Assembly (NCBI GenBank): GCA_951406725.2
Contig: OX597815.1
Coordinates: 22,816,001 to 22,880,000 of the forward strand
DNA: 64,000 bases
Origin: Octopus vulgaris
Lineage: Eukaryota
Direction of reading: 5' to 3'
Notes under the pieces: generated by a model
Told to the model about the DNA's origin: nothing
What the model saw: only the letters and a program-made list of their open reading frames with translations
Database searches by the model: none
Position numbers and translations under genes: made by a program
Shown here: positions 1-64,000 of the stretch, in pieces
How the letters are laid out: each line of letters begins with the position of its first letter
Position numbering within the stretch: the stretch's first letter is position 1

Positions 1-389
1 CTTTGATTTGTAGATATGCGTCAGACAGATCAAGCTTTGAAAATATTTTTCCTCCATTTAGTTTTGTAAAAATATCTTCTAGGGTTGGTAGTGGATAATG
101 GCTCGTTTTTAAACAGTCATTTAAACCAGTCAAAAAATCAGCACACAACTTAATTTTGTTATTTTTCTTTTTTATAGATACAGTTGGAGCTTATCATTTC
201 ATATAATCGATTCTTTCAATGATTCTGTTTTTTAACAATCTGTCCAACTCATCATCCACTTGCTTTATTGCTACAAAAAGCACTATCCTATTAGGCTTGA
301 ACACAGGTGTAATGTTATCATCTAATTCAAAACATGCTTCATTCTTTGTGCATAGACCTAGTCTGTCTGAGAGTACTTGCAGAAACATT

Positions 390-697
390 TTTTAAGTGCC
401 AGTGGCACGTAAAAAGCACCATCCGTTCGTGGCCATTGCCAGCCTCACCTGGTCCCCGTGCCGGTGGCACGTAAAAAGCACCATCCGATTGTGGCCGTTT
501 GCCAGACTCGTCTGGCACATAAAAAGCACCCACTGCACTCACGGAGTGGTTGGAGTTAGGAAGGGCATCCAGCCATAGAAACATTGCCAGATCAGACTGG
601 GCCTGGTGCAGCCTTCTGGCTTCCCAGACCCCAGTTGAACCGTCCAACCCATGCTAGCATGGAAAGCGGACACTAAACGATGATGATGATGATGATG
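390..697 (+). mobile_element. RTE 3'-tail retroposon (family C). Other copies: ~8841-9045(-), 22387-22860(-), 23061-23390(-), 26180-26355(+), 36840-37020(+), 45855-46385(+), 52640-53040(-), 58075-58420(+), 61523-61728(-)
   Basis: Shared GGTGGCACGTAAAAAGCACC repeats, TTAGGAAGGGCATCCAGC, CCATGCTAGCATGGAAAGCGGAC and (GAT)n tail; variable 5' truncation. Confidence 0.88.
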
Positions 698-1015
698 AAC
701 TCTTCAGACGAATTATTATTAGGACAACCATTTATGTTTTTACAATAGAGATTTAAATCGAATAATTCTAACCAATCGGTACCATATAGACTGATTGCAT
801 TTTAAATGATGATGACTTTTGCCTTGCATGTTTTCCCTCAAAATGTGACATTAGTCCACATTTCGCCTATGAAATGTAATTTGTCACCTGTCATGCTACA
901 AGCAGATTTTGCTGTTTTTCTCAACAGAGGTTTCCCTATTTTCTTCCATGTGTCCATATTTATTATTGAAATATCATTTCCAGTATCCTATTGAAGTTTA
1001 ATATGTATTCCATTC

Positions 1016-1432
1016 ATTTTTACTCTTTTACTTGTTTCAGTCATTTGACTGCGGCCATGCTGGAGCACCACATTTAATCGAGCAACTCGACCCCGAGACT
1101 TATTCTTTTGTAAGCCCAGTACTTATTCTATCGGTCTCTTTTGCCAAACTGCTAAGTAACGGGGAAATAAACACACCAGCATCGGTTGTTAAGCAATGCT
1201 AGGGGGACAAACACAGATGCACAAACACACACACGCATATATATATATATATATATACACATATATACGATGGGCTTCTTTCAGTTTCCGTCTACCAAAT
1301 CCACTCACAAGGCTTTGGTTGGCCCAAGGCTATAGTAGAAGACACTTGCCCAAGGTGCCACGCAGTGGGACTGAACCCGGAACCATGTGGTTGGTAAACA
1401 AGCTACTTACCACACAACCACTCCTGCGCCTG
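1016..1432 (-). mobile_element. tRNA-derived SINE family B with internal (TA)n/(TG)n. Other copies: ~21297-21428(-), 57205-57610(-), 59675-59870(+), 60160-60595(-), 60855-61045(-, internally deleted), 62030-62370(-)
   Basis: Head AGGAGTGGCTGTGTGGTAAG...CCGGGTTCAGTCCC (A/B-box-like), GGCACCTTGGGCAAGTG core, tail GAAACAAGTAAAAGAGTAAAA. Confidence 0.9.
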
Positions 1433-1982
1433 TATACATGTATAAATTTTACGTGTATAAACTTTCTTATTTGGGAGTTGACTTTTGTTTCTGCTGAGAG
1501 CACTGTAGAATTTTTAATGCTTGATCTTCATAATTTTGTTCTGCAGTGTAAACTCTTGTGACTAATTCTTTTGCAACTGTAACATTTTTGATTTTTAAAT
1601 GGACAGTCTTTTCTAAAATGTATGCTCCACATTCATAACTTGGATTAGGACATGGTGCTCTTTTTTGGTTGTACTTTTCTGGTCAGCATATCTGTATTTT
1701 TGAGGAATCCTTTACTTGAATTTTTTTACATCATGTTTCAGGTTTACCATCCTTTGACATTTTTCTGGCATTGATTATAAGGTTAGATTTTGGTTTGCTT
1801 GTTCCAATTTCAAAAAAATTTTTGCCTGAATTTCTGTATCACACTGATGACAAACACAGAAATATTTTATTACTACAGAACCTAGCAAAGGAAGAGAGAA
1901 GCTAGAAGTTTTCTGTGAGGCTGAGTTATTAAAAAAAAAAAGCTGATGATTGTTCACATTAGATAACAATTAAAAAATTTAC

Positions 1983-2065
1983 CATTCAATTTGGACAACT
2001 GCTCTAGATCATCACCCATTTCAGCAGTCTCAATAAGAGCTTGCCGCACTTTCAAGTTTGTTTCC
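1983..2065 (-). CDS. ATP8B: Exon 7, [27 protein letters not shown]
   Basis: tttatattcag| acceptor, 83 nt (1+81+1), G|gtaaat donor; completes DGETNLK with exon 6. Confidence 0.95.
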
Positions 2066-2072
2066 CTGAATA

Positions 2073-2109
<37 letters not shown>

Positions 2110-5100
2110 AAGGTTGCCACAAATAGAGCAGTAAATGAAGTACAATATTAAACTATTACCTAAGTGTAAGTGCATTAGTCATAAAACAGCGTTGTTAGTA
2201 TAGAGCTAGAATGCAAAAAGCAGTATTTATGTAATGTAGTAAAACTATACACTATACAATAATGATTCCATGACTACAGCCAATAGTTATCATATCACTA
2301 TCATGTGTAATAAATACTAAATCCTAATGTATCCTTGAGAGTGTATTTAACAAGTACTAATGTGTCAGCTCAAGTTTCTGTATATTTTTCTATTAAGTGG
2401 TCCTTCACCTAAATATAAAGAGCATTCAGTTTGGACAATTGTTCTGTATCATACCCAGCAGTCTCAATTACAGCTTGACTTATTGGAAAGAGGAGAGCAT
2501 CCTAAATAATGAAGGATATAATGGTGTGTATTCCATCTTTGGTGTTGTGCTATGTTAGTGGAAAATACATTTTTTTCTTTGATGGGCCAATCTTTGGGCT
2601 ACAGTTAGGAATTATGTAAAAGCCCCTTGTGGGTAGTAAAGAAATAGGTATTTAGTCTGTTGCTACGTCCTGAGTTCAAATTCCGCCGAGGTCGACTTTG
2701 CCTTTCATCCTTTCGGGGTCGATAAATTAAGTACCAGTTACGCACTGGGGTCGATGTAATCGACTTAATACCTATGTCTGTCCTTGTTTGTCCCCTCTGT
2801 GTTTAGCCCCTTGTGGGTAATAAAGAAATAGATATTAGTGATATTTAAGGCGGTGAGCTGGCAGAAACGTTAGCACGCTGGGCGAAATGCGTAGCCGTAT
2901 TTCGTCTGCCGTTACGTTCTGGGTTCAAATTCCGCCGAGGTCGACTTTGCCTTTCATCCTTTCAGGGTCGATAAATTAAGTACCAGTTACGCACTAGGGT
3001 CGATGTAATTGACTTAATCCATTTGTCTGTCTTTGTTTGTCCCCTCTATGTTTAGCCCCTTGTGGGTAGTAAAGACATATATATATTGGTGACTCCACCA
3101 GTTAGAAACAGAGCCTAACTCTCTCCTATTGTTTTTAACATTGGGTAACATAGCCTTAGTTATGTACAAAGATGGGTAAAACTACAGCTGGGAAATCTTT
3201 CATCCCAGGCTAGCTCAGTCAATGTCAAGCTTGGTCTAAACAAGAATGACAGTAAAACAGAAAAATGTATATAACATTATTGAAAAGAGAATTCTGTAAA
3301 CAAAAACCACTTATAGATATATGCATCAATATTAGACTACTATGTTTAATAAACCAACCACTTATAGATACATGTAATAATAGTGGAATACTAAGTTTAA
3401 AAATTAAATTTTGCAATGTTTGCTTCACTCAGATGACTGAACATTTGCGACTGTGCACACGCGAGATGAATGGTTAACAACAGAAAAATACTGAGTATCC
3501 AGCCATAAAACACTTATGACAACAAACCATGTTGTTATGTCTTTAATAAAACAATAAAAAGCTTCCAGTAACAAAGGAAATATAACAAAATCTTTACTGC
3601 TTTATGGCTGGAGAAAAAGTATTTAGGCATTTAACCCTTTCGTTACCAAACCGCCCAAAGCCGCCCGAAAAAAATTTTGGTTTATGAGACCAAACCGCCC
3701 AAAGCTACCTGAATTTACCTATTCATATTTAAATGAGAATATCAGAGCAAATCTCTTCAGTACATTCGTGAAAACACGTATTATACTTCATAAACAGTTC
3801 AACTACAGTTTTGTACAATAATCAAAGTGTAATTTTAATTCCGTGAATTTTGGGAGATTTTTTTCCGAAATTTGTTCCTATTGTGTTTTCAAAATTTGTA
3901 ATTCTGACAAAAAATGGATACGAATTTCATTATATCAAGCAGCGAGTCAGAATTCGAAGGATTTTCTACTGAAGACCTTCATAAATCTAACTCTATGACT
4001 GAAAAAAAAAAGCATGTGGTATTTGATAATGAATCTGATGTTTCATTTTCCGAAAGTGAAAACAGGGAATCTGAGATCTCCGATAGCGATAAAGAAAACG
4101 AATTGGCACCTGAATGGAGTGAAAATTTAAAACTGTTTCTTTCGGTGATTTTTCTGAAGAAACTGGACCAAGCCACAGACTTTCCCAGAAGGGTAAAGCC
4201 TTAGACTATTTCTATTTACTTTTTAGAATGAGCCTATTTGAAATCATTACGGCAGAAACGAACCGTTACGCTAAACGTAAACAAAGCGAAAGAAAGGATA
4301 GTTTGCGGTTTCCCACAACCTTAAATGAAATTAAGACTATTTTGCCATAAATATTATTATGGGTATCAGAAAGCTACCCAGAATAACAAATTCTATCGTA
4401 AAATTTTGTTGTATACCCAATTGAATATTAGCTAATAACCCATTTTCTATAGCGATGTTTGAACAAAATTTTAATAATTTTATATTTTGTGGAATTTACC
4501 TGTATCTACCTGCAATTAGAGTCACTTTGTGACAAAAATTATAGTATAGAATTGGTTGAGAATATTTCATTAAATTATCTTCCAAAAATCAGATTAATAT
4601 ATCGATAAATAAAAAAGTTATAGTTGTTTAATGAAACCAGACTAAATTTATGATTACGTTAGAAATTAATTGAAACACATAAGGGGTGTAATTTGGTCAG
4701 AAATATAGTAACGAAAGGGTTAATGTAAGCTGGTTTATACTGAGTCCTTCTAGCATATTTAGATTGGTTTTTCAGATTTAATTGTTCTCTCAATAACCTC
4801 ACTTGCTTAATAATCTTAGTTATTTTGTTGTTCAAGTACCAGGTCACCTCTACTCCAGCAAACATATGTTCAAATGCATTTTAGCCATGACCATTCCATC
4901 TTTTTCACCCAGAAGATGTGTGTGTGTGTGTGTTTGTGTGTGTGTGTGAGTGAGTGAGTGAGTGAGTGTAATACAGACATGTACATGAAACAGCATTAAA
5001 TTAAATTAATGATGAGCATTATATTTATTAACAAATGTAGAACCATCATTAGCTATGATTCTCAATCTCAGAGAAACTTCTTAAAGAGACTTGTGCTTTA

Positions 5101-5730
5101 AAGTACACAGGGTTGTCTTGTCTCAGAATGTTATCATCAGATTATTAGACAAGGTGTTTCAACCTCAACTGATCCCCTCAATAGTAAACACTTCCAAACA
5201 TTCTGACCTAAGCTGAATTCCAATACAGAGTATTAGCAAACGAGACATTCACTGATTTGTGCAAAAGCTGGTCAGGCTAAAATGAAATCAATATAGGGAC
5301 TGGAAAGTTGCATTGAAAAGTTTATCTGAGACAAAGTATCACAGCTAGTGCCATTCCATGTTTCTATCACCGTTGTTTTAAATTCCTCCTGTAGCTGGAT
5401 GTCCTTCCAGTCACCAGCTCTCACCTATTTCCAAGTATGGTAATAGTTCCACAGAGCCAAATTATATTTTTGCAGAATATTAGAAATTAATAACACTGCG
5501 TGTATGACAGACACTCATATACAACTACCAGGTGATGTCAAGACAAGGCGATACAAACATACACACATACACTAACATGCACACATACACTAACATGCAC
5601 ACATGTACATGATGGGCTTCTTTCAGTTTCCATCTACCAAATCCACTCACAAAGCCACTTTGAGCAAGTGCCTTCTACTATAGCTTTGGGTCAACCAAAG
5701 GCTCATGAGTGGAAACTGAATGAAGCTTGT

Positions 5731-5793
<63 letters not shown>

Positions 5794-8700
5794 TTGTGTT
5801 TGTGTGTCTTTGTATCTGTATTTGTCTCCCACCACCACTTGATAACTGGTGTTGATGTGTTTACATCCCCATAACTTAACTATTTGGTGTGTGTGTGTCT
5901 GCACGCACACGCAAGGGGTTGAATTTTTCTGCATGGAGATATTGATATGCACTTACAATTTGTGATTTGAGAACTGTTCTCTTCCAATCAGAGAAAGATC
6001 AGTTTCAAATGAGGTACATTATACTGAATTTAGAGGCCAGGGATTTGACAAACATCCATAAAAATATGGCAGTGGTACATAAGCTCAGGTGAAGTAGAAG
6101 GAAACTAATAGGATTGTTCTTAACAAATGAAAATCTTTATTGAAACACAAGTTTGTTTAAATTGCCAAAGAGTTAAAAGAAGATTGTTTTGTAGACTATT
6201 TCATCACATTCATGCCTCTACTAACTTTGTCTTCAATTAATGCTAGACAAATCAAATACGAAAAATTATATGACATAGAAAAGATGTTATAAAAAAAGAA
6301 TAAAAACAGAACCCAATACTCACCCATCAAGCTCAGCAGTTTCAATATAGCATAAACTGTTTGGTTCACTTGTAGACAATAGATAAAGATCAGCCTGTTC
6401 AAAGAAATAGTAAAATAACTATCACTCATACCTAGAAACAATCTGTGTCTCATTTTAGTTAATCACTGTGTTAAATATCCAAGAGGAGAACATGTAATAC
6501 AACTATAAGGATATAAGGCTAATAATAGGTAGTAATTAGCAATATATAAGATTGTTAAAATAGTAAATAGCTAGAAATACTATTAAAGGGAAATTAGCAT
6601 TGCTTTTTTGGAATGGATTTTTGGTGTAGTTTTGTAAAAATACAATGGGTTATGTTACAAACTATATAACACACAAAATACTATAGCACATTGTAGCACT
6701 CACCCATTATTAATCTAGTGCTTTTAAAGTTTGTAAAGCCAAGATGTCCTGGACATTAAAATCTTCATTAATATCAAAAAAAATAATTCAGTATTCTCAA
6801 CATTAGATATTAATAACACTACACTATGCTTGTATCTCCTTGTCTTGACATCACCTGGTAGTTGTAGATGAGCGTCTCTGCCATGCATCACCTTAATTAA
6901 ACACCCAAAACCACCCCATTTTTGATAATACATATTTTTATGACAAGCACTTAGAAAACAAATTACAGGACAAACAACAATTTAACCAAGTTGTTAAGGC
7001 ATCAGATAGAAGAAGTGCTTCACAGTATTTGTTCCAACTCTCTTTGCTCTGAGTTCAAATCACTTCAAGTCCAACTTTGCCTTTCAACCTTTCAGGCTCA
7101 ATAAAAAAGAAGGGCAATGGATTGAAGGAATCACTGGAGTATCAGATGGGATACTTTATGGTACATTCCAGTTCCTTATCTTCTCACATCATTGCTTGCA
7201 ATGGCACTGGTACCAAACAGCATTGGTCTTGCCTTGACCTTGGACATCATTAAAAGCATTAAAAGAGAGGGCATCGCATACATGTGCAACTACTAGTCTT
7301 TCACAAAAAAAAATCTTTCAGATTCCAGCTTCTTGGAAAGGAGCATTCCTGGTGCAAAAAATCAGCTATGATTGAAAGGGGCCTTAGAAACCCTGAACAT
7401 CTTTCACTCAAGGGAAAATGATGCAATAGTAATACAATTTTGTTTGAGAGCATTTTGCTCATTGTCAATTTATTAAAACAATTTACAAGTAATTCCACAT
7501 GCTCTCAATGGGGAACTCACATTATCAATACAATAATGAACGCTAAGCTTTACTGGTGAGGTCAGAATAAGACCAAACCATATCCAGTGTTGTCCCTTTC
7601 ACTTGTAGGAAAGAAATTGAAATAATATTAGTAATTGACTAACAATGTTATTCCTCATATATTTATTCCTGGTAGCATATGAATGCCTGCAGCATTACAA
7701 CATCAACACTTATGTATCATCTAACAACAACAACTGTGTCCTAGTATCCTTTTAATATAAGTTTTGTTTTGAAATAAACATTCTACATGACTAGTGAAAC
7801 ACTTTTTCCAGTAGTTTTACTTTTCTGTTTTTCTGTTTTTTTGGGGTTTTTTTTTTCATTACATCCCAATACACTTTCATTGTAAAACTGCTAGATACAC
7901 TTTTTAATGATAATTCATTTAACAACAATAGTACACATTTCATATATAACTTGCACTGCAATGACATACACTGCCATCTTTGTACCTCATATGACTCTAT
8001 AAGTTACCCAAATTTCAAGCCCTTTCTTTCCTGTGCCCTTATTGCCTTCTCAAGACACCATCAACTCAATAATCAGACATTTTTTTTTATCAGGTCAAAT
8101 TAAGCCATAAGGTCAAGATATTGTTTTGAAATTACAATATGGCTTAGGAACACAAACACTTCTATCAAATTGATCTTCGTGTTCCTGTCATTAGAACCAT
8201 TCATAAGTTAGGCTATTGGCTTTCTTTAGTTTTTATTCCTCTGCAGCTCTTTCTCACTCACCTGTGAAAAACAACAATGGTACAACTTGATATTGATTCA
8301 TTGTATTGATGTAGCAGCATAGTTGTTATAGCAACCATAGCAGTTATTAAGGGTCTTCAGATTTTTGTCACTTTCAAGTAGCTTCCTTCACTTTTCACTA
8401 CCAATATCATAGTTGGTGAAATAGAAGACCTAACCATGAATGCCTATCTTCAATGCCTCTAAGTTTTCAATGAATCTCTGAGTGGCAAATCACATTAAAA
8501 GTCCTTTGATATGTCATGGAAGGCAAAACATTCAATACTTTGTGTATCAGTGAATGAGTAATACATGCATATGTATTTACCAAATTAAGCCTTTCTTCCA
8601 TTCTTAGCATGTTGAATGGCACATCAAATCATAGGGATGTGCTCAAGACAGCATAAGAACCCCAGGACATTGGGTTATTGAACTGAAATGCTTATGAGTC

Positions 8701-11700
8701 CAGTCAGTGCTAGCAACCTTGATATCCTCCTTCCCAGTATCTATAAAGCACCTTTCCATCTACAAGGAGAAGTAGAGGACAAAACAGGTCAAACTCCAAT
8801 TATATGTTGCTGTTCCCTTGGTAATACACCTATATGACTTCATCATCATCATTTAGCATCCGCTTTCCATGCTAGCATGGGTTGGATGGTTCGACTGGGG
8901 TCTGGGAAGCCAGGAGGCTGCACCAGGCCCAGTCTGATCTGGCAATGTTTCTACGGCTTGATGCCCTACCTAACGCCAACCACTCCATGAGTGTAGTGGG
9001 TGCTTTTTACGTGCCACCAGCACAGGTGCCAGATGGGGCTGGCAAAATTTTATATTCACTATTAATAAATAAACCTAAATGTAAGTTATTTAAACATATG
9101 GCATGTAAAAATGTTTAAATGTATACTGTAATATATTAGAAAACTGCCTTCCAGTACCCAAAACATGTGACTGTAGCTGCTGTGTTTTTATACAACTTTA
9201 TAATATAAAAGTCCTAAGGTGGAAGAAAGTGTCAACTACATAAACTGTTGGCAATCCTCTTGCAAGAAAGACTGACCAATCCCTACTCTTGACCTTAAAA
9301 GATAGATTGTACATGCACCAGGAAAAGCATTAATCATTATGTCATGTTGACTGTTCTTATCAGATGATTTAGAACAAAACAAATAACAATAAACTTATTG
9401 TATACTTATTGTATACAGTGCTATTTAGGTAGAATTTTATCTCAAATCAAATTGATTAAAATTTACATCATAGTACACATAATGGACGAAGTGGTATTTT
9501 GTTGGAAGTGAAAATATAAACTAATGCTTACTGCCACAAACTGGTTGTTTTCCATTCGAATGATATCACCAACAACAACTTTGTGCCATTTTTCTTCAAC
9601 CATTTGACCATCACGAAGCACAGAGGAAATACGATTATTAACCTGGTTGTCACTTCGATGGCGTTGCTAAAGAAAAATGTATATAAATAAAAATCCTTCA
9701 TACATACCTACATTCATATATGAATATATCAATAAACAAATTCTACACACACACACATGCACACATGCACACACACACATACACATGCACACACACACAC
9801 ACACACACATACATACATACGTGCATGTAAGATAGGTGTGTAAGTATAAATGATGTCATGTAAAAATATTTTTAGGAATATTTGATAAAGTTATACATTT
9901 TCAAATCACTTATTGGAAAAATCTTAATTTAGAAAAAAAAGAATTTTCATTTATATTTTTAGGGGAAGGATAGTAATGAAAATATAAAACTTCCTTTGGC
10001 TTTTATTTCTTAGATTTTATAAAACCAGAGCTACAGCTTAAAACACATAAAATGCATTTTACAGTGACTGATTCATATCCTAGCAACATTACTACTTTGG
10101 CTACAAAACTAGAGGAAATACAATAGCTGAACCTATATAAAATTCAAACAATCAATTCAGATTTACCTCTCTCATAAACTATATAGACTTTCAACAGATG
10201 TCTTTATTTTTTGCTTCCTTTACCCAACCTACATCCACTTATAAATAAATAGTATTATAAATAAATAGACATTTATGTCTGTTTATTTTGCAAATCAATT
10301 TCAAGCTAAAATATTACTGATCATCAACATCATCATCATTTACCATCCATGTTCCATGCAGCCATGGGTTGGATAGTTTGACAGGACCTAACAAGTCCAA
10401 GGACTGCATCATGCTCCAAAGTTTGCTATGGTATAGTTTCTAAGGTTAGATGCCCTTCCTAATGCCAACCACTTTACAGCATGTACCAGGTGCTCTTTCA
10501 TGGTACCAGCACTGCTGAGGTTATTTCTTTTGACTTTGTATTCTTTTATTCTTGACTCTTTACATTTCAATTTCAAACCCCACCATGGTCAACTTTGCTT
10601 CTATCCCTCCAGGGTTGGTAAAATAAAGTACCAGTCAAGTACTGTGGTCAAAATGTATCAGTTAAGCCTCTCCCCTCAAAATTGTTGCCCTCATGTCCAA
10701 ATTATAAACCATCGTTATTTGCATCGTAATTATCATAAGTCAACAGAATGGCTGAACCAACAGGTGATATTTAGTTAGATTACTGATCTTCTGAGTTCAA
10801 ATACTGTCAAAATAAACTTTGCTTCCTATAAATAATTACTTCACACACTGGTGTTAATTTATCAGCTGCCCTTTTTCTCATAACGTGCAGCCTTGCGTCA
10901 ATGTTAGAATCATTATGACCAATATCACCATCATTTTATTACTGGAGTAAGAGCTGTGATGCAGCAGTAAGGTGTTCATGAGTTGTGTTTACTACATGAA
11001 TTTGCTTCCTATATTAGCACTGCTTCAATGTACAGCATTACTAACTTGGGGAATATATTACTGCCCAAACTTCACCTTCACTGAAATACTGAGACTGAAA
11101 CCTTATAAGAAATAACAGTAGTATACTGAGGTTGATTAAATCAACTACACCTCTTCCTGTCACAAATATGTGGCTTTTTGCCAATGTGAGTAATATATTT
11201 AATATTAATTTTATGTAAGAAATCCTCATTACTACTACAATGTTTTTATTATCATCATCATCATCATCATCATCATAAGTTTCCCAGATTTGGTACAGTG
11301 CCTAACTTGGTTCCTTGCAGTTCAAAGCCCACAGGACCGGAGTTCTCATCCTCAAAGATTGATTAAATACAGTAAAATGAAATGGCTGATTTACCCACAC
11401 AAATCCTTTTCACAGCAAAATTGGATTCCATTTTGATCAATTGCATTATTGCTGCTTAATTCTATATAGTATTTCATATATTTTTACTATACTGTTCCTA
11501 GCAAGATGATGAGTAGTAATACCTCTTGGAACTAGCAATCATAACCACCAGCAGAGACCTCAAATGCACAATCAACTAGATAGAATTTCTAGCATGCTAA
11601 TGGTGCTATTTTGATCATCAGTAAAGTAAATAAAAAATCTCTGACAACCATGGCAGAAATCCAGCTCATAACTGTAAGGTATCAAATATTTTTTCCATTA

Positions 11701-14700
11701 TAGAGTAAAATATCATCAGCACCTTTTAAATCCAGCAAGAATACATTAGTGTTGAACTAAAAAGTGAAATCACTCACTACAATTAAAGCAAAATGACAAA
11801 GTAATTTCATACAGCTAATATACAAGGGCAGTGGAGTGGCACAAAGAGTAGAGAATTAGAGAAAATGCTTTGCAATATTTAGTTATATCCCTTCATGTTT
11901 GAAGTTCAAATTGATTTAGTTTTTCATTCACTCCAGGGTTGATAAAATAAGTATGTACTAGGGTTCAGTTTAATAAACCATGCCCCTTTCCTGCAATTCG
12001 ACACCCTGACAGCAATGAAAGAGGATGCTCGAAAAATGTGGTTGATACAATAAGAAAGTTCAGGCAACAAAGGGCTTATCTCTCGAGATTAAGGATAGAC
12101 TGTATAAAGCTTGTGTGCAAAGTGCACTGTTGCACAGTGGTGAAACATGGCTTTGAGGGTAGAGGATATGTAAAGGCTTGAAAGAAATGAAGTGAGTAAG
12201 CTTCATTGGATGTGTGTGAATGACAATGTATAAATGAAATGAGAAACAAATTGGGTTTTAAAAGAATCAGCTGTAGGGTGCAAGAAAGGAGACTGTATTT
12301 GTTAGGGGTATGTGATACAAAGTGGAGGATAGCAGCTGCCTAAGCAAGTACAGAGCATTCAAAGTGAAGTGGTACCCATGTGAGAGGTAAACCAAGAAAC
12401 ATTTGGGATAAGGTGGTAAAAAATGATCTCAGGATGTTATAATATCTGACAAAGACAATAATAAAGACCATGATAACTAGTAATACACAGTGCTGCAAAA
12501 AATCAGACCTCCTGTGCATGCACCCCATTCTTTGCTGTTCCTATTCTGTACCCCACCTCTCATCTCTTCAACTCACTGTACCATGGCACCCATTACTGAG
12601 AGAAAAATACTTGATTTGTACATATTGAATATTCCCACCATCTACATTTTACTACCCATTCCTTTCTCTTAAATCAAAACCAAGATACTTGAGTGGGTGA
12701 GGAGATCAAATGGTGACAACCTTTACCTGCCCTCCCTAACTCCCTGTCACCATGCTCTTTTGGGCATGTTACATTAAGAATATACTCTTGCCCTTCATCA
12801 TCATCCCATGTATCTCTCCTTCACACCACTCTATCCACCCATATATAATTGGGGGTAGCACTGTATCACCTATTCAACCAACCTCATCTCTCCTCACCTT
12901 ATCAATGACTCTTTCACTAATCCTTTAACAGTATCTTTCCCTTTACCGTTCCCATTCTATCCTATTACCCATTTTCATCTAATCTTTCTTTTATGCACCA
13001 TTTCTCCCCTACTTTCACATTATCCTTCCACTCTCTCCTTTACATTAATCCCTGATATTATTTTTTCCTTCTCCTCTTCTCCCCCACCCCAACACACTAC
13101 TCCTTCTATTATTTATTTCATTACCATCCCAAGTTTATTCCTTTCCAGTGTGAGGTGCTCTCTTTTGCTTTACAAGCGACAAGGCAACCCCAACAATGTT
13201 GGTGCCACAAAGAGGATAACAAAATAAAGTTGGTTTTAGTGGTATTTGAACTCAGAACATGAAGAACCAGTAAATACTACAAGGAATTTTGTCCTATGCT
13301 TCAACTAAACCAATTCACTGCCATTTTAATAATCATTATCATCATAATTTAACTGCCACTTTCCATGCTGACATGTGTTGGATAATTCAACAGGAGTTGG
13401 TAAGTCAGAAGACTGCGCCAAGCTCTACTCTCTGCTCTGGTATGATTTCTGTGGATGGACACCCTCCAAATACCATGTAGTAAAAGTGGTAGTAGAAAAT
13501 TAATGTAATAATTAATTATTAGCAATGGAAGCTGTATTAATACCAAAATGTAATATTTATATCCAACTTAACATGGCTGTTTTGTTAGAACACCAACTAC
13601 TGCATTATTAGCCTTGAGAGATCCTCCCATATAGGCCCTTAGTGCATAGATGATAGCAGACAAGAATCAGCAGTCCTGAGCACTAGAGCTCCTATATCAC
13701 ATAATTTCATTCTATTGAAAATCATCAGTGAGAGGCATCCAATTACCGCATGCCAGTCAAAATCTCGCTACTACAATATATAGAATATCAACATCTTTTC
13801 AGACATTGGTTTCACAAATAGCCAGCAGGCTTATTTAAAATTAATTATTAGCCATAGAAGCGGTATTAATAACAAAAGGTAATCTTTATATCCAACTTAA
13901 AGTAGATGGCTTGTTAGAACACCAAATACTGCATTATCAGTCTTGAAAGTCCCTTACATATAGACATTTGGTGCATAAAAGTACACACATAAATTGTAAC
14001 AGACAGCACTCAAGACGGGCAATTCTTGGCTAACAAGACATCCATGTTAAGAAAACAGAGATTTAGGTGTCAAATTTACAGTCTAAATGCAGGAAGTATA
14101 CTGTTTGCCAAGCCAATTGGCAACAGTGCTATGCTATGAAGGAATCATATAAAACAGAATTTTGGTAATTCCTATAAATATTGCCAAAAATATCAGTAAA
14201 GCCATAAATAGATATGGAGTCAGATCATAGGATTATAGAATTGTATAACTACAGTAAGGCAGTTGTATCTATGGAGAACAAAAAAAATCAAACTTACCTG
14301 TTTATGTAGATGGTAGTTAGCAGGGGTGGATAAAATATTGTAGAAGATTGATAGAAGGTGAAGTAAAATACAGAGAGTGGGAAGGTAAAAATGGAGAGGG
14401 AAGAAATAGAGGGAGAGAGGATAGAGAATAAGGAATGTAAAATACCAAACAGGAGAAAATGCATGGGATTCAGAAGAACAAAGTACAGGATGCATACAGA
14501 AACAAAAACAAAAAAAAAAACAAGAAAAAAAAAGATAGAAGCTGCAAGAAAGAAATAAAGAGATACAAAGAGAGAGAAGTGTGTGGAAGGAGAAGAAGAG
14601 GAAGAAGGCAGATTGGAAACAAGAAAGAGTGGAAAAAAGAGGAAAGACAGGTAAACAGAGGGAATACAAGAGTGAAAGAGAGAGCAAAAGATAGGAAGAA

Positions 14701-17700
14701 AGACATAATAAAAGACAAGGAAAGAAAGTAGAAGACAATGATAGAAAGAATGCAAAATTAAAAGAAAAGGAAAGAAGAAAAAAAATAGGAAAATAAACAG
14801 CAAAATCAAAGCAATGATAAAAAAAAATATGGTGTGTGTGCATATAAACAATGTAGTACATTAATAATTCACATACTGACCCATTGTGGCCATAGTAAAA
14901 AGAACCAAAACTTACAACGTCATCTACCAAATCCTTTAATGCAGTAATGGCAAGTACCGCCACCATTGGTATCAGAGTAGTTAGAGGGGTCAAAGACGAG
15001 ATCGGGGGGATGAACTGGCAAGCAAAAACCAAAACAAATCATAATAAAAGAGAAAAGAGATTGCATAAATAAAGATAAACCATTTTTTTAAAAATGTCTT
15101 TTAGCACCATAGTAATGATAGGACAGAGTTTATTTCAACAAATGCACTGCCAAATGCATGAAACCTTTGATAAGGATAGAATTTATCATTAATTTATTAT
15201 CGATGAAGTCATATATTTAATAAAACTTAGTAGATTCTCTAAGAATTCATTTCAAAAGATAATAAATCTTGTTTGTTAAGAACAGGTTTTCAAAGATATC
15301 ACTATAACATATGACACTTAGAAAATGTTTAACCCTTTCGTTACTGTATTTATTTCGAGATGCTCTGTGTTTCTTTCAATTACTTTAAATATAACAAAGA
15401 ATTTAGTAAAATAACTTAGTTATCATTAAGCTAATGTTAGGAATATAAATTGAGACTAAGGTTTGGTGGAAGATTTTAATTCCAAGCTTATGGAAACGAA
15501 ACATTTGTACTCAGAGCCAGGTTTTAGCCGGGTTGGTATCAAAAGGGTTAAGTGTAATTTTCTACCTGTATATTTCCTGTTTCCATGCATTTGACAGTAA
15601 ATGTATTAAAGGCTTTGTCCATTCAATAATGTTGTTCACTGATGGATTTTTAGTTTTTATATTTTTTGCAAACATGTAATGTGTGAACAAGCCCGTATGT
15701 CACATGAACTAGTTCCCCATTCCTGCCTATGATTTAACCCTTTAGTATTTAAACCGGCCATAACCAGCCAAAATATCTAATCTGTTTTATGTTCAAATTG
15801 ACCAGATCCAAGCTCTCACACCTACCTTACAATGTTATTCTACATTAGGTAATTATGCCATCAAGATCTTGAAAATATGAGATAATGCATGATTAATTCA
15901 AATCAATGGGAATTAATAAGCATTATGTTTGATAGAATAATTAGAACACTAAAGGGTTAAATAAGCCCTATGTCTCAAGGGTAAGCTTAGTAGAGCAAGA
16001 GACTAACAAAGTAAAGTATAAATAAACTAGCAGAAGGCAAAGGGAAACCATTGTCACATCATTCTTAAGAAAATTGGCTTTGGCAAGGAAATCCATGACA
16101 ACCAGTGCCTATCAACATGGGCACATAAAAAGAGATACATGCAACAACTTTCTATAATTACAAATATATAATGATAATCTTAGGTTAAAACAATACACAC
16201 AAAAAGAGTTCAATGCATCTGAATGTAGCATTATACATTTTATTTATACAAAAAAGTATCCAACAGTTGTACAAACTTTCCAAACCCATAAATGATACGC
16301 ACACACAAAAAAAAAAAAATCCTTTACCAATTATGTTTTTATAGGGTAAAAACTGTACCTTCTATGATTATTTCACAATTCTTTTCTCTCCCCCAATGTT
16401 ATATGAGGCAAAATAGCTTAAAATGTGTTTATATATATATGAAAATAAGTTATGATAGTCTTTAATCATAAAATATTACCATCAATTAAAAACAGATGGA
16501 TCTATAAGCTCAACAAGTTAAATAGAGCAGGAAATAAGACTCAATATTTTTATTGGATCTATAAAGCTATAAATATTTGTAAGATTTTTCAAACTATCAA
16601 TCTCATCCGTCATATCTTTTTATTAGACATTTAGATATTCAAGTAACTGTTTTGATATTTTCAATGTACAATGATATTAGACATTATAACAAATAATTTG
16701 AGACAGAAAAGATGAGTAGGTATATCAATGAGTCAAGCCATGCATATCACTTATCAAACAACTGTCTTATTAGTTTCACTACACATTCATTATCTGCAAT
16801 GCAATCAGTAACATGGTTACCCAATGAGTAACAGATAGATGATTTAAATGGAGTAGGTCCCATCAGTGAACCTGTTTGCCCTATCTGTCTCAAATGCATG
16901 CTAATAATATCTGATCAGACAGATTTCTTTTTTTCTGAAATTAGATCATAAGCATAATACCATACCAAATAAGCTACATTTATTTTTATATTTTACATTA
17001 CTTAATTGAAAAAAATAAATAAATGAATAAATAAAAATAACTCATCAAGTGAACAACATTTCAAAAGAAAATACATTTCCCTCATAAAATACATAAAACC
17101 TTATATATGAATATATTTCCCACATTTAATAAAATAATATTTATATGAAACAATATATATATATATATTATATATATATATATATTATATCATATTATAT
17201 TACATATATTTATGCATGTGCATATGTGTCTTTTGTGCATTTTGCAGTTGCAGAAAATTGTAAAGAACAATCCCAGCAAAGTCTTATATATAAACCAATT
17301 AAAGATATGTTTCTTGTGCAGAGACATATCTAGAATTATCATAGAAGTCTATTCTTAGCCAAATGTTACAGTGATAAAGTAAATACAGCTGTTGGAGTAT
17401 TATATATGACATATATCAATATTCATAGGGCAAGTAAGGCAGGAAGCTGGCAGAATTGTTAGCACACTGGGCAAAATGCTTAGCAGCATTTCATCCATCT
17501 TTACATCTTGAGTTCAAATTCTGCTGGAGTCGTCTTTGCCTTTCGTCCATTCTGGGTCAATAAAATAAGTACCAGATGAGCGCTGGCATCAATTTAATCG
17601 ACTTACTCTTACACAAAAAATTTATTATTACAATAAGCAATAAGTCGCACATGAAACATTAACGATATAAATCTTCTAGCTCACAGGTTGAAATGATATA

Positions 17701-20700
17701 TCTCAATTAAATGCTTCAGTATACTAAACTCTTGGATACAGCAATAAATATTGCTTACCCAGCAGAAAGTCATCACCAAATGCTATTGGTGAGTAATTTA
17801 CAGGCTTGTGCAGGAATTTTATTAACAAAATATATTTGTGATCTTTATAGAAACCCTAGCAAATCTTGCACAACAACATCTGTCTTAGACATCTGAAATT
17901 CTACATATGACACAAAAAAAATTCACTTGAAGCCAAAATTTTTTCAGCTGAACATAGAAAACAGTTTTATTTTTTTACCATAAATACAATAAAAGTTATA
18001 AGGTAGAATCAACAGAGTCCCAAACAAAGCGTTGTGTAATGTTTAGTAATATATAATTTATGTTCTACTTTCATGGTCATCTTTGCTTTTATATCAGCTT
18101 TCATACATTAGTAAAGAAAGTACCATACAAATACTGGAGTAGAAGTAATTGGTTTACCCCATCTCCAAATTTTGTGACACTGAACAATGCTAAAAATCAA
18201 CATTCAATTAAAATTCATTATCTATTTATAAAGTAACTTTCTTGGCTACAAATATCCTTCTGAGATAATTCTAAAAATAATACAAACAAAGAAATTTGTG
18301 TACTGTAATTTTTTGATGACAACAAAACTTTATGAATAAACACTAATTTTATAGAATAAATACATTCAATTGATCAGAGCTCGTGAGCTAGTTTCAATTC
18401 CCACAATTTTTTAGTGTACTTCATTTACATGTGAATGTGCATGAAAAGCCCACAAGTATATTTTGTTTTTACTTTGTTCAAATGCAAAAAAATACTTATA
18501 AATTTTTCATACAGAGGTTTAAAGGGTTAAAAGTGAATTTATATGGGAACTATTTGAACAGACCTTTTACAGCAAGTCACCAATAAATTGTGTGAATTTG
18601 AAACCATTTTTACTCACAGGCAGTTGGAATTGTTAATTGCCACATATGTGCAAATAACAATGTCAATTACAGGGTTTGAAATCATAAGCGTTTGGCACCA
18701 AATCCAACTTATTAAGTAATCAATTACTAATATCAGATTCTTACATAGATAAGAAACCTAAGGTTTTTAAAGGACATTTTGCATTCAAGGCATTTTAGAG
18801 GCTAATTTTCCTTTCAAAGTATTGCAGCAAAAATTACAAGTACTCAAATTTTTTTAGCTTCTAAAAAAGAAAAAAACAATAAATAATGAAAATAATTATA
18901 ATAATTTAGCACTTTTGTGATCACCATAGGTAACATGAATTTAGCACTTTTAGAATCAGCCAAAGGTAACATGAAATGAAATATACCCAAATTTCACTTA
19001 CTATGTCATCAATAGCACTTTTAATGGCACTGAGTCCCAGAACAGTGACTAACGGTATGAATGTGGCAATTGGATTCAGAGATGACACCTGTGGAATCAG
19101 CTTTTATGACAAAATACTCCATTATTAATGATGTCTACATCACAGATGACTTTATCATTTTCAAACTATTTAAAGAAATTTATGAAATTAATTAAGGAGA
19201 TTTGCTGAATTGTCTAAGATAATATGACCTTTCTTAACCAAATATATTTTCCTTTTCCTCAAATAGAAAAATTATGGTCTCTTAAAAATTGGCGGTAACA
19301 TCTAGGAGAAAGACTCTTCTACCCAAGATAATGTCTATGAATGATTACAGAGGTTGTTGTATTAACTATAAACATATGGTTCTACAGAGAGAGAGAGAGA
19401 GAGAGAGACTTGGGAAACCTACGATGCTAAAGGCACGGTTTTTATAATAGTTTCCTTCTGCTACTTGTTTTATTATTGCTAAAAGCATTAGAACCTAGTA
19501 AATTTATCCAACAACTATTCCAGCACCAACATCACTATCCTCCAACATTGACTTACTTGAATATATTTTTAATATGCCAGATAAAAAAAAAAAAGAAAGA
19601 AGGAAATGCCAATCAAAAAACAAAGGTTTGTTTCTTCAATGGCATTTTCTGATTAGCAATCTTCTATTTTCCACTAATATAAAAATGAAGAAAGTAACAT
19701 GAGCTCCTTGAAATGTGGATGTAATCAATTTCTTCTATACAATTCTAAATCACAATTTTCAAAGTGTTTAGACTGGCCAACTAAAGGATTCAGCTGTCTT
19801 TAATCTCTTACATGGAAAGTTTCCTGTCAGATTGCAGAACACAATTATAAGTCCTCAGACATGCATTATCAACTCTGGTATTCTTCAAGATTTGTTTTAT
19901 ATTACCCAGACTCTCCCTCTTGTATGTTAACAACTTAACCTGCAGTCACCTCAAACAACAGTCATTCCTATCCAAATTATAGCATTTTTGTTCCTCCTTA
20001 ATATTCTGAATATAGACATACAACCAACCCTAACACCACTTTCCAAATTTACACTGCCCTCATGAATAGAGAACCCAAAACCATTCTCCAGTGGGAACAA
20101 GATAATCTTGCATAAAGACATAATCACTGCACAAAATGCACAGACACAGTCTTGTGCATCACACTCTCTCATCTGGGACAACATGTAATTCAAACCCCAC
20201 AAAGCTGCAGCAAGTGACAAGCAATTCAAACTTTCTACAAATCCCGTTTCACAATAACTGAAGATCTTTCTTAAGAAGATTGTGAAACCCATTATTTGTA
20301 ACATAACTGTGTCTCAGAGAATAACTTTCCTCTTATTAGCTTTAGAAAATACTTCAGTTCAGTAGCAATTTATACATTACTTTATAAATGGTACAGACTA
20401 TTCACTTCCTCTTTGAAGTGTACATTTACAATATCTATATCTATACTACGCGGAGGCGTGTGGTTTAGTGGATCATACGATTGCGGTTTCGATTCCGGGA
20501 CCGGGCAACACGGTGTGTTCTTGAGCAAAACACTTCATTTCATGTTGCTCCGGTCCACTCAGCGGGCAAAAATGAGTAACGCTGTGATGGACTGGTGTCC
20601 CATCCAGCTGGGGAACACATACGCCATAGAAACCGGGAAACCGGGCCCATGAGCTTGGCTAGGCTTTAAAAGGGCGCATTTATTTTATTTTATATCTATA

Positions 20701-23700
20701 CTACATTAAAATCAACTCAGTTTTTAACAGTCATCCTGGATGTGTAGATAATCCAAAGCCAACAGTACTAATATTGTTATCTATAAAAACTCCCAGAACA
20801 TGCACAGCACTGGCTTAGTAAATAATGAAATTACTTTGCTCAGTTTAGAAATGAATGTTCCTAGTTTGGATCTAGTATGGGGACCATGTACATCATCATC
20901 ATAATTATTTAAAAGTCACTTTTCTTTACTTGCATGGGTCAGATGGAATTTGTTGAAGCAGATATTTCTATGGCAAGATGCCTTTCTTGCTGCTAATGCT
21001 CAACTATCTCCGAGCAAAGTAATAATTACCCATAGGCAGATATGTTTCTCATAGAAGACTAAAATCAAATAACCTTGCTTATATGATAACAATGTACATT
21101 TACAACTATCATGTGGTATCTAGCACAAGGGTACACACACATGCATACACACACGCATGCACACACACAGTATACCTATCTATCTATCTATCTATACACA
21201 CACACACACACACACACAATGGGTTCTTTTCAGTTTCATCATCATCATCATCGTTTAACATCCGTTTTCCATGCTAGCACGGGTTGGACGGTTTAAATTC
21301 ATTCACAAGGCTTTGGTGGGCCTGGGACTATAGTAGAAAACACTTGACTAAAGTACTGCCCAATGAGATTGAATCCATGATCACACAGTTGGGAAGCAAG
21401 CTTCTTGACCAGGCAACCACACCTGCATACCTGATCGAAACATAGCATAACTGTAAATATTGGTAAATCCTCATCATTATCATTTAGCATCCGTCTTCTA
21501 TGCTGTCTTGGGTTGGACACATTCTAATGATGAGTTCAGTTTTAACAACAATTCTCTCAGACAAATTTGATATTTAACATAGCTCATTGTAATTTTGTTA
21601 GTAGGTAGTACGTCCAAAAGACTTTGAAACAACAGGGTCTTCAGCTGTAGCTGTAAGTTTATATAATTAACATAAAAACACTAAAAGGTTTACTATTATA
21701 AAATTGTAGCATTTTTGTATGTCATTGCCCTTAATAAGTCATATCAATTTCACCATAACTTGCCTGGTATATTTCAGAATGGAATTTCTCCATTAGTCAA
21801 TCCCTAGCAACTACTTACATTCCAACTCTAATTTTTTTCTTTTTTGTTTTTCTTTTTCTATACTAATCCTTATTATTACCAAAAAGACATGCCAAATTAT
21901 AACACTTTTTAAATAATATATGCCATATATCATTCAAAAATGATAAATCACCAATCCTTCTTGCCAACCGTGATCAATATTGTTAATTCAAAGACACACA
22001 CAAATACATACAACAGAGTAAGTAAATCACTTTCAGCTCATTGCACAAAGGTGGAAGTACAGTATTTGTTTACATACCTGTAGGATAAGGAGAATTAGAA
22101 AATAAGAATTGGCAAGTCGCCGGAACTGCTCAAATAAGTTCTTGGGAAGAAATGTAAAAACATTGTACTTGGATGTACTGATGTAGTTAGTCTGAAATTA
22201 AAATAAATGACATTGGTTCTCTAGGTGTCAACATTGGGAGAATTCTCAACAGAGAATAGCTGGAATCAAATTTACAAATCATAAAAACAAGCAAGTGCAT
22301 AAGAAAAGAATCAATTATGGTGTGATTTTGAAGTCATTATAGTATGCTGCCCATCACTCTGATGAAGCAAGCCTGAGGGTCTAAGTCATCATCATCATTT
22401 AACGTCTGTTTTCCATGCAAGCATGTGTTGGACGGTTCGACCGGGGTCTGGGATGCCAGAAGGCTGCACCAGGCTCCAAACTGATCTGGCAGTGTTTCTA
22501 CAGCTGGATGCCCTTCCTAATTTCAACCACTCCATGAGTGTAGTGGGTACTTTTTACATGCCACTGGCACAGGTGCCAGGCAAGGCTAGCAATGGTTACG
22601 ATCGGTTGGTACTTTTTACGTGCCACCAGCATGGAAGCAAGTCAAGGCAGCGCTGGCATCAGCCACGTTCGGATGGTGCTTTTTACGTGCCGCCGGCACA
22701 GGGATCACAACTACAATTTCCATTGATTTTTGATTTTGATGTACTTGACTCAATAGGTCTCCTCAAGCACAGGGTCGAAACAGTGTTTCTTTACTTGCCA
22801 CGTGCACAGGAGTCAGTCCAGTGGCACTGACAATGGCCAGGTACCAGTCATAGGATTTGGTTCAATTTTGTTTGAGTGGTTAAATGAATTTTTAACTGAT
22901 TGAATATGAGTTTAATTTTCTACCACTCATAAGAGTAATACTTTGATAGAAGATGCAGCAATGTAAGTCTACATGAAACTTTTGCAAGAAATTTAAGATA
23001 TCAGCAATTCAGTCTGCTTTAGTTCCTAATAATTCAGTTTAATACTTCAGTAATAAAATCATCATCATCATCATCATCATTTAACATCCGTTTTCCATGC
23101 TAGCATGGGTTGACGGTTCGACCGGAGTCTGGTAAGCCATGGAGGCTGCACCAGGATCCAGTCTGATTTGGCAGTGTTTCTACAGCTGGATGCCTTTCCT
23201 AATGCCAACCACTCTGTGAGTGTAGTGGGTGTTTTTTATGTGCCACTGGCACAGGGGCCAGAGCAGGCTGGCAAACAGCCACGATCGGTTGGTGCTTTTA
23301 CGTGTCACTGACACGGACGCCAGTCAGGCAGCGCTAGTATCTGCCACGTTCGGACGGTGCTTTTTACGTGTCACCGGTACAGGTGTCTTAAGAATAACAA
23401 ATTAGAATCATCTCGTACTAAGTATAGTTTCTTATAAATTAGAGCCTCAAATTTGATACCAGCACTTGTTCATTCTGAAAATATTGAGACACTACTTATC
23501 TTGGTTTTAGTTATAGGGAGCTTTTAGGTAAAAACAGTGCCTAAAATCTATTTAATATTTTAAAGCAACTCTAAATAGGAATTTTTATTTTAACATTTTT
23601 ATACAGGTTTTTACATGCTGATATGTTTTTATAAATTCAGATAAGCTTTTAAATGAACTGCTGGAAGATAGACTTTATAACGGGATGCCCTTCCTCAAAG

Positions 23701-26700
23701 AAAGAGTCAATCTGAGTAATAACTATTTTCCATTAACAGATAAAATAATATTAGACTTTGAATGATCACATGATATAACATCAATGACAGGATTTGAAAT
23801 CAAGACTCATGAGTCAGTCACCAATATTTCCAGTACTTTATTATAGGACACTTTTACAGTCATCATATAACCATAGATAGTGGTGAGATTTTATTTAAAC
23901 TTTGAAATCAATGTTAAATCAACAATGGGAGAAATGTTGGTATTATTCAATATTATATTTACCTCTTGAATATAGATATTTTTCTATAATGCAATTTATA
24001 AATTCCTTTTGATAGAATTTTCAAATATTAATAAATGAATTTTCAAATATTAATAAATGAAGTGTCAAAGCTGACAGGAAGCGTCGATGCTTCCTAGGGC
24101 TAAATAGCGGTGGTGTGATTCCCTTTACGGGACTGTCACGTTAAGTTGACAGTATACAACCGCTCTATCGTTCCACCCCTGCTCATATCTCTCTGAGATA
24201 TTTAGAAATTTAATATTTCTAATAAATGAATGTTATTTAAGAATGGATTTTTGGAATCAGTTGGTCTCAAAAGATATCGGAACTATATTACTTGAATGAG
24301 TGTATGTCAGTGTATGCCTTTGTTTATAAAATAGCCATATTAGTGTGATTGTGGAATAAAGTGTATTTTATGCTATTATTTTGTCAACAGAAAAAAATGA
24401 GTGTCCATTAAATTTGCAAGTCACTAGATAATATCAATACAGTTTGAACTTCTTTAGACTAATGCCTGTGGAGTTTTGCAGTTTGAATAGGATTGAGTAC
24501 AAATCTTTGTATCAGAGAAACAAGTGAGGATGATATGTGTAGGAAAGGTAAGTTCATCAATTCGAAATGATATGCAGCTGGTATGTACGATATCAATATG
24601 TATATCTATGTGTCGGTATGTATATTTGCATGCATATCATCGTTATTTTACATGTACTTCTCCATGCTGGTATGAGTTGGACAGGTCATCATAATCCATG
24701 TCAGTACATGTTGAGTATTACTACAGTTTTAGAATGATTGGGTACCATCCTTGCTAGTACATTCCTTTTTTAGCATGGTTTTTATGGCTGGATGGTCTGT
24801 CTAAAGCCAACCATTTATAGAGAACTAGACTTACTACCTAGCATTGCCCAGTAAAGTATTCACAGAATTGTTTCCCATTTTTGTAGAATGGGAATTCAGA
24901 GTACTTATGCATGTATATATATTTAACCTAGCTTCTGGACTTATCTAATTGGAACTATCCAAATAATAGTAATCAATTTACAACAGTAGAAGCTGTTTTT
25001 TATCCTGAAAATCACCTGTTACTTTTGTTTTAAAGTGAAAGATGTATGAATGTGTATGAAATGGACGTGTGTATGTGCATGTGTGTGTACGAATGTATGA
25101 GAGAGAGGGAATGAGAGAAAGAGAGTGTGACACATACATGAGAACACACACACATTCACTTACACTCTCTCTCTCTCTCACACACACACACACATACATA
25201 CATACAAAAAAGATGTACACATATGTATTGATGTATGTACATTTGCATGACAACAGACCCCTTCACTCATTCTCTTTCTCTCTCTCTCTCACACACATAC
25301 ACACACATCTATTTCATATACACATACATCTTACACTTTCTCTTTTCTTTCACTTTAAAACAAAAGTAAATAAAAGTTTTTTTACGGAAATTAACAAACT
25401 CCAGATGATGAAATCACATTCAGTTAAAAATATTTCTAAATTATTAAAATACTGCGTCCATCAAAAAGTCAATGTTTTTTTTTTTCTTAGAGAGTACGAG
25501 GACTGTGTGTGTATATGTCACAGAGAGTGGACATGTGCTTGTGTTAATGGACACACAATGACATTCATTATATGTGTGTGCATTCTGTATGTGTGTTGAC
25601 TTCACAGAAGCCATGTATTTTTTCATCAAGAAATAACAAAAATTGTGTTTAATCATTTAAATAGAGGTCCAAATATCACAAAAATTTGTACTGCACTGCC
25701 AACAGTAAAAATAGATGCATACAAAAAATTAAGATAAAATATACTATTTCTGAGATATTTCAGTAACACACAAACATCCCTAGAGTTTTAGTATTATCAA
25801 GATACTGTAGGCATTTTATTGTAGCATTAGCATTAGAAATGTTGCTTTGCCTCTATATGACTAAAGAGTTCTCTGTAGTTTTTGTTTGTTTACAGAGTGA
25901 ACTGGATGTATTTTATTATAACACAAGCACTAGAGAGGTTGCCATGTCCTCTCTACCTTACACTGTCTTCAAAACATGACTGAAGGATGATAGAAGAGAG
26001 AATGATGATGATAAAAGAACTATAGTGAGAGGGTGTCGGGAAAGAGTAAGAATGGGAAACTTGAGTGACTGGAACAAGAGTGTGATAGCTACATGCTGAT
26101 TGTTGGTAAGAAGATGGAACAGAATATAGCAAGAGTTATGTAATGATGGAAGACAGCATGATAATAAGGAAAAGGAAGGAAAAGCACCCACTGCACTCAC
26201 AGAGTTGTTGGCGTTAGGAAGGGGATCCAGCCGTAGAAACACTGCCAGATCAAGATTGAAGCCTGGTGCAGCCTTCTGGCTTGCCAGTTCTCAGTCAAAC
26301 CTTCCAATCCATGCCAGCATGGAAAGTGGACGCTAAATGATGATGATGACGATGAAAGAAAGGAGTAATGGAAGTGAGAGACTAATGTGAAAGACAAAGT
26401 GATGGACATTAACATAAATGAGTAATGCAAGAGAGGGAGAGAAAAAGAGAGAGAGAATAATGTGAAACAGCTAGTGATGGACATCATGAGCGATATCAGG
26501 ACTAATGTGACAGAGAGAGAGAGGGAGAAAGAGGAGAGAGAGAAGAAAGATAGGCGAGAGAGAGAGAAGAAAGATAGGAGAGAGAGAGAAGAAAGATAGG
26601 AGAGAGAGAGAGAAGAAAGATAGGAGAGAGAGAGAGAAGAAAGATAGGAGAGAGAGAGAGAGAAGAAAGATAGGAGAGAGAGAGAGAGAGAAGAAAGATA

Positions 26701-26798
26701 GGAGAGAGAGAGAGAGAGAAGAAAGATAGGAGAGAGAGAGAGAAGAAAGATAGGAGAGAGAGAGAGAGAGAAGAAAGATAGGAAAGAGAGAGAGAAGA

Positions 26799-26842
<44 letters not shown>

Positions 26843-29800
26843 TAGCAATAAAAATTGGTGATGGTAGGAAAGTAATGAAATAACATATCAAAGGAGGGCA
26901 TATATGCATATAAAATGAGTATATTTGTAACTTACATTAGTACACAGCATAAAGGAGACAAAAAAACACATGAAAATATATCTATGTAACAGCTGTGAAA
27001 TGTGTGTACACATGTATATGTATGTGATCATATATACATGAGCAGGTGTATCTATACAAGTAAAATGGGATGTATCAAAAATAAAAATTAGCATTGAACA
27101 AGTATTGATCTTCAACTTGAAAACAATGTTGGAAGGAATTAGCAACAAAACAAAAAAAAAAGCAAAAATATATGAAACAATACAAATATCATGTTGTTGT
27201 TGTTGTTGTTGCTGTGGAGGAGGAGGAGAAGGAGGAAGTGGTGGTGGTGATTCAGCTACAAGTAAGCTCTAATTAAGCAAACTGATGAAAAAAAGTGTTC
27301 CAGTTGTGACCATCCATGCTTTTGGTATTTCAAGAACCATTTTGTCTCATGTATCATCTATATTATAATTCTGTCTGTTCATTCATTCACACATTGTTAG
27401 AGAGAGGGGGAGATGGAGTGAGTGAGGAGCGTGTATAAAGTAAAGTAAATATGATAAAATACTGCATAATAAGGAATATGCAATTATATATAGATCTCAC
27501 AGTTTCAATAAGATTAAATACTAACAAATATATGTATTAAGTATTGTATAGATTGTTATTGTTTATTTTTCTTCCATTTATTACACAGGCAACAAGATTT
27601 ATAGGCAATAAAAATGCAAATCATCCTTTCTTTCTTAAATAGCTCCCCTTAATTCTTTTTATTCCATGGAATTTCCATAAATCCTTCTAGTCTTTTTTTA
27701 TTAAGGTAATGAGAAAATTTGTCTACTTCTAGCAGCATGAGTGCATGTACCACTTGTATACCAGAAAATATTTATGACCAATATTGTCTCTGGATAAATA
27801 TGATACTTCTATAGTAACTAGAGAGATTACTATATCTATAAAGTGCTACTAGTAAATTTCCAAGGTACATTAACATAGTAAAGAGGTACTAACTGTTTAA
27901 TTTCATAAAAAACCAAACCAGTAGACTAATAAAAATTTGGTTGCTATAGCTGTTAAGTGCTATCTACTCAAGCAAACCTAGGTGTAATGCAAAGACACAG
28001 CTGAAACCTGGAGAGTTTGTTTCCTATATTCATTCTGATATTCATTCTATATTCCCATATTCTATATTCCTATATTCATTCTATATTCCCATATTCTATA
28101 TTCCTATATTCTATATTCCTATATTCATTCTATATTCCCATATTCTATATTCCTATATTCTATATTCCTATATTCATTCTATATTCTTATATTCATTCTA
28201 TATTCCCATATTCTATATTCCTATATTCATTCTGATATTCATTCTATATTCCTATATTTATTCTATATTCCTATATTCATTCTGATATTCATTCTATATT
28301 TCTATATTCCTATATCCATTCTGATATTCATTCTATATTCCCATATTCTATATTCCTATATTCATTCTGATATTCATTCTATATTCCCATATTCTATATT
28401 CCTATATTCATTCTATATTCATTCAGATATCCATTCTGTCTGAGACCATGTTCTACTTCCCATAATGCAATGTCTGGTTGCGTGAAATGTGACGTGACAA
28501 TTGGAAAATATTATGTAATGTTTATGGGATAACCTGTCTGTGTTGTGCTAGGTGCATACTACACTTAACACAATCTGATTGCATTACATTGTAGCAACTT
28601 GAGCACTTTGTGTCTTTAAGCTAATGTGATAATTACAGTGAAATTCAGCAAAGTGAATGTTAGTTTGTTTTTCTCCTAAAATATTAAAGATTACTTGAGG
28701 AAAATATTTGTGCTTTTAGTTTACTGAGTGTATGTGCCCTTTTGTGTTAGACTGGCAGCATTATGAAGGCATTAAAGGAAATAATGCCTTTGGTAAGGTT
28801 TCAACCTATGAGTGTTTCTAACTTCAAAAGTTCATTTATGTGATGACTACTTACGGCATATCCAAACTGGAGGTTATATTCAGCATTGTTGACTTTAATT
28901 CGGCGTTCGAGTTCTATAAAAAAAAAAAACAAATTACAAGTCATTTCTTATTTCTAACTAAAACTGAAATAAATCAAAAGTATATAATGAACACAATATA
29001 TAAATAACACAATTAAGAAACCCAACCGAAACTGCAGAGATGTTAACAGAGCATCTTGGTGCCAAGAGATTAAAATAAAACACATGTATATATCTTCAAT
29101 TTCAAATTATGTAGATGAGGAGGAGGTAGGGTATATAGAGTGAACTGTATGGTGACTATGTGAGTAGTATATGTAATGTGTGTTAGTAAGTTGTATACCG
29201 TAAATCCTTGAGTATAATCCGCGTTTTTTTCCCAAAAATTTAAAGGTCAAAATCCCTAGTGCGTACTATATACGAGGTTAAAAATGAAAAATATTTTCTA
29301 AGCAATGTTCGAGTCTCTATTTGCTGTCCGGCAATGTTTATTCAGATGCATTTTGTGATGTCGGGCACGAAAATACCTTAAGCTAAGCCTAAAAGCAATG
29401 AAGTCATAAAAGAATCATCCATAACTTGCAGTAAGCAACATTTATTAAACGTTATTACTGTTATGTCTTTATTTTCTGCAAACAAAATGCACAAAAAGGC
29501 TACACGTTTGCATTATGTTATATATACAATAATAATAATAAAGGACGTTACTGTATACATTTTTACAAACCAAGGACGTTATATAGACCTCCTTAACTCA
29601 AGTTAGAGAAGGGGTGTGTATTATACACAAAGTTTAGGTTTTTCAGAGGTACAGCCCCCTAAAATCCCCTGCGTATTATACTCAAGGGCGGACTATACTT
29701 GTGGATTTACGGTATACGAAAATTATTACATGCTAATTAAATTTGCAGGGATTCTATCCTGACGTTTGATGATAAATTTCCTCAAATGTCAAGAATTTTT

Positions 29801-32800
29801 CTCAGGATTCTTGCACATTACACAAGATGGCATTTTTCTGCAGGTTGACAATATGTACTTCAAATGCAATATCCTTCAGTCTTTTATGTAGCAATTTGGA
29901 TGTTACATTCAATGCATTAATTACCACAGGAACAATTTTCATCTTCTTGTTCCACAGTTTTTTTCCTCTCTCTGGGTAGGTCCTGGTATTTCTCAATGTT
30001 TATCAGTTTTCTTGATCTCCATACTACTACTATATAGGACTGCAAAGTCTCATACTTTTTTATATATATAAGTGTCATTCTACAATCATATCTGGTCAAT
30101 TTGGTTCAATAACTCACTTTTTCTCATTATTATCATGATTAAGTGAGAAGCTGGTGGAATCATTACTGCACCAGACAAACTGCTTAGCAGCATTTTGTCC
30201 ATCGTTATGTCATGAGTTCAAATGTCACCGAGGTCAACTTTGTCTTTCATTCTTCCAGGGTCAATAAAATAATAAGTACCATTTGAGTATTGGGATCAAT
30301 GTAATCAACAGTCTTCCTGCTCCAAATAATTTCAAGTTATGTGCCTATAGTGGAAAGGATTATTATTACCTCCACCAAGGAAGGAGGTTATGTTTTCATT
30401 GGCGTTTGTTTGTCCATCCGTCCATCTGTGTGCAAAATAACTCAAAAAGTTGTGAACAGTATTTGATGAAACTTGCAGGAAAAGGTGGTAATGACACAAG
30501 GAACACATGATGAAATTTGTGTAGTGATATGGGAATTTTTATGGATTCTTGAAGGATTTTTCATTTGTTATATTTACTTTACATGAAGTATTACAATGTT
30601 ACGATCTTTGACTATCTCCCTTGAAAACCCATCATTTCCATGTAACCTATGGTGGCGTTGCTGTTTAGTGACAGTGTTGATGATGACAATGGTCAAGATA
30701 AGTATGGGAGGAGGATAAAATAATATCGGTGGTTATAATGGCGACAGGAGCTGTATGATGTGTGATGCTGAGGTGATGGTGGTAATAGTGGTGTTGATGA
30801 TAGTGTTAGTTGTGTGATGGTGGTATTGCAGTGGTTATACTGGTTGTGGTGGTGAAAGTGACTGTCAAGGTAACTGTCATGATAACATTGATGGCGGTGT
30901 ATGTAGTTGAAGTGGAAGCAATGACAATGCTGCTGATGATGTTGGTGGTTGTGAACAGCTTCAGATAATTCCTGTTTTTAAAGGGTTTATTTTTCTTAAA
31001 ATCATACGGCTGTTTTTTTTTTTTTTCACCCTCGCCAAGGCGGTTATGTTTTTGCTGCCATTGGTTTGGAAAATTGGGCGATTTTCAGCATGTGTGTATA
31101 TGGGTGGAAATGAGCTGTTTGGAGGAGGTCTGTGCTCTCCAAGTGCTTTTCTAGTTATTGTTGTAGTTATCATCATCACTACCAGCATCAATGTCCTCAT
31201 TATCTATCATCATCATTATTATCATTACCATTATTGAAAAACAAAAAAAAAAAAAGAAAGGTAATCCGGTACAACTGGATATTTGTAGTATCCAGTTTGA
31301 GTGATCAACTTTATATTTTCTCTTTCCATGATCAATAGACTAATTATTACCAACAATATACTAAACTTACTTTAATCACTCTTCCACTGTAACTAGACTT
31401 ACTTTAATCACTCTTCCACTGTACCACCATTTCTTTTAATGACTGTGTATTTACAAAGTTATAAATAAAGAAGTGCAACTAAACATTACTGATGGTCAGA
31501 CATATACAAACATGATGGAGTTAGTGGTAAAGCAAGGCTAACTTAGGCCAAAGGAGAAGAACTGGCAACAGACTGTAGGAAGGTGGTTGGATAAATCTGC
31601 TAACCATCAAACATAAAAACAGAGTAAACTTCATGTCCTTCCTTATGAGTATGCAAGCTAATCTTATTACTAATAAAAAAAACATAAAATGAAGGTTCTT
31701 TTCTTATTGACTATAAAGCAATGGTGGAACCACATGTGTGTCCCTTTAAATAACTGCCTTTGTGCTTTTATTGTTGAGTCTGTAGTTTGATTTTATATAG
31801 GTAAATTCTACTTTTTTTATGATGTAAAGTTATGTAAAGTTATGTAACTAGACACACTGTTTTGAAACCAGTTAACACAAATGCAGGCAGACACACACAC
31901 ACACATACAAATATATCCCTTAAACTTGAAAATCCAATAAGGGTTAGCAACAGGAAGGGCATCAAACCATAAAAAACAATGTCTCAATAATATGTATTTA
32001 TCTACTCCATGCTAGCATGGAAACAAGCATAAAACAAATGAAGATTTTGTGAATGAATCACCACACAAAAGATTACAAATAGATGCTTAAAATTCAATTA
32101 AAACGCTTTGTAAATGATGCAAGGAAAAAATAATCATATACTTGACTGATAAGTAACTAACAATGTGACTATAACAATGTAACCTCTTTCAGTTATTCTA
32201 ATAAGAGTCTTGAATGAATAATAGCTACTGATGGAGATTCCTCATGGAGCCAATTGTTTTTGGAGTACTTCAGCTGATTGAAAGACACAAGATTTTAAGT
32301 GTTAGTATCTAACCAATCAGGGTTAAGAGCTAGTTTCAAGCTAAATGTGGTTATGATCTGTTTCAAACCATGTGTGGTTTTTGTGGCAATTTTTTGAACT
32401 CACAGAAAAAAAAAAATATTTGTAAACTGTAAATAAAAAAGAAATTGAATGACATGAAATATGCTTTGTTTCGTTGCTTAACCCTTTCGTTACTATATTT
32501 CTGACCAAATTACACCCCTTATGTGTTTCAATTAATTTCTAACGTAATCATAAATTTAGTCTGGTTTCATTAAACAACTATAACTTTTTTATTTATCGAT
32601 ATATTAATCTGATTTTTGGAAGATAATTTAATGAAATATTCTCAACCAATTCTATACTATAATTTTTGTCACAAAGTGACTCTAATTGCAGGTAGATACA
32701 GGTAAATTCCACAAAATATAAAATTATTAAAATTTTGTTCAAACATCGCTATAGAAAATGGGTTATTAGCTAATATTCAATTGGGTATACAACAAAATTT

Positions 32801-35800
32801 TACGATAGAATTTGTTATTCTGGGTAACTTTCTGATACCCATAATAATATTTATGGCAAAATAGTCTTAATTTCATTTAAGGTTGTGGGAAACCACAAAC
32901 TATCGTTTCTTTCGCTTTGTTTACGTTTAGCGTAACGGTTCGTTTCTGCCGTAATGATTTCAAATAGGCTCATTCGAAAAAGTAAATAGAAATAGTCTAA
33001 GGCTTTACCCTTCTGGGAAAGTCTGTGGCTTGGTCCAGTTTCTTCAGAAAAATCACCGAAAGAAACAGTTTTTAAATTTTCACTCCATTCAGGTGCCAAT
33101 TTGTTTTCTTTATCGCTATCGGAGATCTCAGATTCACTGTTTTCACTTTCGGAAAATGAAACATCAGATTCATTATCAAATACCACATGCTTTTTTTTTT
33201 CAGTCATAGAGTTAGATTTATGAAGGTCTTCAGTAGAAAATCCTTCGAATTCTGACTCGCTGCTTGATATAATGAAATTCGTATCCATTTTTTGTCAGAA
33301 TTACAAATTTTGAAAACACAATAGGAACAAATTTCGGAAAAAAATCTCCCAAAATTCACGGAATTAAAATTACACTTCGATTATTGTACAAAACTGTAGT
33401 TGAACTGTTTATGAAGTATAATACGTGTTTTCACGAATGTACTGAAGAGATTTGCTCTGATATTCTCATTTAAATATGAATAGGTAAATTCGGGCAGCTT
33501 TGGGCGGTTTGGTCTCATAAACCAAAATTTTTTTCGGGCGACTTTGGGCGGTTTGGTAACGAAAGGGTTAAGTTGATGTAATTTTTCTCTCAGCAAACAC
33601 AAATTTTTTTAGACTAACACATAGTCTCCTATCCTTACACATAACCACACTTCTGTCATGCAATATACTTTAACTGAAATTATTATAACACTGCTGTATA
33701 TCAGCCCTAGAATAAACATAAGCAGTAGACAAGTACAATATATATTTCTTTACTATCCACAAGGGGCTAAACATAGAGGGGACAAACAAGGACAAAGGGA
33801 TTAAGTCGATTACATTGACTCCAGTGCGAAACTGGTACTTTATCTATCGACCCCAAAAGGATGAAAGGCAAAGTCTACCTCGGTGGAATTTGAACTCAGA
33901 ATGCAACGTCTGACAAAATACCGCTAAGCATTTCGCACGGCGCACTAACATTTCTGCCAGCTCGCCGCCTTGACAAGTACACTATAACCAACCCATAACT
34001 GCTATAATTATATTTTCCTACAACATAACAATCATCACTTGTCACAGAACAGCAAGTTAGGGAAAGTTAGAAGCCAGATGATATAACCTATACCTGTCAT
34101 AAATACTCAATAAAAAACTGTCAACAGATATTAATTCAGGTAATTACTATTGTGTTTAATTGACTTCACCTCCACCACAGACCACCCTACTTTAAACAAA
34201 ACATTTTTGCAATACCATTTGTCAGCTGATACTGACATCTTCGACATATCCAACACCTTAACTGGGATACTGTCCTCTTTCTCCTGCTTTCCTTGCTGCT
34301 GCATCTCCACACGTTTAAGGCTATTTTACATAAACAATCTAAACTCAAACAAAAACTCTGGCTAATGAAACACGATCTTCATTTTTGTTTTGATTCATTA
34401 TATATTTGTAGCTATTTTCAACTAATCAACATTCTAATATTGTCTGTTATAAAGAAATGAAATCATTACAATGGAAGAATAGAAATGACATCTACTTTTA
34501 AACAGATATTTTTAAAGACACTTTTTAAGCAGTTCATACAGGAAACAAATGAAACAGATGCTATCAGAGATAAGTGGGGAAACAAATTTGATTGGATCAG
34601 CTTACAGTTGGCCTGCAAAGAGACACTTGGTTGTTATGATACATTGGAAGATCTCTGTCCTCATCATGTACAGATATCAAAAATAGAGACAAGAGGAGCT
34701 CACTGGGATGAATAAAAGATTTTAAGTGGGAAACAAATTTGATTGGATCAGCTTACAGTTGGTCTGCAAAGAGACACTTGGTTGTTATGATACATTGGAC
34801 AGGGCGAAATGCTTAGCGGTATTTCGTCTGTCGTTACGTTCTGAGTTCAAATTCTGCCGAGGTCGACTTTGCCTTTCATCCTCTCGGGGTCGATAAATAA
34901 GGTACCAGTATCGCACTGGGTCGATGTAATCGACTTAATCCCTTTGTCTGATATATTTTAGTCTTGTCTACAATTCTGTAGACAAAGAGAGAACTTTATA
35001 TGATTATTGCTGGTGTCAAAACGTAGTGCAAGGCTACACTCAAATCTAGAACACTGCCTTTGAAATAATAACCTGAATAAACAAATAAAATGCAAATAGT
35101 AATGAAAATAAGTAGTTATTATTTTCCACAAAAGGATCAATTCTAATATTAAGAAGCAAAATGGTTAAACTAATGATAGTACAAAAAGAAAGATAATTGT
35201 AGATTCAATATACCAAAGTGTGTTTAAAACATATATAGTCTTACTATAAAATGTAACTTGGGAAATATACACAAGGTTTACAACAGAACAGTGACAGTAG
35301 TGAACTGACTTCACAGTCAGTGGCAATTTTGCAATATATGTATGGCATTAGTGTAAAAGCAATTTCTTATCAGTTGTCAGATTCAACAATGATATGTAAG
35401 TCATTTTCCACTTTGAGATGTTATTTTCAATATGCCTATAAGCTGTATCTTTTCAGCTCTACAGTGATCAAAGTTAAATGAAACCTACCAAAATCTTAAA
35501 ACGGTTTGAAATTTTGCAATCAAGTCAATATTCATACAGAGAAATACTAACACAATCTGGCTAAATTTAAACTTAGAGATTATGTTAATGATTCCCTCTG
35601 CTACTACTCTATGTTCCTTAATTTGTACAGATCAGATGACAAAAGAAACATGATGTAGTAACAGAGTCTATCATCAGCTTCAAACAAATATATAATAAGT
35701 ACAAATAATGAATAGGCAAAAGATACAGGGGACATTTGTCATAATGACAAATAACCAGATGTATGAGATCTTAAAAAAAAAAGATATACAGGAAATAAAG

Positions 35801-37487
35801 TCAATGAAACAACCCAGGGATCTCACTGGATATAGCTGATAATTACTATTAATTAGATAATCTAATTAGAGCTGGATGTAACATGGAGGTGGTTGTAATG
35901 AAGGTGGGAAAAAATATATGGCAAATACTACTTTCAACGATTTGTAGCTAAAGGTTTAATATGATTTTGCTTATATTCAAAGTTGGCATGTGTAATAATA
36001 AGCAGGTATAGATATAATTAATGGACATGTGCTCTTGCTACTTGTCTATTGATCCTAGGTAGCATTTATTATGTTTTCAATGCTGTTGGCACTGCTGGAT
36101 TAAATGATGCTACCCAGGTGTTGAAACCATAGTGCTATCTGTTTGGCAGCTGATGATGGGAATATATGTTTGATGTGCTTATTGTCTATAAATCTTTTAT
36201 ATCATGTAATCTTGTTGTTTTGTGCAGCCTTTCATTCTTATAGAGTTGAACTTGTTGAAGGGCTCAAGGCTGGTGGTAGTTTTGCTGTTTGTATTCTCAC
36301 ATATATTCATATGTAATATCAAGATATCTGGGTGCCTTGCTGTACTCAAGAAAACCCATCTACCACCACAAAATTGATATCTTAGAACCACCTTGGTAAC
36401 GCTTGACCATGAGGTGCTCTGCTTCACCCCCATCTCTATCTGCTCAGCCATGTCAAACACTTCCCCCACATTTCCTCCCTTAACATCCATCACTTCTCTA
36501 TCACTTGAGAGCAGAATAGGCATAGACTACATTCCTCTGCTTTCTCAGTTACCTTCCTTGCCCCACCCCAAACCACTTCCCATTATCTTCCCCCACTTAT
36601 TGCCTCCACCAATCACCTCCTTTCCACACCTTCTCTCCCCTGTGCTTTTCTCCAGCATTAATGCCTCACTCATTTACTATCACCCTCAATGTTCTCACAT
36701 ATCCACTGCAACCCCCATTCCCAAGTCTCTCTTGTATTTCTCTCCATCATTTGCTTCAGTCACCTCTATGATGCCCACTCACCCAGTCCAAATCTCTGTA
36801 TCACCTCACTTATTCTCACCACCCACAATGTGGGTGCTTGAGCCACATAAAAAGCACCCACTATACTCTGTAAAGTGGTTGGCATTAGGAAGGGCAACCT
36901 GTCATAGAAACCATGTCAAAGCAGACAATGGAGCCCAGTGCAGTTCTCGGCTTTGCCAGCTCCTGTCAAACCATCCAATTCATGCCGGCATGAAAAACAG
37001 ACACTAAATGATGATGATGATTGATATTCCATGATTGTATTCATTGGTAATCTTATGCTTCGATAATACTTAATTAAGGATTTCTAGTTTTGGGAGTTTC
37101 TGTGGTATACATATATGTATGTATATAAGTTTATATATATAAACAAAATGGAGAGTATATAGATACGTTAATTTATTAAAAATGCCTACAATTGTTTCAA
37201 TTTAACTCAATACTAATTACAAATTCATAAATAAAATGAAATAAATTTTGCATTTAGAATATTAGTAAAACTTCATCAGTCCTAATTGACATAAAAGAAT
37301 TACATGTTAGGTAGAGACTGAATAAACAAAAGTATGTTTATATGTGTTAATATATTTCATAAAATAAGAAAAGAAAAGAAAATAGGATAAAATAAAATAT
37401 AAATAAAAATAAATAAAACAAGATGTGAATAAAAATAAATACAACATTATAGCCTTTATATATGTGTATGTTGACAGATTTTACTAA

Positions 37488-37538
<51 letters not shown>

Positions 37539-38192
37539 ATGTTTGAAAGAATAAACGAATTCATTTATTTATTTATGCTTGTGCATATTAGTATTTTAAA
37601 ATACTTTAATTAACTATATGTTAATAAATTAATCTATATCTGCATACTCTCCATTTGCTTCCTGTTTATCATTATCTGTTCCTTCTCAAGCCATGCCTGG
37701 CTCATAAGGGCCGGTTTCCCAGTTTCCTTGGCATATAGGTTCCCCACCTGGACAGGACGCCGGTCCATCGCAGGTGAGCTGCAAGATGCAGGAGGAAAGA
37801 GTGAGAGAAAGTTGTGGCGAAAGAGTCAGCAGAAGTTTGCCATTACCTTCTGCCGGAGCCACGTGGAGCTTAGGTGTTTCACTCATAAACACACACATTG
37901 CCTGGTCTGAGATTCGAACCCACGATCCCTCGACTGCGAGTCCGCTGCTCTAACTCTTGTTTATCATATTCTCCATTTTTGATATACCAATTTATATCGA
38001 TGTGATATTTCTCATAGATATAGGGTATTAAACCGGTGAAACTAGAACGATTTCATCCGTATAGGAGGAATACATATCCTCACAGTAGAAAAAATATCTA
38101 TATATATATATACTTGTATTTGCAGCTTTAAATAAATCTGTTCTTCGTATGAAACAATTGTACTGAACAACTAATCCATTTTTGTTGCTTTT

Positions 38193-38246
<54 letters not shown>

Positions 38247-41200
38247 ATATATAAGCAACAGGATATCAAGCAGTGGTGCAGTAAGACCGTTTCAAATGGC
38301 TCCATTTAACTGAACAATGCAATCATTACATCAATTTATTTGCACAAATAAATAAATAAATAGAATTTTAACAAGTAGGACACATATAATTTTTCTCAAA
38401 TATTTTAACAGAGCAAGTAGATCGAAGAAATTTATGTTCTCACTATTGTAGCTAAGAATAGACTACTCTTCCAAGAATTGCATGAAGCCTATTGCAGGCA
38501 TAGTGTTGTAAGGGATTGTAATTCATTTCTAATTCATTTATCTCTTTATCAACTACTAAATCTAAGACTAGAAGACTGTGTCCATTTTGAATAAAGGACA
38601 AGAGTGAGTTGACAGCTCATGGCTAGGTATGGTCATAAATATTGTCATATGTATCCCTTTTCCTCAGGGAGGAAAGAAGGCATTAGGAGTAGTCAATTGG
38701 ATACAAGTAACTGTTTACAAAAAGAGGCTGGGAAGGGGAAGACTTTAAATCATGATGTTAATTATCAGTTAAAGGGGCAAGATGCAAAGAAACCTAAGAA
38801 GTTAATACAGAGGAAATTTTATTTTGGGGCACTATTAGTGACTGTTTATAAACAATATTGTTATGTTGTATAAGAATAAAATTTAAGATTTTCAAAAGTG
38901 ACATCATAACCAAAATAGGTAAAATGTGTGTATCAGTTATAAACATTAAAAAGGAAAGAGTACATAATATCAGTTTAATACTCATTCGTGTATTAATTAC
39001 TTATTAGGTGGTTTCTATAAAGACTGCTCAGGGCATTTACTTATGGAAGAACAGGAAAGATATACATGCTATCTATTAATTTTAAGCCATGAATCAGAAA
39101 AAGTAAAGATGCATACAGATACACACACATTTATGTATGTGCATATAAACATATATATACATACACAAACATTTATACATTTATATGGATATAGTATATC
39201 CATCTTGCATAGACTTAAGTAAATGAAAAATATTTTTTAAGAACAAGAAAAGTAACAATTTGTAAGAGATAAGAGGTTAATAGGTTCATGTGATTCTTGG
39301 AAGTGTAGTCTATTCATAGCAATAATAGCAACAACATGAATTTCTTCCATCTTCTCGCTCTGTTAAAATATTTGAGAAAAATTATATTAATGTGTCCTAC
39401 TTGTTAAAATTCTATTTATTTGTGCAGCTGAACATGGCACTGCATTTAAACTGATATAATGATTTCATTGTTCAATTAAATGAAGTCACTTGAAATGGTC
39501 ATACTGCATCACTACTTGACATCCTGTGGCTTATTTTGATTTTATTCACCTTACTTCATGCTGTGTGAATACTGGACTGACTTGGTGCTTCAACTTAAGT
39601 ACATAATTCAAATGAATCTCAATTATTTCTTATATATCTATTATATAAAATCCTTTCTGTCTGTCTGCATGTGTGTCTTCTAGGATCACGGGCATCCTCC
39701 ATCCAATTGCGCTCAAATTTGATATGTAGATACCGACGATATCAGGGCGTGTATAAGTCATGAAAAAATTACAAAAATCGATTCCAGGTGAGAATGCGAT
39801 CGATAAAGCCGTGGGAACGTGCATTTGTACGTGCAGGTACATCAGCTGTTGCAATGTACTTACTGGTACTTTAAACTCTTCGGCTGCATATTTGTGTGAA
39901 TAAAATCATTTTTCTTTGGAAAAGAAAAAAAGTCTATCTTCATTTCTTCTTTTGCTAGTGTCTCAAATTTAGGTTAAATCAATGTTTCTCAAAGGGGAGG
40001 CCTATGGGACGGTCGGACAAGTTGTTTTGAGAAAATTTGGTTTAAATGTCTGACAACTCAGCACCATCCATTGGATGGGGGGGGGGGCGTTTTGCTCGTA
40101 TATATATATAAGTTACTACCATGCGCATTTACTATCGTCACTTATTCATTTATTCAATTCTATCACATCGTCATTTATTTCTCTAATTTTGCCACAGATT
40201 GGCTGACTGAAAATTCTAAGATTGTTCAATTCTACTTCACTGTTATCAGCATTTGCTGTTTCATTAAATTATGTTACCCAAAATCCCAAAAGAATATTTT
40301 TCTCCCTCGTGTTCTATCCTTGACCAGCCTAACTCTGGCCCCTCTCTCTCTGTCTCTGTTTCGATAACCACTTGCTTTTCCAACACTTCCCCCACTCCCA
40401 CCACCCCACCCTATATAAACTAGCTCATTTGGATTCCGCTACTTCATCTTAATAACTCCGCCAAAAGAATACAAAACCAGATGTTCTTTTCGAATTCTGC
40501 TATTTCATGGTATGCCTACCCTCCACCCATACCCCCACCACCACCACCTGTACCGGAAGTCCCTGTCCTCTGATATCTTTTGGTTGTCTCCCATTAACAC
40601 TTCTATAGGCTTAATGGCATCCCCACCCCTACTTAGGGTTTATCTCCTATGTAAGGTATTGGTCATTTAGCGCATAAAAATGATGGTGTAGTGTATGCAG
40701 GTTGAAGGCTACTGAATTCTGCCAAATGAAAGCTTTCTTTTCAGGTACATGACGCTGCTGTCCCCCACTCCAGGGTCTCACAGGCCCACATCTCCCACAC
40801 CCTCTGGGTTGGCACACTCAACGTGGACACACTGAAAGGTAGGTCTGGTGAGATTGTTGAGATGCTTGAACGGAGAAGTAAGGTGGAGCGGAGGTTCTGC
40901 TAGGTTCCTCACAGGCAAAGAACATAGGTACAAGATTTTCTGGGCAGGGAACACTGACAAGGTCGGGGGCATGGGTATACTTCTTGTGGGGAAATGGGTT
41001 GATAAGGCAATCAAGGTAGTCAGAGTCTGCAATAGAATACTTAAGATTAGTGCTACATCATAGGTTAGCAACCATTATCTTGGCCAATGCCCCTCAGCCT
41101 GAAAGACAGAAAGACCGATTCTATCACACCCCCTTGCTGACGACTTCGTTGATGAATGACAGAGACCTTCTCTTTGTGGCTTGTGACTTCAATGGACATG

Positions 41201-44200
41201 TTGGGCAACATGCATGGGGCTTCCATGGCATACATGGAGGCTATGGTTTTGGTTCCTGCAATGAGGAGGGAACCAGGCTGCTGGAGTTCTACGATGCAAA
41301 TGATCTTATGGATTGCAACACTAACTTCAAGAAACCTGCCAGTCACCTAGTCATCTACTGATCTGGTAGACACACTAGCCAAATTGACTACATCCTTGCC
41401 AGAAAAAGGGAAAGATGGCTGCTTATAAATGCCAAAACCTTCCCAGGTGAAGAATGTACCCCACTACATAGACTAGTAGTTAGTGACTTCAGGATAGGGC
41501 TAAATAGATGCCCAGAAGATGACCAGCATGGAGGAAAAGGGTCTGGAAGCTTAAGGATCCTGCAAATGGACAAAGATTTAGAGACGTATTACTCAAAGCT
41601 TTTGACAAAATAGAGGGAGATATAGCTTCACATGATGTGGAAGACAACTGGAGGTTTCTACAGGACAACCTGCTGAGAGCCACTGACCAGATCTGTGGAT
41701 GGTGCAAAGTCTCCTCTTGACCTAAGATAATGTGGTGGTGGAACAATGTTGTTAACAGAGCCATTAGGGGAAAAAAACAGGCTTGGAAGGACTGGAAGAA
41801 TGGTGATAGACTGCCAGAAGGGAAGCTAGGAGACAGGTTTATTTAGCCAGAGAGGAACCAGATAAGAAAAAATTTGCCAATGTTCTGTGCCATGAGAACC
41901 AAGGACTTAAGGTATTTCATGTTGCAAGACAGTGTGTGAGAGAGAATCGTGATGTTGTAGGAGAGAAATGTGTCCGCATGGATGATGGTTCGCTTGCATT
42001 AAACAAGGCTGCAAAGAGAGACACCACTATGAAAGTACATTATTAACATTATTTACATCTGACAGATATTTGTCTTCATCTTGTTTGTTAACAACAAATA
42101 TCCATCAAATGTAAATAATGTACATGATTCCTCATTTCTTAAATATAGAATTCCACTACGAAAGGTTGCTAAATAAAGAGAATGAATGGGAGAAAGAGAG
42201 TCTGCCAAATGCAGACCCAACAGAGGAACCAGCTATCCAAATTGACAGCACCTTGGTAGATAAAGCAATTAAGGGTATGAGACAGGAAAAGCCCTCGGCC
42301 CATCAGGAATCACTGCAGAGATGCTCAAAATATCTGGTGGTGTCAGCTATAGCCTAGTCACCCATATAGTCAACCAAGTGATACATGAAGGATCATACCT
42401 AATGACTGGCATAGCAGCACCATAGTCAACTGCTACAAAGGTAAAGGTGATGCTTTAGATACAATTAATTACAGAGGTATCAAGTTGTTGGATCAGGTAA
42501 TGAAGGTCATTGAGAGGGTCATAGCCCAACTAATTAGGGAGAGAGTTAGTCTAGATGAGATGCAGTTTTGGTTCATGCCTCTGGTAAAACAGCTATAAGA
42601 GAAATACCTAACCAAAGATAAACCTCTGTACCTAGCTTTCATTGACATGGAAAAAGCTTTTGACAAGGCCCCCTTATCCCTTATATGGTGGTCAATGAGG
42701 AAACTAGGGATAGATGAATGTTTAGTGAGAGCTGTGCAAGCCATGTACAGGGATGCTGTCAGTAAGGTGAGGGTTGGTAATGAGTACAGTGAAGAATTCG
42801 TGTAGGAGTCCACCATGGATCAGTCCCCTCTTATTCATCATAAGAGAGGCAATAACAGAGGAATTCAAGACAGGATGCCTCTGGGAGCTCCTCTATGCTG
42901 ATGACCTTGCTCTAATTGCTGAGTTACTACAAGAACTAGAGGAAAAGTTTCAGGTGTGGAAACAAGGATTAGAATCGAAGGGCCTTAGAGTCAACCAAGC
43001 TAAAACCAGTCTTAATAAATAGAAAGGCAGACAAACCACAAATATCTTCAGGTAGATGGCCCTGCTCAATCTGTAGAAAAGGCGTAGGTAGAAACTCCAT
43101 AGGATATACCCAGTGTAAGCTATGGACACATAAGAGGTGCAGCAATATCAAAAGAAGGCTAACTAGGAAGATAGTTTTTGTATGTGGCAAATGCTCAGGA
43201 GCAATAAACACTGAAAATGTGCAGAAAACAGCTTCCATCACATTCCAGAGGGAAAAACTACAAGTATTTGATAGTATCTGTTAACTAGGTGACCAAGTCA
43301 GTAGCAAGAGTGAATGCTCTGAAAGTGTAACTGCTAGAACAGCCTGAGCAAAGTTCAGAGAGCTCCTACCTCTGCTAGTGACAAATGGCCTCTCACTCAG
43401 AGTAAAAGGTAGACTATGACGCATGTGTACGAACAGCCATGCTACATAGCAGTGAAAAATGGGCTGTGACTGCTGAGGACATGAGTAAGCTTGCAAGGAA
43501 TGAAGCCAGTATGCTTGAAGAATGACCTTGGAACATTGGGCCTCACCAAGGCAATGACTAGTGACCAAGACCTTTGGAGATATGTTGTGCTAAAGAAGAC
43601 CATAACCCATGACCTATGCCAGTGGTGTATAACCAGCCCAGTTATGAGTACCCTTACTTCATTGGACAATAAACTTTGCTTGCAACGACCTGTTGAGGCA
43701 AGTGAAATCAAAATTGCTGACATGGCTGATGATAGTACCACCTGATTGGCACTCATGCCAGTGGAACGTTAAAAGCACCATCCAAGTGTGATTGTTGCCA
43801 GGGCTGCTGAATGGTTCTTGTGCCGGTGGCATGTAAAAAGCACCATTCGAGCATGAGCGTTTCCAGTGTCACCTTACTGACACGTGCTAGTGACATGAGA
43901 AAAACAACATTCAAGCATGGTCATTGCCAGTGCCACTGGACTGGCTTCCATGCAGGTGGCACGTAAAAAACACCTTTTGAGCGTGGTCATTGCCAGTACT
44001 ACCTGATTGTTCCTCATGCTGGTGGCACATAAAAGCACCCACTACACTCTGGGAGTGGTTCGCATTAGGAAGAGCATCCAGCTGCAGAAACTTTGCCAGA
44101 TCAAGACTGGAGCTTGGTGCAGCCTTCTGTCTCGCCAGTCCTCAGTCAAACCATCCAACCCATGCCAGCATGGAAAGTAGACTTTAAACGACGATGATGA

Positions 44201-47200
44201 TGTTGATACATATATATATATATATTATGTGTGTAACTATTCATTTATTAATGAAATATTATTATAATTGAATCAGTGTTACTGGTATTGATACATAGTT
44301 AAGCTGTTTGCAACCACATGGTTGTTAGTTCCATCTCAATGCATGGTACCTTTGAGTGACCAATGTCTTGTAAGTGAAATTTGATAAACAGGAAACTTGA
44401 TGTGTATGTGTGTGTGTATGAGAAAGAGACAGACAGACAGAACAAGAGAGAGTAAATGTTTCTGTACATGTTACAGCGTCACAATGTGAACAATAAAGTT
44501 GACAATATTTGTCTTTTGTCAACAATATGTTCCATAATTAATACTTTAGTTATATGTGAAGACTGTAGAAAGCAAATGAATAACTTAAAAATCAAATAAA
44601 GGTTTATGACAGGAAGTATGTCCTGCATACAAAATACTTATTTCTTTACTACCCACAAGGGGCTAAACACAGAGAGGACAAACAAGGACAGACAAACGGA
44701 TTAAGTCGATTATATCGACCCCCCAGTACGTAACTGGTACTTATTTAATCAACCTCCGAAAGGATGAAAGGTAAAGTCGACCTCGGCGGAATTTGAACTC
44801 AGAACGTAGCGGCAGACGAAATACGTATTTCTTTACTACCCATAAGGGGCTAAACACAGAGGAGACAAACAAGGACAGACAAACGGATTAAGTCGATTAC
44901 ATCGAACCCAGTGCGTAACTGGTACTTATTTAATCGACCTCCGAAAGGATGAAAGGTAAAGTCGATCTCGGCGGAATTTGAACTCAGAACGTAGCGGCAA
45001 ACAAAATACGGCAATGCATTTCGCCGGCGTGCTAACGTTTCTGCCAGTTCACAGCATACAAAATACTGCCTCCTCCATAACTCTCTTTCTGCCCATGCAA
45101 GCATGAGGAAATGAACTTAAAAATGATGATATAAGGATGACAATGGTGGTGATGGTGCTGGTGATGGTGATGGTAAAAAAAGAGAGTTTGGCACACCCAG
45201 TGAATCAACAGATGTTACAAGGGATGGATATGTTTGCGTTCAGAGCACTCAGCTGTAAAAACTGCCACAGTAATAACAACATACCAAACTGGGTGGGTTT
45301 TTTTCTATCTTTGTTTATGTCAGATAACGGATTATAGTGGATGACAAGATGAAAGAGAGAAAGAGAGAGAGAGAAAGCAAGTCATTAATTGTCACTTTGT
45401 CCAGCTTGAGTTAATCAATCCACCCTAAGTTATCTATCAATATCTATCTACCATCAACATCACGGTTTGTGGTTTCATCAATACTGATAATTAATGGTGG
45501 ATTATTGAGTCGCTGGGTGCCACAAGCCAGCTATAAATATTTGCCAACTGTATGCATCAGTACCAGCTACATAAAGGATATTTGTTTTCTCTGACAATGC
45601 ACGTGTGAACAAATGTGTGTATGAGTGCATGCATGTGTGTAGCTCTGTATGTGTGTGCTCATGTGTATATTGTTATATGTACTTTTAAAAGAGATACATT
45701 AATTTTGCAGTCAAGTTGCAAGAAAACTGAAAGCTAATGATTATAATTTCAAATAATATTTCTAAAGCCTTTGTTCTGTGTTCTAGAATAAGAAACACTT
45801 CTTCAATGTGTAACTGAAACAATTATTTCATCCATGCATAGAAAAATAGATGTATTTCGAGCATGATCGTTACCAACGTTGCTTCACTGGCACCTGTGCC
45901 GGTGGCACATGTAAAAAGATTCGAGCAAGGAATTTGCCAGTACCTATTTCTTTACTACCCACAAGGGGCTAAACATAGAGTGGACAAACAAGGACAGACA
46001 CACGGATTAAGTCAATTACATCGACCCCAGTGCGTAACTGGTACTTAATTTATCGACCCCGACAGGATGAAAGGCAAAGTTGACCTCGGCGGAATTTGAA
46101 CTCAGAACGTAACGGCAGACAAAATACGGCTACGCATTTCGCCCAGCGTGCTAACGTTTCTGCCAGCTCGCCGGTAATTGCCAGTACCGCCTGACTGGCC
46201 CCCGTACTAGTGGCACGTAAAAAGCACCCACTACACTCTCAGAGTGGTTGGCATTAGGAAGGGCATTCAGCTATAGAAACTCTGCCAGATCAAGATTGGA
46301 GCCTGGTGCAGCCATCTGGTTTGCCAGCCCTCAGTCAAAATCGTCTATGCCCATGCTAGCATGGGAAACGGACGTTAAACGAAAGATGAACTAAACAAAC
46401 AAAAGAAGGTAGATGGTACATATGATTCATTTTTCAATGAGTGTAGGCATGATTGTGTGGTAAAAGGTTTGAGTTCATCCTTACAGGTGCAAAAACATCA
46501 TGTATTTACCATCATGTACATGTATTGACCTATTTCTTTACTACCCACAAGGGGCTAAACACAGAGAGGACAAACAAAGACAGATAAACGGATTAAGTCA
46601 ATTATATCCACCCAAGTGTGTAACTGGTACTTATTTAATCGACCCCAAAAGGATGAAAGGCAAAGTTGACCTCGGTGGAATTTGAACTCAGAACGTAGCA
46701 GCAGATGAAATACCGCTAAGCATTTCGCCCGGCGTGCTAACGTTTCTGCCAGCTCGCCACCTTGTACATGTATTTACCATCATCAGCATTTTTACATTTG
46801 CTTTTTCCATGCAGACAAGACTGTGTAGGACAAGACTGCTTGAGGCAGTATTCTATGGCTGAGTGCCTTTCCTGATGCTAACCACTATTTGTTTTTAAGG
46901 GAAGTACTTTATTCCACTGATCTTCTCACATTGAACCAATGAGCTACAGAACATATTGCTTATAGACATACACAAATATCATTGCACAAGTGATATCAAT
47001 GCAATGATATGCAAAGACCAACACATACACTGTACAGTTTCCATTTAGCAAATTTCACCAACAAGACATTAAACGCCCTAAGGCTATAATAGAATACATT
47101 TGCCCAAGGTGTCACACTATCTCCTTAAAAAAAAATGAATAATTACCATTTTCCCCTTACTGTTGTAAAGTTGTAAATTCCTTCTAAGAGTGTTAACTCC

Positions 47201-48632
47201 AATCATGATGTGAAGCAAATGAGATGAGAGATAAATCTCCCACCAGATTATTCTAGATAATCTTAACATCCAAATAGCTAGGTTAACTGAGGAAATGAAG
47301 AATTAAGGTGTCTGTCCAGCAGATTTGAAATGACAACTTACAAACAGGAGATTCAATACTTTACACATTTGGTCATCTTATTTATTCTTCCTCAGGGAAA
47401 GATGACATGTGTATGATAAAAACATTTTTCCGCTTAGCTCTGTGACATGCAGACAAATTCTTTATATTCTCAAGCACCATTTTCCCTCAACTTAAATCCT
47501 GTTAATTTTCCAAGGGCCTCCCTTCAAATGGAGTTGACTGCAGTTAAAAGTATATTATTCTCCTGCTCAAATATGAAGATACTGCAAGAGAGAGGAGCCA
47601 ACCATCCCAGACAACCATTAGGGTGGTTATGCAACACTGAAATACCTGATATTACAGAATCCATGCTATCACGTTACACCAGAATGTGGATAAACAATTC
47701 TTCTTAACAGAATTGTTAACTTTGTATATCAAAAAATGGAATAGTCAAAGATGGAATATGCTTGATCATAGGGTTGATGTAGGACAAAACAGCAACCAAT
47801 AAAGTAATCACTATAAGATAGCTGATTACTTATTTAATGACCACATAGTAGTAGACATTTGAATCTCAAATTTATTATGCTTTAACAAAAAAAATGGTGT
47901 ATTCATGAAATAAAATCAAATTTGGTGTTTCTCAACTCTTCTTCTCTAGAATTCTATCACAAGTGGGTAAATGGAAAAAATAGAGAAAGAACATAGAAAA
48001 AGTTATAAATGAAACCTACAGTCAACTTATTACTTGAAACCTCCAGATTATTCTTACAAGGCCATTCTGCACATTCTCAGAGAGGAGGAGTACAATTAAG
48101 ACATATAATTTGTTCTTTCCCATTCACTCTGCTGCTGCCACCAATGATGATGACAATAATAATAAATTTCAAAATTCCAAAAGTAATATTAATTATTCTA
48201 TGTTTGACTTTTGCTTCACATTTGCACAAGCTGGCTCCAAGTCTCACCCAGAGACCTCAAGAGACAACAAGTTGGAAGTTCATGTTGGTGTTATGCTTAG
48301 GGTGCCATATATTTGGTTTTGTACTTAGTGTTGTACTAGTGAATGCCTAAAAAAAACATACGAAAATTATGCTTGTTTTAAAACTTGAGATTACAAAGAA
48401 AGTATCTTGCGTAGGATATGAGCAGTTCCCATGAGCACTATCTTTTGAATTTCTGCCATTTTGGGGTTTCCTGGTATCTGAGTTAGGTAGCAATCAGCCC
48501 CTTTTGCTATCATTCCCAGGTTACCTATGACAACAGGTATTGTTTTAGTCTTCAGATTCCACATTTTGCTGATTTCTGTTTCCAGATCTTTATATTTTCT
48601 CAGTTTCTGGTAGGTCTTGACAGATACGTTTA

Positions 48633-48675
<43 letters not shown>

Positions 48676-51600
48676 CCATGCAAATAATAGCTATGTTTAA
48701 CATGCCAAACAAAACAAGCTCTCTGGTTTAACACCAACACTTGGCATTTGGGAACCTTTAGTGGAGTTCATAGTTACTTTGGAACAAACCACCCCTCTCA
48801 CAGTTCTCCCCTCCCCCTCCCAGTTTTCCTCAACCATGTTTGTTCTTGCAGAGACTGACTTGTCGTTTAACCCCAGATCAATCCTGATTTAAACAGACGT
48901 ATAATCGAAGGCCTTCCAGCCATGACCATTCTGTGTTTTCATGTATGCAGAGAACCTAAAATGGTATGGTTTGATTCAAGGGAGACTTGGTAGCTATTTC
49001 TAGGCATCAGTCACATAAATCTCACCACTCTCAGAAGCCCTGCAAATTATGGCAACTGCCCTTCCTCCCCTTTTTAACTTATGAAAAATAAAATTATACA
49101 ATTCCTACAGACACAAACACATAAGCACACAAATATATAATTGTGTATCTGAAATAAGAAATGAACTGGAAAACGTAGCCCTACTGACACCTAAACATTT
49201 GTAAAACCTCCTTACCTCTTTATTTTTCTTTTAACTATCCCTATATAATATGCTTATTACACATGGTCATCCAACTTGCTACAAAAAGCAACCAAGACTT
49301 CAAATCACTCCCTGCCAGTACCAGCTTGAAACTGCAGCACCTCCTATTTCCAGTCGATATTATCAATAATATTCAATATAATAAGTCCTTTTTTCTTTAA
49401 TTCTTTCTTTATACTTGTACATTATATATATTTCTTTATTGCCCACAGGGGGCTAAACATAGGAGGGACAAACAAGGGGATTAAGTCGATTACATCGACC
49501 CCAGTGATTAACTGGTACTTAATTTATCGACCCCGAAAGGATGAAAGGCAAAGTTGACCTCAGCAGAATTTGAACTCAGAACGTAAAAGCAGACGAAATA
49601 CCACTAGGCATTTCGCCCAGTGTGCTAACATTTCTGCCGGCTCACCGCCCTTGTACATTATATAATTGTATATAATATTATATAATTACATACTTGTACA
49701 TTATATAATCCTTAAGCTTCATTTCAGTAGCCATACTTACTTGTACTTGTACTAGTGACGGCGTTCACCTAGGGCGGGTTGAGCCAGCTTCTTCTCTGGT
49801 CCTAACGGCATCACGAACCATGACGGCCCACGCTCAACAGTCCTGTGCGAGGTCACTGGAGATAGCGAGCCGTTCGCGGTTCCATCTGTGTAGACTGACC
49901 ACCTGTGGACCTGAGAGTTCGGAGAGGTCCTCCTTTATCGTTGTTGCCCAGGTCTTCAGCTGCCCGCCCATGTGTTTGCGCCAGTTAGGAAGTGGAGATG
50001 GGAAGAAGACATCACGAATCAGCTCACCCTCTGGACACCGGGCCGCATGACCGAACCACCTTAAGCGCTGTTGTAGAAGCACCGAAGGAAGGGGCCGGAG
50101 ATTCAGGCGATGACGAAGATGATAGTAGCCATCCCTTAGTTTATGTCAAAAATACAAAAAATCCTTGTATAGCACTGAGCACTTCACAGTTCCAGCGATG
50201 TGGAGCATTGTATGAACAACAGTGCCAACCCCGGTGTTCCAGTGAGGGGTAGTGTTTCTTTTTGACTCCGCATGTGTTGTGCTTAAAAACGTGTTTATAT
50301 TCTTGAATGTGATAAAGTGTGGAATTGGATTATTATCCTGCTTCCTGCTTCGGTGTTGCTGCCAGGATTTGAAAAATAGGGCACATTTCCATCGCCCCAA
50401 CCCCCACCCACCCATTTCGTGATTATGGGGGATTTTGGAAAAACAAGGGGGAATTCATGGTGGATTTCAGTGAACAAATTAAACACACTACCTGGCAGTG
50501 GCTAAAACGTGAACCGATCAAGTTTATGTATAAATTTTCTTTTTATATGTTTGTTTCCTTTTACACAATATTAACCCTTTCTTTACCAAACCGTCCAAAG
50601 CCGCCCCAAAAAAATTTTGGTTAATGTGACCAAACCGCCCAAACCCGCCTGTATTTACCTATTCATATTTAAATGAGAATATCAGAGAAAATCTCTTTAG
50701 TACATTCGTGAAAACATGTATTATACTTCGTAAACAGTTCAACTACAGTTTTGTACAACAATTGAAGTGTAATTTTAATTCCGTGAATTTTGGGAGATTT
50801 TTTTCCAAAATTTGTTCCTATTGTGTTTTCAAAATTTGTAATTCTGACAAAAAATGGATACGAATTTCATTATATCAAGCAGCAAGTCAGAATTTGAAGG
50901 ATTTTCTACTGAAGACCTTCATAAATCTAACTCTATGACTGAAAAAAAAAAGCACGTGGTATTTGATAATGAATCTGATGTTTCATTTTCCGAAAGTGAA
51001 AACAGTGAATCCGAGAGCTCCAACAGCGATAAAGAAAATGAATTGGCACCTGAATGGAGTGAAAATTTAAAAACTGTTTCTTTCGGTGATTTTTCTGAAG
51101 AAACTGGACCAAGCCACAGACTTTCCCAGGAGAGTAAAGCCTTAGACTATTTCTTTTTACTTTTTCGAATGAGCCTATTTGAAACCATTACGGCGGAAAC
51201 GAACCGTTACGCTAAATGTAAACAAAGCGAAAGAAAGGATAGTTAGTGGTTTCCCACAACCTTAAATGAAATTAAGACTATTTTGCCATAAATATTATTA
51301 TGGGTATCAGAAAGTTACCCAGAATAACAAATTCTATCATAAAATTTTGTTATACCCAATTGAATATTAGCTAATAACCCATTTTCTATAACGATGTTTG
51401 AACAAAATTTTAATAATTTTATATTTTGTTGAATTTACCTGTATCTACCTGCAATTACAGTCACTTTGTGACAAAAATTATAGTATAGAATTGTTTGAGA
51501 ACATTTCATTAAATTATCTTCCAAAAATCACATTAATATATTGATAAATAAAAAAGTTATAGTTGTTTAATGAAACCAGACTAAATTTATGATTATGTTA

Positions 51601-54600
51601 GAAATTAATTGAAACACATAAGGGGTGTATTTTGGTCAGAAATATAGTAACGAAAGGGTTAAAACAACAACTAAAAATTTTCTGAAGCAGCACCCCTAAT
51701 AATTTTATCAAAGATCCACCACTGCTCCTTACCATCTTATGTGAGGAAAAGACATCATATAATATAGTCTTATATACCCTTAAAACAGAATAGTCATGGT
51801 TGGAATGTCTTTGATCATAGGTCTGTTACATTGTGATTGAACTGGGGTTAAACAAAAGTAACTATAAGTGATATAAGTCAATAAGAGAGCCATGATACGG
51901 CAGCAATTTTCAATTTTTCTTTCACCAACAGCACTCTGAATAACTAAATGTGTTACTGTACACCATTAACTTTTTAACAGTTTTCTTATATAAAATATGT
52001 TAAAACTGTTTTAAAATAGAGATTGATGCAAGTATTACGCTTGACATAAAAGAATACATATTCAATGGTACACATGCATTTAAAAAAAACTCAAGTTTTT
52101 TTTAATCTCTTGACACTTTCGGAGTTGCCGCAAAAACTTGCAGCACACCTACATACAATATATAGCACCATATTCACCATACAAGTGTGCTCACCATACA
52201 AGTGCGCTGTGACACAAGAATCAAAAAAAGATCTGCTCTCCATGGTCATGCTACTCATTAGAAATAGCATCTAAATCTTCCTCAAATGGTACCCTCCCAC
52301 CTCTAAAAAAGGAAGGACACATTGAACAATGTAGTAGTCCAGAGTACACAATGTCTAGAAAAAATACAAGAAAGCCATAGCTGGATTGCTTTTGATCACA
52401 AGTCTGTTTAATCAGGGCTGACTTATGGTTGAATAAGTTCAGCGCTAAGGTTGATTATTTATGATGAATCATTCAATACATGAAGGACGAATATGACAAT
52501 AAAACCATGACAAAAAATATGTAAACATTGATTGTCATAGTTGAGATGTTAGTGATTACAATGCTTCTGTTGTTTAGCAACAGGTCAGCTCAATAAAGCA
52601 AACCTATGATCCAAAGTATTCCGGCTGTAACCATCCTTTCATCATCATCATCGTTTAACGTCCGCTTTCCATGCTAGCATGGGTTGGACAGTTCGACCAG
52701 GGTCTGGGAAGCCAGGAGGCTGCACCAAGCTCCAGTCTGATCTGGCAGTGTTTCTGCAGCTGGATGCCCTTCCTAACGACGCCAACCACTCCGCGAGTGT
52801 AGTGGGTGCTTTTTACGTGCCACCTGCACAGGTGCCAGGGGGGTCCGGCATCGGCCACGATTGGTTGGAGCTTTTAACGTGCCACTGGCACGGAAGCCAG
52901 CCAAGGCAGCGCTGGCAACGGCCACATTCGGATGGTGCTTTTTATGTGCCACCGGCACAGAAGCCAGTCGGGGCAGCACTGGCTACAGCCACATTCGGAT
53001 GGTGCTTTTTATGTGCCACCAGCACAGGTATCACAACTACTATGCACTATGACAATAAGATGTAATGATTGTGTTTTGACCGCTACTTCAAGCAAGTCAA
53101 GTGACCACAAAGAGGATCCTTCCTTGGCTCATACTTATGCTGTTTGATGGTGGTGATAACAATTGTGATATTAATTAGGATAGGGCTATGTTATATGGTG
53201 ATGACCATTACTAAGTGGGTGATGGGATGATGGTAACAATACAATAATAACAAAATGTTAAATGAAGGAAAATTAAAAGTTTTAATAAAATATCAAAGCA
53301 ATGACTTCTTCCAATTCTCATTTAATTTTGTTTTAGATTGTTTCACTTATTTTCCTAGATCGAATAGTTGTCACATTTGATTATTCGTAACTTGTTGGAA
53401 ATATTTTTAGTTACATATCATTCCCACCATCAACATCCCAGATATGAAAAGAAAATGACATCTATCTTCAGCAGGGCATTTCAAAGAAGGCTATGCTGTG
53501 TACCTTGAGTAGGTACACAGCTTAAGAACTTTAGCAGTTTTGAATTCATTTCCCTTTAATCAGTTATCAAAAACATTAAACTTGAGTGTTTTTAAAATGT
53601 TTTTAATAAAATATAGGAATTCTTTTACAATAATTCTTTTACTTTTTAATGGCAGTCATAACTTTTAAAAGGTCTTTATTTCACTCTTTCTGGAATTTTA
53701 ACATTGAAGGGATCAAACTATGATGGCGATTATAAAAGTAATAAAAAGGCTGCTTCAATTAAATTTAACAAAGTAAATAATTTATTTTAGTGCTAAATTT
53801 ATTTACTTTTGACAATTTTGTTTTATGTTAGGATTTTCTGCAAATATTTTTGTAACTATTGATATTTTCTTATAGCTGGAACAAGTTGTTGTTTTTGGCC
53901 CAGGTCAACTTTGAATGAACACACCTTTGGACCAAAACTATAACCAGTACATTTTGTTTTAGACACAGTTGATTTCAAACTATGTGTCCTTCCTTTTTTA
54001 AGTTTTTAAAGAATGTGAGAGCGAGACTTGGCAACTATTTCTAGTAGGTCAAGCAACCATATAGTGGTTCCTTTACTAGCTTATAATTCAAGTTGAAAGC
54101 CCTTCCTTCTTTCTGCAACACACTCGACTACTAGGTGAGAGTTGGTTCCAAAAAAAATTTAAACACGTTATCTCATATCAGTAACCCAGCATCTCAGTTT
54201 CAAAACCACAATATCTCTCTTCAGTCAAATCAGACAATGAAATATAATTTAATTTGTAACATTTAAAATCAGTAAATTATATTATCTTGCTTCAACTTTC
54301 TCTAACAAAAAAGTTCTGTCCTAGAAGTTACATCTTCTTTCTTTACAGCAAATTTATTCCAATATTTAAACTCATCACATTAAGAACACACACACACCTT
54401 CACTAGTTTCTTCAGACTCTATACCTTTGTTATCAAATATTGCCCTTGTTACGGATGTGCAAATGTAACTACTAGGGAACAGAACTAGATACTTGATAAT
54501 GCATAATCATACTGACACAGGTAGGGCAATAAGCAACTGATAAGCTTTAGAGCAGGTAACATAAGAACATATCATAGACAAGGATCAACACGCAAGATAA

Positions 54601-54710
54601 TACATAAAATCAGTGTTGCACCAAGTTATACATACATAAACATGTATATGAGTGTGTGTGTATGTATGTATGTATGTATGTATGTATGTATGTATATATA
54701 TGTATGTATG

Positions 54711-54758
<48 letters not shown>

Positions 54759-54793
54759 CACACACACACACACACACTCATTCAAACTGTGTT

Positions 54794-54824
<31 letters not shown>

Positions 54825-54993
54825 ACTCATACAAACTGTGTTTATATACATATACATACAGATACTTATTACTCTGTCTTTCATAAAATTAGTGCTTTAT
54901 CAAGTTATACACAAACATGCTTGTGCATATGTGTGTGTATATATATATATATATATACATACACACACACTCACTCACACAACCAACTGTATA

Positions 54994-55041
<48 letters not shown>

Positions 55042-55287
55042 CACATACTCATATATATACATATACATGTGCACGCAATTTTACATGTCCGCATAAACAT
55101 GCCTAAATACAATACACACACATGCTTACAAATGAAAATAAAAAGCACTCAATACATTGTATATTGTATAGAGTGTTTATTTATTAGGAACCATTCGATG
55201 ATTCATTCATTTGTAACAAAGACGTGAATCACCGATTGATTCTCAATGCATACATGCACACACACACCTATTAACATGCACACGGAT

Positions 55288-55343
<56 letters not shown>

Positions 55344-55684
55344 GTGTGTGTGTATATATGTGTGTGCATCCAAACTTATAAAACTAATAAATTGAAAAGA
55401 AAAACATTATTTTGAAATATGTATGCTTGTGATTTTGAGTACGGGGTGGTTTATTTATCTGCATGTGTACTTGTCGCGTGTTAGTATATAATACACATGA
55501 AGTAAAAGAGAAAGGTTCTTCTTCTCACCGATGTATAATAAACACACCAAATCGACAGAAATATGTAACTAAAACTATTATAGCCGTTGCTATTATTCTT
55601 CTTATTGTTGTTGAACTTGAAAAAAAATAGCTTACCTTCCCCATCACCAATGTGAACTCTGGCTGATGATGAAATGCGTGGCAT
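1983..55684 (-). CDS. ATP8B: P4-ATPase phospholipid flippase, ATP8B-like; spliced 5' part of the gene, 3' part lies beyond the window start
   Basis: Phase-compatible GT-AG exons splice to [74 protein letters not shown]-[33 aa exon 4A or 4B][12 protein letters not shown]...[53 protein letters not shown]... Contains the P4-ATPase motifs N.I.TSKY..FLP.NLFEQF.R.AN.YF and DGETNLK; [10 protein letters not shown] and ENNQFVAAD are ATP8B-like. Confidence 0.93.
2423..2480 (-). pseudogene. Decayed partial duplicate of exon 7 ([18 protein letters not shown])
   Basis: CAAGCTGTAATTGAGACTGCTGGGTATGATACAGAACAATTGTCCAAACTGAATG aligns to exon 7 CAAGCTCTTATTGAGACTGCTGAAATGGGTGATGATCTAGAGCAGTTGTCCAAATTGAATG with a net 6-nt deletion; the donor GT is now CT and ETNLK is missing. 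Confidence 0.75.
2849..3074 (+). mobile_element. tRNA-derived SINE family A. Other copies: ~2623-2831(+), 17437-17605(+), 30147-30360(+), 33744-33970(-), 34801-34950(+), 44640-45050(-, tandem pair), 45945-46172(-), 46530-46761(-), 49430-49650(-)
   Basis: GGCGGTGAGCTGGCAGAA head, B-box-like GTTCAAATTCC, core GCCTTTCATCCTTTCGGGGTCGATAAA, tail GTGGGTAGTAAAGAAATA; several copies have 12-16 bp target-site duplications. Confidence 0.9.
3635..4719 (+). mobile_element. Non-autonomous piggyBac-derived DNA transposon, copy 1 (~1.09 kb)
   Basis: TTAA on both sides (3631-3634, 4720-4723), TIR CCCTTTCGTTAC...GTAACGAAAGGG; internal acidic ORF resembling a truncated piggyBac transposase N-terminus. Confidence 0.92.
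6324..6394 (-). CDS. ATP8B: Exon 6, [24 protein letters not shown]
   Basis: ttctttgaacag| acceptor, 71 nt, GG|gtgagt donor (phase 2); conserved ADL.LLS.SEP...CYIETA.LDG. Confidence 0.96.
9532..9666 (-). CDS. ATP8B: Exon 5, [45 protein letters not shown]
   Basis: tttttctttag| acceptor, 135 nt, |gtaagc donor; actuator-domain W..V.VGDI motif. Confidence 0.96.
12050..12500 (+). mobile_element. Old RTE-LINE fragment (RT C-terminal region)
   Basis: [27 protein letters not shown] is homologous to ~43380-43500 of the large LINE; later GKPRKHW-like motif; heavily decayed. Confidence 0.65.
14916..15014 (-). CDS. ATP8B: Exon 4[34 protein letters not shown] (TM1-2 loop + TM2, alternative copy B)
   Basis: ttttgcttgccag| acceptor, 99 nt open, phase 0-0, GTT|gtaagt donor; visible at the start of the supplied ORF 14220..15032. 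Confidence 0.92.
15333..15547. mobile_element. piggyBac-type MITE (215 bp) with ends like the 1.09-kb element
   Basis: TTAA|CCCTTTCGTTAC ... GTATCAAAAGGG|TTAA. Confidence 0.8.
15738..15956. mobile_element. Second piggyBac-type MITE family (219 bp)
   Basis: TTAA|CCCTTTAGTATTT ... GAACACTAAAGGG|TTAA. Confidence 0.8.
19002..19100 (-). CDS. ATP8B: Exon 4[34 protein letters not shown] (TM1-2 loop + TM2, alternative copy A)
   Basis: ttttgtcataaaag| acceptor, 99 nt open, phase 0-0, ATA|gtaagt donor; homologous to P4-ATPase TM2. Confidence 0.88.
20451..20690 (+). mobile_element. tRNA-derived SINE, further family
   Basis: GGAGGCGTGTGGTTTAGTGG A-box, GGTTTCGATTCC B-box, GTGTTCTTGAGCAAAACACTT core, TTTTA-repeat tail. 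Confidence 0.75.
22078..22191 (-). CDS. ATP8B: Exon 3, [38 protein letters not shown] (TM1)
   Basis: aatttcag| acceptor, 114 nt, phase 0-0, CAG|gtatgt donor; P4-ATPase N-terminal signature. Confidence 0.96.
25020..25368. repeat. Foldback inverted repeat (~350 bp)
   Basis: Perfect 23-bp TACTTTTGTTTTAAAGTGAAAGA / TCTTTCACTTTAAAACAAAAGTA ends, with further imperfect complementarity inside. Confidence 0.8.
26510..26838. repeat. Compound purine minisatellite (AAGAAAGATAGG(AG)n), about 12 units
   Basis: Directly visible; source of the spurious Leu/Ser ORFs at 26197-26909. Confidence 0.95.
28020..28437. repeat. Low-complexity minisatellite of CTATATTC / CATT / CCATATT modules
   Basis: Directly visible modular tandem array of ~420 bp. 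Confidence 0.95.
28855..28913 (-). CDS. ATP8B: Exon 2, (E)[19 protein letters not shown]
   Basis: Poly-T tract and tatag| acceptor, 59 nt, |gtaagt donor; matches the ER...N..EYN..F.YA motif of ATP8B N-termini. Confidence 0.92.
29198..29712. mobile_element. Tc1/mariner-superfamily MITE (515 bp)
   Basis: TA|CCGTAAATCCTTGAGTATAATCCGC ... GCGGACTATACTTGTGGATTTACGG|TA: ~25-bp imperfect TIR, TA target duplication, no ORF. Confidence 0.82.
29790..30110 (-). mobile_element. Older fragment of a restriction-like-endonuclease non-LTR element
   Basis: IEKYQDL...[18 protein letters not shown]...[10 protein letters not shown] across shifted frames; same motif series as 48140-48630. Confidence 0.6.
30364..31156 (+). 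mobile_element. Helentron-associated (HINE/DINE-like) non-autonomous element
   Basis: 5' TTATTACCTCCACCAAGG..GGAGGTTATGTTTTC plus a GTCC/GTTT microsatellite; 3' sub-terminal inverted repeat TTTGGAGGAGGT, then a decayed hairpin and CTAGTT; internal TGG/TGA-rich tract. Confidence 0.6.
32482..33567 (-). mobile_element. Non-autonomous piggyBac-derived DNA transposon, copy 2 (inverted)
   Basis: TTAA flanks, same TIRs, near-identical reverse complement of copy 1; 145-aa ORF 32851-33288 (ALDYFYLLF...[10 protein letters not shown]...[10 protein letters not shown]). Confidence 0.92.
37685..37955 (-). mobile_element. tRNA-derived SINE related to 20451-20690
   Basis: Minus strand GTTAGAGCAGCGGACTCGCAGTCGAGGGATCGTGGGTTCGAATCTC head; shares GAAAC(C/T)GGGAAACCGG...ATGAGC 3' region. 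Confidence 0.75.
39637..39870 (+). mobile_element. Possible Helitron/Helentron-like element 5' region
   Basis: Starts TCTATTATATAAAA followed by CTGT repeats and AAATTTGATATGTAGA; CpG-richer than the flanks; 3' end not identified. Confidence 0.4.
40700..44200 (+). mobile_element. Decayed RTE-like non-LTR retrotransposon (AP endonuclease, RT, 3' UTR, (GAT)n tail)
   Basis: Endonuclease motifs ([36 protein letters not shown]), RT motifs ([38 protein letters not shown]); many stops and frameshifts; runs into a repeat-rich 3' UTR ending TTAAACGACGATGATGATG. Confidence 0.9.
42035..42150. repeat. Small foldback insertion inside the RTE LINE
   Basis: ACATTATTTACATCTGACAGATATTTG ... CAAATATCCATCAAATGTAAATAATGT inverted arms; flanked by duplicated CCACTA(T/C)GAAAG. 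Confidence 0.6.
48140..48630 (-). mobile_element. 3' end of a restriction-like-endonuclease (R4/NeSL-type) non-LTR element
   Basis: [65 protein letters not shown], then a UTR and ATT/ATC-repeat tail. Confidence 0.75.
49735..50082 (-). mobile_element. 3' end of a different RTE-like LINE with short-repeat tail
   Basis: [12 protein letters not shown]...[21 protein letters not shown], then an AGTACAAGTACAAGTAAGTA tail. Confidence 0.8.
50575..51658 (+). mobile_element. Non-autonomous piggyBac-derived DNA transposon, copy 3 (more diverged)
   Basis: TTAA flanks, TIR CCCTTTCTTTAC...GTAACGAAAGGG, ORF 50854-51246 homologous to copies 1 and 2. Confidence 0.92.
54630..55370. repeat. Microsatellite cluster (TATG)n/(TA)n/(CA)n
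   Basis: Directly visible; includes a duplicated CACTCAT(T/A)CAAACTGTGTTTATATA unit. Confidence 0.9.
55636..55684 (-). CDS. ATP8B: Putative first coding exon ([16 protein letters not shown] + G)
   Basis: ATG at 55684, 16 codons plus 1 nt, then GAAG|gtaagc donor. The phase-1 end supplies the G that completes GAA with the AA starting exon 2. No motif-level homology, so the link rests on phase and donor strength. Confidence 0.65.
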
Positions 55685-56060
55685 ATTTCCACTGAGATCA
55701 AAATAATTAGTCTACCAGGTAACAACATGTGAAGTGAATACAAAAGCCGTACACAAAGAACTCGAAGTTAGCAGCATGCAACTGTAGGTAAATTTCTCAA
55801 AATTACAAGGTGCTGCCCCAAACTCACCATCATCCCTGTCAGTGACACCAACAACAATGATAGGAACAAGAGTGCCACATCAGCAGTAGGTGTTCTCTAA
55901 ACAGGTGTTCTTCAAACTGCTTGCCAGTTGTAGACTGGAGATGAAGAAATGAGTTACCTTAACAACGCAGACAATGCTGACCAAACACCTCACTTGTTGC
56001 TGCTTACAACACTTAAGCAGCAGCGAGAAAAACTTGACTGACAATTAGTCACAAAGAAAA
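55685..56060 (-). other. Candidate 5' UTR / upstream exon region of the flippase gene
   Basis: Unique, less AT-rich sequence; acceptor-like ctaattattttgatctcag| 7 nt before the ATG and donor-like AAG|gtaact at 55958. Splicing not demonstrable from sequence alone. Confidence 0.3.
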
Positions 56061-58559
56061 AAAAAAAAATTATGTATGTACTTTCATCAATATATCAGCA
56101 GAAAGGTGAGGCTTTTACTTTGTTCAGGCTGATGGGTAAGTGAAGCAGTCATCAAGACATGGGCTGATCTTTGAAATTATTTGGAGTTTGTTATCAAATG
56201 TATATGTATATGAGTGTCTGTGTGTTACGCTTCCCATCTTGGAGTTTGTTATTAAATGTGTATGTATATGAGTGTCTGTGTGTTACGCTCCCCATCTTGT
56301 AATGCTGAATCTACACACATACACTTGTATTTACATAAATGCACAGGACAAAGAGAAGACCAAGCTCTACAAGCAGCTGATAAAAGGGTCAGATTAATGA
56401 AATGGTGGATAATACAAGTAAATCTACAAATACGGAGAAAGGGCTGCATGAGATAGCTGATGAGATGCTAAAAGCCACTGGATGGGAGTTGGGCTAACAC
56501 TCATTACACATCTAACCAATAAAACAAATCAACTAGAAAACCAGCAAACAAAATTAAAGGAAATGCATAGAACAAAGGGACATTAGCACTAATGTATTAA
56601 GTAATGAAGGTAGTAGAGAGAGTTACAGCAAAACTAATACAGAGTTGAGACAAAGAGAATGTAGTTCGAGTTTGTTCAAGGATGGGTAACCATAGTTTTT
56701 TTTTCAGATAAGCCACCTGTAATGACAGTGCTTGATAAAGTACAAATATATACAATTTTTGAATAAAAAAGTAGTTACATAAACAAAGGTTTAACTAATA
56801 TATATATTGATAATGTGTTCAATGATGCAAAATGCAACCAATCCCAGAAGTTAGCTCACAACAGAGTAAGTGATTATGGTTACATACAGTACTGCAAAAT
56901 AAAGTATTGTAAAAATTTAACATTATTTTGGACATATCTATGATCAAAGAAAAGCTCTGGAGAATTATTAGAAAAAAAATAGTGAAAGTAATGAATTGAT
57001 ATAATTTTCAGCAGAAAAGAAAACAAAGAAACCATTTACACAAATACAAACAAACACAATGAGAGAAGATAAAAGAGATGATATGGGTACATCAATGTAT
57101 TTACAAGCACAGAAATGTGTCTAATTTAAACAAACCCAAACTTTACTAATACCTATATCAGAAATATATCTGATATAATAAAGAACACTGAAAGTTGTTA
57201 GAGATTCTCTTTTATCTCTTTTACTTGTTTCAGTCATTTGCCTGCGGCCATGCTGGAACACCGCCTTAGTCGAGCAAATCGACCCCGGGACTTATTCTTT
57301 GTAAGCCTAGTACTTATTCTATCGGTCTCTTTTGCCAAACCGCTAAGTGACGGGGACGTAAACACACCAGCATCGGTTGTCAAGCAATGCTAGGGGGACA
57401 AACACAGACACACAAACACACACACATACACATATATATATATATATATATGACAGGCTTCTTTCAGTTTCCGTCTACCAAATCCACTCCCAAGGCATTG
57501 GTCGGCCCGGGGCTATAGCAGAAGACACTTGCCCGAGGTGCCACGCAGTGGGACTGAACCCGGAACCATGTGGTTGGTTAGCAAGCTACTTACCACACAG
57601 CCACTCCGCTATTCTTTATAAAAAAGATATATTTATTTTTCTTGTAAACAAAAAGAAAATGTCATTACTATGAACAACAAATACAGCCCACCAGATTTAT
57701 GAAAACCAATCCTTCAAGTTGTTTACCACAGTTGAACTCACAGACAGGAAACCTGAAATCTGAAATTGCCTAAGGGATGGAACAAGTGAAATATTGAATG
57801 TTCACACATTCACATTAGTAACCTAGATTAAACGAAATGTTTCAAACTCGGAAAAGAAATAAGGTTAACAACAGCTTGAAGGGAACAAACACAAACTTTA
57901 TGGTGCTTTCTTAAAAGGAGACGAGCTTCAATAGATATGAGTGTATGGAGTAATACACAGAAGTGCTGTCATGACAAATCAACTATGCAAGAGTTTTAAG
58001 ATGTAGATGGCAGGATCATTCAGAAAAATAATTTCATGAAATCCATGCGTAGTGATTAATCAGATGTTGATTCAGCCGTAGCCAGCGCCGCCCGACTGGC
58101 CTCTGTGCCGATGGCACGTAAAAAGCACCATCTGACCGTGGCCGTTGCCAGCTTCGTCTGGTCCCCGTGCCGGTGACACGTAAAAAGCACCATCCAATCG
58201 TGGCCATCTGCCAGCCCCGTCTGGCACCTGTGCCGGTGGCACGTAAAAAGCACCCACTACACTCACGGAGTGGTTGGCGTTAGGAAGGGCATCCAGCTGT
58301 AGAAACACTGCCAGATCAGACTGGGCCTGGTGCAGCCTTCTGGCTTCCCAGACCCCAGTTGAACCGTCCAACCCATGCCAGCATGGAAAGCAGACGTTAA
58401 ATGATGATGATGATGATGATTTGCTGTCAAATACTTTATTTTTACTGGTTTTAGCCAGAGTCTGTGGCCATGCAGAAGCACTACCTTGAGTATGATTGGT
58501 TTTTATTTCACAACCGCTTATTGACCTTCTCTTCATAAGCATCTCTGGTGAAGCAGTTG

Positions 58560-59380
58560 TTAGACAGAGCTGCTCTTTATGCTTCCTGCTATGATGTGAG
58601 TTCATCTGGTAACTCAGGTAAAAAATTCGTCCTAATGTTCTTTGAAGACATCCACATCACCAATTTCTGAGGCTGTTTAACAAAATGTTGAAAAGCTGTG
58701 GGCCCTTGAAACCCAGGCTGTTACAGTACTCTGTACTTACTCTAGATGGAGAGGATGGGATGTTTAGTACTATGCAGTGGCATCCAGTTTCAATCCCAAA
58801 GTTGGGGGCTAGACCTTCCAGGATCTTTCATATATATATCACTACCTGGAGTATGCAGGCAATACTACCCTATTCAGCAACTCGATTGACCTGCTCAGGG
58901 ACACACTGACCATATACTCAGAGGAATCAGCAAAGATTGGCCCTCAGGTTTGTTGGGCAAAGACCAAGCTGATGCATATCAGTGATGGCCCAGACTCTCT
59001 CCCCCTATCCATATTGGCTCCAACAATCATGAAGTTTGTCAGCTCTTTCATCTACCTGGGCTCCACAGTCATCAATAATGGAGATCTGGCCTCAGAGATC
59101 CAAGGTAAATGTTGTCTAGCTGCTGGTGTTATGTACCCCTTTTGGGAGCTCCTTTGGCACCACTGCTTTATCACCTGGAAAACAAAGCTCCACATATACA
59201 ATGCATTGGTCTTCTCTGATCCCTTTTATGGAGCAGAAACACGGCCCCTCACAACGATTATGGCAAAGAGGATCAACAGCTTTAAGAGTCCTGAGAACCA
59301 TCGAGAACATCAAATGGTACAATCATATTTCCAATGAAGAAATGTATGTGCACAAGCATCAGTCCACAGTCTCCCACCAT
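58560..59380 (+). mobile_element. Decayed LINE RT fragment
   Basis: VSSFIYLGSTVINNGDLASEIQ...KTKLHIYNALVFS..FYGAET...LRTIENIKW; frameshifted. Confidence 0.7.
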
Positions 59381-62374
59381 TTAATTATCTCAATTTTTTT
59401 ATCTTTAAAAAATTATATATGTATATATGTGTGTGCGCGCGCGCATGTGTGTGTGTGTGTGTGTGTATATAGAGAGAGAGAGAAAGAGAGAGACAGAGAG
59501 AGAGAGAGACAGAGAGAGACAGGCATGGCAGGTACAGGTGTGGTTGTGTGGTAAGAAGTTTCCTTCCTAAGCACATCAGCCACAAGAGGTGGTGATGGTG
59601 GTGGTGGTAATCTTTCTCACATAAGTATAACTTTCACTAAACTAACATTGAAAATATTTTTAAGGGATTATAGGTACAGACATGATTATGTAGTAAGAAG
59701 TTTGCTTGCCAACCATGTAGTCTCGGGTTCATTCCAACAGTGTGGTACCTTGGTCAAGTGCCTTCTACTACAGCTCCAGGCTGACCAAAGCCTTGTAAGT
59801 GGATTTGGAAGACAGAAACTGAAAGAAGCCCATCATATATACATGTGTGTGTGTGTGTGTGTGCATGTGTTACTGCCTGTCTCCTTGCTTTGGCATCATA
59901 TGATAGTTGTAAGCATGTGTCACTGTTATGCAAGTGGCATCCTTTGTTCCTAACCTTCTGTGTCATGTCTGGTCATGGAGAAATATTACCATACTTGGAA
60001 ACAGGTGAGGGTTGACAGCAGGAGGGGTATCTGGCTATAGAAAATCTGCCTTGACAAATTCTATTTGATCCATGTGCACATGGGAAGGTGGATGTTAAAG
60101 TGGTAATGATGATGATAAGCAAATTGCAAAATTTCATCTTTAAAAAAAAAGTTCCATTATTTATTCTTTTACTTGTTTCAGTCATTTTGACTGTGGCCAG
60201 GCTGGAGCACTGCCTTTAGTCGAGCAAATTGACCCCAGGATTTATTCTTTGTAAGCCTAGTACTTATTCTATCGGTCTCTTTTGCAGAACCACTAAATAC
60301 GGGGATGTAAACACACCAACATCGTCAAGCGATGTTGGGAGGACAAACACAGACACACAAACATATACACACACAAACACACACACACAAACACACACAC
60401 ACATTATATATATATATATATATATATACGACGAGCTTCTTTCAGTTTCCGTCTACCAAATCCACTCACAAGGCTTTGGTCGGCCCGAAGCTATAGTAGA
60501 AGACACTTGCCCAAGGTGCCACGCAGTGGGACTGAACCCAAAACCATGTGGTTGGTAAGCCAGCTACTTACCACACAGCCACTCCTACACCTATTTAAAA
60601 ACATTCTTCATCAAATGGTTGCCAAATGACAGTGTAGCTTATTTTGAGTGAAACAAACTTATAAATAGAAAGAATTATCTACATCTTATATTCTAATTTC
60701 CTATCATGTCCCTTTAATGAGGGCAAAAACCAACAACTTTGGTGAATATTTGAAAATAATGTACACACGCAAAATAGTTAAGAGAACATATTTCTTATGA
60801 AGCTTCAACAGAATCGGATTTCATAGAAACTCATTAAAAACTCATTTTTGTTGTTTACTCTTTTACTCTTTTACTTGTTTCAGTCATTTGACTGCAGCTA
60901 TGCTGGAGCACCACCTTTAGTCAAGCAAATCGACCCGTGGCTATAGCAGAAGACACTTGCCCAAGATGCCACACAGTGGGACTGAACCCGGAACCATGTG
61001 GTTGGTAAGCAAGCTACTTACCACACAGCCACTCCTGCACCTTTATGTAGATTTTTCGTATTAATAATCAGGATTATCATCATAGACTTGTGAAAAGCGA
61101 TAATTATTCATTTATCGATGAATGTGTTGAAAATAACTGTGTATCGCCTAATCTACTCTTTATATTACCTTTCACACATTACACAAGAACCATGGCCGAT
61201 TTGATTTGGTTCTTTTTAAATGAGAAAGAATTCTGAAGAATTTCCTAAAATTAGTCTGCCACATGATTTAACACCATCAGGGACTTTTTTTTTTTTTTAA
61301 GTAAAACCTATTCATGGTTCAGCAACAGCAATTTACCTCACAAGAAAACACCTCAAATATTGTATTACATTTGAACAGGCAGCAACCCCTGTAGGAAACT
61401 GTGAAACTTCCTGACTATACAGAAATACAACCCCATGTATTTATTAATGGTGAAAGTTGTCTGTGTAGTGCTCGATAGAAAGTGGTATAGATCTATTTAA
61501 GCCAACATGATATATATATATATCATCATCGTTTAACGTCCGCTTTCCATGCTAGCATGGGTTGAACAGTTCAACTGGGGTCTGGGAAGCCAGGAGGCTG
61601 CACCAGGCGCAGTCTGATCTGGCAGTGTTTCTACAGTTGGATGCCCTTCCTAACGCCAACCACTCCGTGAGTGTAGTGGGTGCTTTTTACGTGCAACCGG
61701 CACGGTGCCAGGTGAGGCTGGCAACGGCCTCAAATATTGTATTTCATTTGAACAGGCAGCAACCCCTGTAGGAAATTGTGAAACTTCCTGACTATACAGA
61801 AATACGACCCCATGTATTTATTTATGGTGAAAATTATTTGTGTAGTGAGATATCAGTATTATCCAAAATAATACTGGTATCTCACTACTTAACGAATAAA
61901 CCTTAACTAACTCCACAAATAATAATCATTTACTGTACTGCTTGATAGAAAGTTGTATAGATCTATTTAAGCCAACATGATATATATATATATATATATG
62001 TGTATATATATATGTATGTGTATATATATATCTTTTCCTTATCTCAGTCATTATGGCCATGCTGGGGCACCACATTGAAGAACTATTAGTCAACTGAATT
62101 GAGCCCAATACTTTTTTGTTAAGCCTGGTACTTATTCTATTGGTCTCTTTTCTTAAACTGCTAGGTTACAGGGATGTAAACACACCAATATCAATTGTCA
62201 AGCAGTGATGGGAGGGGACAAACATAGATACAAAGATACACATATAAATATATATATATATACATATATGACTGGCTTCTTTCAGTTTTCATCTACCAAA
62301 TTCACTCACATGACTTTTGGTCAGCCATGTGTTTAGGAAGGAAACTTCTTACCACACAACCACACCTGCCATGC

Positions 62375-62915
<541 letters not shown>

Positions 62916-64000
62916 AAAACCCAGTTTATCCAATTACCTTGCAGTAAAATATCAAGTATAATATTCAATACTTTTTGTAATAGGTAATAAACCAGTATAT
63001 TCATTGGATTTTTGTTATTCCTTAATGAGGTTTTTAACCTTTAATTGAACTTATATATATTTAATCATACACACACATATATTTGTTATGAAGTTAAGGT
63101 GTGGCACTGTTGTCAACACATATATATGGTTATATATAAACATCATTGCAACAGCCACTGAGTTGTGCATATAAACAGTTTCTGTGGTCCACTGATAATA
63201 GGTTCTACTACTTCAAAACTGAGTAGTAGGCAGTAGGAAAAGTATCCTACTGTAAGTTCAACAGCTCCATCAAAATATACTACATTATTTTAAGTTCAAA
63301 GTAAACCTCTTTAACAGTAGCTATATAATAGACAATTCTGAGCTTTGTATTTTGTATTTTGCTAAGAGCATGATTCAACTGATGGAAACAAAAAAGAGAG
63401 GTTGGCCTTTCATCAAATTGCATTCAACTATTTCACTTTGACCCCCGAACTGTTAAATCTAAATTCTATTTTCATACAACCAACTTGAGGCAAATGAATT
63501 CTAAGGACAAAGGCTGTGAATGTTTAAATTCCTCCACCATTGTACACAACTATGAGTTGCTCACTTTCACAAAGAAGAATGATGTAATGAGGTGCTGGGA
63601 AGTTCAAACATAATAACATTTCACCTATGCTCTTGAACAAAACACTGCTTTTCCCCTTTTCCAAGCTGACAATATCCACATCTACTTCTTGACTATTGAT
63701 TAGCAGTAGGAACAACTTTCAGGTACTAAAGGTCCCTCTACATATATCTAACCTTCTACAAATAGCACCCAAATCACACCCAACCATTCTAAATAAGGAA
63801 AGAACACATTAGATAACATAGTCCTTTGATCATATATCTGCTTTAATTAAAGTTAACTCGGAGTTAAACAATAATAATTTTGAGGTATAAAAACTACTTC
63901 TGCAAAAATACACAAAAATTCTATCTTACCAGAGCAATCCCACCCATGCTAGCAGGGGAAAAAAAATGAATATAGGCATTTTAAAGAAACTCCAACTACC

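Follow-up and report, generated by a model that had tools for sequence, protein, structure and literature searches.

Can one flippase gene serve two lipid preferences by exchanging a single short exon? The question is raised by a gene of Octopus vulgaris on the minus strand of the window analysed here (the whole stretch of 64,000 nucleotides, hereafter the 64-kb window), in which two exons, A and B, each encoding the TM1-2 loop and TM2, lie between shared flanking exons (Table 1). Lipid choice by P4-ATPases is still argued over and reports on ATP8B substrates conflict, and the exon pair sits at an unusually informative site, the moving lipid gate. According to the original prediction, A and B are mutually exclusive duplicates from which one gene may gain two lipid preferences. 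Both are present as predicted: each is 99 nt long, open, in phase 0-0, bounded by AG/GTAAGT and encodes the expected peptide.

Table 1. Features of the ATP8B locus around the alternative exon pair (positions in the 64-kb window).
Feature	Position	Strand	Details
Shared exon preceding the TM1 exon	28855..28913	(-)	residues ~46-64 of the 1236-aa isoform
Shared TM1 exon, 114 nt, phase 0	22078..22191	(-)	last residue is the entry-gate Gln, register position 0
Exon A 3' splice site, weak	19101..19125	(-)	pyrimidines 9/20, AG-free zone 14 nt
Alternative exon A (TM1-2 loop + TM2), diverged copy	19002..19100	(-)	Asn9, Ala12, Ser24, Ser28
A-B intron, 3987 nt, GT-AG	15015..19001	(-)	no above-chance pairing near the exons
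Alternative exon B (TM1-2 loop + TM2), ancestral-like copy	14916..15014	(-)	Thr9-Pro10-Leu11-Thr12-Thr13, Thr24, Asp28
Shared exon after the pair, 135 nt, phase 0	9532..9666	(-)	starts QRHRSD, actuator domain start

The gene encodes a P4-ATPase: both isoforms score above the cut-offs for the P4-specific N- and C-terminal membrane domains (PF16209 and PF16212), and the database protein P0007, residues 46-1236 of which map exon by exon onto the locus, contains the DGET, PISL, DKTGT, GDGAND and C-terminal GYAF-type motifs. As judged by structure score ranking and database names, class 1b (ATP8B) is closest when set against ATP8A, ATP11, Dnf and Neo1/ATP9, with 1195 bits for human ATP8B1, 894 for the ATP8A1-type structure 6k7g and 862 for Drs2. 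The A and B peptides align without gaps at 16 of 33 identical residues, as originally reported, with a BLOSUM62 score of 95; in a scan of 127,798 33-codon windows over the six frames of the 64-kb window, the best window overlapping neither exon scores 27, which places the A/B match far above chance, and no third copy of the gate exon is found. The TM1 exon is single-copy at this locus. Candidates for further duplicated exon pairs in the same gene were rejected, as the two partial copies found are decayed, with no proper acceptor or out of order.

Could exon A be a decaying pseudo-exon, a fragment of a paralogue or an assembly artefact? Its weak acceptor, the presence of those two decayed copies in the same gene and the exclusive use of B in both database proteins listed for O. 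vulgaris would fit such an origin; against it stand the confinement of the exon to one locus (among the best candidates scored, a genome-wide search with exon A matched only exons A and B), its intact orthologues in three other octopods and the existence of A forms as separate RefSeq isoforms. Furthermore, while A and B share 54 of 99 nucleotides, the identities fall as 19, 27 and 8 of 33 on the first, second and third codon positions, i.e. second positions are conserved and third positions near random. Saturation of third positions in exons with a conserved protein and neither stops nor indels upholds the predicted selection on both copies. An origin by decay or artefact is thus already largely refuted and extremely improbable. 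Being adjacent, equal in length and phase and placed between the same flanking exons, A and B represent alternative, duplicated versions of an exon within a single ATP8B gene.

The original prediction could not tell whether the pair was already annotated. It is: A and B forms each exist as RefSeq isoforms in O. sinensis and O. bimaculoides. Among 12 scorable Octopus database proteins, 10 contain B alone, two contain A alone (P0004, O. sinensis X3, and P0012, O. bimaculoides X3) and none contains both. Used as a protein query together with its neighbouring codons, exon A returned no matches because the cluster representative carries B; the A forms were found via the cluster member list. More broadly, annotated mollusc transcripts mostly carry one unit or the other. 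The predicted use of one unit at a time is seen in all 12 scorable Octopus database proteins, but strict exclusion is not borne out: 13 of 296 stored proteins deviate, eight with two units, one with three and four with none. These include RefSeq models with both units (Crassostrea virginica X1, P0135 and P0138; Argopecten, P0294) and with neither (C. virginica X4, Mytilus edulis X3, Patella X3).

These oyster, scallop, mussel and limpet models are what a pair of cassette exons would yield if they were not strictly exclusive and the double and null forms were regulated inactive or degraded products; a 99-nt length keeps the frame in all combinations, and splice sites, intron length and duplex test disclosed no exclusion device. 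We consider this reading unlikely, given that two or zero units occur neither in the Octopus proteins nor in Logan-only proteins chosen from match and member lists (exactly one unit in 23 of 23), and that several of the entries with two units are gene predictions bearing no name beyond 'hypothetical'. Moreover, each unit supplies one hydrophobic helix, so that the topology should be disrupted in double or null forms.

How, then, might the choice be made? In pyrimidine count the exon A acceptor equals the poorest of 21 other acceptors scored, and its AG-free zone is the shortest; the acceptor of exon B is average (pyrimidines 15/20). Two exclusion devices were ruled out: simple steric exclusion, for which an A-B intron of 3987 nt is too long, and frameshift-triggered decay, since a 99-nt exon preserves the frame. 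In docking-site/selector systems of the Dscam type, a single docking site can pair with a selector next to every alternative exon and is conserved with covariation. Among nine region pairs of 300 nt taken from the octopus introns alone, no shared-dock pattern was seen and the best case of the RNA duplex test was matched by one of 20 shuffles, i.e. chance level; the inverted repeats in the three introns (25 longest of 142) are mostly simple or dispersed repeats. We infer that exon B, with its ordinary acceptor, would be the default and exon A, with its weak one, the regulated choice, probably set by splicing factors or distant RNA pairing. With both of the above devices ruled out for 99-nt exons some 4 kb from each other, exclusion may leak, in which case protein quality control would finish it.

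Counterparts of both exons are present across molluscs. Exon A is identical at 32/33 residues in O. bimaculoides and 24/33 in Argonauta, exon B at 33/33 and 27/33, respectively, and each of the nine clusters examined from molluscs other than cephalopods contains two forms. Four forms are present in the nemertean Lineus and three in the nematode Plectus, with a single form in both Lingula and Tubulanus (two members per cluster). Among 150 representatives of distant P4-ATPases none has adjacent gate units (115 have one, 34 none and one a longer repeat). The tandem duplication of the ATP8B gate exon is probably old.

Several independent duplications at a recurrent hotspot (cephalopod-gastropod, bivalve, nemertean and nematode), as opposed to one mollusc-wide event, have close to an even chance of being the correct history. 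The unconstrained tree divides the mollusc A forms into two groups: those of cephalopods and gastropods make up one starred branch (8 rows, 99/94), and the bivalve forms fall beside the Trp forms of Plectus (88/88, unstarred). However, in the AU test (33 columns) a single clade of all mollusc A forms is not rejected (p 0.375), and neither is a cephalopod-only duplication (p 0.225). Exon order cuts both ways: it is identical in bivalves, gastropods and cephalopods, with the TPLTT-type unit downstream in the 64-kb window and in 5/5 mollusc models holding both units, as opposed to the reversed order in Plectus, where the TPLTT unit comes first. The single forms of Lingula and Tubulanus add to the case for separate events. 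In species without a two-unit model the A and B labels were assigned by sequence likeness, which makes position-9 counts partly circular.

What distinguishes the two gates? The exon carries gate residues, as predicted, at positions matching ATP11C Thr90/Ser91 and Dnf1 T254/D258. The proposed switch at the residue following the TM1 Gln (QL versus QF) did not hold up: position 1, which is L, V, I or F in A forms and L, F, M or V in B forms, does not separate the two classes, and the Gln itself is encoded in the shared exon, outside the alternative pair. Octopus Thr12/Thr13 align with human ATP8B1 Thr143/Thr144; Thr144 has been equated with ATP11C Ser91, and phosphatidylserine (PS) contacts Gln79, Thr90 and Ser91 (PMC12723151). 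In exon A, Ala12 (codon 19067-19065) replaces the Thr that matches ATP11C Thr90, a PS contact of the outer gate. Positions 24 and 28 align with ATP8A2 A119/E123, the equivalents of the Dnf1 exit selectivity residues T254/D258 (PMC4937031), and Ser28 of exon A (19019-19017) replaces the Asp matching D258. Both Thr12 and Asp28 are kept in all 15 B rows and all 18 single-copy rows; of the eight cephalopod-gastropod A rows, seven have lost Thr12 and six have changed Asp28. Of the distant P4-ATPases, 93 could be scored at position 28, and 88 of these have Asp or Glu there. Exon A retains the structural residues Pro3, Thr13, Pro16, Val20, Lys27 and Asp31-32. The bivalve upstream exons, changed at Pro9-Trp/Phe10-Tyr11, keep the hydroxyl at 12 and Asp28, and alteration of these other positions argues against a single mollusc-wide functional change.

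A shift in lipid handling between A and B is thus plausible from the residues involved. Exon B probably keeps the ancestral gate, whereas exon A would drop the outer-gate hydroxyl (Thr12 to Ala) and alter the exit gate (Thr24 to Ser, Asp28 to Ser), changes that most likely retune lipid affinity or turnover, e.g. through weaker PS-triggered gate closure, and are less likely to create a new substrate class. The effects may be small, given that the side chains of human ATP8B1 are arranged almost identically whether PC, PS or PI is bound (PMC10657443) and that the ATP8A2 loop mutants D99A and R105A change rates only about 2-3-fold (PMC5585164). It is possible, though less likely than not, that a real substitution pair tunes membrane fit, TM1-2 mobility and turnover, stability or trafficking in a given tissue, and not lipid choice. 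The breadth of ATP8B1 fits this view, as do the 17 of 33 differing residues, many of them hydrophobic swaps along TM2, the sharing of the structurally placed Thr13, Val20 and TM1 Gln, and the coupling of TM1-2, a mobile element, to the actuator domain; it does not readily account for cephalopod-gastropod A changes at three positions (12, 24 and 28) with published head-group-contact or selectivity roles, positions that elsewhere in the gene family hardly vary.

Our preferred reading, which we regard as likely, is an old tandem duplication of the ATP8B gate exon spliced as an A-or-B substitution, and it is very probable that the pair is functional as such. A measurable A/B difference in lipid handling would be slightly favoured, and a clean switch of the preferred lipid is unlikely. 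Rather doubtful, too, is the broader proposal of a splice switch of flippase selectivity, with the gate exon repeatedly duplicated in several protostome lineages and its head-group-contact and exit-gate residues diversified; if true, a single gene would cover tasks that are divided among ATP8B paralogues in vertebrates, and membrane asymmetry would be under tissue-specific control. Should lipid preference differ, splicing would control lipid asymmetry via the transport path itself. The isoforms form natural pairs with ~1,200 identical residues, differing solely in a 33-residue gate, long kept and available in several independent versions, and are in effect selection-filtered reagents for probing what the outer-gate Thr and the exit-gate positions do. 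A literature search, with most subscription journals outside its reach, found no publication on ATP8B gate-exon duplication; the sequences were already public, and recognition of the pattern and its breadth appears to be new.

The best solved relative is human ATP8B1-CDC50A (7py4, 8ox4-8oxc, 7vgh), to which the TM1-TM2 alignment is gapless. Human ATP8B1 has a single fixed TM2, with Ala-Trp-Tyr at positions 9-11, like the bivalve upstream exon and one Plectus copy and unlike either octopus exon. Among the entries covered of the catalogues of tandem duplicated exon substitutions (PMC8373072, PMC9741552) there is no ATP8B event, and the main texts contain no match to 'ATP8'; at least two of the five supplement matches are ATP8A1, and the P4-ATPases in the human catalogue rows covered are ATP8A1 (internal) and ATP10B (N-terminal). 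The human ATP8A1 entry likewise records an internal pair of duplicated exons, whose origin is placed in Vertebrata, but ATP8A1 belongs to another subfamily and the exon encodes 25 aa of the actuator domain, outside the membrane gate; the flippase splice variants described so far, among those covered, affect the tails or the actuator domain. Several splice forms are also reported, in the part of the paper covered, for the invertebrate ATP8B-class gene tat-2 of C. elegans, an ATP8B orthologue (PMC2572054). As described in the covered parts of the catalogue papers, tandem duplicated exon substitutions involve neighbouring homologous exons that match in length and phase and differ by conservative substitutions, are old, have arisen repeatedly across phyla and are common in membrane transport genes; the octopus exons are likewise adjacent homologues, used singly in annotated isoforms of O. 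sinensis and O. bimaculoides and conserved across species, as expected of a tandem duplicated exon substitution.

The gene encoding an ATP8B-type flippase carries two intact 99-nt exons (A and B), each encoding the TM1-2 loop and TM2; sequence, open frames and AG/GTAAGT borders confirm the original prediction, and we likewise reproduced its gap-free alignment of A with B, with 16/33 identical residues (score 95). Since the best of the unrelated 33-codon windows scores only 27 (127,798 compared), the match is too strong for chance, and the window holds no third copy of the exon. Identical nucleotides at codon positions 1, 2 and 3 number 19, 27 and 8 of 33, the pattern that long purifying selection would be expected to leave. 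Both flanking exons – the TM1 exon, ending in the TM1 Gln, and the QRHRSD exon – are phase 0, and the introns measure 2977 (TM1 exon to A), 3987 (A to B) and 5249 nt (B to QRHRSD exon). A genome search with the TM1 exon found its own locus and three paralogues, other P4-ATPase genes (61-65% identical; L024, L025 and L026, on contigs C13, C19 and C7). Among the best-scoring candidates, exon A matched the A and B sites and nowhere else, with no match at these three genes.

As judged by mapping to the window plus 40 kb beyond, residues 46-1236 of the O. vulgaris protein P0007 match the locus letter for letter in 22 blocks. The protein carries P4-ATPase domains and motifs, and human ATP8B1 is its nearest relative among solved structures. 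Octopus isoforms have four different N-termini, of which only that of X4 was found in the window. The actuator-domain exon copy lacks matching splice sites. The GDGAND-exon copy, located on another stretch (L005), sits after the exon that follows the GDGAND exon, and its adjoining intron sequence resembles the intron end preceding that following exon; it is a remnant of a small local duplication. The three-copy repeat is presumably a DNA-transposon remnant, and the broken frames in the 5' introns resemble pieces of LINE-type endonuclease and reverse transcriptase.

Features in and near the flippase gene (window coordinates unless L005 is specified)
Feature	Position	Strand	Remarks
Exon A	19100-19002	minus	99 nt, open, AG/GTAAGT bounded
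Exon B	15014-14916	minus	99 nt, open, AG/GTAAGT bounded
Alternative first coding exon	55637-55684	minus	N-terminus of isoform X4 (P0009)
Decayed partial copy of next actuator-domain exon (2064-1984)	2421-2483	minus	65% identity, 23 residues
Partial GDGAND-exon copy	L005 3596-3673	minus	3' end and donor site
Repeat, copy 1	~3908-4347	plus	near-identical copies, broken frames
Repeat, copy 2	32854-33294	minus	near-identical copies, broken frames
Repeat, copy 3	50848-51243	plus	near-identical copies, broken frames
Broken frame, 5' intron	~40730-43300	plus	
Broken frame, 5' intron	58813-59334	plus	

Whether the pair was already annotated had been left open; in Octopus, A and B do occur in separate RefSeq isoforms, which usually have transcript evidence behind them. 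The Octopus protein cluster has 14 members, two without the N-terminus and 12 spanning the region: ten contain B alone (including both from O. vulgaris), two contain A alone (O. sinensis XP_036356467 and O. bimaculoides XP_014790380) and none contains both. The exon pair is real, old and implicitly annotated.

In database proteins the predicted mutual exclusion is the usual pattern, with some models departing from it. A single copy of the 33-residue segment (a unit) is present in 243 of the 296 proteins collected; eight contain two, one contains three and four lack it, two more carry odd inserts and 38 are unscorable. Each of the 23 Logan-only proteins selected from the hit and member lists likewise contains one unit. 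Given the one-unit majority alongside two- and zero-unit models, which include RefSeq isoforms from oyster, scallop, mussel and limpet, substitution is the norm and leakage is possible. The acceptor of exon A is weak (9/20 pyrimidines, tied with the lowest among 21 others) and has the shortest AG-free zone of the acceptors scored; that of exon B is average, which fits B being the putative default exon in Octopus. Neither steric exclusion nor frameshift-driven decay applies to the pair, and no RNA pairing above chance was detected within 300 nt of the exons. Our best guess is factor-driven exon choice.

We compared 20 further clusters, among the members listed (at most 15 each), with single-form calls tolerating small between-species differences. 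Two forms occur in 9/9 mollusc clusters (Crassostrea virginica, Mytilus, Magallana, Biomphalaria, Patella, Mya, Mercenaria, Haliotis and scallops), and Littorina isoforms X1 and X2 likewise differ in form. Among non-molluscs, 2/11 clusters have more than one unit among the members listed: the nemertean Lineus longissimus has at least four forms, each in its own isoform (P0054, P0201-P0206), and the nematode Plectus sambesii at least three units, in tandem within models (P0091, P0270, P0272). The Lineus and Plectus unit clusters exceed the mollusc ones in size. Single forms, among the members listed, were found in Lingula, Tubulanus, Branchiostoma, spiders, ticks, horseshoe crabs, Daphnia, roaches/termites and Trichinella. 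In bivalves, the upstream Trp/Phe-Tyr form outnumbers the other among members listed and Logan-only proteins; in Octopus, the downstream form dominates. These are counts of members and not expression levels. In Babylonia areolata, A-type P0033 and B-type P0047 lie on contigs of differing size, possibly two gene copies with the exons perhaps shared out between them.

The single exon of outgroups is 65% like B and 58% like A, so A is the diverged copy. The B-like unit (TPLTT-type, after residues 9-13) is downstream in the window and in 5/5 mollusc two-unit models (Argonauta, Littorina, Pinctada, C. virginica, Argopecten), but comes first in Plectus. A tree built from 55 units over 33 columns groups eight cephalopod and gastropod A forms on a starred branch (99/94) and sets the seven bivalve upstream forms apart, beside two Plectus copies (88/88). 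Under the AU test, neither monophyly of the A forms as a whole (p 0.375) nor duplication confined to cephalopods (p 0.225) was rejected; age and number of origins therefore rest on the common order and the starred branch.

Which residues does the swap exchange? Numbered from the TM1 Gln (position 0), the exon aligns gap-free to human ATP8B1 (V133 at position 2); ATP8A1 was aligned by eye. Position 1 lines up with residue two of the QQ/GA motif (PMC4937031, PMC12424579) and was the original candidate (QL versus QF), an idea that falls since this position varies in both A (L/V/I/F) and B (L/F/M/V) rows with no class pattern. Positions 12-13 correspond to ATP8B1 Thr143-Thr144. PMC12723151 equates Thr144 with ATP11C Ser91, which with Gln79 and Thr90 hydrogen-bonds PS in the occluded state, and Thr90Phe reduces ATP11C activity (10.1101/2019.12.23.881698). 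Every row has Thr13. All 15 B rows and all 18 single-copy rows also have Thr12, but the eight cephalopod-gastropod A rows have Ala in six and Phe in one. Positions 24 and 28 match ATP8A2 A119/E123 and Dnf1 T254/D258, which PMC4937031 describes as coupling with TM4 Y618 for head-group selectivity at the exit. Octopus has Ser/Ser here in A and Thr/Asp in B. All 15 B rows, all seven bivalve A rows and all 18 single-copy rows retain Asp28, which is replaced by Ser in A of three octopods and by Glu in A of three gastropods; 88/93 distant P4-ATPases have Asp or Glu. Hydrophobic-gate position 20 is Val throughout. Human ATP8B1 Ala-Trp-Tyr at positions 9-11 resembles the Pro-Trp/Phe-Tyr of bivalve upstream exons. 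We infer that the swapped residues may affect lipid handling. The effect may nevertheless be small, given that PC, PS and PI are all occluded by ATP8B1 in much the same way (PMC10657443) and that mutating the ATP8A2 loop at position 4 or 10 altered rates by no more than ~2-3-fold (PMC5585164); further background is in PMC12424579, PMC11460456, PMC11775268 and 10.1101/2020.06.24.169771.

That the pair is a splice switch of flippase lipid selectivity, its ATP8B gate exon repeatedly duplicated and diversified in protostomes, is a tentative and rather doubtful reading of the sequences. What makes the exon pair interesting is that the exchanged segment contains residues linked to lipid recognition and that this exon was apparently multiplied in several phyla. 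We found no published description of an ATP8B gate-exon pair in a search covering one catalogue perhaps only in part and few subscription journals. As to known systems, C. elegans tat-2 isoforms differ at their ends only (PMC2572054), and human ATP8A1 has an exon pair of its own, which sits in the actuator domain.
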